From IMG/VR virus record IMGVR_UViG_3300028430_000741, positions 544-64,543 of that record: a DNA stretch of 64,000 nt. One strand, given 5' to 3'. Below, in pieces: positions 1 to 64,000 of the stretch. The DNA is from a virus. Lineage: Duplodnaviria; Caudoviricetes. Numbering within the stretch: position 1 is the stretch's first letter; each line of letters starts with the position of its first letter. Under the pieces are notes generated by a model that worked only from the letters and a program-made list of their open reading frames with translations, was not told the origin of the DNA and searched no databases. The position numbers were made by a program, and so were the translations under genes.

Positions 1-30
1 TAGGAATCCTTAGTTATCTGTTAATAATAA

Positions 31-339
31 CTATTTATCCTCGAAAAGTTTAGAAATCAAAGTAATCCCCACCGCGCAAATAATAGGCAGGATTAAGTTA
101 GACGGTTCGTTGATTCTCGCTATTGGTTCACTTGTTTTTAGAGTGCGATAAAAATCTAATGGCGTTACGCTGATCTGCCCCAATTTTCCCAATTCCTGTA
201 TGACACCATCGGGATGGGTAGGAAGCTTGTAGCAAACGCACTGAGTAGCATCTCGGTTAAAAAATTCGGTTAACGGTTGTTCGATTGGTTTCATGGCTTT
301 TTTGGGTAAAATGAGATTGTACTTGTCAAAAAAATTCAC
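31..339 (-). CDS. hypothetical protein with C-terminal hydrophobic segment
   Basis: 102-aa ORF ending in LILPIICAVGITLI; co-oriented with neighbours. Confidence 0.55.
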   Translation of the reverse strand: MNFFDKYNLILPKKAMKPIEQPLTEFFNRDATQCVCYKLPTHPDGVIQELGKLGQISVTPLDFYRTLKTSEPIARINEPSNLILPIICAVGITLISKLFEDK

Positions 340-387
340 CTTTTGGAAGGATTTGATTGATAGTGTGACTTTGTGGAGTTAAGGTTT

Positions 388-416
388 AAAACGAGCCGGT
401 GAGGTTCGTTTTTTTG
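388..416. terminator. probable intrinsic terminator hairpin
   Basis: aaaacgagcc-ggtga-ggttcgtttttttt hairpin flanked by A and T runs, just past the stop of the 422..1279 gene. Confidence 0.45.
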
Positions 417-421
417 TCCGA

Positions 422-1279
422 TTAGTAGCCCGATGCGGCAAGCTGTTGATCGAACGGGAGTTTTTGAATTAACTCTTGATTTTTTTGCTTTAGCCTTGCT
501 TTTTCATCTTTTAATTTCTCGATTTCTTGCTTTTGGCCGGCGATGATGTTGTCAGTTAGAGTCGTAGACCTTCCTTTTTCGATCTGTCGTTTTAAGGCTC
601 GGTTTTCCGCTTCTAATGCGCTGTACTTTTCTTGTAATTCCCGATGCTTTTTTTGTAGTATGGTGTACTTTTCTTGTAGTTCCCGATACTCGTTTTTTTG
701 AAAATTGGGCTTAACAGGATCAGACTTAACAGAATCAGTAACAGAATCAGGCTTGACGGGATCGAAGTTGACAGAATCGGGTTTGGCCTCATCGGATTTT
801 TTCTTGGCACAATTAGCTATCTTCTTAATCTGTGCTGGTGTCGGGGTATTAGTCCCCGTCTCGGTCGTTATCTTTTGCCAGAGCGATCGAATTTCCGTGA
901 CCCGTCCAAGATTACAGGCGAGTCCCGTTTCCGATGCGTTATCGTGCGCTTCTTTTGTGGCAAAGAGAATCACGCGATCCCGATTTAATATTGGGGAAAA
1001 GGCCTTGTAAGAGTAAGTGTTAATTGGCACGCCCAAAATCATTTCGATCATTCGGGCTGAATTTTCTTCTTTGACGCGCCGGAACATATAGGGCGAAAGG
1101 TGAGCATCCGAGAATTCCTTAAATGTTTTGTAACCGATCGCTACATATCCCCCTTTCTCCTCGAATTCGTGCAAGATATGACGCAACTGATTATTGATTT
1201 GTCGAATGCCTTCAAGGCATTTGTTAATTTCCCCGACAAAGCTTTGAAAAATAGCTGATAATTCTTGAGTTTGTGTCAT
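422..1279 (-). CDS. hypothetical phage protein with repetitive linker and coiled-coil C-terminus
   Basis: 285-aa ORF; (K)PDSV/DPVK repeats and duplicated RELQEKY segment. Confidence 0.7.
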   Translation of the reverse strand: MTQTQELSAIFQSFVGEINKCLEGIRQINNQLRHILHEFEEKGGYVAIGYKTFKEFSDAHLSPYMFRRVKEENSARMIEMILGVPINTYSYKAFSPILNRDRVILFATKEAHDNASETGLACNLGRVTEIRSLWQKITTETGTNTPTPAQIKKIANCAKKKSDEAKPDSVNFDPVKPDSVTDSVKSDPVKPNFQKNEYRELQEKYTILQKKHRELQEKYSALEAENRALKRQIEKGRSTTLTDNIIAGQKQEIEKLKDEKARLKQKNQELIQKLPFDQQLAASGY

Positions 1280-1337
1280 TCAATTGTCTCCAGATTTTCG
1301 GTTTTTATGTTGGCAAATAGCGGACTATCCAGCTGAT

Positions 1338-1577
1338 TTAGAATAGTTCGGGTATATCTCTTTGGGGGTTCAATATAGCATCTCCCTTCTTTTGGAGTTT
1401 CGTATCCTGTAAACGATTGAGTCGTTCTTTTGCCATTAGCGATTCAATTCCAAATTCACTTGCGGCAATTAATAACTCAACGATGCCTTCTTTAACTTCG
1501 TTTGGAAGCGAACAAAAACGACTCCAGCGACTATGATAGTTTCTTGCAATGATCGGACAGATATTGTTTTTGGACAT
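1338..1577 (-). CDS. hypothetical protein
   Basis: 79-aa ORF directly downstream of the promoter at 1603-1631. Confidence 0.6.
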   Translation of the reverse strand: MSKNNICPIIARNYHSRWSRFCSLPNEVKEGIVELLIAASEFGIESLMAKERLNRLQDTKLQKKGDAILNPQRDIPELF

Positions 1578-1602
1578 AGGAGTATTTTGAATTCATACTT
1601 AA

Positions 1603-1631
1603 AGTTTAAAGTAAACTTCTTGAATTGTCAA
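1603..1631 (-). promoter_or_regulatory. sigma70-type promoter with CTTGA-N4-TCAAG palindrome
   Basis: minus strand TTGACA-attcaagaagtttactt(17)-TAAACT. Confidence 0.7.
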
Positions 1632-1674
1632 GCAAAATCTGTTACACTTTTATAAAAGCTTTGGGATAGACAAA

Positions 1675-2112
1675 ATGATCGACTCAACGATCGGAATAGC
1701 GGGGCAGTTCCTGTCAAATCCGACAATAAAAGCGAATGCGTCTCTCGTATTTAGCGTCGCCACGGGTGCGCCCACGATGGCAGTAGATGAGGTAGGCAAT
1801 CCGATCCTCGCTGCATCTGCTACGGCTACGGTCACGCTTGCCTGTTGGCTTCAACAGAAAAAACCTCCCTACGCCGATGTGCAGGAGGGAAGTTATCTCG
1901 ACTCCGAATATTTTGAGGGAAGGCTAGTAGACCCCAAAAACTATCCTTTCCCGGTTCCATCCACGGGGGATATTTGGGTTACGATTAACGGACGATCTGG
2001 ACTCGTTCGGCAGTTAAACGCTTTCGAGTCCCCAACGAGTCAACAATTAAACATCTCAGACAAGCTAGGACGGAGGATTAAGCTTTATGCCAGATTTGAC
2101 CAAGGCAATTAA
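1675..2112 (+). CDS. putative virion neck (head-closure-like) protein
   Basis: 145-aa ORF with DEVGNP motif, near head genes; function inferred. Confidence 0.45.
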   Translation: MIDSTIGIAGQFLSNPTIKANASLVFSVATGAPTMAVDEVGNPILAASATATVTLACWLQQKKPPYADVQEGSYLDSEYFEGRLVDPKNYPFPVPSTGDIWVTINGRSGLVRQLNAFESPTSQQLNISDKLGRRIKLYARFDQGN

Positions 2113-2377
2113 ATCTCGATTTCCCTTCTCCGAAATCGAACAATGGAAAATTAGAATTTTCTTGCCAGACAACAAAAGCGATCAAGAAGACTTTCGGCAC
2201 TACATTGATGTCAAAGCAGGAGACAAGCCGCTCGATAAAGCAGAATGGCTACTCGCTCGTTATAATGCCGTCCGTGCGGTCGGGATTCCTGTTTGCCCGT
2301 CTTTAGTTAAGCCGATCCCTGACTGGGATCAGATTGAAAATGAATTGAGATTCGTGGTTAGTCTAAATCCTTCCTAG
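2087..2377 (+). CDS. hypothetical protein
   Basis: 96-aa ORF overlapping the previous gene end. Confidence 0.55.
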   Translation: MPDLTKAIKSRFPFSEIEQWKIRIFLPDNKSDQEDFRHYIDVKAGDKPLDKAEWLLARYNAVRAVGIPVCPSLVKPIPDWDQIENELRFVVSLNPS

Positions 2378-2576
2378 AATCACCCGCTAAAAACAACCCC
2401 AAAGCAATTAGTGTTCCCTGCCAATTGTCTGAGGTAATGTAGTGAGCGAATAGCACAATCCCCGAAAATTCGGGGTGTTGGTGTGCGTAAGTAATAAAAT
2501 CACTTAAGACGTAAATAGCGGCAACTAACGAAGTTTTCCAATCTTTAAACAGCGATCGATTCAATGTCTTCATCAT
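2358..2576 (-). CDS. holin-like small membrane protein
   Basis: KDWKTS motif followed by hydrophobic segments, ending LGLFLAGD. Confidence 0.55.
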   Translation of the reverse strand: MMKTLNRSLFKDWKTSLVAAIYVLSDFITYAHQHPEFSGIVLFAHYITSDNWQGTLIALGLFLAGDSRKDLD

Positions 2577-2952
2577 AAACCCTTCTAAAAACTGGACTAT
2601 CGCTAATTGTCAAAATTACTCTATCTTCGTCCCATTTAGTGAATGTGTGATCGTATCCTTGAATAATCTTTAGATTATCCTCGACAATTATTCCTGCGTG
2701 TTTTAGCCCGTCATTAATGTATTTCGCTGCAGCAGAAGTATTGTCAGGATCGCGATTAAAATTAACAAGTTTCCATTCGTAGTGTAGCCAAACTTGACCT
2801 AGAAATTGTGGAATTTTTTGCTTTTTTGCAAGCCCTGCAATATAAAGGGTCCACTCGTTTTTGACCCTTGCACTTTTAAATTTGTTGGTTCGCGCCTTCC
2901 GAATCTGATCGTTTAGCGTAGGAGGAAGGGGACAGGTAAATACAGCGATCAT
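2545..2952 (-). CDS. rusA: RusA-like Holliday junction resolvase
   Basis: RDPDN...K...DGL...GIIVEDN catalytic pattern, 135 aa. Confidence 0.8.
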   Translation of the reverse strand: MIAVFTCPLPPTLNDQIRKARTNKFKSARVKNEWTLYIAGLAKKQKIPQFLGQVWLHYEWKLVNFNRDPDNTSAAAKYINDGLKHAGIIVEDNLKIIQGYDHTFTKWDEDRVILTISDSPVFRRVYDEDIESIAV

Positions 2953-3617
2953 AGGCTAACAGGTCTATACTTCCGAAAAACCAATAATAGATCGTTGGGA
3001 ACCGTTCCAAGTTGTCCTGATCCGTAGCTGATTTTTAATTCTTCAAACGGCAGTTCTACGCTTGTAACACCCTTGAAGCTTCCCGTATTACATACCCAGT
3101 CAAGAACCCGCCCAAAAGCGGCTTTTAGCTGTCTCACTTGTCGGGTATCTTGGGTAAAATCAATGCCAGCAGAATACTCTACGTCAGCCTCGGAAAACTC
3201 AGGAAATGGTTCACGAGTATTCCATGAGTGTCCGTATCCCCATGATCGCCCGTAAACGGTTGATAAATGAATCTGCCCGTCCACGTCGATCGTGTAGTCG
3301 TCAGGTGTTAGAACTTTCCAGTTATCGGGAGCGATCGCCCGATTAAATCCGTCTGTTACGTTTCCGAGGCGAACTTTGATGACCGGTTCAGGGTCTTCTG
3401 CAATCGGTGTACTTGGGGAGACATAGGTAAGCCTGAAGTTTTGGAATTTTAGGTTAACCCGCAGTTTTTCCCGATGTCGAACAATCTCTAGCGGGCGATC
3501 AGCCGCTCGATCTCCCTCGACAATAGTTTCGACAAAAGAAATTGCGCCTTCTAACGCTTCGTCCGTTAGGACAACGCCAGGCGCAAATAAAAAGAGGTCA
3601 TCGGGAGTGAAAATCAT
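2949..3617 (-). CDS. putative head-tail connector/adaptor
   Basis: Follows the capsid gene; VEYSAG motif and C-terminal L..FRKYR; start moved to MIFTPDD, which overlaps the stop of 3614..3838. Confidence 0.55.
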   Translation of the reverse strand: MIFTPDDLFLFAPGVVLTDEALEGAISFVETIVEGDRAADRPLEIVRHREKLRVNLKFQNFRLTYVSPSTPIAEDPEPVIKVRLGNVTDGFNRAIAPDNWKVLTPDDYTIDVDGQIHLSTVYGRSWGYGHSWNTREPFPEFSEADVEYSAGIDFTQDTRQVRQLKAAFGRVLDWVCNTGSFKGVTSVELPFEELKISYGSGQLGTVPNDLLLVFRKYRPVSL

Positions 3618-3838
3618 ACAATTTTGAGCATCGGACAATATTTCTGGTTTTCTTTTGTCCGTTGCGGGCAAAACGAGGCTCTTTCTTCGTCATTATACTG
3701 CAATCGACCACCGCAGTCGCCGCAAAGCTTTATACCTTGACTTTTCAGATTGACAAGCTGGTACTCGCTTTCGGCGGGCGGAAAATCGGGCGGGGGGATT
3801 TCGCCCGCCATTTCGGTTTTTGTTTTTGTTTCAGCCAT
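3614..3838 (-). CDS. small Cys-rich protein
   Basis: 74 aa with CGDCGG...FCP...YCP, directly after the capsid gene. Confidence 0.55.
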   Translation of the reverse strand: MAETKTKTEMAGEIPPPDFPPAESEYQLVNLKSQGIKLCGDCGGRLQYNDEERASFCPQRTKENQKYCPMLKIV

Positions 3839-3851
3839 AGTTTTTTCTTGG

Positions 3852-5753
3852 TTAGCTTAATCCAGAAAGTGCGTTGTCGGTAGTGCGGAATTTAGCCACC
3901 CGTAACTGTTGACTGGCAACTCCCGATCCAGTAGGGTCAACATCAAGGGCATCAACTCCTTCCCACGAAAGCCACGTCAAGCGAGACTCACGATCAAAGT
4001 TGGTAACGGAATCGGTGCGAACCTCTACAGGCATTGCGATTCCCCGTCCTACCGCCCCGTGTCCAAAGAAATAAGAGTCACGGAATAACGCGGTGGTAGA
4101 GGGAGTGCGAACGGTAACGTTACTCACCCCGTCTGCCCCAGCGTTGCCTACACCAAAAGCGTTAGATTCAAAAACGTGAACACCTTCGACAACTCCCATA
4201 TAGCCGTTAACCCGTGGCTCGGATTCGTCGGGAACGTAAGCCGGAAGCATGGCATTGAGAAAATCGAGAAGGTTGGCTTGGGTTGGAGCCTCCCAATCAT
4301 CATCTAAATCTTCTCTTAATTGTTTCCAAGCGGTAGGATTTAGGACTGCCATAAAGTTCCCGTCTGGCAACGGCTCCCACGGGCTACTGGATGAGTGAGC
4401 GCGGTGTCTCATCTCTCGAAGGAATTGTTGATTCATGCGGCCGTCGCCGTTCTGTAGTGCAGTTGCCGCCGTGTTAATCGTGTTGCCCTGGTTGTACCAG
4501 ATCACCGAGGTCAAATCGTAACGAGAACGGATTAGGCGATCCTCAAATTGAGCGTAGTCATAGCCAAATTTTTGATTGAGTTCCGCCGCCAATTCGTAAG
4601 CCGAAAAATACTCAACGAAGCTAACAATTCGGATCGGGTTAATTTGTGTAGAGGCACTTTCTTTACCACGTCCATACTCACGAATTTCCACATCGACTTT
4701 GGAAGTAGACATGGAATCGCTACGGGTCGTAATTGAACTGTAAGCGTTACCCGCCGATAGTTCGTAGTCAGCAAGGGAAGGTGAGGTGGAAAGGTAGTTA
4801 AATCTTCCAATTTGAATTACGTTTCCTCGCGATTTTGCAAAATCGTATCGCACCAATGGCATCATGTGAAACACGAAGCCAGGGCGATGGGTGACACGCA
4901 TGATTGCCGAAAGTGTAGGCAAAAAGCCACCGGGAAGATCGGAGATAATCGTGTTAGTTACGTTCTCTCCGGGATCGATCATCTGAATGTCGGTTCCTTT
5001 AAACAGCCCCGCTTTTTTGCCCCACGAATCTAAATCGTTTAAAACGTGCCGATAGTTTTCTTTGACATAGCGATCAAGTTCGGTTTTGTCAAAGTCCAAA
5101 ACTCGCTCTTTAGCCCCTGTAAATTTTACGGCTTTTGGGAGCGAGTCAATGTGGTGTTGTATTTCCCGAAAAGTACCAGGAAGCTTGTCGTTGTAGCCAA
5201 TCGCAATATTCGTGTTAAAGTTTACCGTTTTGAATTTCGGAGCATTGTTTTGTGTTTTCACTTCTTCATTTTCTACTTTTTTTGCTGGCTGACTAGAACC
5301 GTGGAGTTTTCCGAGGTCATTAAAGTTGTTAATAATCCGCTTGGATTCGTTGAGTTCTGTTTCGAGCGCAAATAGCTTTTCGCTAGTCTGTTTGACCGCT
5401 TCCGTGGTTTCCGCTAGAGAGGATTTAATTTCGTTTTTTTCGGCTTCTGCTTGTTGCTTTTGCGCTTCTAGTGCAGATTGTTTTTCGGCTTCGGCCGCCG
5501 CCTTGACTTCTGTAATTGCGGAACTTACAGCACTTGCGATCAGCAACTCGATCGCTTTTAAGTCGAGCGGGGCGGGGGGAGTTTCGGTTTCAGTGTTCTT
5601 GACGGGGACAACTGGGATAGCGTTTTTGATTTCGCCGCGTTCTACGGCTTTAACCTTCATCTCAAATAATTCTTTTTGATCAACGGACTGCCCATCGGAA
5701 TCTTTGACGACCACGGGAGTAATCCGTTTGATTTCTTGTAGTGTTTTAGACAT
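3852..5753 (-). CDS. major capsid protein with N-terminal scaffold/coiled-coil domain
   Basis: 633 aa; Ala/Glu/Lys coiled-coil N-terminus; C-terminal AVLNP..W..L..D, G.VEGV.VFES, FFG.GAVG typical of HK97-fold capsids; downstream of portal and protease. Confidence 0.8.
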   Translation of the reverse strand: MSKTLQEIKRITPVVVKDSDGQSVDQKELFEMKVKAVERGEIKNAIPVVPVKNTETETPPAPLDLKAIELLIASAVSSAITEVKAAAEAEKQSALEAQKQQAEAEKNEIKSSLAETTEAVKQTSEKLFALETELNESKRIINNFNDLGKLHGSSQPAKKVENEEVKTQNNAPKFKTVNFNTNIAIGYNDKLPGTFREIQHHIDSLPKAVKFTGAKERVLDFDKTELDRYVKENYRHVLNDLDSWGKKAGLFKGTDIQMIDPGENVTNTIISDLPGGFLPTLSAIMRVTHRPGFVFHMMPLVRYDFAKSRGNVIQIGRFNYLSTSPSLADYELSAGNAYSSITTRSDSMSTSKVDVEIREYGRGKESASTQINPIRIVSFVEYFSAYELAAELNQKFGYDYAQFEDRLIRSRYDLTSVIWYNQGNTINTAATALQNGDGRMNQQFLREMRHRAHSSSSPWEPLPDGNFMAVLNPTAWKQLREDLDDDWEAPTQANLLDFLNAMLPAYVPDESEPRVNGYMGVVEGVHVFESNAFGVGNAGADGVSNVTVRTPSTTALFRDSYFFGHGAVGRGIAMPVEVRTDSVTNFDRESRLTWLSWEGVDALDVDPTGSGVASQQLRVAKFRTTDNALSGLS

Positions 5754-5801
5754 AGTATTTTTTCACGATAGCTAAGAAAAATTATACTTGAAGTTTTGCT
5801 A

Positions 5802-6515
5802 TTACGCCATAACAAAAGCGGTCAGACTTTTATCGAGAATTCTGGCTTGACGGCAATTTCCAGCAAATACAAACGAGCATTCTAGAGAGTCTATCTTTCC
5901 GGTACGACGGTAGTAAGGCGTTAATAATTCTTCCTCTACCCAGCCCATCATATACGGTGGGTAATGCGGGCAGTTCTCGTCTTCGTAGGGAGTGTTACAG
6001 ATAGGGCAGTAGGATTTTCCATAAAAGTTTGCGCCGATCGAAACGTTTGCTCGCCGGCCGTAGAGAACATCCGAGGCTCCAGGGTGGGATTGCTCGACAA
6101 AAGCAAATACCAAAACCTGGTGATAGCCGTCTCGCTCGATAATAGCCCTATCTTCACTCGGATTCGGAGATTTAGAAAGAAGTTTCCGCATCCCTTCCTC
6201 GCTTACGCGGGGTAACGAGTAAAGTAGGGCATCGTAAACCATCCCAAAAGTTTTTTCGCATCGATCCCATTCGTGATCGATCATTAGGGGACAGCCAGGA
6301 TAGCTCGCTACCATCGTCGTCAAAGCTGTTTCATCCCAAGCCATAAGCGAGCCGTGAATTAGGTTATTGCTGGCCATCATCGGGAATCGTAAAAGCTCTG
6401 AGGCTTCCCACGGATCAGACCCCATCGGACAGTAGGCGTTAATTGCCGTCAGTTCCTCGGCTGTCGGCTCGCGCGTTTCTAGTAATTTTTCAAAATCCGA
6501 GTGAGTTAGTAGCAT
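5802..6515 (-). CDS. putative prohead protease
   Basis: Between MuF-like and capsid genes; DH, VSIG, CPIC..C.H.P and E.SFV motifs; start taken at MLLTHS. Confidence 0.6.
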   Translation of the reverse strand: MLLTHSDFEKLLETREPTAEELTAINAYCPMGSDPWEASELLRFPMMASNNLIHGSLMAWDETALTTMVASYPGCPLMIDHEWDRCEKTFGMVYDALLYSLPRVSEEGMRKLLSKSPNPSEDRAIIERDGYHQVLVFAFVEQSHPGASDVLYGRRANVSIGANFYGKSYCPICNTPYEDENCPHYPPYMMGWVEEELLTPYYRRTGKIDSLECSFVFAGNCRQARILDKSLTAFVMA

Positions 6516-6662
6516 GGCTATAAAAAATCCTAATAACAATTCTAGCTGTAAAACAGAAATTTATGGTAAGATAAAAGCGATAAATACAAATATAAATCAA
6601 AAATTTGTTCCAGTTGTTCTAGCATCAGTTGCGAGGTTGTCTCCTGCCTCGTTTTTTCTTGT

Positions 6663-7307
6663 CTATAGCCAACCCCAGCTTGAGCCAGCGAGGAGGTTTG
6701 TCGTCGGGCGCGTGCGAGAATTGGAAAATTTAAAATAACATCCACAATTGTCCCGACAAGAACAGCGATCCGTAGGACGGGGGAGGGTTCCAATTGGTTG
6801 CCATCCCGCCGCTTCGTACACGATGCACTCGCGGCAGGATTCGGTTTTTGTTCTAATTCGCCGCTCCCATCGGTTGACCAAAGCGTTTCCCCGGCGATTC
6901 CCCTCCTCGAAAGCTTCACGGGCTTTGGCAATGTAACGTTTTGAGCGGTTTAAGATTTGTTTTTCTGTTTGAGTTCCAAGAATAATATCCCGGCTAAACT
7001 TTCGGAGTCTAGCGTACTGTGAACGAAGGATCGACCCGATTCTGCCGTAATCGGATTGGGTCATATCTGGCTTTCCGATTCGGTATAACTGGATCGTTAA
7101 AATTTTGATTTCCTCGCTCATTCGAGATTCCCATTCTCGAACGGTGATTCGCTCGGAAAGCATATCTCGTGTAAGCCGATCAGTCCGATTAATCCTTTCG
7201 TTGATCGCTGTAGCGACAAGTTCACGAACGCGGGCGGCCGAAATAAACTTTTTAGTCCGGGTATCGTGATAGCGTCGGGTTTGGGGATTAAACGAAAAAT
7301 CGGTCAT
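6663..7307 (-). CDS. MuF/gp7-like minor head morphogenesis protein
   Basis: Basic 214-aa ORF with C..C and C.C..NC.C motifs, between portal and protease. Confidence 0.6.
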   Translation of the reverse strand: MTDFSFNPQTRRYHDTRTKKFISAARVRELVATAINERINRTDRLTRDMLSERITVREWESRMSEEIKILTIQLYRIGKPDMTQSDYGRIGSILRSQYARLRKFSRDIILGTQTEKQILNRSKRYIAKAREAFEEGNRRGNALVNRWERRIRTKTESCRECIVYEAAGWQPIGTLPRPTDRCSCRDNCGCYFKFSNSRTRPTTNLLAGSSWGWL

Positions 7308-7328
7308 CGTAAGCTAATTAAATATAGT

Positions 7329-7466
7329 TCACGCAATCCAGACATCGATTACCATTTTCGCAAACAGAAGTGCGAAAAACCATGCGGCGGCAAGGCAAGC
7401 CAGTACAAACCCGACACCTATGCCCGTTAAAACAATTGAAGATAATATTTTAAGGAGTAGCAACAT
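7329..7466 (-). CDS. small membrane protein (45 aa)
   Basis: Own translation MLLLLKILSSIVLTGIGVGFVLACLAAAWFFALLFAKMVIDVWIA; AGGAGG RBS upstream. Confidence 0.5.
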   Translation of the reverse strand: MLLLLKILSSIVLTGIGVGFVLACLAAAWFFALLFAKMVIDVWIA

Positions 7467-7503
7467 CGATTATCCTCCTAGTTAACACTGGAAAAATCGG
7501 CCA

Positions 7504-7671
7504 TCAATTTTCTATTTCTGGCTCAAGAAAGTTTTTAAAATCAGGATCGGGAGGCTTTTTTTTCCAGTCCGAGATCGCTAGATTTATGTCCTCAGAATTT
7601 ACGGTTGCTTTTGACAATAAGCGTGTTACTGGATCGAGAGCTTTTTCTTTTGGATTAAATTTACTTCGCAT
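7504..7671 (-). CDS. small hypothetical protein (55 aa)
   Basis: Own translation MRSKFNPKEKALDPVTRLLSKATV...FLEPEIEN, in the head operon. Confidence 0.5.
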   Translation of the reverse strand: MRSKFNPKEKALDPVTRLLSKATVNSEDINLAISDWKKKPPDPDFKNFLEPEIEN

Positions 7672-7791
7672 GATTCACTCAATACAAAAGTCTTCAGGAT
7701 GGACGGGACGATGGAAGGCATAGCCTTGAAAATATTCTAATCCTAAACAACTGCCTGATAATACGGGCAAACGTCTCCCTCGTATAATGCG

Positions 7792-9087
7792 TCAAGTAGT
7801 TTTTCTAGGCTTCTTTTCACTGTTTTCCTCTTGTGATTTGTTATTACTTTTTAGCGTACTTTCTTCTGCGGCGGTGTCTTCGGTTTCGTCGCCCGTCATG
7901 CCATCAATCGATTCTGACCATTTTGGCCAGAGAATACGATACTTGTTTTGGGCGTTTTCAAAATACCAATCATAGCTTTTTCTTAGCACTAGCTCCGTGT
8001 CGATCACCTGTTTAATCGCACCTGTCAGCAACTGACACCACCCGTAGCGCATCCGGGAGTAACGGCGGTCAGGCGATCTTGATAACTCTTTGGTTCCCCC
8101 CTTTGATTCGAGTCCGGGGAAAAAATATGAAGGAAAGCCTGGAATAATTAGCTTGTACCGACACTGTAAAACATTGTCAATTAATCCTGAAAGATCGGGA
8201 TTAAGGTTTGCCATTTTGCGAATGTCGTATTCTTTGCTAGTTAAAACAAAATCGGTGATTGCCCCCGATTGTCGCCGTAGCTGTATTTCTTGTTCAAATT
8301 TTCGCTTGTTTTCCTCGCTCATGCTAGGAAAAATAAACAAGGTTGGATCGCTTGCAATGTCATCGGCTTTTTTTTGGAGGTTGTCGGTTGCTCGTTTTAC
8401 GTCTGCCCACGCATCAAGAGATGTACACCAGAGGGAACGGCCATAAAGATAATTGGGAGAATGCCGGAGATGAATCAGTTTTTCTGGCTCAAAAAAATAA
8501 TCGGGATCGGAGTGCGATAAATATTTTCTCTGCTCGAATCCTAGCAGTTCGCCTTGATCGCTCTCTTTTCGGAACATCTCGAATGTAGGCAGATATAAGC
8601 TTTTGCTTACTCCAAAATCCTTGCTTTTGTTTGGGGATAGTCCCTCTCGTTCGATACCTAGCTCGATGAAGCAATCGCCTTTCCCTAATGTCCACCGCAG
8701 AGCTTTTTTAAGCGTGTCACCGCCAATCACATAGGAATCTAGTGATTGTTTCCTTTGACGTAATTCTTCGGCAATTGCGAAAACTTCGGCGTTTACTGGC
8801 GTTTCTTCGTCATCGAGCGTATCGGCAATTGACCATCCCTGATCGTCCCCGTCGTTGCTGGCGAAAGTATCGTCAGCGGCCATTTCGAGGGAATGAAAAA
8901 CTTCATAGCACCATTGGTTAAGCTCGATTAGCTCGCGGGAAATCCGTGGGTCTCGAATCGGATTTTCCTCGATTTCTAAGTCGTATCGCCGCGTCATCGA
9001 TAAAATTCCCGATGTTGCAAGCGATCGCTGTGACCCTCTCAGCGATCCGTCTTGTTTTTTGTCCTTTTTTTTCTTTCCTTTGGCCAT
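7792..9087 (-). CDS. portal protein
   Basis: 431 aa; GDCFIE and IHLRH...YGRS motifs, acidic tail, upstream of head genes. Confidence 0.8.
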   Translation of the reverse strand: MAKGKKKKDKKQDGSLRGSQRSLATSGILSMTRRYDLEIEENPIRDPRISRELIELNQWCYEVFHSLEMAADDTFASNDGDDQGWSIADTLDDEETPVNAEVFAIAEELRQRKQSLDSYVIGGDTLKKALRWTLGKGDCFIELGIEREGLSPNKSKDFGVSKSLYLPTFEMFRKESDQGELLGFEQRKYLSHSDPDYFFEPEKLIHLRHSPNYLYGRSLWCTSLDAWADVKRATDNLQKKADDIASDPTLFIFPSMSEENKRKFEQEIQLRRQSGAITDFVLTSKEYDIRKMANLNPDLSGLIDNVLQCRYKLIIPGFPSYFFPGLESKGGTKELSRSPDRRYSRMRYGWCQLLTGAIKQVIDTELVLRKSYDWYFENAQNKYRILWPKWSESIDGMTGDETEDTAAEESTLKSNNKSQEENSEKKPRKTT

Positions 9088-9171
9088 CGGGAGTTACAAT
9101 TCTTTCCCTATTCTAAAGGAAAAAGACGACTTTGTTAGCCGTCTTTCTTGAAACATCACGAAAGGAAAGTT

Positions 9172-9543
9172 TTAAAATTCTTGCCACTCTATCACTCTCT
9201 CTGGCAGATCACCGGACTCTTGCCAGATAATACTAGGCTTATCGTCGGGATCGTCATCGTCGAGAATTTCGTCGGGATCACCTTCGTTGCTAGGAACTTC
9301 GTATGGTCTCCCAAAACATTCTACAATATTACTAGAATAGCTGGGACGGTTTCTGACAGCAATCTCGACGGGAACAATTTCCGAGGGGAGTAACCAAAGG
9401 TTTTCTGGTTCGGGACACTGAAAATCTACTGATAAGTATGGCCCATCAGGAATAATTTCCACAATCCGACCTGCTCCGCGATCAATATATTCTTTAAGAA
9501 TATCTGAATTAATTTTGACAAATTCTCCTACACTAAACATCAT
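9172..9543 (-). CDS. hypothetical protein (SH3-like N-terminus)
   Basis: FSVGEFVKI...GRIVEI pattern with acidic tail. Confidence 0.6.
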   Translation of the reverse strand: MMFSVGEFVKINSDILKEYIDRGAGRIVEIIPDGPYLSVDFQCPEPENLWLLPSEIVPVEIAVRNRPSYSSNIVECFGRPYEVPSNEGDPDEILDDDDPDDKPSIIWQESGDLPERVIEWQEF

Positions 9544-9811
9544 CTTGCTCCTCTGGTTGATTTAAAATTGCTTTTTCTCTCTCGATAGATTCGGCGGTGA
9601 AAAATAGCTCATCGACAAGCCGATCCATTAAAATTTCGGCTACAGAACGGGAGATTCGTAGTTTTGCCAACGCCTCACTAATTTCAACGACATATTGATC
9701 GTTTTGAGCAAAACACTCATTTTTTGTAATCGAAACAATTAAACAGCAATTTACAAAAACCTTGTTGCCGTCAATATCTTCGATGATTAATGGTCTGTAT
9801 CCTTTGTTCAT
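9533..9811 (-). CDS. hypothetical protein
   Basis: 92-aa ORF overlapping the next gene start. Confidence 0.55.
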   Translation of the reverse strand: MNKGYRPLIIEDIDGNKVFVNCCLIVSITKNECFAQNDQYVVEISEALAKLRISRSVAEILMDRLVDELFFTAESIEREKAILNQPEEQDDV

Positions 9812-10049
9812 GGCTTTACATTGTAATAGTTTGGTTAATTGAATAGACTCGCTATCGGTGGATTTGTGAATAGCTACTCCTTTTTTGAGTCTGCAAAGAA
9901 GTGTAAGGATTCCGATATTTCCTTTAAATATCGGTTCATTTCTTTTTGTTCTGCAACTAATTCCTGAAGGAGATTAATTAGTTGATTGAGTTCAGATAAT
10001 AATTCTCTTTCGTTCATACGAAACAACTCCAAAAAACTTGATTAATTAA

Positions 10050-10078
10050 ATCATACACAAGCTTTCTGGAATTGTCAA
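10050..10078 (-). promoter_or_regulatory. sigma70-type promoter
   Basis: TTGACA-attccagaaagcttgtg(17)-TATGAT. Confidence 0.75.
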
Positions 10079-10097
10079 GTAGATTGGGAGAATAAAT

Positions 10098-10850
10098 TTA
10101 GATAAATCGTAAAGCTCTCTGGTAGTACCGTTCTCTGTCTGCAAGCCCGTTGTATCCCCCGTTCACTCGTCGGGTAACTTGCCGAACAGTTGCGCCCCGA
10201 TCAATTAAAGCATTCATATTGTTGTTGTGCCACCAAAATCCACTAGGTAAAAATAGATAATTTTTGGAGACATATTGCCAGCCTTCCATAACTCTTTGAT
10301 CGCCGATAAAGTTGGCAAAAGCTTGATAGTTAGCACGTCCAGTCATTTGCAAAGCGTCCACGCCTTTAAACCGCGGTCCATCGCCCGGAAAAACATTCCC
10401 CAAATCCTGCCGCCCCTCGTAAGCGGCTCCTGATGCCAGTTCAACCATCCATCTTAAACCGCCGCTTTCGTGGGCAATTTGAGCAAGAAAATGACGAACA
10501 CGGGGGATGGTGGTTATATCGAATCGTTTGAGACAGCGATCAAGGGACTGGAATTGATGATCGGTTATCGCTCTCTCAAAAATCGCTTCGCACTGGTCTT
10601 TTCTGACGACAGGAAACTCTATTCCCGTTCCATCAAAATGCCCTTGAAACGCGTACCAGTTATAGCGTCCATCTATCGGGGGATGGACTTCTATTAGGTA
10701 GTGATTTTCTTTCCGCTCTAGCCATTTATAAATTACTTTTTGTCCTTTGGCAATCGGAACAGATTTAAAATCTGGGGGTAGATTCGGGCTAGAGGAGTCG
10801 AGCGGGTGGGTTTTAAGGAGTGTGTTTTGAGTGGCGAGTAGGCTATTCAT
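10098..10850 (-). CDS. glycoside hydrolase family 19 endolysin
   Basis: FLAQIAHESGG, YEGRQDLGN, QMTGRANY and TRRVNGGYNGLADR motifs. Confidence 0.9.
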   Translation of the reverse strand: MNSLLATQNTLLKTHPLDSSSPNLPPDFKSVPIAKGQKVIYKWLERKENHYLIEVHPPIDGRYNWYAFQGHFDGTGIEFPVVRKDQCEAIFERAITDHQFQSLDRCLKRFDITTIPRVRHFLAQIAHESGGLRWMVELASGAAYEGRQDLGNVFPGDGPRFKGVDALQMTGRANYQAFANFIGDQRVMEGWQYVSKNYLFLPSGFWWHNNNMNALIDRGATVRQVTRRVNGGYNGLADRERYYQRALRFI

Positions 10851-10851
10851 T

Positions 10852-11343
10852 TTAGGCTTCGATAGTTTCTGTTAAGGATTTAAAACAGGTAAATAGTTTT
10901 GTTTGCTGTTGTCGAATTTCCATTAAATGACAATCTTGGGATTCTTGCCGTGATCGTAGTTCGCTAAACTGATGCTCATAACTAGGCAAAACCAGATCGG
11001 CTACCTGTTGTTTCGTTTCGACAACCGCCATTCGTTCAGTTAATCCCGTGATTTTTTCGCTCAAGTTTTTGACCGAATTATCGAGATTCCCCACACTTTC
11101 ATCGAGTTTTGACATCATTTTTTCAAGCCTACTAGATTGGGTATCGCTAAACTCTGTAGCCTTTTCAAGGTTAATACGATCCAATTCTTCTGCCTGTGAT
11201 TTAGATTTGATCAACAAATACGATATGATGATCGAGCTTGTTGCCAGCACAACACTAAATATAACGCCCCAGTCTTGCAGTGTCCAATCGGACGGGCGAT
11301 TGATAACTGTTGTGGGCGAAACAAGGATAGAGGTAGTTTGCAT
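10852..11343 (-). CDS. membrane-anchored coiled-coil protein, possible lysis accessory
   Basis: One TM segment plus heptad repeats, immediately upstream of the lysin. Confidence 0.55.
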   Translation of the reverse strand: MQTTSILVSPTTVINRPSDWTLQDWGVIFSVVLATSSIIISYLLIKSKSQAEELDRINLEKATEFSDTQSSRLEKMMSKLDESVGNLDNSVKNLSEKITGLTERMAVVETKQQVADLVLPSYEHQFSELRSRQESQDCHLMEIRQQQTKLFTCFKSLTETIEA

Positions 11344-11425
11344 TTTTCATATTTAATACTCTATCCGTAATTTTACTCACAATAGTCAACTACAACGGAA
11401 TTAGCTTGAGCTTTTTAAAACTATA

Positions 11426-13750
11426 TTAAGCCCGTGGCGACGAAAATAGGAAGTCATTTCCTGGCATAAAATTCCCAAACGTAGGAACAGCCAAAAAATT
11501 ATCCGTGTTTTCCCAGAGATTTTTGCACGTCTTGTAGGTACGATCGCACCCTGCGGTGAGCCGTACTGAATCGTGAGCGGCGATCGAGTCGGCCGCCCCG
11601 GTAAATAACTCGATCCATGTAGTTCCTAAAAATGGAAAAAATTGAGATGCGTAAATCGCGTAAGTAGCGTTTTTATTCTTGCCGTCAAGAAAAGTCAAGG
11701 TTCCCCACGCAAGGTTCTTAAAAATTCCATAAACCCCGACAATACGGCGATCTGCAATACTTTGCACAGAAGTTGTATAAGTTGGGACGGTTTTTTGGCA
11801 TCCAGTCCCGTCACCGTTGTTCTGCCCAAAAAACCATCCACACAGGGGCGTTACCCGCTCGTCCCGTGATTGCCGAAGTTTGATACTGGCCTCGGTAAGA
11901 TTTTCAAGGGTGTAGGTTTCGCCACTTTTCGAGTTGATTTCCCCGACAAAGCCAATTTGCACCCGCTCGTCGGGCAAATCTAGGAGCGAGTCGGGGAGGT
12001 TTCGCCAGTCTATAATTGCCGTGGTAATCTTAGCTTCTTGAAAGCGGGGCGAAAGAATTAGCGGCTCGGTTAGGTCGTCAATAAATGCCCCTCGGAATTC
12101 TTCTTTATCGGAAGTCAATCCGATAGAGCGATCGAGCGCGGTCGGGTCAAGGGCGCGGCGAGAACGATAGGTCACTCCATCGATCCTAATATCTCGCGAG
12201 TGATTGGTATATCCAAGTCTTTCCCCGTCCGCAAGCTCGATCAGGATAGCTCTACAGATCGTCAGGACGGGATCGGATAAATCTCCCCCCGTCCCCCCAT
12301 CCCCTCGAATTCCGTCCGTAAAACGTCGGATTTGAAGCTCTCCTAGGGAATAGACGCGCTGATTAGTTTGATTGGAATAATTGAGGGATTTTGAGTTAAA
12401 TCGAGAGATTACGTTTCCCCCGTTCAGGAGATCGGGGAATTGAAAGGTTGCACCGGTTCCCTTGTGGGAAAGCCAGAGGCAAATCAAATACTCTAGCTCG
12501 TTTTGACGAAGGTTTCTCCGTTGTTGCAGGGAATTGGTATCAACCGCTTTTCGCCGGCGTGAAAACCGCTTTCTTTCCCCGCTAGAGAGTTCGGCAATAT
12601 TGGTTTGAAATTCGGGCGATAGTGTTGAAGCTTTGTAGAGATTGAGCTTAAATTCGTGATTTGTGCCGTCTTCAAATACATCAGTAGGAACGATCGCCGG
12701 CTCAATCCTCGACTCGCGCAGAACGAGCGAGGGAATCTCGAACACGCCCTTTACCTTGACTGGGTTTCCATCGACAATTTTGACCAGCGGTCGATAGTCA
12801 AGGCGATCGCTCTCAAACGAGCAAGGAACTTTAAAACTCCCCTCCCATGTCAAAATTCCTGCGGCGGGCGGGTTGTCGAAAACGATTCGGTCAGGAGCGA
12901 CAACGTAGCCCGTCAGTTCGTTGTCGCCTTGGTAAATTTTTAGTCCAGTATCGGGGAACAAGATCGGGCGGTAGTGAATGTTTCCACCGCAAGAGTATGC
13001 TTTGGTCAAAACAAACTCGGTCAGGATTCCGTCTGCACTGGGATAAAGAGCGCCCTGTGATGTGGCTCCGTTGCCGAGGTCTATCTGGTTCCTTGTAGCC
13101 CGATCATCTGATAAATCCCGATAAAGAAAATCCCCTTTCGCTCCCTGTCTTCCTTCGTGAAAGTCGAGAAGACTGTCAAGGTCGTCGGTTCGCAGGGCAG
13201 ACCTAGAAAGATTAAAAATTCGGATCGGGTCAACCCATTCCACAATTCTTTGTTCGGCATCGCCAGTGTTGTCGTACTCGTAATTTTGAAACTGGATTTC
13301 TACGCTAAAATCCTTGTCTGGTAAAATCGGGAATTCGGGAAGATTTACGGGATAGGGATTTACAGGAAAATGGGCGGAATCGGTGACACGAACTATATGG
13401 GTAATTTCAACGTTATAGCCGAGCCTACTGCTCCCAGCAATCGAGCCTAGATAAAAATAATTAGCGGATGTCCGATAAATTTCACCGCCACCACCAACAA
13501 TGCCAAACCCAGTATTTCGAGTATTATAGTCAGCCTCAGAAACATAGCCAATTCCTTGTATTTGTCCATACTTGGTGATAATTTTCCACAACTGCCCGAA
13601 TGCTCCTAATCCCCCATCAAAAGTTACTATATCTAGTTTTGGGTTTTTATCCCAAGAAATAGGGATTGATGTGCGCCAAAAGCCAGGGCTGTCTCCTAAG
13701 CCGTTTAAAGGTTTTTCTCGACAAGTTCCGAATAGATGATAATAAAGCAT
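11426..13750 (-). CDS. fused tail-tip protein: DUF2460-like (distal tail, two copies) plus DUF2163/BR0599-like hub
   Basis: EQRIVEW...F.GR.G...F.YRD..D, SGERKRFS, LGYTNHSRD and AGCDRTYKTC...N..NF...P motifs. Confidence 0.75.
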   Translation of the reverse strand: MLYYHLFGTCREKPLNGLGDSPGFWRTSIPISWDKNPKLDIVTFDGGLGAFGQLWKIITKYGQIQGIGYVSEADYNTRNTGFGIVGGGGEIYRTSANYFYLGSIAGSSRLGYNVEITHIVRVTDSAHFPVNPYPVNLPEFPILPDKDFSVEIQFQNYEYDNTGDAEQRIVEWVDPIRIFNLSRSALRTDDLDSLLDFHEGRQGAKGDFLYRDLSDDRATRNQIDLGNGATSQGALYPSADGILTEFVLTKAYSCGGNIHYRPILFPDTGLKIYQGDNELTGYVVAPDRIVFDNPPAAGILTWEGSFKVPCSFESDRLDYRPLVKIVDGNPVKVKGVFEIPSLVLRESRIEPAIVPTDVFEDGTNHEFKLNLYKASTLSPEFQTNIAELSSGERKRFSRRRKAVDTNSLQQRRNLRQNELEYLICLWLSHKGTGATFQFPDLLNGGNVISRFNSKSLNYSNQTNQRVYSLGELQIRRFTDGIRGDGGTGGDLSDPVLTICRAILIELADGERLGYTNHSRDIRIDGVTYRSRRALDPTALDRSIGLTSDKEEFRGAFIDDLTEPLILSPRFQEAKITTAIIDWRNLPDSLLDLPDERVQIGFVGEINSKSGETYTLENLTEASIKLRQSRDERVTPLCGWFFGQNNGDGTGCQKTVPTYTTSVQSIADRRIVGVYGIFKNLAWGTLTFLDGKNKNATYAIYASQFFPFLGTTWIELFTGAADSIAAHDSVRLTAGCDRTYKTCKNLWENTDNFLAVPTFGNFMPGNDFLFSSPRA

Positions 13751-13789
13751 TAAAGTAATATTTAGATTCTGGAATAATTTGTCTGATTT

Positions 13790-14008
13790 CTATTCACGGC
13801 ATTCTAAGCAGGGCGTAGAAGGATTGACAGCACATTTAAGGCTGTAATGTCTTGACCAGTAAGAGCAACGCATCATTTTTAGTCTTTCTTGTTTTTTCCG
13901 TTCTATTTCTTCTGGTGTGAGGGCGGGATTGTTGTTAGATTTAACAATGGTTACGACGGCCATGCTTAATAGATAGCCAACGTAAAATAATCCGAAAAGT
14001 AGTTTCAT
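13790..14008 (-). CDS. small membrane protein with cyanobacterial-type CAVNP Cys motif
   Basis: N-terminal TM; C.YW....LKCAVNP..PC..C. Confidence 0.6.
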   Translation of the reverse strand: MKLLFGLFYVGYLLSMAVVTIVKSNNNPALTPEEIERKKQERLKMMRCSYWSRHYSLKCAVNPSTPCLECRE

Positions 14009-14154
14009 GTTTGTTCGCCTTCAATTATTTCTTCTAAGGTTTCTATCGCTTTGTCCAATTTTGAAGCAGGTATTCGCCTAACTAATCCAATAAGCTTGAG
14101 AAACTTGTGGATTGTGGGATCATTAATAATGTCTTTGTTTTGAAATTTCATTAG

Positions 14155-15072
14155 CTATGTTGGGAAAGTTATTCCTTGAGTCCATACTCGCATTAAAATT
14201 CTTTCACTACCATAAACCCCTACACACATCCAAAAGGGATTATTACTGCCGTCAGGATCGACTACTTCGTTAGGATAAATTTGACCAACAGGAATAGCGA
14301 GGGATGTTTTTAGAAGATTCGATGCTACACCAATCGCACGATTAGGACTAGCATCATCCCTTATAATTAAATCGGTTGTGTTGGCTCCTGGTGTAGAAGT
14401 TTGGCAAGTAATTGAATAGTTAGCGATAGCATCGGCACTTGTTCCAGTGGGTACTCTTAGAGCCGTTCTAGTATTGTTATTAGGTAAAGTTGGGCGACCT
14501 CCCCCTCTTCCGATAGTCGCACTACTTAAGAAAAAATAGTAAGCGTTAAGAGGATAGTTTGAGCCGCTATAAAGCGGATTTTTAACCCATCCAAAATGCT
14601 TAAATATGTAGCTTGTGTTATTGTAGTCATTCCCACTTTGCGCTATACTAAAATAAGATAAGGATGAAGAATTTAGACACCAATACTGCCATGCACCTGT
14701 TGATACTTCCGTATTTGCTGGGTTAGTGGCAACATACGGTATTCCTGGAATGCCAGCGCTTGCAGTTGAATTTGAAGATGACATTTCAGAGTGTCCAAAC
14801 CTAATTCTGCTCCCAGTTTGGGAAGGGTTTTCGTTTGCCGAGCTCCCTAGCGCTGGCAAACTAATCGTTTCACTAGGGTGGGGAAGTGTAAAGCCAAGTC
14901 TATCACCGAATTGAGTTACGGCACAGATTTGTCCAAAAGAACTGTTAATAAAGTCTCGTAGGGTTATATTGTTTGCAGATAAAGTTTGTGTTGCGCCGAC
15001 AAAAAGGTTTGTCCTCCAACCATAATAAAAGTTTCCAACGTTATCAGAATTAATTAAATTTGGTGTACTCAT
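14155..15072 (-). CDS. tail fibre/receptor-binding-associated protein
   Basis: 305 aa, rich in Ser/Thr/Asn/Gly, in an operon after the DUF2793 fibre gene. Confidence 0.5.
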   Translation of the reverse strand: MSTPNLINSDNVGNFYYGWRTNLFVGATQTLSANNITLRDFINSSFGQICAVTQFGDRLGFTLPHPSETISLPALGSSANENPSQTGSRIRFGHSEMSSSNSTASAGIPGIPYVATNPANTEVSTGAWQYWCLNSSSLSYFSIAQSGNDYNNTSYIFKHFGWVKNPLYSGSNYPLNAYYFFLSSATIGRGGGRPTLPNNNTRTALRVPTGTSADAIANYSITCQTSTPGANTTDLIIRDDASPNRAIGVASNLLKTSLAIPVGQIYPNEVVDPDGSNNPFWMCVGVYGSERILMRVWTQGITFPT

Positions 15073-15242
15073 GGTGTCCTATCAAATTGGTTAATGTCTT
15101 GAGCGCAGTAAATGAAAGTCCCATCAGCGGGAGACGTAGGAGGTCGCCATGTTTCTATTTGAGAATTTGCAAGTTGGCAATAAACGAAAGTCCCATCAGC
15201 AGGAATGCCTGTATCTCCCCATAAAACTAGGTGGCTAAACAT
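15069..15242 (-). CDS. small protein (57 aa) with duplicated PADGTF(V/I)YC motif
   Basis: Own translation; TAATG overlap with the upstream gene and ATGA overlap with the downstream gene. Confidence 0.65.
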   Translation of the reverse strand: MFSHLVLWGDTGIPADGTFVYCQLANSQIETWRPPTSPADGTFIYCAQDINQFDRTP

Positions 15243-16225
15243 TATAAGTACCCCTTAGAAACTGACCCAAAAAGGTTTGTTCCATCGCTAACAAAACTAA
15301 ATATGTCGACTGCGTTAGCGGCTGTTGATAATACAGGAGTTAGCGAAAATTTATAGGCAGAATTAAGAGTAAGCGTTCTATTTCCTGTGCCATCTTGTCT
15401 CACAATTAAAATATAGGTTCCGCCCGCCTGAATATTAGTAGGAGCGGCTAATGTTCTGTTACCTGCAAGCGTTACGGTTGCTACTTGTTGAGTGTTTAAA
15501 TTCCAGTTGATAGTTGCCCCGTCGGTTAGAGTAGCGAGGGGAAATCTTTGTTGAGTAGTGAAATTGTTAACAATCGCAAGCCTAGCGTAATTACTTTGTA
15601 AATCTGTAATAGTTGAGTTGATTTGTGCCTGTAGTTTTTGTAAAGCTGTCAATAAACTATCGGTAGCAGTAATCGCTGTATTTGTGCCTGTAGTCAAGCC
15701 TGTTAGAACAGTTGCTCTAACTTTGTCAAAAAAAGCAAAAAATCCTTTGTTGCCTGATTCTTTTCCATAAAAAGTATTGTCATTGGGATTGCCAGCAATA
15801 CTTTCCGCTTCATCTACGATGCCATCTTCATCCGTGTCATAAACCGAGCGATTCATGTCACCTGCGCTAAAGGTAGTCCACGCGCTACCGTTGTAAAACA
15901 GATCGCTCCCAGAGACAAGCGACACTTTTAATCCAGCAAAAGGCTCGTAAAATAGCCACGCTCCCGATACTGGTTGACCGTTCACGCCGATGGACGGGCA
16001 AGCGATCTGGTTGGTTTTTCCCGCCCACGCTCCCGACGCGCCAGCGGGAACGATGTAAAAAGAGTCAGCGGTTAGTCCACTTATCGGAGGCGTTGTTAAG
16101 GTTCGGGAAAGAATCGGGGCGCGCCCAACGCTGACAAGCCGGAATAACTCGTTTGCGACTTGCTCTTTATATTCCTGAGAAGAATTTAATAAAAGCCCGT
16201 TATTTCCCAATATTCTCGTAGTCAT
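15242..16225 (-). CDS. DUF2793-domain tail fibre protein
   Basis: YIVPAGASGAWAGK..QIA...W.F..P..G motif; C-terminal LTDGATINWN...QDGTG.RT...TAANAVD fibre domain. Confidence 0.75.
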   Translation of the reverse strand: MTTRILGNNGLLLNSSQEYKEQVANELFRLVSVGRAPILSRTLTTPPISGLTADSFYIVPAGASGAWAGKTNQIACPSIGVNGQPVSGAWLFYEPFAGLKVSLVSGSDLFYNGSAWTTFSAGDMNRSVYDTDEDGIVDEAESIAGNPNDNTFYGKESGNKGFFAFFDKVRATVLTGLTTGTNTAITATDSLLTALQKLQAQINSTITDLQSNYARLAIVNNFTTQQRFPLATLTDGATINWNLNTQQVATVTLAGNRTLAAPTNIQAGGTYILIVRQDGTGNRTLTLNSAYKFSLTPVLSTAANAVDIFSFVSDGTNLFGSVSKGYL

Positions 16226-19046
16226 CTCCGAACTCCTCGCGCATACATTTTTCTATCCAATCGGGATTACCGCAACAACGATTCAAGTAGTCCCAATAGC
16301 TTTTTACGTCATCTTTAGTATAGTTTGTCCCGAAAACTGCGTAAAGTTTCCAGAAAGCTTTAGGCCACCATTGCGATAGCTTATAAATTCTAACAATTTC
16401 GTAGCGCGCCCATTCTGGTTTTTTGCCCTTCTCGTAAGCTTCTCGTCTTGCCTGTCGATAAGCGTAGTAGAGGGTTTTGTCCTCGTCTGGAAGCATTAAC
16501 TGAAGCTTTTCGTTGGCAATCCGTTTTTCTGTTCGAGCGGAAGGAAACTCGAAACCGCACTCTGGACAAACACGAGCGGAGGCGTGAACCATGCACCCGC
16601 AATTTTCGCACTCTTTGACAGGAGATTCTCCCTTTTCTGTGTTTGATGCCTTCCGAAGATCGGGATAGGTCACGTCTTCGATAAACCTGTGACGCTTGGT
16701 ATTTCCTGCCTGATCTAAAACAAGGCAATCGGTTTTGTTAAGTTGAGGGCAGAGCCGTTGTCCTCGCCCCGTCATCTGGATATACAAAGTCATAGATTTT
16801 GTCGGACGGGAATGGATAATACAGCTAATTTCAGGCAGATTAAATCCGATTCCACAAGTATTGATATTGATAATCCCCCGCATTTTCAATTGCGCTACAT
16901 TTTTAAAAATCTCTTTTCGTTCCTCCTGTGGAGTTTCTGCGGTAATAACGGCGACGGGAATTCCTTGATCGGTAAATTCTTTAGCCAGCGAGTCCGCGTG
17001 AACTTTCCCTGCGGCAAAACACACGAATTGACGGTTTTGTCCGAGTCGCTTGTACTCGGAAACAATTGATTGTACCGCCTCTAAGCATCGAGTTTCGAGT
17101 TCCGCCGCATCAAAATCGCCACCCGTAGTTTTAACCCCTTTGGTGTCAATTTGGTTTTTGGTGGCAAAGTACACGCATCCCAATAAAGCTTTCCGCTCGA
17201 TCATCTCTTTCGGAGTCGGGCCGGTTACTTGCGTCTCGAAAATATCTCCTAACTCCTCCCGTTTTGACAATCGCCACGGGGTCGCCGTCAGTCCGATGAC
17301 GATCTGGCTGTCCATTGATAGTTCTTTCCCAGAAAATAAATGTTCTTGTTTCCTTAAAATCTCCCATGCAGAATTCAATTCTTGCATCTTCTTTTTACTT
17401 CCCCCGTGATCGGGGTGATGGAGTAATGTGAGAGATTTGTACTTTTGCTTTACTTCCTCGAAAGTGACTCGATACCCGAATTCTAGACTTTCTCTCTCGA
17501 TAGCGATGCCTAAAATAGCTAGTTCGGAACTAATATCTACTATCGAGGTTGTTTGTTTCCCGTCTTTGAGATTATTAAAATTATCTCGAAACCAAAGTGA
17601 ATAGGCGGAAAGATGGCACTCATCAAGAAATATTACTTCAGGATTAAACCAAGAAATATCTCGTCTTGCTAGTGTTTGTGTGGTGGCAATTTGTACTTTT
17701 TGCAAACGATCTTCTCTATAGTTTCCCGCTATAACTCCTGCGGTTAATCCGAATTTTTCAAGAGCGTCTAGAGTCTGGTCAATCAAGCATATAAACGGCA
17801 CGACGATCAGGGTGCGGCGGTGCTTTTTAATCGCTGCATCGTAAATCATCTGACAGAATAGGACAGTATTGTGGGTTACGGTAAAATCTCCTAGTAAAAA
17901 ACGGCGATTTCCGTCGATTGTAAACCCATAGTAATCATCTTCCTTCAAAAACTCTAGCTTGAAATTCGTTCTTAAAACATTGCATTTCTGTTTTTCTATG
18001 TATTCTTTCGGGGTTTTCTTGTATTCGGTCTTGATCGGGATAGTCTCTGTGTTGCCGCTAATTCTGACACGATAGTAAGTTTCTCCTTTTACTTCTTTGG
18101 TTCCTACACTTGCAAAAAAGCCTAAAGAGCGAGAGAGAAAAACAATTTGATCCGCAAGTTCTTTTCTTCTTTGCGCTATTTCGTAGCCTCCATTTATCTG
18201 CCAGTGTCCGTCCGTGTCAAGAAGTCCAGCGAGAAGTTCTAACCTGACTTCTCTTGAGTTGATTAGATAGTTTCGAGGGATATGCTTGTTTTCGATGAGA
18301 GATAAGTCTTTTATCATGTTTAGCAAATAATTTTTTCCTGGCCCCTTCTCTCCTGTTGTGATCCTATGAAGCTGAGAATTCGGATTGTCATTTCTTGCAT
18401 CAGAATAGACTTTCATCCCTAAACGATCAGCGTATTTCTTGATATAGTCGATCAATACAGGATTGGACGTGCAGACCCCCGTGTTCCTGTGATTGCCATC
18501 TCCTAGCCATATTCCAAGAAAGTAGGGGTCTATCGTGACAGGCTTGCTATCGAATTCTACAGGAACCCGATAGAGCAACATCGAGATTTGAATATGTTTC
18601 GGGAGAGAAAGATACTGATCAATAGAAAAATCGTAAATATTTCCGTTAATCCATCCTGATTTCGGGTAGCTTCTCCCATTATAAACTAGCGAAAGAATGT
18701 GACTACGATTGCAGGTAAACGGCTCTCCCTTGTTCGGGATTACCTTTACCATAGTTTCTCTTCCTCTACAGATTGAATCGACATGACGGGGCTTGCTGTC
18801 ATCCCCCATCAGAATATCCCCTACTGCAATATTTTGTGACAGCTTCACGCTACCGTCATACATAATAATTGGCGTATCTTTTGCTAGACACTTACCGTAG
18901 CCGCACGGTGCAACTACTAGCACGCGCTTGAATCCCGATCTAAGCTGATCATAAATCTCTTTTTTAAGAGCTTTTTGATCAGGGCGAAGTTGGATTGTCG
19001 GGGTCGGAATCCTAAAAGGTTGTTCTTGGAATAAAGTTAAATTCAT
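16200..19046 (-). CDS. SF2 DEAD/DEAH (RadD/YejH-like) helicase with intein and J-domain insertion
   Basis: APCGYGK/T Walker A split by the intein, DECH, GLTATP, QMTGRGQR, C-terminal CxxC-CxxC; start set at MNLTLF after the upstream gene stop. Confidence 0.9.
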   Translation of the reverse strand: MNLTLFQEQPFRIPTPTIQLRPDQKALKKEIYDQLRSGFKRVLVVAPCGYGKCLAKDTPIIMYDGSVKLSQNIAVGDILMGDDSKPRHVDSICRGRETMVKVIPNKGEPFTCNRSHILSLVYNGRSYPKSGWINGNIYDFSIDQYLSLPKHIQISMLLYRVPVEFDSKPVTIDPYFLGIWLGDGNHRNTGVCTSNPVLIDYIKKYADRLGMKVYSDARNDNPNSQLHRITTGEKGPGKNYLLNMIKDLSLIENKHIPRNYLINSREVRLELLAGLLDTDGHWQINGGYEIAQRRKELADQIVFLSRSLGFFASVGTKEVKGETYYRVRISGNTETIPIKTEYKKTPKEYIEKQKCNVLRTNFKLEFLKEDDYYGFTIDGNRRFLLGDFTVTHNTVLFCQMIYDAAIKKHRRTLIVVPFICLIDQTLDALEKFGLTAGVIAGNYREDRLQKVQIATTQTLARRDISWFNPEVIFLDECHLSAYSLWFRDNFNNLKDGKQTTSIVDISSELAILGIAIERESLEFGYRVTFEEVKQKYKSLTLLHHPDHGGSKKKMQELNSAWEILRKQEHLFSGKELSMDSQIVIGLTATPWRLSKREELGDIFETQVTGPTPKEMIERKALLGCVYFATKNQIDTKGVKTTGGDFDAAELETRCLEAVQSIVSEYKRLGQNRQFVCFAAGKVHADSLAKEFTDQGIPVAVITAETPQEERKEIFKNVAQLKMRGIININTCGIGFNLPEISCIIHSRPTKSMTLYIQMTGRGQRLCPQLNKTDCLVLDQAGNTKRHRFIEDVTYPDLRKASNTEKGESPVKECENCGCMVHASARVCPECGFEFPSARTEKRIANEKLQLMLPDEDKTLYYAYRQARREAYEKGKKPEWARYEIVRIYKLSQWWPKAFWKLYAVFGTNYTKDDVKSYWDYLNRCCGNPDWIEKCMREEFGDDYENIGK
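17868..18890 (-). mobile_element. intein with LAGLIDADG homing endonuclease (341 aa)
   Basis: Starts CLAKDTP, block B CNRSHIL, LGIWLGDG and LAGLLDTDG motifs, ends VTHN followed by Thr. Confidence 0.95.
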
Positions 19047-19051
19047 TTTGT

Positions 19052-19903
19052 TTATACTCCACAATGCCCTGCACATTCTTTTCCGAAGCCGTAATCGATT
19101 CCGAGGGGTATAGAGAGTTGTTCGATTACGGCTTCCTCTAGTGGCAAACACGACGAATGAACAAAAATATCTTGTCGGCATTTGCCAATAGTTACTAAAT
19201 GTTGAATTTTTTTGTCAACTTCTACAGCCCGAGCAAATTCATCGGGTTCTTCTTGCCTCATTCGCATCCATTCTTGTCGATGCTTAAACGGACAGAAGAA
19301 ACATGATGATTTTGATACGTTCCGATTTAGATGAAGGTAATTGTAAACGGCGCAATCGTTGCGATTCCACCCTAGATAAATAAGCGGGTGTTTGTTGTTG
19401 AGCCACTTATCTTGATTAATTTTCGCTCTTCTCTGTTCATCAACAGAAATTCCGAGCCAAAGTTTAGCGGTCAGGGGTGGGATTCTTTGACCTTTTTTGT
19501 ATCCCAGTCTGGCGCGGATTTCTTTTTGGATCGGCTTAATTTTAAATTCTTCGGTACACTGCCTTTTTAGCATTCCGACTTGACCATCTAACGACCTTGT
19601 AAACCATGGAATAGAAGCGAGTCCCCACCATTGCTCGTGAATTGGAATGATTGATCCATTTTTTTCAATGCGCTGAACTACTACCGTGTCATACTCGGCT
19701 CTTGACAGCATTTCAAATATTTGGTTAACGTGATCGTAAATCGCTTTCGGTTCCGCTCCTGTGTCGGCAAAAATAATTGTTTTCGGGAGAGTTAATCCAA
19801 GATCGAGTAGTTTGTGGGGTTCATGAATTAATAGAAGGGCTATAGCGGTTGACTGAACGCCGCCGCCAAAGGCAAAAAATGTTTTACTGTCTAGGTTTTG
19901 CAT
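19052..19903 (-). CDS. PAPS-reductase-like (PP-loop) protein
   Basis: FGGGVQS, FADTGAE, RQCTEEFKI.PI, KSSCFFCPF and C-terminal ECAGHC. Confidence 0.8.
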   Translation of the reverse strand: MQNLDSKTFFAFGGGVQSTAIALLLIHEPHKLLDLGLTLPKTIIFADTGAEPKAIYDHVNQIFEMLSRAEYDTVVVQRIEKNGSIIPIHEQWWGLASIPWFTRSLDGQVGMLKRQCTEEFKIKPIQKEIRARLGYKKGQRIPPLTAKLWLGISVDEQRRAKINQDKWLNNKHPLIYLGWNRNDCAVYNYLHLNRNVSKSSCFFCPFKHRQEWMRMRQEEPDEFARAVEVDKKIQHLVTIGKCRQDIFVHSSCLPLEEAVIEQLSIPLGIDYGFGKECAGHCGV

Positions 19904-19913
19904 TTTAATTCAT

Positions 19914-20095
19914 CGAAAATTTGGGTTTGAACCCCCGCCCTTTAGCGATAGCTACCAATAAGGCTTAGAGGAAATCCGAACTAGGGAAGTATTCGGAGGT
20001 CTGTGACATCTAACGGCTCGACGGGCTATTCACCGCTTACGTTGTCCGAATTAGCCCAGACAATCCTCGTCTCTTTCAGGGCGAGGTTGGTGAAC
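19914..20095 (-). mobile_element. non-autonomous IS200/IS605-type mini-element carrying a truncated IsrB/IscB omega-RNA (HEARO-like)
   Basis: Minus strand GTTCACCAAC-CTCGCCCTGAAAGAGACGAG hairpin, GAATAGCCC, TCCGAATACTTCCCTAGTTCGGA stem, right end AAAGGGCGGGGGTTCAAACCCAAATTTTCG followed by ATGA. Confidence 0.75.
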
Positions 20096-20359
20096 CTCTT
20101 TTAGTGCGATAGTACCATAAGCCGATAAGGGCATATCGCTATTTAACAATTCAAAGGTGTCGTAATGTCTGACGCTCCGATAAGCGCCAAGCGATTTGTT
20201 TTGGTATTTGCCCGTTATTCGTATTAGCAAAAGACTTCTTTTGCCTACTGGCGATATAGATTTTATAACCCCCTCTATGAATAGAGGTTCAAGGTTAAAC
20301 AAAATTACTGTATCGCCAACTTTTAAATTTGCTACAGTTTTGGGTTTTTCTGATTTCAT
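20051..20359 (-). CDS. hypothetical protein; C-terminus replaced by the mini-IS
   Basis: NLKVGDTV SH3-like start; last 14 aa lie inside the inserted element. Confidence 0.6.
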   Translation of the reverse strand: MKSEKPKTVANLKVGDTVILFNLEPLFIEGVIKSISPVGKRSLLLIRITGKYQNKSLGAYRSVRHYDTFELLNSDMPLSAYGTIALKEVHQPRPERDEDCLG

Positions 20360-20549
20360 GGGATTCTAATCTCCAGTTTTCCATCTTTAATCGTAACGGC
20401 AATTGATTCAAAATGTCTCGCAATGCCCTTGCGCGGGTTTTTGGAAAACAGAGATAGCCATCTCCGATCCCCTCGATCTGCAATTGATAAGAGAGAAAGA
20501 AAGGTCGAGGGGTTAGAGTGATTTTTATTCCTGATCGAGATCGGTTATT

Positions 20550-20741
20550 CTAATTTCCTCGTGTTGATTCTTCTCTATACTTCATTCTCCATTCCTTAGC
20601 GTTAAACTTGCACATTGCTAAATGCGCTTTAAATCGCTCGACAGACTCTCTTTCTTCGACTTGTTTGACAATCCCTTTGGGATTTTCGGGATCGTGTTCC
20701 TTTATGGATTCCCAAGAAATAGCTTTTTCTTTTTCTTTCAT
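20550..20741 (-). CDS. hypothetical protein
   Basis: 63 aa with AAGGAG RBS. Confidence 0.55.
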   Translation of the reverse strand: MKEKEKAISWESIKEHDPENPKGIVKQVEERESVERFKAHLAMCKFNAKEWRMKYREESTRGN

Positions 20742-20757
20742 TTTGATACTCCTTGTT

Positions 20758-20955
20758 TTAGGGATTTAACTTGACTGGACAAATTCCAAAGCGTTTTAGG
20801 TGTGCATTTATCTCGTTGAGTTTGTGAGATAAGATTTGTTTTTTTAACTTTCCAGTGGGGTCGAGGTCGCCCCTTGCTTTAGAGTAGTATTGTCCCCGAT
20901 ACCAAAGGGCTAGATAGGAAAGAGTTTGTCCGCTTTCATTTAATAAAGATTTCAT
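20758..20955 (-). CDS. hypothetical protein
   Basis: 65 aa, AAGGAG RBS, first gene after the promoter at 20986-21014. Confidence 0.6.
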   Translation of the reverse strand: MKSLLNESGQTLSYLALWYRGQYYSKARGDLDPTGKLKKQILSHKLNEINAHLKRFGICPVKLNP

Positions 20956-20985
20956 TGATGCTCCTTAAGTGTTTCCATTAATTAA

Positions 20986-21014
20986 ATCATATCAATCTTT
21001 TCTTGAATTGTCAA
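20986..21014 (-). promoter_or_regulatory. sigma70-type promoter with CTTGA-N4-TCAAG palindrome
   Basis: TTGACA-attcaagaaaagattga(17)-TATGAT. Confidence 0.75.
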
Positions 21015-21256
21015 GTAATTTCCGTAAAATCTTCCTTCCGAAAACAATAGAATTTGTGTCCCTTCCATTCGGGGAATTCGGGATCGACTGACTCGAAATG
21101 GTAATAGATTCCGAGTGCGGTTTTTATCGTTCCAATTGGTTTGCAAACTTTAAATGTTTGTCCGAAAGAATTCACTCGGTAACGGCGATCTGGATGGCGT
21201 GATTCACAATATTCTCCAATCATCGGGATCACGTCCCCACGTCGTTCACATAACAA
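21011..21256 (-). CDS. hypothetical protein
   Basis: ORF overlapping the primase stop; probable start MIGEYC. Confidence 0.5.
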   Translation of the reverse strand: MLCERRGDVIPMIGEYCESRHPDRRYRVNSFGQTFKVCKPIGTIKTALGIYYHFESVDPEFPEWKGHKFYCFRKEDFTEIT

Positions 21257-24054
21257 CTTCCGAACGGCAAACTAAACCGAGCCACAGCCTCACCTATTCG
21301 AGCTTCTGCTTCAATCAGCCAATTGCCGATCGTGTCGATGGTCACGCCCACGATTCGGGCGATCGTTCGGGTCGGAATAGTTCGCTCTCCCGTGTCTATC
21401 GGTTCTGCGGTTCGGATCAGAACTTCCTGCCGCTCAAAATTTGGCAAACTGTCAAGGTGTACACCATCAGCCGAGTATTCTTCGGGGCGGGGCGGTTCGG
21501 TCTTTTGCTCCGAAGCTAGAACAGTAAACTCTTCTTCCTCGAATACTATTTCTTCTACGGCGATCGCTTGTGGCTCTTGGAAGTGTAGAGTTTTTCCCTC
21601 AAGCCGTCCGTGTCCGGCTTTCTGCAATTGACTGAGTAGTTCAAGAGCGAGTCCAGAGTTCATCTTTTGCCCGTCAATCTTCCGGCTCTGAAATTTTTGG
21701 TGAACCTCGCGGGTCGTAATTTTGCCAAAAGTTCTCACGATTTCCCAGATTTCATGCAGAATACCCTGAATGGGATTCTGATCGTCGCCCCCGGTGATGC
21801 CCTGAATAGCGAGAAATTGGTTGATATAAAAATCGGTCACGGCGGCCGCTTTCGCTGCGGTCTGGACGGGGATTTTGTAAAGATCGGTGTGTTCGGGATC
21901 GTAAATCCAATTCAGCAAGTGGATGGTAATAGCAAACCGCAAAAACTCTTTCATCTGTTTCCCGATGTACGCCGTAAAAGCGGGGTTTTTGGCTCGATTT
22001 TGCTTAACGAGATTGTTGTAGCGGTGATTCACGTCCCATGCAAAAGTTTCGCCTTTCTCGGTAAACCAAAGATCGTAACGTTCGACACCGCTTTCCCCGA
22101 TTTCTAGCTCGATACCGCTTACCCGATTAAACGCTTCTAGTATCAAGTCCTCGACCGAGTTCTCGTCCATTGGCGGGCGACCGGGGACGGGATCGAGCGG
22201 TTCGTTGATCAAAAAATGAAACCGGGAAACTAGCCCATCCACATCATCGGAAAGATCGAGGTACTTCCGAAGTTTTCCGACTTGTATCCCCCCCAATATA
22301 TTAAGGGTTTGCCCGTTCATGCTGTACCGACTCTCGCGGTTTACGCGGTCAAAAGTGAATTGTAGCGGATCGTTCCAAGCCTCTAGTAATTTCTGGCGAT
22401 CACTTCCCTTTCCGCCGCTCTTGTACTGGTTCATCCCGTCAAATAGCCCGGTTAGTTCGTCGGCCAGCCATACCGAACCTTGCCACGGGGACTGCAAGGA
22501 AATCGATTTTAGAATTGCATCTAGGGTTCCATGATCGTAGACCCATCGTTTAGCCTTGCAGTGTTCTCGCTCGTAAAGGCGCGGGTTAACGCTAGGATTT
22601 GTGATGTTCTCCTTGCGTTCCTCGCGGGTCATTTCAGCCCATGAGGACTTTAAGTCTTCAAGGTGTACCTCTTCTTGATCCACTCGCATTTGCTCGACTT
22701 TATCCCGTTCCTTCAAAACGCGGTAAATCTGCTTCTGTGTCGTGGTTTTTCCGCCGCTCGGATAATCTACATCCGCCATGTAAAAGATTGGGGATTCTTT
22801 CCAACAATTCCTGGAGTTTCTCGCTGTGCGGAGATTGACAGCAAATCGAGAACCGAGGATTGCGCCCATGACCGGCCAGAGCGAATGCAGTAGTCGGATC
22901 GATGGCTGGTTGATCGTCTTAGCCCGTGAATCTAGAGCTTCGGCGAGGGGGCGGGGAACGATCTTGAATATATCGAGCTTGTCTTGCCGATAGTGATTAT
23001 TCTGGAGAAAGTCAGTTATTCCCGTGTCGATCCGTTCTGACTCTTCTAGTTCCCGTTCCCGTGCCTTTTTCAGTTCGCGAATATCGCTCGGTGTCTTGCC
23101 CGTGAGTTTTGCCCACTCATGTATCTTCGCTTCCCACTTAGTAAGGGTCAGGTGTTGTTCGATCGCTGCGTCAATGGCGGGGACGATATCCTCTAGGGAT
23201 AGCAGTTGCTCTGTGGGTTTGCTTTTAGGCTCCCTAACCCGTAATTCTTTCGGGGTATCGACTACACCCGCCAAGACTTGCTCTTTTGTGGCTTTTGTTT
23301 CCTCGATCCAATCGATTAAATCGCATCCTCCGGATTCGGGAAGATGATCCCACAATGGGGAATCGGGGTAGGCGTACAGGAAGCGAGCGTCGGGAAAATC
23401 TTGATAGATGCGCTGAACGTGCTTCACGCCAGGATTATCCCGGTCTGGGCAGAGAATTAGTTTCGCTCCCTTCAAAAATTCCGAGTGTGATGGTTGCCAT
23501 TTTCCCGCCCCGCCGAGGCTACAGGTGGCGACGAATCCCATCGCTTCTAACTTCTCTACCTTGTTCTCTCCCTCGACTACTAGAATCGGAGTTCCCACCC
23601 CGATCGCTTTCTTCAGTCGTTCGGCATGGTAAAGGGGAATCTCGCTGTAGTTAATGCCTTGCAGGTTCCAATTCCACGTTTTCCCGTTGTTTGTCGAGTG
23701 TTGCTGACGAATTTCTTTTTTCCATCGCCCGTCTTCTTGGTAATCCTTCCGGTACACTTGGACGATCGTGCCGTTGGCAAGCTTGGGATAGGCGTAGTAG
23801 GTGGTTTTCTCTTTCTTAAATTCTGAAAACTTCTTGTCACGCTTCAAATAGTAGATAGAATCGCCCGCGCTGTCGGTTTTTCCCGACTTCTCCCACCCCT
23901 CGCCGGGTTCCGCTCCTCGCTTGCAGACAGAGAGCAGATTTCCCTCATCCGATGTGAATCCGTAACAGTAATTTGTTTCGTTTCGATTCCCGCAGTGGGG
24001 GCAGGGTTGCAACTTGACGCGATTGTGTGTTATCATAGTATTCATAAGATACAT
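21229..24054 (-). CDS. primase-helicase: Zn finger, TOPRIM, DUF3987-like ATPase, C-terminal wHTH-like domain
   Basis: CPHCG, VVEGE, PDRDNPG (TOPRIM), PSGGKT, DELTGLF, FDRV, GGIQ, DGLVSRF. Confidence 0.85.
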   Translation of the reverse strand: MYLMNTMITHNRVKLQPCPHCGNRNETNYCYGFTSDEGNLLSVCKRGAEPGEGWEKSGKTDSAGDSIYYLKRDKKFSEFKKEKTTYYAYPKLANGTIVQVYRKDYQEDGRWKKEIRQQHSTNNGKTWNWNLQGINYSEIPLYHAERLKKAIGVGTPILVVEGENKVEKLEAMGFVATCSLGGAGKWQPSHSEFLKGAKLILCPDRDNPGVKHVQRIYQDFPDARFLYAYPDSPLWDHLPESGGCDLIDWIEETKATKEQVLAGVVDTPKELRVREPKSKPTEQLLSLEDIVPAIDAAIEQHLTLTKWEAKIHEWAKLTGKTPSDIRELKKARERELEESERIDTGITDFLQNNHYRQDKLDIFKIVPRPLAEALDSRAKTINQPSIRLLHSLWPVMGAILGSRFAVNLRTARNSRNCWKESPIFYMADVDYPSGGKTTTQKQIYRVLKERDKVEQMRVDQEEVHLEDLKSSWAEMTREERKENITNPSVNPRLYEREHCKAKRWVYDHGTLDAILKSISLQSPWQGSVWLADELTGLFDGMNQYKSGGKGSDRQKLLEAWNDPLQFTFDRVNRESRYSMNGQTLNILGGIQVGKLRKYLDLSDDVDGLVSRFHFLINEPLDPVPGRPPMDENSVEDLILEAFNRVSGIELEIGESGVERYDLWFTEKGETFAWDVNHRYNNLVKQNRAKNPAFTAYIGKQMKEFLRFAITIHLLNWIYDPEHTDLYKIPVQTAAKAAAVTDFYINQFLAIQGITGGDDQNPIQGILHEIWEIVRTFGKITTREVHQKFQSRKIDGQKMNSGLALELLSQLQKAGHGRLEGKTLHFQEPQAIAVEEIVFEEEEFTVLASEQKTEPPRPEEYSADGVHLDSLPNFERQEVLIRTAEPIDTGERTIPTRTIARIVGVTIDTIGNWLIEAEARIGEAVARFSLPFGSCYVNDVGT

Positions 24055-24174
24055 TTGTGTTTTGGAACTCGCTCCCCGCGAGTTTTTTTATTGGACATCG
24101 GAATTCTCCCGAAAAGATTCTATTAAAAATCCTAACAGAAAATTCCTGACAAAGGAATACTACAGAAAGTAATC

Positions 24175-24408
24175 TTAAGTAATCTGTCTAATTTTTTTAC
24201 GAAGCTTGGAAACATAAAAAGAATCAGCTTCTTTCTTGATTTCCTGTTCGATTTCTGGGGGAATCGAGAGATATAAAGTGATAGCTGACTCTAAAAGCTC
24301 TCTTTTGGTTTTTCCCGTCTGTTTTTCCCTCTCCCCGACACGATCCCAGAGATCGGAATCAATGTACGAGGAAAATTTTGTGGCGGGAGATTTTAGTTTG
24401 GCAGTCAT
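24175..24408 (-). CDS. ribbon-helix-helix transcription regulator
   Basis: KFSSYIDSDLWDRV....KQTGKTKRELLESAITLYL; divergent from the HTH repressor. Confidence 0.65.
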   Translation of the reverse strand: MTAKLKSPATKFSSYIDSDLWDRVGEREKQTGKTKRELLESAITLYLSIPPEIEQEIKKEADSFYVSKLRKKIRQIT

Positions 24409-24554
24409 GATAATTCTAGTAATGCGATAGATGGCTCTGTTCTTAGAATAGCACAGCGTCTGTCCAATATTGACATTTATGTTATGTTGTCGTGTTTATG
24501 GAATACGCGCTAGAATATTTTGTATTCCATTAACATACACACTAGAAAGTTGAT

Positions 24555-25133
24555 ATGGCTGTATCGCGTACTGTTACCAACGAAAAAGGCGAAAAAGTTC
24601 CGAGGAAGCGCACAAAATCTTCTGCGTTAACCGAGCATGGAATTGAACGCCTCGGCAAATGTCTCAAAGAAAAACGAGAAAATTTGGGGATGACCCAAGA
24701 AGCTTTTACGGATTGGATCGAAGCGGAAGGAGCAAGGCTAAAAATCCCCGGGGCAAGAGTATCTGTTGGGGCGATCCAAAACTGGGAAGTCACCCGCATT
24801 GCCTCTTGTCCCGATCTTGGAAATATGCGACTCTTGGCTGCAGTATTTGGGCTTGACACAGATTCGTTCGTAACCTACCTAAATGGTGAGTGGGATTCAA
24901 TTAGCGAATTTACAAAAGACCCTAATTATCGCAAACAGGGACAGCCGAACCTAAATCCCAATCTAGCGGCCGAGATATTCCGAAATGCCGACATTCAGGT
25001 TAAAGCCCCGATTATTGTCGGGGAACTACAGGCACTTTTTGCTAAAATTTCGGATTTTCAAGCAATTGCGAGAGATTTTAAGTCTCTCGCAACATTCTTG
25101 AGCGTCTACCCATTGATCGGACTTCAAATCTAG
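24555..25133 (+). CDS. XRE-family HTH repressor
   Basis: LKEKRENLGMTQEAF...VSVGAIQNWE...PDL...LLAAVFG. Confidence 0.8.
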   Translation: MAVSRTVTNEKGEKVPRKRTKSSALTEHGIERLGKCLKEKRENLGMTQEAFTDWIEAEGARLKIPGARVSVGAIQNWEVTRIASCPDLGNMRLLAAVFGLDTDSFVTYLNGEWDSISEFTKDPNYRKQGQPNLNPNLAAEIFRNADIQVKAPIIVGELQALFAKISDFQAIARDFKSLATFLSVYPLIGLQI

Positions 25134-25243
25134 ATAGACTTGGGACAATAGATTGATCTGAGTTTTTAAATGGTAGACACGGCGCTTTAGTTACTCAATC
25201 TCGTTCATGTCAGGATTAGCAAATAATTTTGACACTATTAAAA

Positions 25244-26413
25244 TTAAAAACGGCAAGTCTTTAAAATGATCTCGATCACCGTGGGAGGTGATAAGTTAGA
25301 GCAGGCATTCGATTCGCCGACCGTGGCACGACCACTCCATCCTTCTGCATCTGGATCGTAGAATTTTTCGGCTTCCGAAAGTACGGAGTAAGTTAACCTT
25401 GCAAAGTTGATTTTTTCGGTTTCGGCATCAGGGTGATATGGATTGCAGGCAAGAGTGTACTTGTTGCCAACGAATTTTTTGCTAGTAAATTTGTCAATTT
25501 TTTTGGTTACGATTACATCGTGCATCGTAAGGATGATGGGAAAAATATCATAATAATTATCGATCATGCGATCAATCGACTGATAAACACAACGGGGATC
25601 GATGTAGGTTTCTCCCAATCCCGACATTGTGACTATCGCACAACCTTCATAAAAGGTGATCCGATTTTCTTCGATTAGCTGATCTGTGAATCCTTTGACC
25701 TTTTCCCAGTATTCATCGACTTTCGGGTGATCACACGGCCAATTATCTTTTCCCTCGATAGCTTTGACAAGATTCCAGAACGACCGCTCAAACGCGCGGG
25801 AATGAAAGTATTCCTTATCTTCGATTGTCCATTCCCGTCGATCTTTGGGCATATCCAGATCGATTGCAAGATCGTCCGATTCACACTTCATCCCCGCTAC
25901 ACATTGAGCGGCAAAATCGGCGTACTTGGATAGAAGAAACGGGACGGCAAGGTGATCGCAATCGTAGGAAATGGCGCAGAGCTTCATTTCGGCATTGTCT
26001 TGATTCCAAAGATATTGGCTCTCTTTTTCACTTGTCCCTAGATACGCCATGTACAAATGCACTGCGCTACAGATAGCGTCAGCGTCTAATTGGGTGGTGC
26101 AAAAAAGGATATTGTTGTCTTTCTCTTTCGGGAATTGAGAAGGAAGATCTATCCCCATTTCCGCGTTAATTTCAATTGTTTTTTCGATGTCATCGATTTG
26201 GATCTTTTCGCCTCCCGGTCGATGGTGATCAAAATGCCAATCCCTTGATCGGGGTTTCCATCCAGGGACAGTTCCATCGATCATGATTACTGAACATTCT
26301 CCGATTTCTTCAATCTTGGCGTTGAGAACTTCCGCGCGGGTTGTGACTAAAAAATTAAGGGTCATTGCTGTTACTCCTGATGATTGTTGATAAAAGGTGA
26401 TCGGCGTTGTCAA
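25244..26413 (-). CDS. DHH-like phosphoesterase fold protein (tentative)
   Basis: IDG, FDHH, LDADA, CDH and GWSGR motifs. Confidence 0.5.
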   Translation of the reverse strand: MTTPITFYQQSSGVTAMTLNFLVTTRAEVLNAKIEEIGECSVIMIDGTVPGWKPRSRDWHFDHHRPGGEKIQIDDIEKTIEINAEMGIDLPSQFPKEKDNNILFCTTQLDADAICSAVHLYMAYLGTSEKESQYLWNQDNAEMKLCAISYDCDHLAVPFLLSKYADFAAQCVAGMKCESDDLAIDLDMPKDRREWTIEDKEYFHSRAFERSFWNLVKAIEGKDNWPCDHPKVDEYWEKVKGFTDQLIEENRITFYEGCAIVTMSGLGETYIDPRCVYQSIDRMIDNYYDIFPIILTMHDVIVTKKIDKFTSKKFVGNKYTLACNPYHPDAETEKINFARLTYSVLSEAEKFYDPDAEGWSGRATVGESNACSNLSPPTVIEIILKTCRF

Positions 26414-26431
26414 TGCCCCCTGACAAGCTTT

Positions 26432-27436
26432 TTAGAAATCGTCCGAATCTTCAGAGACGGGGACAGTTTTTAGTAATCTGTCCTCGATCATTGCGTCTAC
26501 TTCTGCGCTGATTTCTGGATTGATTTTGTTGCCGACTACTTGTTCTGCGGTAAACGTAACTTTTCCTCCCGTGTCGGGATTACCGCTTTTATTTAACGCG
26601 GTAATTCTATCAAGAACAGCTATTTTTAGAGCGTCCTTATTTTTGCTGTTTTCTTTGTAAATTGATTCCGCCACAAAAGCGTCAACCCCTGCGTTTACTA
26701 ATGCTGTGACGTGAATATCTTTCCAGCATTTCCCCTTAGCTTTTTCGTCCTTGAAAGCATTGTGCTTTTTGAAAATATCTCTCGCAGTATCTGAACTCAT
26801 TCCCAATTCATTAACTGCGTAGTTCATCATTCGGGGAACCCATTCGGAAATATCGGGTTCGGTTCGAGGCTTGACTACTTCCACATTGATTGCGTCCCCG
26901 TTTTCGTTTACTTCTGCTCCTAGTTCGTCAAAGGAATAAACAGGCGCACCGAGGGCGAGATCGGGACAGAACTCGCGGAACCCATTAGAGATACACCGAG
27001 CGAAAAGCATATTCTTAGGAAACTTCTGCCAGTTTGGATTACTACCGAGTCCTGCGGTTTTTGCGTCCAGCATCGTGAACGAGGTCACGCCGAGCGATTC
27101 CCACTTGCCCTGTATTAACTCAAAAAATTCAATCTCGCACTTGTCAGCGTCGTGCAATAATTTTTTGTATCGATACTTACCTGACCCCTTAATTAGGGTA
27201 GCCATTAGGTTGGCACTAATAACAGGCTTGCCTTTAATGATATGAATTCCAGTCATCGAGGCAAAAGCGGGAATCCCCAACTCTTTCCCGGCAAGAACTT
27301 TTACAAAACATTGTGCCACTGATTGCGTATCAGTAAACAGCTTGGACTCTGCCATTAAAGACGCTAGTTTTTTCATGTCGTCAATCGTCTTTAACTCTAG
27401 CGGACTCGATGAAGCTTTAACAATTTCGCCTGACAT
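26432..27436 (-). CDS. RecT-like single-strand annealing protein
   Basis: GKELGI...IHIIKGKP...NWQKFPKNMLFAR...FCPD; acidic C-terminus. Confidence 0.75.
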   Translation of the reverse strand: MSGEIVKASSSPLELKTIDDMKKLASLMAESKLFTDTQSVAQCFVKVLAGKELGIPAFASMTGIHIIKGKPVISANLMATLIKGSGKYRYKKLLHDADKCEIEFFELIQGKWESLGVTSFTMLDAKTAGLGSNPNWQKFPKNMLFARCISNGFREFCPDLALGAPVYSFDELGAEVNENGDAINVEVVKPRTEPDISEWVPRMMNYAVNELGMSSDTARDIFKKHNAFKDEKAKGKCWKDIHVTALVNAGVDAFVAESIYKENSKNKDALKIAVLDRITALNKSGNPDTGGKVTFTAEQVVGNKINPEISAEVDAMIEDRLLKTVPVSEDSDDF

Positions 27437-27468
27437 AATTTTATCTAAAGAAAACTCAACTTTCTTAA

Positions 27469-27497
27469 ATCATATACAGTCTTTCTTGAATTGTCAA
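27469..27497 (-). promoter_or_regulatory. sigma70-type promoter with CTTGA-N4-TCAAG palindrome
   Basis: TTGACA-attcaagaaagactgta(17)-TATGAT, upstream of the RecT-like gene. Confidence 0.75.
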
Positions 27498-27569
27498 GTA
27501 GATTTCTAAATTATTTTAGAAATCTAAGATTAGGGAAAATAGCGAGGTGGGTAGTACAAGTATCCTACG

Positions 27570-27846
27570 TTGAGGATGTTAAAGCGATGTTAGGGAGTAA
27601 ATAACATAAGAAAAAGTATATATATCAATACTTCTATCCTTTTGTTATGGATGTTTCCCCGATCCTCGACTCTCGTTTTTTCTCTACAGAAAACCTTCAT
27701 CTTAGCGGTTGACCTCGCTTATCCCTCTCCTATCCTTCTTTCTCACTAGGATCGGGATAACTCCAATAACAAAACCCTAGAACCCGTTCCCCGTGGACGT
27801 TTCGGGATGTTAGAAACTCTCTAACATTGGAGGGGGAAAAATAACA
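27570..27846 (+). repeat. non-coding TGTTA/TAACA palindromic element, copy A
   Basis: About 60 bp near-identical to 62958-63021; shares TGACCTCGCT, ACTAGGATCG and GGATGTTAGAAACTCTCTAACAT with the other copies. Confidence 0.85.
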
Positions 27847-27856
27847 GAGAAATTAC

Positions 27857-27886
27857 TTGACAATTCTGATCGGGATCGATTAAGAT
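27857..27886 (+). promoter_or_regulatory. sigma70-type promoter
   Basis: TTGACA-18 bp-TAAGAT, upstream of 27973..28422. Confidence 0.55.
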
Positions 27887-27972
27887 AAGGATAAGAATCG
27901 CACTCTCGACGTAGGGAAAATTTTATATCAAAGGACTAAAAGCTTACGCCCCCCTGCAAAAAGGAGATTTTT

Positions 27973-28422
27973 ATGCGTTTTTTTGAAGAAATCATAGAAG
28001 GAGAAACAGGAAAGTTATTAGATGAATTAGGATTAGGACATAAATTGTCTCTTTTGGAAAAAGAGACAGAATTAGAGTTGACAGAGCTAGAGCTATTGCT
28101 CATTGTATTAAAAGCTGTTGTTTGCCCAATTCTATCTCAATATTGTTACCATGATGGACTTCGCTTTAAGTCAGATGAATATGCTACCAAAAATAGTTTC
28201 TCTTATAGTGGCATGATCGTATGGTTTATTACTTGTTGCGTTAACGGCAAATATATTGATGTAGTTGGCAAGTCACCAGAACAGGCGGTTTTTAACTGTA
28301 TTAAATTGTTTACTGGAATTGTTGCCAATAAAGATTCCGACACTGATCAGCATAACTTCTTTATTGAGTTTAGAAATAATATGGAATCAAACAAAAGGAT
28401 GTATGAACGCTTCTATGCCTGA
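27973..28422 (+). CDS. hypothetical moron-like protein
   Basis: AT-rich 149-aa ORF, AAGGAG RBS, own promoter, opposite strand to the tail genes. Confidence 0.65.
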   Translation: MRFFEEIIEGETGKLLDELGLGHKLSLLEKETELELTELELLLIVLKAVVCPILSQYCYHDGLRFKSDEYATKNSFSYSGMIVWFITCCVNGKYIDVVGKSPEQAVFNCIKLFTGIVANKDSDTDQHNFFIEFRNNMESNKRMYERFYA

Positions 28423-28505
28423 CTAGATTTAAAGTCTCTTGTGAACTCTCCGATAATGTCGGAAATGCTTCAAAAGTTTTTAGAAAAAACAAAAACCGAT
28501 GTTAG

Positions 28506-31070
28506 TTAAACGCTCACCCCTAATGCTTCCTTGAAAGCCACGGGGTAACTTGAATTCTGAAAAACCCGAACAGTGTACGCCGATTGGACTGATCCCCAAT
28601 CGGCTATTTGTTGTGCTGAGGTGTAGGTGACAGATCGCTCTCCCACCCCAGTTACGAATTCCCGTCTTATCGTGCTACCGTCGTAAATTCTGACCGTGTA
28701 GGTATCGAGTTCACCTGGGGCAAACGGAATATCGATATAGTCCGTCCATCGGCCGTTAATCCGCGTTCTCCGATACCACGAAATGATTACGTCACCGCCG
28801 ACTCGTTCCGATGTCACAACCGCAGGAAACGGCTTGACGCTTTCTAGTGTGACTGTGTGGATTGTCTCGTTAGCAACTTCTGTCTCGGTCAATCCATCTG
28901 GCACGATTTTAAAACGAACTTCCCGGTTGACATCGAACAATTCAGCAGGTAGGCGGACAAGATAATCAGTAAGCAGTACGAACCGCTCTCCGATAGCGTG
29001 ATTGTCAATAAAAGCCTCGGTTCCTTTAGTGCCACGAATCATGTAGGAAATATCAAAAGTTAGTGGATTATTCGAGACAATTTCCGCATTTTTAAAAGCG
29101 ATAATTTCGCCCGTAGAAAACCAACCGAGTTGTTTTCCTGACAAGAATTTCTCAAGTGTTACTGGCTCGATTTCTCCTGAATCCATTCTTACTTGGACTG
29201 TATTGAGGTCGTCAATAAAATTAGGAGACGAATTATTAAAGTTTGTGCTAAAACTTAACACTGTCCCTGTCACACTTTCGCCAGTAATAGCAGTAGCAAA
29301 AAGGTAGCTTTCCCCGCCGTCCTCGGAGTAAAATATTGTCCCAGTTCGATAGTCTTCATCTCCTTCAATTGCAAGATAAAAACCCAGATCGGCATCCGAG
29401 GAATTAACCGGTGGGCATTCAATAACAATCGCTGTAGCCGAACCGTAGCTTGCAGGAGTTTCGACGGGAGGGGCAAATGGAAGATCGACAATAATTTCGG
29501 GCAAAATATCGCTTGTGAGTTGGTCTATGCCAGTACAGTCAGTTACCTGTGACCACGTTGAGTCGGCAGTGAGTCCATGGGCTGTATTTTGAGTAAAGAT
29601 TAGATTGTCGTCGGCATCATAAATCCTGAGTTTGGTATTAGGCAATGGCGAAATCTGACCTAGCGGTAATGTAGTTTCTACCCGCATCGGGGAGCGGTAA
29701 AACACTATCGGGCTAAACACCGTTCCCTTTTGAATGCGCGTAATCCACTCTCCAAATTGGGGAGGAACTGGGGCATTGTACACTCCTAAATCGTAGACCG
29801 CTATATGCTTGCACTGGTTTGAAAAGCCCTGAAATCGAGTCGCTTCTAACTCGATCAAGTACCCTGCGCCTCTAACTTTTTTTGTGATCTGTAAAACCTC
29901 TCGATGGAATAAGCGGTCGCCGTCTGCCGATATTAAATCTCCTACGGCAAGATCGTCCCATGTGGGCAATAAAAACATTTTAGAAAACGTTTTGGATTGC
30001 GAGCGTCCGAGGAAAAGAATGCGAGATGCAAGCGTGATAAATAAGTTATCACTAGATATTAATTTGGTTTGAATTGTTAGTTCGTTAGTGTGTTTTGCGG
30101 CGGGGTCTTTTGCGACAACTGAAATAGCGTCTTGGTCTTTATTAATGTTTAATCCGTTTACTGTTACGGCACTTGGGATTTCTCGAAAATGTGTAAGCTT
30201 TATTTCATATAAATCTATCGGACGATCTCCGAATTTTTTTGCCCCTAATGACAGTTTCGGGATATGGGTGACTTCCCCTGCTGTTTGCTGTTTGAAAATA
30301 AGCTTATCTTTTGTTTCTCTGACTATCAAGAAAAACGCTCTCAATAATTCCCCGATCTGATCGGCGAACGAGGTTCCATCAAATAGTAAATCAAAGCCTT
30401 CAATCTCTAAATTATCGGGAACCCCGCTCACATCGACTTTATTTTCGGCTATTCCCGCTATTTCGCAAATTCGTACAAGAATATCTTTGACTTTAGGATT
30501 TTCGCCGCTTTGCCCCACAACTTCCACTTCAATTTGAGGAAATCCACTGCCTTCATATTCAGCGATTGGATAATCATCAAAAGCCATATAACTCCATCCT
30601 TTAAATACAGGAATGGGGTAGTCTGGTTCGTTCTCTTGGATTACCGAGGATGGCGTAGTCTGATCGCCCGTGTAGATTGTGCAATGCTCTAAAAACCTTT
30701 CGCTTCTCGGGTCATCCGACTCACTACTATAAACCAATATCCGGTTCATCCAAACACGCCGGACAGAACTGATTTCCCGTGCGATTAGATAAGCGGCTGT
30801 TAAAAAGTAGGAAAAAGTTTCTATTTGTGTCCCACCACCTTTCCCTCCCGATACTTTTCTTCTTTCTTTTAGCTTTAAAGCCCACATCATCGGCAATCCT
30901 TTTTTTCGCACCCGCCCAAAGGGGAGGGAGAGGGAGAATCCGAACTCAGCATCGGGAACACCGGTGTCCTCGATTTTCCCTTTTTGCTGTCGCGGGCCAG
31001 ACGGGGCTAGTAGTGTTAGGAGTAGATTGGCTCCGAGTCCGATAGCGGTAGGGATTAGGAAATTAGCCAC
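28506..31070 (-). CDS. tail tip / central fibre protein (gpJ- or GTA megatron-like)
   Basis: LPFGRVR, YTGDQT, FPQIEVEV, GEIIAF, IRGTKGTE....H..GERFVLL and ISWYRRTR motifs. Confidence 0.8.
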   Translation of the reverse strand: MANFLIPTAIGLGANLLLTLLAPSGPRQQKGKIEDTGVPDAEFGFSLSLPFGRVRKKGLPMMWALKLKERRKVSGGKGGGTQIETFSYFLTAAYLIAREISSVRRVWMNRILVYSSESDDPRSERFLEHCTIYTGDQTTPSSVIQENEPDYPIPVFKGWSYMAFDDYPIAEYEGSGFPQIEVEVVGQSGENPKVKDILVRICEIAGIAENKVDVSGVPDNLEIEGFDLLFDGTSFADQIGELLRAFFLIVRETKDKLIFKQQTAGEVTHIPKLSLGAKKFGDRPIDLYEIKLTHFREIPSAVTVNGLNINKDQDAISVVAKDPAAKHTNELTIQTKLISSDNLFITLASRILFLGRSQSKTFSKMFLLPTWDDLAVGDLISADGDRLFHREVLQITKKVRGAGYLIELEATRFQGFSNQCKHIAVYDLGVYNAPVPPQFGEWITRIQKGTVFSPIVFYRSPMRVETTLPLGQISPLPNTKLRIYDADDNLIFTQNTAHGLTADSTWSQVTDCTGIDQLTSDILPEIIVDLPFAPPVETPASYGSATAIVIECPPVNSSDADLGFYLAIEGDEDYRTGTIFYSEDGGESYLFATAITGESVTGTVLSFSTNFNNSSPNFIDDLNTVQVRMDSGEIEPVTLEKFLSGKQLGWFSTGEIIAFKNAEIVSNNPLTFDISYMIRGTKGTEAFIDNHAIGERFVLLTDYLVRLPAELFDVNREVRFKIVPDGLTETEVANETIHTVTLESVKPFPAVVTSERVGGDVIISWYRRTRINGRWTDYIDIPFAPGELDTYTVRIYDGSTIRREFVTGVGERSVTYTSAQQIADWGSVQSAYTVRVFQNSSYPVAFKEALGVSV

Positions 31071-31098
31071 GGTTTAAACAAGAATCTTAAAGTTTATG

Positions 31099-31521
31099 TT
31101 AATATTTTACCCGATAAATCAAAACAAGCGTTCTTATGACATCAGCGAGATAAGAACAGATTACGCCTTTTTTCGTGTCGGCGTGAAGATATACCTCCTT
31201 CCCCGCATAAATGCCGACGTGAGTTATTACACCCGCTCGCTTGAACACCAGCACATCGCCAATATCGGGTTTTCCTTCCACACGGACTAGATAGCGATCA
31301 AGGGATTTTACAAGGAAGTTGTTTCTAGGAATTCGTTCGTAGTTTTCGAGGGTAAAGTCTGGCGAGAGAAACCCCACGCTCACTCCAACGCCGGCGAGGA
31401 ACCCGACGCAATCGCAACCGATACCTTTTTTGCTCTGTCCATGATGCCATGGCGTTCCAATCCACTCGATCGCCTCGGTAACGATCCGCTCACCGATTGG
31501 CGCAATAACAAACGTGTTCAT
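31099..31521 (-). CDS. NlpC/P60 tail-associated peptidase
   Basis: A.EWIGTPWHH.G...G.GCDC.G, GDVLVF, HVGI, LHA. Confidence 0.9.
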   Translation of the reverse strand: MNTFVIAPIGERIVTEAIEWIGTPWHHGQSKKGIGCDCVGFLAGVGVSVGFLSPDFTLENYERIPRNNFLVKSLDRYLVRVEGKPDIGDVLVFKRAGVITHVGIYAGKEVYLHADTKKGVICSYLADVIRTLVLIYRVKY

Positions 31522-31678
31522 ACTCGCTATTCTTCTGTATAGACCCCATCGCTAACCCGTTGCGGTAAATCGTGCAGAGATTCTCCTGTATTGTCCGATC
31601 TCCCCGGCACGACGGTAGTACCCCCCACACAATCGCCGCCACGATCATGATTACCACCGTTATTAATCCTTTGCTCAT
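31490..31678 (-). CDS. small membrane protein
   Basis: N-terminal TM segment; ATGA overlap with the TMP stop. Confidence 0.5.
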   Translation of the reverse strand: MSKGLITVVIMIVAAIVWGVLPSCRGDRTIQENLCTIYRNGLAMGSIQKNSEYEHVCYCANR

Positions 31679-34600
31679 CCAAAAAATCTCCGCTTTGTTC
31701 GCTCATTTTGGGCGTTCTCACGCTCTTTTAACTGAGTTAGGGAATATCCCATATCATTTCGTGATTCTATCGTAACATTGCTCACATTGGTGATCGAGAG
31801 GGATTGATTAGACGAATTATTGTTCGAGGTCGTAACGCTGTAGCCAGTTCCCCCGACAAATCCCCCGCTGGCGTAGTTTTTGATCGGGGCATTTTTGTAT
31901 TCCAGATAAGACTTGGCTTCGTTTGCGGGGATAACATATTCGTCTTCGTTGGCCACGATCAATCGGGGGTTTCTCCCTCCGCTCATAGACCGTTCACGCC
32001 GGAAGGCAGAAATCACATTTTTCTCTATCGGGGCATCGGCTCCGATTTTTCCGCCAGAACTAAAGAGGCTGAATCCCGTTCCTAGAGAAAAGTTAGATGC
32101 ACCCGTAAATGGGGTAGAGGCAATAGGCGAGCTAAATCCGCCGAGGGAACCAGTGAATAGGCTTATTGCTCCTCCTAGTAGCCCACCTCCTCCGCCGCCA
32201 GACGGGACTGGGGAAGATGCCCTCCCACTTCCTCCAAAAATTTGCATGAGCAACTGATTGGCCGCCATTTCCCCGATTTTCTGTAGAAAGCTGGTCAGAA
32301 CGTTCAGCATTTGCTGTAGGGTGTCCCGTCCCCCAGTGAACGCGGATCGGAGTAAATCCCCAAACGCTCCCACCGCAGGATTAGCCTCGATAAACGCGGA
32401 AGCGAGGTTAGCCTGTTGCATTTTGTCGAGGGCGGACGACATTTCAAATAACTGGGTAGGAGATAAAGCACCTTCTTGGGCATATCGCTGGAGTTCGAGG
32501 CGACGACGAGCGAAGTCTGCTTCTATGCGGAGCTTTTGCGCTTCTCCTGCACTGAAAAGCGTTCCGAGTGGGTTCATCCGATTCCCCGCGTCGATCCCGT
32601 CTGCAATTAGATTGTTGTAACGTTCGAGGGCGGCTACCCGCTCATCCTCGATCATTCGCATGGCGGCCGCTTCACCCCTGATCTGTCCATAGACGCTCAG
32701 TTGATTGTCGAGAGCTTTGTATCCTTCAAGAATAGCGGTGTTTCGTTTGTTTTCGGCTTCAAGAGCCTTGAATGCGTCATCGTTACCCGTGTCTTGAAAT
32801 AGCCGCGCCCGTGTTTCTTCCGAGTTTTTAGCGAAATCCGAGGTAAGTTGATCGAGCGATCGAATTTGGGACTGGATCGACTCTCGTTGTTTTTCGATCT
32901 CCCGGCTCCCATTGCGTCGGGCTTGTTCGATTTTTTCCGAAAAAGTGAGATAGCCCTTAGAGGAGCGCATTAGGTCAGTCGAGGTGTCTCCCGTGTCTCT
33001 CAATCCGATCTCGGCTTGAATTCGAGCCTCCTGTGTTTGTTGGATCAGTCCTGCGATCCGATCAAGGTTTTCCCGCCTTGCCCGTTCGAGTTTAAGTAGG
33101 TTTTCTTCTTTTTGATTCTGTAGGGTTTTCTCACGGGTAATCCGAATTTGAGTATCGAGTTCCCTAGCTCGATCGTAGTCAAAAGTTGGGAGCGGCGTGA
33201 GCGGGATGTTCGCTTGTGGTTGTCCCGTCAGCACACCAGAATATCTTCCGACGTTGCCAGCGTTGTAATTCGCTCTTTCTTCGGGAGTGAGAGGCTGAAG
33301 GTTCGGGTTGAGAACTTCCCGCGTAAAACCTTCCCAGTTTTTGTAGAGACCCGATCGCATTAGCAGGCGGTCAAACTCTTCTGACCCTGAAGTGCCGACT
33401 TGCTGAACTACCGAGGGGTGACGGATTTCGTCGGCGTTGACCGGCGATCGATAGCGCATCGTTTTGGGATCATAATTCGGGGAAGGATCGTATTTGTAAA
33501 TCCGCCCGTTGCCATAGTCAATGTAGTCTCCTCTCTGTAATGTTCGGGGATTGTTCGAAGTTCCCTGTCTGTATTGTTCGGAGCTTTCGCTATTGTTCGG
33601 AGCTTCCCCGATTGCTAGGGCTACATTCGGGACTTTTCCGCCCGCAATTTTTCCCGATTTAGCGAGTAGTTTCTTGGAATTCTCCAAAATTCCTGCCCAT
33701 ATTTCGTTAAGCGACTTAAATGTTAGTTGTTGCTGTGATAGTTCACGGACTATCTGGACTTGTTGCATCCAGAAATCCCGTAGCTGTTTTAAGCGGTTCC
33801 GTTCGGCATCGTAGATTTGCTCTTGAATGTCTCGTAATTGTCGAGCGAACTGGATTGACTGATCTCGAATGTCGAGCGGCCGTGTTCTCAGGCTATCCGC
33901 TTCGCCTTGAATCGAGGCTATTTCATCCCGATATTGTAGGATGAGGTCATCTAATTGCTTCTGTAGTGAGCTTACGCCAGGTGTGCGCCCAGAAAGCATC
34001 GACACCTGCAAGCGTTGGTTTTCGAGACTTCTTTGACTTGCTCGGAATTCGTTTTCCGCTTCGATGAGAGATCGTTGTAACCCACGGATCATGTCTCCGT
34101 AGGCTTCTTTAAACCCTCTTACCTCGCGGGCAGATTGAATCTGGTAATCCTCGATCGATACTCGGAGGTCAACTACCTGTCTTTGCAGTCCGGTGTAGTA
34201 ATCCTCAATGTCGGTTGTCTGGTCACGCAGGGATAATTTTGCTTGCTCGATCTGGAGTTGAATTCGAGCAATATTGGCTTTAACTTCGAGGGGATCGCCC
34301 TTGAGTGTCCCGACTAGCTTTGATTGCTCAAAAGCGAGTTGTTTGTAAAGTTTTGAGATCTCGATTAGTGTCTGGTCACGGGCGAAAGTCTTGACCTGAT
34401 TTGACGCGGTTCGAGCGGTCAGCCCGATCTGTTTATTGGTTGCCTCGATCTCGATCGCCGTAGTCGTATAGAACTCAACGAGATCGTTTTGCTGATCCCG
34501 TAAGGTTAAGCGTGTCCGGGCGATGTTCGTTTTAATTCGGGCAATATTTGAGCGAATTTGCAAGGGATCATCGACGTTTGCCGCCAGTCTTTCTTGTTCG

Positions 34601-37600
34601 ACTGCTAATTGCTTGTAAAGCTCCTCTAGGGATACCCGTGTTTCGGCAGGTTGTAACGAGCGAAGCTTGCCTGTCGGTGTGGAGGAGTAGAGCTTTTCCT
34701 GTTGTCCTGCGATTAGGATTTCGTTAGCCGCTTGTTTTTCGGACAGCTGACGGCGTTTCCGTTCGGTGATTATTTCCCGATTGATAGACTGAATTTCTTT
34801 CTCGGACTGTAAAATCTCTTGTCTAGTTGTGGCGTAAGTTTTCGCCATTTCTAGGATGTTTTTAAGGGCGGCGTTCGATTCGAGATCGCCCGAATTTTCG
34901 GACATGACCCGCTCGATCGCTTCCGGGGAAAGTAGATTCCTAGCGATCGCCTCGGAAAAATTCCCGACCCCTAATCGCTTAAGATCGTCCTTGAAGTAAG
35001 TGGACAGCGTTTTGTCAGCCGCCTCGGTAATACGACTACTTAGCTTCGCCCCGGTTTCCGACGCGGTTGTTTGAAGGGATGCAAATTTTTCTTTGGCTGT
35101 TTGTAGCGACTCTTCACGTACCTTGACGTTAAATTCGTACTCGTTGAGTTGTCCCGATGCGAACGCTAATTCGTTACCGATCTGTCGATTTAGTGATTGT
35201 CTGGCGTTAATAAAGTTTCGGTTTTCTTGGGCGTTAAGAGTTCGGTTAAAAGCGTACTGAAGTTTTTTGTACTCTTTTTCCTGATCTCTAAGGACATTGA
35301 GATAGTTCTGCTGTTCGGCTTTAAGTCCAGCGATAATTCCCTTGAGACGCTCCGATTTTGCCCCATAATTCTTAAGCGTACCCCCGCTTTTTTGATACTC
35401 TTCTTCTAGTGCTGCGAGCGCGGCTTCGGCGACCTGTAAATCCGCGGTGATGCGAGAACCGACCGATCCTAAGCGTCTATCGATCGCTTCCTGCTCTTGC
35501 TTCATTAATTCCTGTTCTCGCTCGTTCAGGCGCGCTACCGCCGCAAAATCCTCTTTATTTGCGGCGATTGCCCGTTCTGCCCGAACTTGAGCGAGCGAGT
35601 TCCGGAGACCTTGCAATGAGTCGATAAACTTATCGATCCCATCTGTGTCTGAAAGTACGGTTTGATAGGTTTTTAGGTTCGTCTCTAGCCCCTCTGCGCC
35701 TTCTCGGATGTTTTTGAGATTTTCTTGCTGGTCGCGAACAGCATTGTTTCGCTTAAAGGTGTAAACGGTTCCGACCGTCAGAACGTTAAAGAATTTCTCG
35801 GTTCCCGATAGGTTCATATCGGGGAAAAATTTATTCCAGAGATTTTTGTTTTCGTTTTCGGGTTCAATTTTCCCTAAATCCTCTAAAACTTTTCTCGATT
35901 CTTTGAGGGTTTGAAGCGAATTTTTAAGATTTGCGTCCCCGTTCTCGAAAATATCGTAAAACGTTTGAAGCGCAACGATCGTCGCCGCAGGAACGATCAT
36001 CGCTCCAATTGTTGCTTTTAGCACTCCGCCCGCTACTTTTGCCGTGGCAGACAACATTTGCATTTTGGTCGTTGTTTGCCCTGCGGTAACTCCCATCGCA
36101 AATAACGAGGCGTTGTAAGAAGCGATTAATCCTTGTCCTAGCCGAGTAGCGGCGGAAAATTGCAGTACCGATTTTCCGAGTAGTCCGATTGTGGCGATTA
36201 CCGCAGACGCGCTTACCGTCGCAACTAAGCCGAGATTGTCATTTAGTCCTTTTAGGAGAGTATTAAGTAGCTGTAGCGCGGGATAAGCCACAACGCCAAG
36301 TTTTTCCCCTGTGGACATCGATAATTGTTCGATATTGTTCTGATAGCGGTTCATTTCCGCCTGTAAAGTTTTGCTCGATGCACCGATTCCCCCCGCACTT
36401 AGGCGTTCGTACTCAGCCGCTAACCGGGGGATCACGTCCTGAGAAAGTAATTGCCCAGCCGACGCTTGCCGGTAGAATTCAGCGGTTGTCATCCCCATCG
36501 CACGCGCCGCAACAATCAGCGCGTCGTACAGTCCCCCAGACTCGGTTAATTGTTGGGTGAATTCTTCTACTGATAGCACCGAGCGGGCGGCCATTTGGTT
36601 GATCGCTCGGAATGTTTCAGTTTGCTGTTGTGGGTTAGTTTGCCGTACCGCAAGAGCAGATTGAAAACCCTCAAAAATGTCATCACCTTGAGCTTGTAGT
36701 GGTGAGCCAGTCGTCACGATCTGGAATTGGGCGTACTGTTTGGTTGATTCTCTGAACGAGATACCAAGTTCATCAGCCCGATTTCGCAGTCCGTCAATTG
36801 CCGTATCAACGTTGTTAACGCCAGCAATGTCGAGGTTGATCCTGATTTGCTGTAATTCGGTAAATGCGAGTAACGAATCCGTGACCGCTTGTTGTACTCG
36901 GAACGGCAAATCCTGAATTGCAAAAAACAAAGGCTCTAACAGGAATTCAGCAGTTTTGAATAGCGCAAATCCCCCGATGACCGCTAGTGATGCTTTGCGA
37001 AGGTTGATCATCCCACCAGTAGCGGCATCGAGTTCTTTGTCGAGAGTTCTGAGTGCCTTGCCGCCGACCGAGAGGAAATTGATAAATCCGTCAGCTTGGG
37101 CGATAGCGGTTTTAAGTCCAGTCACGATGCCGTCTGTAAAGCCACTAGAGACACCTGCTTTTTCAACGCTATCGAGGGCTTTAAAAATGTTGTCTCGTTT
37201 CTGATTCCAGTCTTCAAGAATTTTTTCCCTTGTCGATTTTTGGGGCTTTGCCGCTTTTAAAGTTTGATTTAAAAGAGATTCCTGTTTCTGTAAAATTGCT
37301 CTAGCTTTTTGAATATCTTCTAAGACTCTTTCAGCTTCTTTAGATACGTCAAACTTCTCTCTTTTAGGGGGTTCAGGTTCGGGACTAGCGGGCGACGCAA
37401 TACGAGGAGGTTTAGGGGGCTGATTTCCTCCTCCCCCTCCAGAAAGAGTTTGCCGATATATCGCTTGTTCTGCTTTTTGAACCAAACTAGCAAGATATTC
37501 TCCAAAAGAATAAGGCGATGCACCAAAAGCTGGAATAATTCGATTAGACGGGGCAGGGGCAGATATTCTCTGTTGTCGTTGATTTTCCCGCTCGGTTCGA

Positions 37601-40600
37601 ATAGATGGAGCAGGCGAGGAGGGTAGCAGGAGGGGTAAAGGTGGGGAAGCTTTAGGCAAGGATGGAGTAAACGGTTTAAACGTAAATCCCGCTAATCCTG
37701 CTTTGTCTATTCTTGCTTTAGCTTGTTCGGCTTCTTGTGCAATTTGACGAATTTGAACGCTGACATATTCAGCAGTAACTCTCCAATTTTTTCGGATATT
37801 CCACGTTGGGCCAGGTGAAGCTTCTGACAGACCCCTCTGAATATCTTTTGAATGTTTTTTTGCTTCTGTGGCTATTTCTTGAATATTTTCTCTAACAGAT
37901 TTTTCAGTTTTTTCCCAGTTATTTTCTATTGGTTTATTTGCGCTTCCAGTTGTAGCGGGGTTTATCGTTACCCCTTTAAAGGATTCTGTTTGGATAAATT
38001 GCTGTGCGTTGACAGGCATTCCACTTTGTAATTCTTTGATGACTTTAGTGGTTAACTCTTTTATCTTAGTGGTTAATCTACTTTCTTCTTTTTCAATGCC
38101 TATTCCTACACCCTGAATCAGATAACGCCCCGCTTTTTCCCCTTTCCAAGATGGCGATCTATTACCTAATTCATCATTTAACCCATCGATAATATTTCGT
38201 GCATTTTTTCTAACGATTTTTTCAGCATCGTTATCTTTTAATCCTTTGGTTAAACCTTCGCTAAGGTTTTTACCTGACTCCAACCCACCTTTAGCTAATT
38301 GAGGTACAATCTGTTTTAATTTGTCGTAAACAGCATCAGTAGCAGCTTTTGCTGTCATACCTTGCTCTTTAATTAATGTGATTGCTTCATTAATAATGCT
38401 TGAAACTGGACTAGCTGTATTTTTAAGTTGATCGAAAACTCTTAATGCCTGTTCTGCCTGTTCTGCAATTGCTTTATTTTCTTCTGTGTTAATTTGATTA
38501 CCCGCAGTTTTTAGTTTTGCGGCTTTTTTATCAGAAGTTAAAGAGCCAAATACCCTTTTATCGGTTGCTATACGATTTCTTAATGCGGACTGTACCTCAG
38601 CGCGAGTTAAAACATCTGTTTGCTGTGTCGTGGATGATCCAAATAAATCAAATTGTTCTACAGTATCAACTGTACTAGCGTTCAACGTATCAATTAACTC
38701 TGAAACTACTGATTCGGTTACTTTCTTTCCTTTTTTCTCGAAATTTTCAATTAATTTAACTAACTCTCTTTGCTGAAATTCCTTAAGTCCACTGCCGCCA
38801 ATCTGAACACCCCTAAGTTCAGATATATCTCCACTGGCGACACGATCAAACAACTCTTGTGGTAACTGAGCTAACGCAAGTCCTTGAGAAGCTACTCGAT
38901 CTCGCATTGGTATGCCAGCTTTTTTTAGCGATTCTTTGTCAGCTAAATTCATGTCTCGTAAAAACTTAGCTGCATCTATAGCTGTACCGCGTCCTTCTGC
39001 AATATTAATCATCGCCCCTTTAGCTCTAGCTTCTTGGGCTGACTGAGCATTCAACAGTCGTACAGTAATATCTTTAACGTTTAAATCTTTGGCTAAATTA
39101 AGCCTATTGTGTCCATTAACTACATAAACTTTCCCGTCTTCAGGATCGCGCCAAACACTGACAACTCCCGCTAAATCATCATCCCATTTACCAACACCAG
39201 ATAAAGAACCAGTCGATCCAGTTTTGCCGTGTACAAGTTTATACTGGAATCGTTCTGGATCAAGATTTAAGTCTGAGATCGGAAGTTTTTCTACAAAGCC
39301 AGGGGAAGTCGGGCTATTTTCTTGAGGAACCCTTTTTAACGGATTCGGAGTTTCAGTAACAGGTAAAGGAATATTCTCAGCCTGTAGATTGCTTGTAGAT
39401 GCAGGTAAAAGAATATTCTTAGATTGTATCTGACTTTTGGCATTAAGTAACAGATTGTTAATTGAGGTTACAAAGCCACTTAATGATTTATTAATACTTG
39501 TTGTATCAAATTCAGGGTTAGCTCTTATTAATGCAATACCCGTTTTAATTTTTTCTAATTGAGAAAAAAGAGTCTTTAAAGATTGAATATCTTTATTAGT
39601 ATTAATTTGTTGGGTAATGCTTTCTATGCCACTGCTAATTGTTTCAATAAAATCAGCGGGAATTTTTCTTGTTTCAATTTGGAATCCACTAAGTTCTTTT
39701 TTCCCTAATTTTGTTCTATCACTTGCTTTTGTTGTTAGTAAAAGTCGAGTTAGTTGGTCAGGGTTAAATTTTTCAATTAATGATTTCCATATTTCTTCTT
39801 TTCTGGCTCCTAGTCCCGATGCTGGTACATCAATTCCCTGATCTCTAGCTAATCCTCGTAATTGTTTTACCGTGTAATATTTTGGGTTAATTGCCTTGAT
39901 GTTAGCTGGAATAGGACTACTTACCGGGAAAGCTTTTTCGTCAAAATATGGGGTTATTTCAGTAGTAATTAAAGAACCGGCTTTATCTTTTGCGGCTTTT
40001 AAAAGTTTCTGGGTTTTACCTTCAATTTTTTGCTGTTCTTCTTTGTCAATTAATTTAGGGACGCTACTGGTAGCCGCCCCTAAAAGCTTCTTAACCCCTT
40101 CCCCCGCCATTAACGCCGATCCAGCGACCGCCCCCCCTTGCGCTAAGACGCTGATAGTGCCGTTGGTTAGTTCGGTAACAAGGTTCATTACCGCTTCCGT
40201 TAACTGTTGTCCCACTCCAAACGGCAAGCCGCTAAAAGCTTGAGTCATTTGTGTGGCTACGGCTTGGATCATTTCCCGACCGCCTGCACTCATTGCCCCC
40301 GCTAGAATGCTTCGCATCTCGTTAACGATTGTGGCATCTAACCCCATCGGGAGTGCGTGGAGAGCGGACGCTCCTATTGCGGCGGTTCCCCCTACCTGTA
40401 GTGCTTTTTTCCCCAGTCCCACACCGGGAATAGCCATAACGGGACGTTCGATCGCTTTTAGAACGGTGAAAACAATTTGACCGAACTTGACGACATCTAG
40501 AGAGGCATCCTTGAGAGCGTTTCCAAGTATTCTGCCCGCTTCTTTTACCTCTCTAATTAATACCTGATTTAACAGTTCTGAAATGTTTTCTTGCCCTGTT

Positions 40601-48172: not shown

Positions 48173-48409
48173 TTATTTTTTGTATTGGCAGTACCATTCG
48201 TCTCCGTCCATGTGGTTGTGAGCAACACCCACCTTTTGATTTTCATCGTCTAAGATGTCTGCTTTGTATTCATCCGAGGGTGATCCTTTGATGTTAGACA
48301 GCTTGCCAGTGAAGTTTTCGGGAAAATCCCACGCTTTTGCGGGCTTTATCGAAAGCTTCGTAGTAATCCATATTTTTTTCTTATTTTTTTTGTTTGTCTC
48401 TTGATACAT
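48173..48409 (-). CDS. hypothetical protein (start uncertain)
   Basis: 78-aa ORF; its ATG is only 2 nt from the -10 box, so the true start is doubtful. Confidence 0.35.
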   Translation of the reverse strand: MYQETNKKNKKKIWITTKLSIKPAKAWDFPENFTGKLSNIKGSPSDEYKADILDDENQKVGVAHNHMDGDEWYCQYKK

Positions 48410-48411
48410 TC

Positions 48412-48441
48412 ACTATATCCCGAATTTTCTTGAATTGTCAA
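48412..48441 (-). promoter_or_regulatory. sigma70-type promoter with CTTGA-N4-TCAAG palindrome
   Basis: TTGACA-attcaagaaaattcggga(18)-TATAGT. Confidence 0.65.
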
Positions 48442-48504
48442 GTGAATTTTTAGAATTTTTTCCCGTAATTTTCCGAATAGTTACTATAGATTAATCTCTA
48501 TACG

Positions 48505-48965
48505 TCCATGTTATCGGGATTAGGTCAATGTTAGAGAGTTTCTAACATCCTGAAAAGCTTACGGGATAAGCTTTTCAGGAATGTGTTATGGATGTTGTGG
48601 CGATCCTAGTAAAAAAAGAGAAAAGATGTAAATAACCAGACTCGACCATAAGAATACGCCTAGAGACACGAAAACTGATCGGGATATAGAATCTATCGAG
48701 GAGGTGGAGAGAACGGGGATAAGGAGGGATTTTGGGGGGATCGGGAGAACGAACGACACAAAACGGGAAACACAAAAAATCCCCTAACATCCATAACAAA
48801 AGCCTGAAACGTAAGCGAGGAAAGGGATAGAGAATGTTAGAGAGGAAATAACATTGATTAACAGAGATAACATTTTTCTTTCTATTCCTATTCTCTCTAC
48901 ATCGCATCAAAAATCCCCCTAGAACTTTCTCTAGAGGGATTGACAGGGGATTTGTCGTTTGTTCA
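48505..48965 (-). repeat. non-coding TGTTA/TAACA palindromic element, copy B (inverted)
   Basis: Reverse strand contains TTTTGTTATGGATGTT, ACTAGGATCG, AACATCCATAACA and TCAGGATGTTAGAAACTCTCTAACAT; preceded by a hairpin similar to 62880-62911. Confidence 0.8.
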
Positions 48966-49252
48966 GATACTCCTGAATAGTGTTTAGTCCTACTAGCTGT
49001 TACCGACAAAATTTTGGTCAAAGCAGGCTTAAGACAACCCAAACCACTCCCCACACTATAAAACCTAAGATCAGGTAAACCTGTAAATTAAACAAAAATA
49101 CCTGGAACCATAGAGGAGATTTTTTAATCATTGTCCAAATATCGCTCAATATGTTAAAAATACCCATATATTATCATCTTTACAAAAAAGAGAAAGACAG
49201 GGATTCCCCCCCGATAATAAAAGCAAAAGTTGAGCTTACTTATTTTTTTGTC

Positions 49253-49405
49253 ATGAAATCTATTCTAGCATCTGTTTTGTTATTTTCTGCTCTTGTCACT
49301 GTCACTCCTGTCTTTGCTCAGACTACCGAATCCAACAAAGACCAGTTAACTAATGAGGCTTCTGGGATGTGTTGGACTGGTCGCATTAATTGCGGCAGCC
49401 TTTAA
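49253..49405 (+). CDS. small secreted peptide precursor (50 aa)
   Basis: MKSILASVLLFSALVTVTPVFA signal peptide plus a 28-aa tail with two Cys. Confidence 0.6.
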   Translation: MKSILASVLLFSALVTVTPVFAQTTESNKDQLTNEASGMCWTGRINCGSL

Positions 49406-49798
49406 TCAATATTGTGGGTGTTTAGTTGCAGATGTACTACGTCTTTGTTGGTAGCGTTGGTGTTGATCCTGTTTTCGTTTAGGATCGAGTTCTCGGTGTT
49501 CTAAGCAGTACCCAGATTTGTTTCGGGTATTAAGTGCCGTAAATTTACCTAAAACTAAGCAGGCAGCACAGTATTTAGTTTCAGGGATAATTGCTTCTGT
49601 AGAAAAGTTGATTCCTTTTTTTGCGATTATCTCAGGAGGTTTATCGCAGATTAAAGCTATTTTTGTCAAAGCTACGCCTGATAAAGAGTAATCTTGTAGT
49701 TTAACAAGACTTAAGTTAGTGTCAATGTTGTCGATTTTCTGAATAGAAGATTTTAAAATTTTAAAATCTTCTGATTTAAGGGACAAGATTAGAATCAT
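49406..49798 (-). CDS. hypothetical protein with Zn-finger-like motif
   Basis: CAAC...GYC..H. Confidence 0.6.
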   Translation of the reverse strand: MILILSLKSEDFKILKSSIQKIDNIDTNLSLVKLQDYSLSGVALTKIALICDKPPEIIAKKGINFSTEAIIPETKYCAACLVLGKFTALNTRNKSGYCLEHRELDPKRKQDQHQRYQQRRSTSATKHPQY

Positions 49799-50021
49799 GG
49801 TAAATACGCTGTCAATAGATTAAATTAAGCAGTTTACTGATTTGCTTAGGTCACTGAATTTTAGACAATATAAACAAGCTTTCGGACTTTTTTGGTTCAC
49901 CTTCTCTGTTTAGAATAGATACGGTCTGTTTGGTAAATTTTGTGTTATCGATTACTTCTTGAGGCTTATTTACGCAAGCATCTCACAAAAGAGATTTAAT
50001 TTTAATTGCTTGGTTCTGAGT

Positions 50022-50320
50022 TCAATTACTTGAGATTCCCACAGAGGCAAGTGTTGAGTTTAGGCAATTTTTTCTTAGTCGTTCGTTGTCTTTGGTCAGT
50101 TGGGCGACTTGACACTTAAGCTTCTCTGTTGACTGTAAAACGGAATAACTTCCAGTTTTTCGGATTGAAGGAAGAACTTCCTGTACTACCCAATCTTGAA
50201 AAGGTTCTGATTGAGGCTTACGGCTAGTAAGAACTAATCGGTAGAGTCCAGACTCTGAAATGACTACCATTTCTCGGTTTTGACCTGACACGGTTAATAA
50301 CCGTGTCAGCTTTTCATATT
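50022..50320 (-). pseudogene. N-terminally truncated BRO-family antirepressor
   Basis: ISESGLYRLVLTSRKPQSEPFQDWVVQEVLPSIRKTGSY is the BRO-N C-half; the N-half is missing and replaced by repeat-derived sequence. Confidence 0.7.
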
Positions 50321-50332
50321 TACTTCTAGTTG

Positions 50333-50354
50333 CTGATAACTGATAACTGATAAC
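50333..50354. repeat. heptamer tandem repeat (CTGATAA)x3, cyanobacterial STRR-like
   Basis: ctgataactgataactgataac. Confidence 0.7.
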
Positions 50355-50361
50355 CAATTTA

Positions 50362-50598
50362 CTATCTAGTGTTACATCCCAAAATCCCATAAGGATCTCC
50401 GTCTTCTTCAAAATCTATACTATTCCATTGCTGAATAATTTCTTCAGCAAAAGCCTTAGTTAGCAGGGAACCCGGACGATAATACGATCTTCTGTAATGG
50501 GCTACTTCTGCAGCAGTTAAAATTTCAGGAGTGGTAGTCCGGAGGTTGATATAATCAGCAAATTCTTGAGCAGTCATTACCTTTTTGGAATTAACCAT
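50362..50598 (-). CDS. hypothetical protein
   Basis: 78-aa ORF. Confidence 0.55.
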   Translation of the reverse strand: MVNSKKVMTAQEFADYINLRTTTPEILTAAEVAHYRRSYYRPGSLLTKAFAEEIIQQWNSIDFEEDGDPYGILGCNTR

Positions 50599-50774
50599 TG
50601 TCTTCTTGATGATTTTCCCCCTACTTAAGCTTCGGGGTATCCCTAATAGGGATTAGATAAAGCGCACGCAACTACGACTATAGTTCATAGTTTCAATTCC
50701 TAATAGGAGTTTTTTGTGCAGCTACCCTAAATAAGTCACTTAATTCTTGAAAATAGGTGTTTTGCTGTGCCACT

Positions 50775-51242
50775 TTAGGCACTGGCACTACAGGAAAAGC
50801 GGTAACATACCTCTTGATAAGAAATACACTGAATCTTTCCTTTAATATTTTCAAATACCCAATAATCGCCATCGCTATCTTGATAAATAGCATTAGCATT
50901 TAAATCAATAGGAATCTCAAAAGTTGCAGATGTTTCTCCTTTTTTACCTTTAAATTTTCGACTTACAGGCTCGATAAACTTCTTAGTGAATCCACCGTGC
51001 TTAATATCTTTTTCGGGTGAGATTTTCGCTACCCATGCTTTCCAAGCGCGGCGAGGAGTTTCTAAAATAAGAGTCCGAGTTTTCGGCAATCTTTTAAAAG
51101 CCACGATATTATTTTTTTGAAGCTGTTCAATTGCGGCTTCTACTTTTAGAATTTCTATAACAATCTTAGCTTTGGCACGATTGCCTTTTGTAATTTTAAG
51201 TTGAGATTCCAATCGAGCCAGTTTAGATTGTAGGTTATTCAT
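50775..51242 (-). CDS. hypothetical protein
   Basis: 155-aa basic ORF downstream of the promoter at 51274-51302. Confidence 0.65.
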   Translation of the reverse strand: MNNLQSKLARLESQLKITKGNRAKAKIVIEILKVEAAIEQLQKNNIVAFKRLPKTRTLILETPRRAWKAWVAKISPEKDIKHGGFTKKFIEPVSRKFKGKKGETSATFEIPIDLNANAIYQDSDGDYWVFENIKGKIQCISYQEVCYRFSCSASA

Positions 51243-51273
51243 GATCTGTGATTTGTGGTTTGTTTACTTTTCT

Positions 51274-51311
51274 ATATTAGATCGTTCTCCCAATAAAGTC
51301 AAGTATATGGG
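51274..51311 (-). promoter_or_regulatory. sigma70-type promoter with a different operator-like inverted repeat
   Basis: TTGACT-17 bp-TAATAT; TTCTCCCA...TGGGAGAA inverted repeat spans the -35. Confidence 0.6.
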
Positions 51312-51466
51312 AGAATTATTTCTGAGCAGATGTACTAAGTACATTTGCTTGTTATCATTGTAGATAGATTGTAGATAGGGTGATCGACAACCGAAAGCCT
51401 TGCAGAGTTTTTACTCCATTGTAATTAGGGTTTACTAGAGGGGTTCCGGGGGGAACCCGTGGTGGT

Positions 51467-52867
51467 CTAGGCGAGTTTGTACACGCCGTTCCCGATGTTT
51501 TTGATAGCCCATCCGTACTTAGTCACTAGCGAAGAACGGGAAGGGCTGTACGACCTCCAATTCAAGGCGGTCGCCACTTCTTCCTTAGTCGCCCCATCGA
51601 GTAACAAGTCATACTCGATCCGAAGCTTTGTGCCTTCGGCGGGGACGGCTTTTTTCCCATTGAATACCCGTGGTTTCCGTTCCCCGCCAGACTTGCGGGC
51701 TTTTTTCTCAATACCTAACCAAGCTTCCCATTCTTGGCTCTTGAACCATTTAGGATTGAAAAACTGGCTGTCCATCGTGGACATGATAGCCCCATCTTTA
51801 TTCACCGCGTAATATTTATCGTTGTCGGTAAATAGGCGGCAGTCTATATTGATTAGCCCTGTGTCTTGCCACAAGGGATTAAGCCCTTTCGAGGATAACC
51901 ATTCGGAGATGGTTGGGATGTAGACGGGAGTGTTTAGTTCCAGCCATTCACTGTACAGCATTATATGAGTTTTTACTTTTAGCGATTCCCATACTTCCAT
52001 AGGGATTTTCGTAATTCCATTGAAACTTACATCGGCTAATAGTATTAGTCCTTCAGCGTGGTCGATAGTAATCATATACTTTTTGTCAGGAGTAACATGA
52101 ATGTGAAATTTTGTATTATCTTCTTTTTCCTCAATTTCAGTTACTTCAATTTCTTCCGACTCAGTTTCCTCAACTTCAGTTTCTACGGTTTCTTCAGGGG
52201 TCGTTTCAATTTTATCGATAATCTCGGTTTCAGTTTCGGCTTCGATAGTCTCGGCTTCATCGATAGTCTCAGTTTCCTCTACTTTAATTTCTACGGTTTC
52301 TTCAATCTCAGTTTCAGTTTCAGTTTCCTCAATCTCAGTTACATCTAAAAAACCTACATAGCGAGGATAGTTATGACCTTGTGGATCGACCACAAGTGGA
52401 TCGCCGTTTAGAGATGTTACGAATAAGCAGTTCTGCTCCCCGCCCTTGCCAGCTAACCATTCATAATCAGATAAAAGGGAGTGTTTAAACTCAGCGAAGT
52501 CTTCATCGGATAATGTGATTTTTTCGGCGATAATCACATCAGTCTCGTAACAATTATCGGGAACCTGTTCTAAGTATTCCTCGATTGTTGCGTTTTTATT
52601 GATCTTTGGAAATTTAACCCGTGCTTTGATTTCTACATTTTCAATGCTAATCGGCTCGATATTCGGAGTCGGGAAATAATCACAGGCATCGACTAAAGTT
52701 GCATCGGTCAAGTTTTCCTCAATCCAAGTAACAATAGAATCACGCAATTTGTCTTTAGAAATCCCTACTAATTTTAATCCTGCATTGTGAGCGACGTTTA
52801 GTTCCTTGCCGATAGCTTGTAATTCGGAGTAAACTTCGCAGGTTTTGATGGTTTCGATAGATAACAT
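51467..52867 (-). CDS. multidomain early protein with DUF6329-like domain and Glu/Thr-rich acidic tract
   Basis: F...LLSDYEWL...CLFV....LVVDPQGHNYPRYVG; long E/T/I low-complexity segment. Confidence 0.7.
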   Translation of the reverse strand: MLSIETIKTCEVYSELQAIGKELNVAHNAGLKLVGISKDKLRDSIVTWIEENLTDATLVDACDYFPTPNIEPISIENVEIKARVKFPKINKNATIEEYLEQVPDNCYETDVIIAEKITLSDEDFAEFKHSLLSDYEWLAGKGGEQNCLFVTSLNGDPLVVDPQGHNYPRYVGFLDVTEIEETETETEIEETVEIKVEETETIDEAETIEAETETEIIDKIETTPEETVETEVEETESEEIEVTEIEEKEDNTKFHIHVTPDKKYMITIDHAEGLILLADVSFNGITKIPMEVWESLKVKTHIMLYSEWLELNTPVYIPTISEWLSSKGLNPLWQDTGLINIDCRLFTDNDKYYAVNKDGAIMSTMDSQFFNPKWFKSQEWEAWLGIEKKARKSGGERKPRVFNGKKAVPAEGTKLRIEYDLLLDGATKEEVATALNWRSYSPSRSSLVTKYGWAIKNIGNGVYKLA

Positions 52868-52935
52868 GATGTTTTTTCCTTTTGTTCGTGATGTTTCGTG
52901 TTTGTTTGGGGCGTTTTGTTTTCCCTCATGACTTA

Positions 52936-52964
52936 AGAATATTGGCTATTTCTTGAATTGTCAA
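52936..52964 (-). promoter_or_regulatory. sigma70-type promoter with CTTGA-N4-TCAAG palindrome
   Basis: TTGACA-attcaagaaatagccaa(17)-TATTCT. Confidence 0.7.
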
Positions 52965-53061
52965 GTAAAACAATGACACTCCCCTAATGCTCAAAATCCT
53001 TGACCTCACTGGATTACAGCGATCAGTCAAGGATAAGCCAAGTAAATTTAATATAAAAGTT

Positions 53062-53679
53062 TTAACCCATAAGCTTCTCTTGGCTTAAAGTTTCAAGTTT
53101 GGGATAGGGAAGGGATAGCGGGGCGATCGCTTTTCGCATTTTGCGATCAAGAGGATATAGATAGCGATATTTCGATGATCCCTTGATAATTGTCACGTCG
53201 GGATGTTTTTCCATCCCCTTGTACTTATTCCGGAATGATCGACCTTGCCAGCGCTTTCCTTTATACAGATATTCGTCGCTCGCTTGAGAACGACCGCAGT
53301 AAATCCAATTCCCTGCCTGGTAGATAATCCCTAGATGCCCTTGCTCTGGATCGGCAAAAGAGACGATCAGCCTCAATCCGGGAGATTGCGACTTTAATAA
53401 ACTGATCGCCCTCGCCACGATCATAGTTACTGGCGATTCGTGCTGTCTGAGTGCTACACGCACCAATTCGCAGCACTCGGTAGATTTTAGCCCGTAGGGT
53501 TTTCCAAGGTTGTTGGTTGCCCCTACCCCAAAAATGACCGCACCGATAAATTTATCGTCTTCCCAGACTCCAATTTTGACCAATTTACTCTTAGGAATAC
53601 ACCGGGAATAGTGATAGTTTTCGCAAGCGTATTTTGCCGCATCGTGGCTACAAAATGCCACCTTTAAATCGGTCATCAT
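53062..53679 (-). CDS. Mom-like adenine-modifying GNAT-fold protein
   Basis: YHYS, ELVRVAL, LIVSFADPEQGHLGIIYQAGNW.Y.G and KYRYLYPL; start MMTDLK overlaps the ParB stop. Confidence 0.8.
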   Translation of the reverse strand: MMTDLKVAFCSHDAAKYACENYHYSRCIPKSKLVKIGVWEDDKFIGAVIFGVGATNNLGKPYGLKSTECCELVRVALRQHESPVTMIVARAISLLKSQSPGLRLIVSFADPEQGHLGIIYQAGNWIYCGRSQASDEYLYKGKRWQGRSFRNKYKGMEKHPDVTIIKGSSKYRYLYPLDRKMRKAIAPLSLPYPKLETLSQEKLMG

Positions 53680-54287
53680 TCGTTCACCCATGTATGCCCG
53701 CACTTCGGACACTCGATCGGTTTTTTCTGGTCTAGCCGGGGTTGTTCCTCATCGCTCGGATCGAAGTCTGGCGGTTCACCTTCCTCGCTATCTCCCGCGT
53801 TCAAGGTGGCGAGAATTGAATTTAAATCGCCCATCGCTTCTAAATTTTCCCCCTCGCTATCGAGATATTCTGCTTGTTCGAGTAGCAGATCGTGATCGAA
53901 TAATTTTAGCTCATCGATAGGATCGAGTCCTGCCCCGTGAATCGTAGAATGATTGTGCAAAATGGAGTATTTTACAGCTTTTCCCTCACTTTCCGCCTCT
54001 ACTCCTATCAAAACAGGCACTAACCATTCTCCGTCTTTATCGGTCAAAATTCCCCGCGGCGGCTTAATATTCCGTTTTTTGATTTCTAGTAAAGCCGCAC
54101 GGCGATCATGACCCTCTGTAATCCCTCCTTTCCCCTTATTAAGAGACGGGTCTATGCCTATCGGGTCTTTAAATCCAAATTCAAGAATCAGAGCGATCGT
54201 GTTTTCGGTCGCGTGCTTTTTGGAATTGCTTTTTAGCGGAACAAGATCGGAGAGGCGGCGATATTCGATCGCTAACTTATCTGGCAT
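53676..54287 (-). CDS. ParB/Srx-like N-terminal domain protein
   Basis: N.KKH, EFGFKDPI, ITEGHDRRAAL; C-terminal CPKCGH. Confidence 0.8.
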   Translation of the reverse strand: MPDKLAIEYRRLSDLVPLKSNSKKHATENTIALILEFGFKDPIGIDPSLNKGKGGITEGHDRRAALLEIKKRNIKPPRGILTDKDGEWLVPVLIGVEAESEGKAVKYSILHNHSTIHGAGLDPIDELKLFDHDLLLEQAEYLDSEGENLEAMGDLNSILATLNAGDSEEGEPPDFDPSDEEQPRLDQKKPIECPKCGHTWVNE

Positions 54288-54329
54288 AATTGAGTTGTCT
54301 AGTATGATTACAAACTTTACCTTATCTAA

Positions 54330-55097
54330 ATGCCAATAGTAAAAGAAACAGGAAAGCGACCAAAAAACTTAATCCCGAAAGAACCTATCGAATTTGTAAC
54401 TTTTCCAGTCTGGGAAAAACAGCCTTACGAAATGCCAGAGTGGTACGAAAGATTCTCGCTTTGGTATTTATCTTTACCAAGTGGCTACCGAACGCTTAAC
54501 CGCGCCTATCAAAATTGTTCAATTGCGGCAGGACAAGAAATTCCAAAAACGCAAATCAAGCGAAATATCGATACGCCAGATAACTGGGAAATTGCTTGCA
54601 AGAATTACCGATGGGAAGAACGAGCGAGAGCTTACTGGCTAAAAAAAGTCCAAGAACAAGAAGGGCATATTGACCATGTTTTGACCGAAATTCGCGAGAG
54701 AACACTAAAAATCGCAATAAAATCGCTTGACAAGATCGAGGCGATGACAAATTACCCGATTAGTAGAAAGCAGATTACATCGATCAATGAAGATGGAACT
54801 CCATTACAGGTAACAATTGAACCTAACGGGAACTGGTCACACCGGGACGCGCTGACTATGAGCAAAGCCCTAACAGATGTGCTTGAAAAAGTTATGGGAT
54901 TAGACACTCTCGAATATGCACTAAATATCGTTCAAAAACATGGATTAGCGGTTATCGACCCCGATGGCAAAATAATCGGGCAGGGAGCGATCGGGTCTGG
55001 TGCTGATGACCTAGCAGTAATTATTCGTGATAGCGCAGAGATTGATGACGTGCTAATTCCTACTAAAATGATGAAACACGATGAGGATGAAGAATGA
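54330..55097 (+). CDS. putative terminase small subunit
   Basis: WEKQPYE...F..YL...RTL..AY...W.....RWEERARAY pattern; upstream of terL. Confidence 0.65.
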   Translation: MPIVKETGKRPKNLIPKEPIEFVTFPVWEKQPYEMPEWYERFSLWYLSLPSGYRTLNRAYQNCSIAAGQEIPKTQIKRNIDTPDNWEIACKNYRWEERARAYWLKKVQEQEGHIDHVLTEIRERTLKIAIKSLDKIEAMTNYPISRKQITSINEDGTPLQVTIEPNGNWSHRDALTMSKALTDVLEKVMGLDTLEYALNIVQKHGLAVIDPDGKIIGQGAIGSGADDLAVIIRDSAEIDDVLIPTKMMKHDEDEE

Positions 55098-55399
55098 CTA
55101 CATTAATAGATAAAACAGTTTATGATACTTTTCTTGCGTTAGAATTAGCAAGAATAGAGACTGATTATGGTTATCAAAACCCTCAACTAGAGCAAGGCTT
55201 CGATTCCTATGTTGACAACAATTTTGATTGGCTATCGATTCCTATTCAAGAAATAATGTTCACGTTAAGATTCCGTGAAATACTTTACAATCGTGCCAGA
55301 AAAGCGATTAAGCCCGATGGGATTAAATATGGTGACTTTTGTGTTCCTTTGGTGAATTTTAAAACCCTAGAAAGACAGTGGAAATACCCCTATGTTTAA
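55094..55399 (+). CDS. hypothetical protein
   Basis: 101 aa, ATGA overlap. Confidence 0.6.
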   Translation: MTTLIDKTVYDTFLALELARIETDYGYQNPQLEQGFDSYVDNNFDWLSIPIQEIMFTLRFREILYNRARKAIKPDGIKYGDFCVPLVNFKTLERQWKYPYV

Positions 55400-55697
55400 A
55401 TGCAATAAACAATTTAAAGTTATCGAAAGTGCCAGCTGCGCTAAAAACACTACGATTTTTACTCTTTACCAAAGAAGAAATATATTTAAGGTAATCGGGT
55501 ATTCTCTTATGTTTCCAGTTATTGTAATTATATGCGTCGGTGATTTTATCTGCGGGCAAGATAGTGTTTTTACGATCTGGGAATGGTGGAAAGATATTCA
55601 ATGGGAAGAACTACGCACGTTCAATACCCTTGAAGATGCAATTAACTATAAGGTCGATTTCTGCGGGGAAAAAGAAGAAAAAACCTATTGGTTATAA
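55392..55697 (+). CDS. hypothetical membrane protein
   Basis: 101 aa with one hydrophobic segment, tightly coupled to terL. Confidence 0.6.
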   Translation: MFKCNKQFKVIESASCAKNTTIFTLYQRRNIFKVIGYSLMFPVIVIICVGDFICGQDSVFTIWEWWKDIQWEELRTFNTLEDAINYKVDFCGEKEEKTYWL

Positions 55698-55700
55698 GCA

Positions 55701-57380
55701 ATGAAATTCCGTAACGGACTATCGATTAAAAACCGATCAAAGATTAAATCCAACACGGAAACCTATCGCCGCATTCAAGAAACGAATGCGGCAAATAATA
55801 TCGTCACATTTCCTCGTTTGCAGGAAGGAAAACAGGCTCTTTTCGGGGCAGTTGACGCAGATGTAATAATTTTCGGCGGTGCGGCCGGCTCCGGGAAATC
55901 TCACGCCCTTTTAGTCGATTTTGCCCGACAAGAATTTATCGATAATCCCGACTACCGAGCGGTAATTTTTCGGCGTACTTATCCCGAATTTACGCAAGCG
56001 GGCGGATTGGTTGATGAAAGCAGGAAAATCTATCAACCGATCAAGGGAAGTTTCGCAGAAAAACCGAACCTTGAATGGAGGTTTGCAAGCGGTTCGCGAA
56101 TATCATTTCGGCATTTACAGCACGAAAAAACCGTTTACAGCTACCAAGGGGCGCAGATTGCCCGAATCGGCTTTGATGAGCTAACTCACTTTACGGAAGA
56201 TCAATTTTTCTATCTCCTTTCCCGTAATAGATCGGTATCGGGAATTAAGCCGGCAGTCAGGGCTACCTGTAACCCCGATGCTGATAGTTGGGTAGCCGAT
56301 TTTATCTCGTGGTGGATCGACCCGCGGACGGGATACGCTATCGAGGAAAGAGCGGGAGTCGTGCGGTATTTTGTACGAGAAGGAAATACCGTACATTGGG
56401 CTGATACAAGAGATGAACTAATCGAAAAGTTTGACCTTAAAAACAAGCTTTTCGAGATGATCCCGCCCGATATTCGAGAGGAGTTTTTAGCGGACGATGA
56501 TGTAAAAATTAAACCAGAAGATTTAGTAAAAAGCTTCACTTTCATCCCCGCTACAATTTTTGATAATCGAGCCTTAATTAAGGTCAATCCTACTTACCTT
56601 GCTAACCTGTACGCTCTCCATCCGATCGAGCGAGAAAGGCTACTCAAGGGAAACTGGAAGGTTAAATATGAAGCTGGAACTGTTTTTGATCGCACATGGT
56701 TCGAGATACTGGATAGCATTCCCGATGACTGGAAACTGATCGGAAAAGTGCGATTCTGGGACTTGGCCGCTACAGCAAAGGAAAATGCCGAGAATTATCA
56801 CTGCTACACTTCTGGAACACTTGTCTATAAATACGAGCGTATTAAAACCGTACTATCGGACGGAAAAGAAGTAAGAGAATTTGTTTACGTTGTCGCCGAT
56901 AATCTCTGTGAGCAGAAAAAAGTCGGGGAAGTTGAATTAATGTTGAAAAACACTGCCGGGATAGATGGGAAAACCGTGGCGGTTCGGTGGGAACAAGAGG
57001 GCGGATCGAGCGGTAAATTTGTAGAAAATACGATCACCAATGTCATCCGAGAATATCATCCGAATCATGATGTGGCAGCGATCGCCCCACAGGGAGATAA
57101 ACTGACACGGGCGTTACCTGCGGCTACGGCGGCTAGTAGAGGACAGATTTTTATCCTTCGTGATGCCACTTGGAATACTCGATTTCTTAATGCTTGCCAA
57201 AACTTTGATGGCAACAAAAAAACACCACCGGTAAATGACATAGTTGATTCCTTGTCTGGCGCGTTCTATTCCCTTGAAAATGAGTTTCTGAGACATGATG
57301 ATGATGGAGTGATGCCGATTGCATCGCCCGGCCCGGTGAACGAATTTAGGGCCAGATTATCGAGGGGACGGGGACGGTAA
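55701..57380 (+). CDS. terL: terminase large subunit
   Basis: GGAAGSGKS Walker A, FDELTHF Walker B, ATCNP, FWDLAAT and DIVDSLSGA nuclease motifs. Confidence 0.92.
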   Translation: MKFRNGLSIKNRSKIKSNTETYRRIQETNAANNIVTFPRLQEGKQALFGAVDADVIIFGGAAGSGKSHALLVDFARQEFIDNPDYRAVIFRRTYPEFTQAGGLVDESRKIYQPIKGSFAEKPNLEWRFASGSRISFRHLQHEKTVYSYQGAQIARIGFDELTHFTEDQFFYLLSRNRSVSGIKPAVRATCNPDADSWVADFISWWIDPRTGYAIEERAGVVRYFVREGNTVHWADTRDELIEKFDLKNKLFEMIPPDIREEFLADDDVKIKPEDLVKSFTFIPATIFDNRALIKVNPTYLANLYALHPIERERLLKGNWKVKYEAGTVFDRTWFEILDSIPDDWKLIGKVRFWDLAATAKENAENYHCYTSGTLVYKYERIKTVLSDGKEVREFVYVVADNLCEQKKVGEVELMLKNTAGIDGKTVAVRWEQEGGSSGKFVENTITNVIREYHPNHDVAAIAPQGDKLTRALPAATAASRGQIFILRDATWNTRFLNACQNFDGNKKTPPVNDIVDSLSGAFYSLENEFLRHDDDGVMPIASPGPVNEFRARLSRGRGR

Positions 57381-57382
57381 AG

Positions 57383-57453
57383 AGACAGGCACGGGAGTCG
57401 AACCCGCTGTTTCAAGGTTATGAGCCTTGCGTGAGCCGTTTCACTCGCCTGCG
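57383..57453 (-). tRNA. tRNA-Met(CAT), initiator-like, with atypical D-arm
   Basis: CGCAGGC...CAAGG-CTCATAA-CCTTG...GCGGG-TTCGACT-CCCGT-GCCTGTC cloverleaf; TGnTATAAT 6 nt upstream; no encoded CCA. Confidence 0.8.
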
Positions 57454-57467
57454 TTTATTATTATAAC

Positions 57468-57525
57468 AGAAACTTTCAGAAGTATAATAAAAATGCCCCC
57501 TAGTAACAGCTAGGAGGTCTAACCA
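57468..57525 (+). promoter_or_regulatory. conserved promoter and leader hairpin, copy 1
   Basis: TATAATAAAAATGCCCCCTAG-taacag-CTAGGAGGTCTAACCA; near-identical to 62005-62047. Confidence 0.7.
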
Positions 57526-57549
57526 AATCAACCTACAAGGCAGGTTAAA

Positions 57550-58305
57550 ATGGCTAATATTCAGGTTATCACTTTACAAGATCAATTGGTCGTCGATTCC
57601 CGCTTGATCGCCGATGAGTTGGGCATTAAACATGAAAATTTGCGGAAAACAGTCGAGAAGTATTTGACCGAATTGCAAGAGTTTGGAATTATCGTGTTTG
57701 AAACACAGAAAATACTAGAAGGCGCATCACGCGGTCGTCCTGAGCGTTACTGCTATCTGAACGAAGATCAGGCAACCTTCCTGATGACCCTTAGTCGCAA
57801 CACTCCTCAAGTCGTCGCCTGTAAGCAGAATCTAGTCAAGGCTTTCTCGAAAGCTAAACATTTAATCACGGAAGCTACCCACCCCCCGCGTCTGTCAAGC
57901 GAACGAGAATTGGAAATCGAGCTAGAAATTGCAAAAACCAAGCTAGAAATTGCAAAAGTAGAGGCAAAAGCCGAGGTAGAAAAGGAATGGGTGAGAAAAT
58001 CTAACGATCGGATAATCGAGGAACTTCGCTTAGAGCAAGCCCAGCTTCTCCTCTCCCAGTATTCCGCAGGAAAGCTCACCCCGGAACAGCTACTGGAAAA
58101 GTTGCTAGACGATATGGCCGCATTTATCGATCAAGTAGTCGAGGAAAAGGGAGTCATGCCCAAAGTCCGTGATCTTCACCAGAAGTTCCAAAACCGCAAA
58201 ATTCCCGATGAAAAAGGAAACCTCTCCAAGTTAAATTCCCATGTTATTCGTACTAGCATCCTCCCAAAAGCTCTAGAGCGCGTGAAGGTGTCGAGAACCC
58301 ACTAG
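57550..58305 (+). CDS. Rha-family antirepressor-like protein
   Basis: VVDSRLIA.ELGI.H, GRP..YCYLNEDQATFLMTLSRNT..V...K..LV.AF. Confidence 0.85.
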   Translation: MANIQVITLQDQLVVDSRLIADELGIKHENLRKTVEKYLTELQEFGIIVFETQKILEGASRGRPERYCYLNEDQATFLMTLSRNTPQVVACKQNLVKAFSKAKHLITEATHPPRLSSERELEIELEIAKTKLEIAKVEAKAEVEKEWVRKSNDRIIEELRLEQAQLLLSQYSAGKLTPEQLLEKLLDDMAAFIDQVVEEKGVMPKVRDLHQKFQNRKIPDEKGNLSKLNSHVIRTSILPKALERVKVSRTH

Positions 58306-58464
58306 AAACATCGCCTACCAAGCTAAAACTTAAAGAGACTAAGGGAAAAAATCCCCTAGTCCTTAATAGTACAAACAGATTAACCCAAGTTGTCAGCTAC
58401 AGGTTTACCTTTCCATTTTAGCTTGAATCTAAACTAAAACGTCAAGCGGTAAAGCGATTGCTGG

Positions 58465-58889
58465 TCAGGCGATCAAAAGATCGGTAAATTCTACTCTAAG
58501 ATTTGCCTGAACAGCGAATTGATGCCATCGGTTTTTATCCAACTGAGTAACACTAGCAACTTGACAGAAACTCCCGTAAACCAACTGAAAAGAGCTAATT
58601 CCCTTATCTGCAACTTGGGCTAAAACGGCGGGTAAACATCAGACAAAATAGAGACATTAAATTGATCCCAATTTTCAGGAGAAATAATATCAGGCTCCCC
58701 ATCAATTTGAATAGGAATTCCGAAAAAAGCTTCGGCTTCCTGCTTACTATCAAACCAATACCAGCCATATACTGGATAAGTGTAGCTATCTTTTGCTTCC
58801 CTTAAAAGTTCTACATTTAACCCGTAAACATGGTTGGGTGCATAAGCTAATTCACCTTCTTTTTTTACCTTATAAAAGCCTGAAGTATT
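58465..58889 (-). pseudogene. tail-fibre-associated gene apparently frameshifted near 58630
   Basis: MNTSGFYK...GWYWFDS...A ORF stops at 58620; another frame continues AVLAQVADKG...LLIA to the stop at 58465. Confidence 0.5.
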
Positions 58890-59863
58890 CATCCTGTTAT
58901 TTTCCATCCTTTGTTGATTGCAATATTGCGCTCGTCAGTTGTTAAAGATGCTGCGCCGTAGTTTCCAGAAATATTGATAGTCGGAGTCTCAGTTGAAAGT
59001 CCTAACCCTTCAAACAATTCAATTATAGCCGATCTAGAAAGCGCACAGTTAGCAACACTAAAAGAAACCCTCACTCCTGTAACTTGAAGTCTAGATAGGC
59101 TCCTGAGATTACTAAAAGAATTCGTTAAGCTGACAGAACTACTGGCTCCTGCTAGATTTAAATTAGTAATTTCTTTTAAACTGGTTGCGCTATTAAAACA
59201 ATTAGCAAAATTTGTAACTGTATTAGGAATATTCAATCTTACTCTTTTAATCGGCAAGGCACTTTGAAAAAAACCTTCCATGGTGGTAGCCGAGTTTAAA
59301 TTAACAATTACACTTTCTATCGAATTACTTAGAAGAAAAGTTCTAGTCCAATTAGATACAATATTTTCTGCTACCGTGCATTTTTGTAGATACCTATGTC
59401 GGGGCGAATTGCTTGCATTTCCATTAAGGAAGAACGTGTTTAAATTCGGACTATTTATAGCAATTTCTAGCAATCCCGTGCTATAACCTCCTGATTGATT
59501 ATAAGGTAAACTTAAGTTGACCTGCGTTAAATCTTGCCCCGCTTGAGGCGTAATAGTAATTAATGCTTGACGATAACCTTCTGAAGTAGCGGTACTAGCA
59601 GGTAAATTATTAAAATTGTAGTTTTTAAAAGCTGTAGTGCCACTGGCAACATTCTCAAAAGTTCCGTCGCCCCAGTTTACGGTATAATCTCCCACAGCCC
59701 AGACAGCCATGAAATTATCTGCAACGGGAAAGACTGCATTTAATAGATAACAAACCTGTGACCCTGGGACTAATGCGGGGATTTGCAACCAATCATAAGG
59801 GCGTATCCACCCGTTAGAATCAGGCAGGGAAATAGCTTTGGTTTGACTATAAAGTAATGTCAA
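58889..59863 (-). CDS. receptor-binding/fibre protein with PKD-like and DUF285/BspA-like repeats
   Basis: W.RP.DWL, YTVNWGDG, xFxxxxSL repeats and C-terminal IAINKGW.IT. Confidence 0.65.
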   Translation of the reverse strand: MTLLYSQTKAISLPDSNGWIRPYDWLQIPALVPGSQVCYLLNAVFPVADNFMAVWAVGDYTVNWGDGTFENVASGTTAFKNYNFNNLPASTATSEGYRQALITITPQAGQDLTQVNLSLPYNQSGGYSTGLLEIAINSPNLNTFFLNGNASNSPRHRYLQKCTVAENIVSNWTRTFLLSNSIESVIVNLNSATTMEGFFQSALPIKRVRLNIPNTVTNFANCFNSATSLKEITNLNLAGASSSVSLTNSFSNLRSLSRLQVTGVRVSFSVANCALSRSAIIELFEGLGLSTETPTINISGNYGAASLTTDERNIAINKGWKITG

Positions 59864-60222
59864 TTTATCAGCCTCCAGTCGGTTCCAAAAAGTTCAAAAA
59901 CAACAGTGATCGCCCCAACATTGAGGACAAAACTAGAAGCTCCCATTATCGTTTGCCCCGCAGTAGGATTGATAGTTAAATTATTAGTAAAAAATCCAGT
60001 AGTTGGGGTATTTCCGATTAAATCTACCACGCTAAAAGTGCCACTGTCAGGAACCGTGACAGTAATTGCGCCGCTTGTCGTATTGGCAAAAATTCTGTCT
60101 AAATTATTAGCCGTGTAGTTTGAAGTAATAGTGACAGTATTCCAAGCCGAAGCAACACTATCAACGTACTGTTTATCTACAATGTCGTCAGGATTAATAA
60201 TCGGAGCTAAAAGTCTAGGCAT
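59860..60222 (-). CDS. virion fibre-like structural protein
   Basis: KQYVD, ANTTSGAITVT.P and NNLTI...GQTI.G motifs. Confidence 0.6.
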   Translation of the reverse strand: MPRLLAPIINPDDIVDKQYVDSVASAWNTVTITSNYTANNLDRIFANTTSGAITVTVPDSGTFSVVDLIGNTPTTGFFTNNLTINPTAGQTIMGASSFVLNVGAITVVFELFGTDWRLIN

Positions 60223-60224
60223 AA

Positions 60225-61028
60225 CTAACCAATTATTACTACACGAAAAGCGTTATTAGTTGGCACAAAACCGGCTTCAAAAACTACAGTAACAGTGTTA
60301 ACGGTCGGTCGTCTAATCTCTACCCAAACATCATCATAATTTCCACTATTGGGGAAGACGGCTACCTTTACATCTCTAGTGTTTAAATTGTGAGTAACAG
60401 TGTAAGATGTGTTAGAACCATCACCAATATTTTGAGCGATTTTTCTTAATAACCCACTGTAATTTCTAAGCTTTAAAGGTGTAATAGCTCTTGTGTCGTC
60501 GATACCGGTATCAACTTCTGATTGAGTGGCGATTTCAATCCGCCCGGCGGTTGATTCATTGGCTTCAGGAACGCTTGCCCCAAATAAAGTAAAAACGACA
60601 TTAGAACTGTCTATCGTGCCATTAACCTGTGTTTGCCGGTAAGTAGCACCTGCGCTTGTTCCTTCTTCTACCGTCAGGGTCGCCTGCTCTAATTCGTCAA
60701 AAGTGTTGGCATCCAAAGAACGGGTTAATGGTGTTTCTGTTGAAGCACCATTAAAAATATAGATACCATTTTGTGATTGTGTGGTTTGAGCTAATACTAA
60801 AACTCGATCGCCATTTGATAAAGTAATGCCATCGATACTACTCCCTGGAGAGGATAGATTAATATTAGATTGAGTGGCAACTCTTGCGGCATTTTTCCAG
60901 TTGACTCCCTCGATCGCACTATCGACATAGCTTTTCGGAGTGGCATCGGAAGAATTAATAGGAGTAGGTAAACCCGTTACGGTCGCGCCTCCATTTAATT
61001 CAATTGTACTGTAAAAATCAATAGGCAT
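60225..61028 (-). CDS. virion fibre/head-decoration-like protein
   Basis: DATPKSYVD, GDRVLVLAQT..SQNGIY, ATQSEV..G.DD...ITP and THNLNT. Confidence 0.7.
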   Translation of the reverse strand: MPIDFYSTIELNGGATVTGLPTPINSSDATPKSYVDSAIEGVNWKNAARVATQSNINLSSPGSSIDGITLSNGDRVLVLAQTTQSQNGIYIFNGASTETPLTRSLDANTFDELEQATLTVEEGTSAGATYRQTQVNGTIDSSNVVFTLFGASVPEANESTAGRIEIATQSEVDTGIDDTRAITPLKLRNYSGLLRKIAQNIGDGSNTSYTVTHNLNTRDVKVAVFPNSGNYDDVWVEIRRPTVNTVTVVFEAGFVPTNNAFRVVIIG

Positions 61029-61029
61029 T

Positions 61030-61371
61030 TTAGGTTAACCTCAATTGTCCTGCTATTGGTGAATCTGATAAAACTTGTAATTGATTATAACTTATGTGAA
61101 CAATTTTTGCAAATATTTTTACCCCCCCAGTGTTCCTTAGTTCAGTTGTTGGTCGGTATCCTAAATTGTGATTAACAATCCAATTTGTTGAAGGGCTTGA
61201 TTGATTATAAATATAGGCAAAGCCGTCAGGTAAACTATTAAGTTTATCCCTAATTTCTTCAGGAGTGTCAGACGTTTCCCCGGGGACTACAGCCTTGATA
61301 ATTACTCGTCTTTCCACCCCAGAAAGCTCTATATTCGTGACTTCTTTTCTGATAATAATAGTCATTAGCAT
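61030..61371 (-). CDS. virion structural protein (HNLG motif)
   Basis: QSSPSTNWIVNHNLG..P. Confidence 0.6.
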   Translation of the reverse strand: MLMTIIIRKEVTNIELSGVERRVIIKAVVPGETSDTPEEIRDKLNSLPDGFAYIYNQSSPSTNWIVNHNLGYRPTTELRNTGGVKIFAKIVHISYNQLQVLSDSPIAGQLRLT

Positions 61372-61790
61372 TGCCCCTCAACGAATACTTTGCCAGTAAA
61401 AATATTAATTACCTCACCTCCTATATTTTGGACAAATTCTACATCGAATTCCCAGTAATCTTTTCCCGCTTTGGGGTTAGTCGATTGCCTAATAGGAGTA
61501 AGGGGAATCAATTCTGTCTGATCTGATTTTAGAATTAGGTCAAACCAAGTAAAACCCAGCAAAGGATCATCTGTGTCAACGTCAAAATCACCAAAGCTAA
61601 TATTTTCGATAGCAAAGTTTGCATATCTTTCACTTTCTCCTGTAGCGGCTTTTTCTTTGGCTACAAATCCCCTGATCACGCCATCGGTTAAATCTCCCTC
61701 GATCAAACAAAGCTCGCGCCATTCCGCACCTTGTTTGACTTCTATATCGAATTTTATGCCGTAAAAAGTGCCGTTTAAGATAGTAGTCAT
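61365..61790 (-). CDS. putative baseplate/fibre-attachment protein
   Basis: I...QGA...YWEFDVE....F.GKV.V pattern at the head of the fibre operon. Confidence 0.5.
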   Translation of the reverse strand: MTTILNGTFYGIKFDIEVKQGAEWRELCLIEGDLTDGVIRGFVAKEKAATGESERYANFAIENISFGDFDVDTDDPLLGFTWFDLILKSDQTELIPLTPIRQSTNPKAGKDYWEFDVEFVQNIGGEVINIFTGKVFVEGQC

Positions 61791-61848
61791 TGTTTTAGGC
61801 AGAAAAGAAGTCCGAAATGGTTAGTAGTATTGTACCTTTTTTCCCGAC

Positions 61849-61950
61849 AAAAAAAACGAACCTTAAAGGTTCGTCTAGACTCCCTAATCCTTTTCTCACA
61901 GATCACGGTCAGTCTTTCCCATCCAGTCAGTGGATTCTTTGACCAACTAC
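61849..61950 (-). ncRNA. candidate ~100-nt small RNA
   Basis: TACAAT -10 box at 61962-61957 and GACGAACCTT-TA-AGGTTCGT-T8 terminator; only an 8-codon ORF inside. Confidence 0.35.
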
Positions 61951-61986
61951 AAGCCTATTGTACCTAAAACTTTAGTGAATCGATCA

Positions 61987-62047
61987 GAAACTTTTGGGAA
62001 GCGTATAATAAAAATGCCCCCTAGTTCTCGCTAGGAGGTCTGACCAC
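61987..62047 (+). promoter_or_regulatory. conserved promoter and leader hairpin, copy 2
   Basis: TATAATAAAAATGCCCCCTAG-ttctcg-CTAGGAGGTCTGACCA. Confidence 0.7.
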
Positions 62048-62068
62048 AATGTTAGGAATGTTAACACT

Positions 62069-62860
62069 ATGGCTAATTTAAGTTTACAGCGATTTGAGAT
62101 TGACGGCATCGAACTTTTAATCGATACCCAGACTGGGGAAAGTTTTGCTTCGGCTAAGGGCTACGCCCGAATGAGCGGACGGGACTACGATACGATCAAA
62201 AAACGCTGTCAACGCGGGGGACAAGTTAACGCTGAAATCCCCACGGAACAAGGGTTAAAGTGGGGGACATTGATCCCCGAAGATTTAATCTGTCAGTGGC
62301 TACCGCTAGATAACCCTGAGATGGCCGCGGCCATGTTAAAACTCGGTGTTCGGGTATTCCTTCACGAAATGGCTGGCTATAAGGTTACGAGCGAAGCAAC
62401 TAATCCGCCGCGTCCTTTAATCGAAGCGGAATTAGAAATCGAGCTAGAAATTGAAAAAACTAAGCTAAAAATCGCAAAAGTCGAGCTAGAACGGGAACGT
62501 ATCGTAAGCACTAATGATCGCATAATCGAGGAACTTCGCCTAGAACAAAACCAGATCGAATATGCACAGTATTCCGCAGGAAAGCTCACTGGAGAACAGA
62601 TACGGGAAAGGTTACTAGACGATATGGCCGCATTCATCGATCGGTTCGTCCAGGTAAAAGGAGTCATGCCCAAAATTCGGGATCTCCATCAAAAGTTTCA
62701 ATCCCGCAAGATTCCCGATGAACAGGGAAACCTTGTCAAAATCAATTCGACTATCTTGCGATCGCTCTTACCAGAAGTTTTGGATCGATGCGAGTGCGAT
62801 CTAGAAAACGTCCCGTCAGGAGTGACTAATTTACGGGTCAGAGTGTCGAGAACCCACTAA
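62069..62860 (+). CDS. antirepressor-like DNA-binding protein, C-terminal paralog of 57550..58305
   Basis: N-terminal DGIELLIDTQTGESFAS..GYARMSG domain; C-terminal half closely similar to the Rha-family gene. Confidence 0.75.
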   Translation: MANLSLQRFEIDGIELLIDTQTGESFASAKGYARMSGRDYDTIKKRCQRGGQVNAEIPTEQGLKWGTLIPEDLICQWLPLDNPEMAAAMLKLGVRVFLHEMAGYKVTSEATNPPRPLIEAELEIELEIEKTKLKIAKVELERERIVSTNDRIIEELRLEQNQIEYAQYSAGKLTGEQIRERLLDDMAAFIDRFVQVKGVMPKIRDLHQKFQSRKIPDEQGNLVKINSTILRSLLPEVLDRCECDLENVPSGVTNLRVRVSRTH

Positions 62861-62879
62861 AACGATTAATCCTCCATCC

Positions 62880-62911
62880 ATCCCCTTAGAAACTTCTCTA
62901 GGGGGATTTTT
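62880..62911 (+). terminator. intrinsic terminator
   Basis: ATCCCCTTAG-aaacttct-CTAGGGGGAT-TTTT after the 62860 stop. Confidence 0.65.
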
Positions 62912-62939
62912 AGTGCGATGTGGGACGGGGACGGGATAG

Positions 62940-63396
62940 GGATGTTAGAACGTTAGAGCGATGTTAGGGAGTAAATAACATAAGGAAAGATAGATATATC
63001 AATACTTCTATTCTTTTGTTAGAGTGTTAATCAATTTTCTGTGTTTACTTTTTCCTGATCCAATTTCTTACTTTTTCACGGATGACCTCGCTCTATCTTC
63101 TCCCATTTTTTCTTCTTACTAGGATCGGCTAAACATCCATAACACTTTGCTACATTGTAGACAGAGTAAGCGTTTCAGGATGTTAAAACATCTCTAACAT
63201 CCCCACACACCTCGAACAGCGATCCCTATAGTAGAGTTCGATGTATTACACATACTACTCATGTAACACATCTCTTTTTCTCCCGACTTTTTTCTCACTA
63301 GGATCGCCCGAACATCCTAACATTTTTCTGAAAAGCTTGATAGAAATGGATTTCGGATGTTATTGAAAATGTTAGAGTTTCACACATCGATAACAG
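62940..63396 (+). repeat. non-coding TGTTA/TAACA palindromic element, copy C (right arm duplicated)
   Basis: Matches copy A; the ACTAGGATCG..AACATCC.TAACA..GGATGTTA arm occurs twice (63118 and 63297). Confidence 0.85.
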
Positions 63397-63891
63397 GGAA
63401 GTGTCCCAATTTAAAAAGCAATATCACTCGATGGAAACAAAAGGGGGAACCTACTCAAAAATACAGGGATAAATGGGAGTTTCGCGGTCGGTTTTGGTAC
63501 GAAAAAGATTAGCCCTAAACCACTTCTCACCTCGAAAATGCCCTAAAAAGGGGGAAATAGAACATTTTCCGAGAGGGGATAAGTTAGCTTTTATTATGCA
63601 CTTGACGCTCCCATCGCTAAAAGCGAGGGATTCTTGGTTCAACAAGTCCACTTAAACTAAGTCCCTTGCGATTCCTAGTCCAGAGGTAGTTCTTTCCCCA
63701 AGCGTTACTTTTCGTGCGCCCCACGATAGTTGTATTTCTACAAAATTTGCTTGAATTGAAGCGGTTTTGCTTCAAATACTGTGTTGTCTAGTTCCTGCAA
63801 AGATTTTACTTTGAGGATAATTTAGGTGATTGGCTAAATCAAGCAGTAATATCCGAGTCAATCAATTCCTGTCTTTCAATCAACGGCAATT

Positions 63892-64000
63892 ATGTCCTTA
63901 CATTTAGTTAATTCTCCCCATTCAATGCCCATTTCCCCGATATTCAATCCGGCGGGAGATGATGCGATCGAAAACCGTTCGATCTGGTTTGGTAACACCA
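63892..64000 (+). CDS. nrdB: ribonucleotide reductase beta subunit, N-terminus (runs off the window)
   Basis: Own translation MSLHLVNSPHSMPISPIFNPAGDDAIENRSIWFGNT, matching the cyanobacterial R2 N-terminal IFNPxGDD...RSIWFGNT motif. Confidence 0.75.
   Translation, partial: MSLHLVNSPHSMPISPIFNPAGDDAIENRSIWFGNT

Follow-up and report, generated by a model that had tools for sequence, protein, structure and literature searches.

The window analysed here is a stretch of 64,000 nucleotides from the 64,543-bp virus record of an uncultured tailed phage in which a terminase, tail genes and an endolysin are present. On its minus strand lies the gene of a helicase precursor that carries both an intein and an inserted J-domain, the module by which the Hsp70/DnaK chaperone is activated (Table 1). 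The start codon was placed at Met46 of the open reading frame called, a position which coincides in the alignment with the start of intein-free homologues; the upstream gene ends at 19052, and a related protein of 949 aa (P0002) is 95% identical to that of the window. After splicing, the mature helicase would comprise about 607 aa. The gene closes a module that also includes a DUF3987 primase-helicase and a RecT-like gene. No Hsp70 gene was found in the phage's own record, and therefore any Hsp70 partner would be derived from the host.

Table 1. Features of the J-domain helicase gene in the window (residue numbers follow the 993-aa open reading frame).
Feature	Position	Strand	Basis or remark
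Open reading frame, 993 aa	16200..19181	-	ORF call
Helicase precursor gene	16200..19046	-	starts at Met46 of the ORF and encodes 948 aa; stop codon 16200-16202
Walker A, N-terminal part (GYGK, aa 94-97)	18891..18902	-	Thr439 (17865-17867) completes the motif once the intein is spliced out
Intein with LAGLIDADG homing endonuclease (Cys98 to Asn438, 341 aa), followed by Thr439 as +1 residue	17868..18890	-	boundaries from intein-free homologues
Motif II (DECH, aa 520-523)	17613..17624	-	D, E and H invariant in the helicase alignment
Insert of 106 aa from motif II to motif III (aa 524-629)	17295..17612	-	17-45 aa in relatives lacking it
J-domain core (aa 547-617)	17331..17543	-	Pfam DnaJ; AF2 helices; Foldseek and phmmer matches to solved J-domains
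HPD (His589-Pro590-Asp591)	17409..17417	-	connects helices II and III; part of the DnaK interface in the docking model
Motif III region (GLTATP, aa 630-635)	17277..17294	-	G, T and P invariant in the helicase alignment
RecA-like domain 2 (Helicase_C, aa 712-809), including motif VI QMTGRGQR	16755..17048	-	Pfam E 1.2e-15
Four-cysteine zinc ribbon (CxxC...CxxC, aa 858-875)	16557..16610	-	weak Pfam zinc-ribbon matches
Helical C-terminal domain, conserved (aa 880-993)	16203..16544	-	W/F/Y/EFG columns conserved

The origin of the phage was approached by comparison with phage and genome collections. By tblastn, neither the helicase nor the terminase had a match above 60% identity among 50,697 phage records, and relatives of the terminase in GTDB genomes reached about 40% identity at most and were scattered across unrelated phyla. 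Three close helicase loci in species genomes were located in MAGs labelled Flavobacteriaceae or Crocinitomicaceae, which may be binned phage contigs, and the more distant helicase relatives without the insert were mostly cyanobacterial.

For the assignment of the helicase core, motifs, Pfam matches and predicted fold were considered together. GYGK/T is restored across the intein, and DECH, TAT and QMTGRGQR are present, with the Q, G and R columns of motif VI invariant in the helicase alignment; Pfam ResIII matched the protein with E 7.1e-12, and all 50 entries listed in the structural comparison of the helicase model were SF2-type motors. The best solved relative of the core is E. coli RadD (YejH; PDB 6jde, 7r7j, 8h5y, 8h5z), both by sequence (E 1.5e-18) and by fold (VIA Z 23.0, rmsd 4.2, 305 residues aligned). 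In both proteins, a pair of RecA-like domains precedes a zinc-binding element, and a C-terminal domain comes last. In the window's protein all four cysteines of this element are invariant or nearly so in the alignments, and the helices of the C-terminal domain (461-554 of the AF2 model) were predicted with high pLDDT. RadD has neither a J-domain nor an intein, and positions 1 to 408 of the model align to only 335 positions of the RadD chain (35 to 369), which is consistent with an extra insert. Orthology with RadD was rejected, as the NCBIfam equivalog NF053632 scored 98.5 bits against a cut-off of 720 and covered only aa 190-423 of a 555-aa piece. Judged by sequence and predicted fold, the gene product is a RadD-like SF2 DNA helicase or translocase, but not a RadD orthologue.

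The same gene carries an intein in its Walker A motif, which had been absent from the preliminary description of the window. It was matched by the Pfam families Hom_end_hint (E 2e-19), Hom_end (9.6e-11) and LAGLIDADG_3 (6.8e-9), begins with Cys98 and ends with His437-Asn438 directly before Thr439. The sequence across its downstream boundary, ...THN/TVLFCQ, aligns with GKT-ILFCQ of the intein-free P0003, and homologues read GK-T straight through.

The preliminary description had proposed that a phage SF2 helicase harbours a DnaJ-type J-domain between its motifs II and III, and had named a Pfam search and a survey of homologues as checks; Pfam, phmmer and the predicted fold agree with it. The peptide quoted there as lying between DECH and GLTATP was found at that place on the minus strand, where ELAILGI starts at aa 553 (17505-17525). 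In a six-frame scan of the 64,543-bp record, Pfam DnaJ (PF00226) scored 32.4 bits (E 6.7e-9) against a cut-off of 27.8, and no second J-domain match was obtained anywhere in the record; on the whole protein the same model matched aa 572-613 with E 2.9e-6 and 27.7 bits, i.e. 0.1 bit below this cut-off. A phmmer search with a 94-aa insert sequence against 1.84 billion representatives yielded 368 proteins at E<=0.001; PF00226 was present in 21 of 25 scanned representatives matching the insert, and HPD in 145 of the 148 best matches. Against PDB sequences, 31 distinct matches were obtained at E<=1, nearly all of them named DnaJ, Hsp40 or J-domain proteins or T antigens, with the J-domain of the murine polyomavirus T antigen (1faf_A) as the best one (E 3.7e-6, 30.2 bits).

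These matches are accompanied by a predicted J fold. The AF2 model of aa 439-993 reached a mean pLDDT of 89.1, and in the insert, with a pLDDT of 87-96, it displayed the four-helix J pattern (helix I, 547-556; II, 574-588; III, 596-611; IV, 613-617) plus an extra short helix (563-566). When the insert was modelled in isolation (pLDDT 69.1), named J-domains took Foldseek ranks 1-6, 10, 11 and 13-15, with the solved J-domains of 1faf, Tim14, Sis1, DNAJA1 and Ydj1 in the top rows; no match of this isolated model reached E<=0.001, the best having E 0.041 and TM 0.48/0.61. The aromatic-basic pair of helix II, which is essential in E. coli DnaJ, is represented by Tyr581-Lys582 and reads [YFH][KR] in 14 HPD-bearing aligned relatives. 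Sequence and predicted fold together confirmed the insert as a genuine J-domain; in the model it is a complete class C type, placed on the surface of RecA-like domain 1. There, it replaces the short connector between the strands bearing motifs II and III, a spacer of 106 aa in the window's protein versus 17-45 aa in 78 insert-free relatives and 20-27 aa in 56 viral loci.

The survey of homologues covered 125 proteins (clusters), of which 34 contain the insert and 78 are insert-free helicases; the insert marks a phage-borne clade. A word-indexed search limited to the insert returned five proteins, every one of them already in this set. Conservation of HPD was borne out only in part: the motif is kept in the window and altogether in 16 of the 34 insert-bearing clusters, including members that branch deeply within the insert clade (37-47% identity), but it is absent in the other 18, P0007 and P0012 among them, with at least four losses on well-supported branches of the tree. 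The window's sister P0003 (87% identity) has lost it by a single His-to-Pro change. A metagenome scan added two further HPD-less loci among the 80 matches listed, and no HPD-bearing copy was present among 80 loci from species genomes.

Binding to DnaK was approached by modelling with ESMFold2. The complex of a 105-aa insert sequence with residues 1-605 of E. coli DnaK and ATP scored 0.63, compared to 0.02 for the best of three controls, with E. coli DnaK serving as a stand-in for that of the host. Among solved complexes, 116 of 157 attain the mark applied in docking, compared to 2 of 215 mismatched pairs, in a calibration from which our setup differs by its own alignment and the added ATP. The docking runs agreed in no fewer than 68% of contacts, and the pLDDT of the partner was 64 or higher. 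The predicted interface involves aa 578-586 (helix II), 589-593 (HPD loop, residues 62-66 of the modelled insert) and 596-607 (helix III) of the insert, and residues 208-215, 381-392 (linker region), 413-422 and 477-480 of DnaK. The outcome may partly reflect memory of the solved DnaK-DnaJ complex, 5nro being among the PDB chains matched by the insert.

The preliminary description had suggested that the helicase recruits host DnaK directly. We likewise favour, with a probability of roughly 0.55, that the J-domain serves to recruit DnaK to a helicase with an accessory role in recombination or replication; that DnaK is actually bound, that its ATPase is stimulated and which protein is the client are inferred. 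Since the phage possesses its own DUF3987-type primase-helicase and a RecT-like annealase, the J-helicase is probably an accessory motor for recombination or replication restart. According to this proposal, splicing of the intein out of the Walker A loop would give the mature J-helicase, of which helix II, the HPD loop and helix III would attach to ATP-bound host DnaK where its nucleotide-binding domain, linker and substrate-binding domain meet. Docking would trigger ATP hydrolysis, whereupon DnaK would clamp onto a protein adjoining the helicase. Thereby, DnaK could be used to remodel or clear nucleoprotein complexes, such as partners of the helicase itself, filaments of SSB or annealase, or roadblocks of host origin. 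Phages such as lambda rely on host DnaK and DnaJ for the remodelling of replication complexes, and in polyomaviruses a J-domain forms part of the replicative helicase; the J-helicase would be a functional analogue of both arrangements.

The repeated HPD losses are also what would be expected if the J-fold had been exapted as a structural or partner-binding module, e.g. a wedge or a surface for oligomerisation or docking, for which HPD is dispensable and in the window a leftover. In the best-sampled HPD-less lineage (20 loci), the pN/pS of the insert, computed on a codon alignment, is 0.09, compared to 0.065-0.21 for other parts of the gene. Here the HPD-less insert is under purifying selection and therefore has some value without canonical DnaK activation, at least in this lineage. 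Its identity to the window's J core is still 63-65%, close to that of the remaining protein, and none of four HPD-less virus records searched contained a compensating J-domain; two of them, genomes of this lineage that are 91% and 100% complete (CheckV), gave no J-domain match whatsoever. Against exaptation, HPD, the [YFH][KR] pair of helix II and the helix III pattern are kept together in the window and on deep branches, down to 31-48% identity, and in 14 HPD-bearing relatives the J core diverges approximately like the rest of the helicase (e.g. 0.73 vs 0.74 and 0.48 vs 0.49). In two old HPD-less lineages (P0031, P0033), by contrast, its identity has decayed to 0.16-0.18, compared to 0.39-0.42 for the rest of the helicase, which suggests that an HPD-linked function is the source of constraint. 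Also, P0088, an insert-free member of the same helicase family, has independently acquired a C-terminal DnaJ domain (42 bits), and the docking model passes its controls. Altogether, we regard exaptation as unlikely for the window's protein, while giving it some weight as the chief alternative.

DnaK might instead be recruited to the helicase itself, for its folding, splicing, assembly or solubility, and would then exert no action on other proteins at the DNA. Class C J-domains act on whatever adjoins them, the J-domain sits within the ATPase core, and the 948-aa precursor must splice an intein out of its P-loop. However, intein-free relatives (e.g. P0005, which is 73% identical, P0006 and P0021-P0030) retain an HPD J-domain, so help in splicing is not a general reason for its presence, and the 78 related helicases of the same size manage without the insert; to our knowledge, there is no well-known precedent for a tethered J-domain with its own polypeptide as permanent target, and we consider this explanation improbable. 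A role in host takeover or counter-defence, with the helicase as a mere carrier of a J-domain that titrates or redirects DnaK and thereby raises the heat-shock response or blunts a DnaJ/DnaK-dependent defence, appears very improbable. Precedents exist: Rki, encoded by gene 057w of the T4-related phage RB43, is described as the first functional phage J-domain protein, which hijacks host DnaK and stabilises sigma-32 (PMC3486835), and a paper on large aquatic phages cites work in which DnaJ mediates phage sensing by bNACHT25 (PMC12619734). Effector-type phage J-proteins are usually stand-alone, however, whereas this J-domain lies within the ATPase core of a particular helicase family in which a second fusion arose at the C-terminus, and this points to a helicase-linked role and not to a free-standing effector.

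Recruitment of DnaK to an accessory helicase can be extended to a broader, tentative and rather doubtful view, in which this helicase family was repeatedly wired to Hsp70, by the internal J-domain and by the C-terminal one of P0088, and forms a chaperone-coupled DNA motor if the J-domain is active. Translocation would then bring DnaK to protein-DNA complexes, which DnaK would strip or remodel, and such a motor would represent an independently arisen counterpart, in bacterial viruses, of polyomavirus large T antigen. Because the insert is located between motif II, which acts in ATP hydrolysis, and the coupling motif III, docking of DnaK might in this view even be gated by the nucleotide state of the helicase.

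In the literature searched, no description of a phage helicase with a built-in J-domain was found; the survey of Barriot et al. 2020 (J Mol Biol), which we know through citing papers, could list one. This 2020 survey of bacterial and phage J-proteins is summarised in a 2026 review (PMC13254874). If the domain is active, it would offer a compact and testable system for aiming Hsp70 at nucleoprotein complexes, with HPD-plus and HPD-minus orthologues as a natural comparison set, and would add a second instance in which a virus has fused a chaperone trigger to a DNA motor. If it is inactive, the insert would clearly exemplify a J-fold that was co-opted for a different function.

Among known systems, Rki resembles the window's insert as a phage-encoded class C J-domain with HPD, and differs from it in being a stand-alone protein of 237 aa with an N-terminal J-domain and an orphan C-terminus, whereas the window's J-domain is internal to a helicase (PMC3486835). 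That part of DnaJ can be inserted between the domains of a phage replication enzyme has a precedent in the DNA polymerases of HMO-2011-type phages with their partial DnaJ central domain; there, the insert corresponds to the cysteine-rich zinc finger of DnaJ (CXXCXGXG) and not to the J-domain, lacks HPD and has no known role in DnaK activation (PMC9038755).

The large T antigen of polyomaviruses (SV40, murine polyomavirus) combines a J-domain, an origin-binding domain and an SF3 helicase. Membership of the window's protein in this family was rejected on account of its SF2 helicase, its internal J-domain and the lack of other fitting Pfam domains: the helicase is RadD-like, unlike the AAA+ helicase of large T, no origin-binding domain is present, and the J-domain lies inside RecA-like domain 1 between motifs II and III, whereas that of large T is N-terminal. 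The J-domain of the murine polyomavirus T antigen is the closest solved chain to the window's J core, with Foldseek rank 1, and both have a short HPD-x-GG loop. A special kinship with polyomavirus J-domains was also rejected, as small metagenomic J-proteins, which share HPD-x-GG, reach higher scores (50 bits at most, compared to 30); K/R/H-G-G follows HPD in 116 of the 148 best insert matches, which are such proteins. As this loop is common among them, the likeness to T antigen is no proof of common descent. As an analogy, the comparison with SV40 large T drawn in the preliminary description is apt: in large T as in the window's protein, a single viral chain unites an HPD J-domain with a DNA helicase, and the best solved sequence match is indeed a polyomavirus T-antigen J-domain.

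The J-domain of the window is encoded in an ORF of 993 aa, on which all residue numbers are based. Its true start is most likely, on sequence grounds, Met46 at 19046, because intein-free homologues begin at the aligned position and the upstream gene for a PAPS-reductase-like protein ends at 19052. The first 45 codons of the ORF (19047-19181, minus strand) overlap the end of this gene and are without counterpart in homologues. The homologous protein P0002, 95% identical to the helicase of the window, has a length of 949 aa. Alignment with intein-free relatives revealed that the Walker A motif is split into GYGK, the intein (Cys98 to Asn438) and Thr439. The intein is also present in P0002 and missing in P0003-P0006 (65-87% identical), and precomputed Pfam lists contain intein domains for the more distant family members P0096, P0097 and P0102.

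Features of the helicase and of neighboring genes (nt, positions in the window; aa, positions in the 993-aa ORF)
Feature	Position	Strand	Remarks
ORF with J-domain	16200..19181	-	993 aa
Helicase gene	16200..19046	-	948-aa precursor from Met46 (most likely start)
Intein with LAGLIDADG homing endonuclease	17868-18890	-	341 aa, Cys98...His-Asn438; Pfam Hom_end_hint E 2e-19, Hom_end E 9.6e-11, LAGLIDADG_3 E 6.8e-9
ResIII/DEAD	aa 439-538		Pfam
DECH (motif II)	aa 520-523		
Model helix I	aa 547-556		
Model helix, extra	aa 563-566		short
Model helix II	aa 574-588		
HPD	aa 589-591		
Model helix III	aa 596-611		
Model helix IV	aa 613-617		
GLTATP (motif III)	aa 630-635		
Helicase_C	aa 712-809		Pfam
Zinc ribbon	aa 851-881		Pfam, weak
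PAPS-reductase-like protein	19052-19903		
Primase-helicase	21229-24054		Pfam DUF3987
RecT-like annealase	26432-27436		
4,323-aa ORF	31675-44646	-	
Mom-like gene overlapping ParB-like gene	53062-54287	-	Pfam Mom E 1.2e-44

E. coli RadD is the nearest solved relative of the helicase both by sequence (E 1.5e-18) and by fold (Z 23.0, rmsd 4.2, 305 residues aligned), with model range 1..408 corresponding to RadD chain 35..369 and space left for the insert. An orthologue of RadD was ruled out by the NCBIfam equivalog (98.5 bits vs cut-off 720). Given that a DUF3987 primase-helicase is also encoded by the phage, we infer that the SF2 protein is an accessory recombination or restart motor.

The insert between motifs II and III is a genuine, intact J-domain within a phage RadD-like helicase, and its position and peptide in the preliminary description were correct. 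Pfam DnaJ matched aa 572-613 of the whole protein with E 2.9e-6 and 27.7 bits (cut-off 27.8), and reached 32.4 bits (E 6.7e-9) when scored alone in a six-frame scan of the whole record, which yielded no second J-domain beyond the helicase insert. Searching the PDB with the 105-aa insert gave 31 distinct sequences at E<=1. Almost all of these bear the name of a DnaJ/Hsp40/J-domain protein or a T antigen, with the J-domain of murine polyomavirus T antigen (1faf_A, E 3.7e-6) ranking first, followed by DNAJA1, Thermus DnaJ2, Sis1, Tim14 and E. coli DnaJ. Among 1.84 billion representatives, 368 proteins matched the 94-aa insert alone at E<=0.001. PF00226 was present in 21 of 25 matches scanned with Pfam; of the remaining four, two are helicases with the insert and two lack Pfam matches altogether. 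Since 145 of the 148 best readable matches carry HPD, followed mostly by KGG (49), RGG (44) or HGG (23), the domain belongs by sequence to the common short-loop HPD-x-GG subtype.

The predicted structure also has the J fold. Modeled in isolation, the insert was of middling quality (pLDDT 69.1); solved J-domains headed its Foldseek list (best E 0.041, probability 1.00, TM 0.48/0.61), in which no row reached E<=0.001. The model of the insert in its context (aa 439-993, 50-row alignment) had a mean pLDDT of 89.1 and a pTM of 0.80, with 87-96 for the insert, and displays the four-helix pattern with HPD in the II-III loop. For docking, the 105-aa insert (20-row alignment) was combined with ATP and E. 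coli DnaK 1-605 as a stand-in for the chaperone of the actual host. The score was 0.63 vs 0.02 for the best of three controls; 116 of 157 solved complexes attained this mark, as did 2 of 215 mismatched pairs. Contact agreement between runs was at least 68% and partner pLDDT at least 64. Confident contacts comprise aa 578-586 (helix II), 589-593 (HPD loop) and 596-607 (helix III) of the insert, and residues 208-215, 381-392, 413-422 and 477-480 of DnaK, which correspond to the J-domain site in the known DnaK-DnaJ structure. As this structure is available, the high score may reflect its memorization by the predictor, and as a prediction it shows likeness to a J-domain complex, not binding by the window's copy.

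To follow the insert through the family, homologues were searched with the post-intein part; of 8000 candidates scored, 712 proteins had E<=1e-5. The spacer between motifs II and III was surveyed in 125 proteins, i.e. the window's own, the best 120 of the 712 and four from the insert search. Short spacers (17-45 aa) were found in 78 and no recognizable motif pair in 13; long inserts (90-114 aa) carried HPD in 16 and lacked it in 18. Among 80 loci of IMG/VR viral contigs, 17 had a long insert without HPD (101 aa), one a long insert with HPD, 56 a short spacer (20-27 aa) and six no motif pair; the respective numbers for 80 loci of GTDB species genomes were 3, 0, 74 and 3. Among the 80 metagenome loci listed, there were at least two long inserts without HPD, none with HPD, at least 67 short spacers and at least 11 loci without a motif pair. 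The viral loci without HPD share synteny with the window (primase, helicase and three downstream tail-type genes); they belong to related phages. The three GTDB long-insert loci (L082-L084), all encoding an HPD-less helicase, are on contigs of Bacteroidota-labelled MAGs assigned to Flavobacteriaceae or Crocinitomicaceae. In L083, the one compared, the downstream tail-type genes of the window are found as well. Either phage contigs were binned into these MAGs, or the host is not a cyanobacterium.

The preliminary description proposed that the helicase recruits host DnaK via the insert, and we regard this as partly supported and as the best reading, with a probability of about 0.55. Besides the intact J-domain, a functional connection to Hsp70 is favored by the presence of two distinct fusion points within a single helicase family: P0036 has an internal DnaJ domain (37.9 bits), and P0088 (617 aa), without internal insert, a C-terminal one (aa 560-608, 42 bits), fused independently at a different site. 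The J core and the rest of the helicase are equally conserved in the 14 relatives that have HPD (e.g. 0.86/0.82, 0.73/0.74, 0.48/0.49, 0.41/0.42). HPD was lost by decay in P0031, P0033 and P0085, and the J core has fallen to 0.18 vs 0.42 for the rest in P0031 and to 0.16 vs 0.39 in P0033, which fits a function tied to HPD.

Conservation of HPD, however, held only in part, as 16 of 34 insert-bearing proteins keep it and 18 do not. In a maximum likelihood tree (37 rows, insert columns excluded, 'quick' method, SH-aLRT support only), 24 of 26 insert-bearing rows fall on one side of one branch (support 89), while P0036 and P0085 form long branches amid insert-free cyanobacterial rows. HPD occurs on deep branches, and the HPD-less state requires six changes, at least four of them forced by starred branches. 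P0003 (619 aa, 87% identical), the sister of the window's protein and its closest intein-free relative, has Pro-Pro-Asp instead of His-Pro-Asp, a single His-to-Pro change that may reflect either genuine loss or an error in sequencing. In the P0007-type group the HPD loop is deleted; pN/pS of the insert is 0.09 vs 0.065-0.21 elsewhere in the gene (20 loci, 190 non-independent pairs), and PF00226 was found in none of four HPD-less virus records, two of them 91% and 100% complete, so that this lineage keeps the insert for an HPD-independent purpose. Because HPD was repeatedly lost while the insert was retained, we also consider such a role for the insert, although as clearly less likely than recruitment of DnaK.

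The window covers nearly all of the 64,543-bp record (CheckV completeness 100%), in which no Hsp70 gene was found. Large terminase, tail proteins, endolysin and head-decoration protein are encoded. The 4,323-aa ORF adjoins the tail genes, has a weak relative in the locus L020, and presumably encodes a giant tail or tape-measure-type protein. The overlap of Mom-like and ParB-like genes together with the PAPS-reductase-like gene hints at DNA modification by the phage.

Literature text searches, in which the survey of Barriot et al. 2020 was represented by citing papers alone, yielded no J-domain inside a phage helicase. Rki of RB43, the first functional phage J-protein, is stand-alone (PMC3486835). 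J-protein genes are reported in 137 phage genomes with 49 unique sequences, and 48 class C members lack any other known domain (2026 review, PMC13254874). DnaJ-domain co-chaperones are sporadic in jumbo phages (PMC7824862), DnaJ and DnaK homologues are present in large aquatic phages (PMC12619734), and HMO-2011-type phage polymerases contain the cysteine-rich part of DnaJ, not the J-domain (PMC9038755). Among solved structures, the closest likeness is to murine polyomavirus T antigen: about half of 38 aligned residues of 1faf_A and the J core (17409-17468, minus strand) are identical, including the loop HPD-x-GGS and, in helix III, the stretch MQELNS-W. Their shared subtype is widespread in small metagenomic J-proteins, and membership in the HPD-x-GG subtype explains the likeness to T antigens, common descent not being needed.
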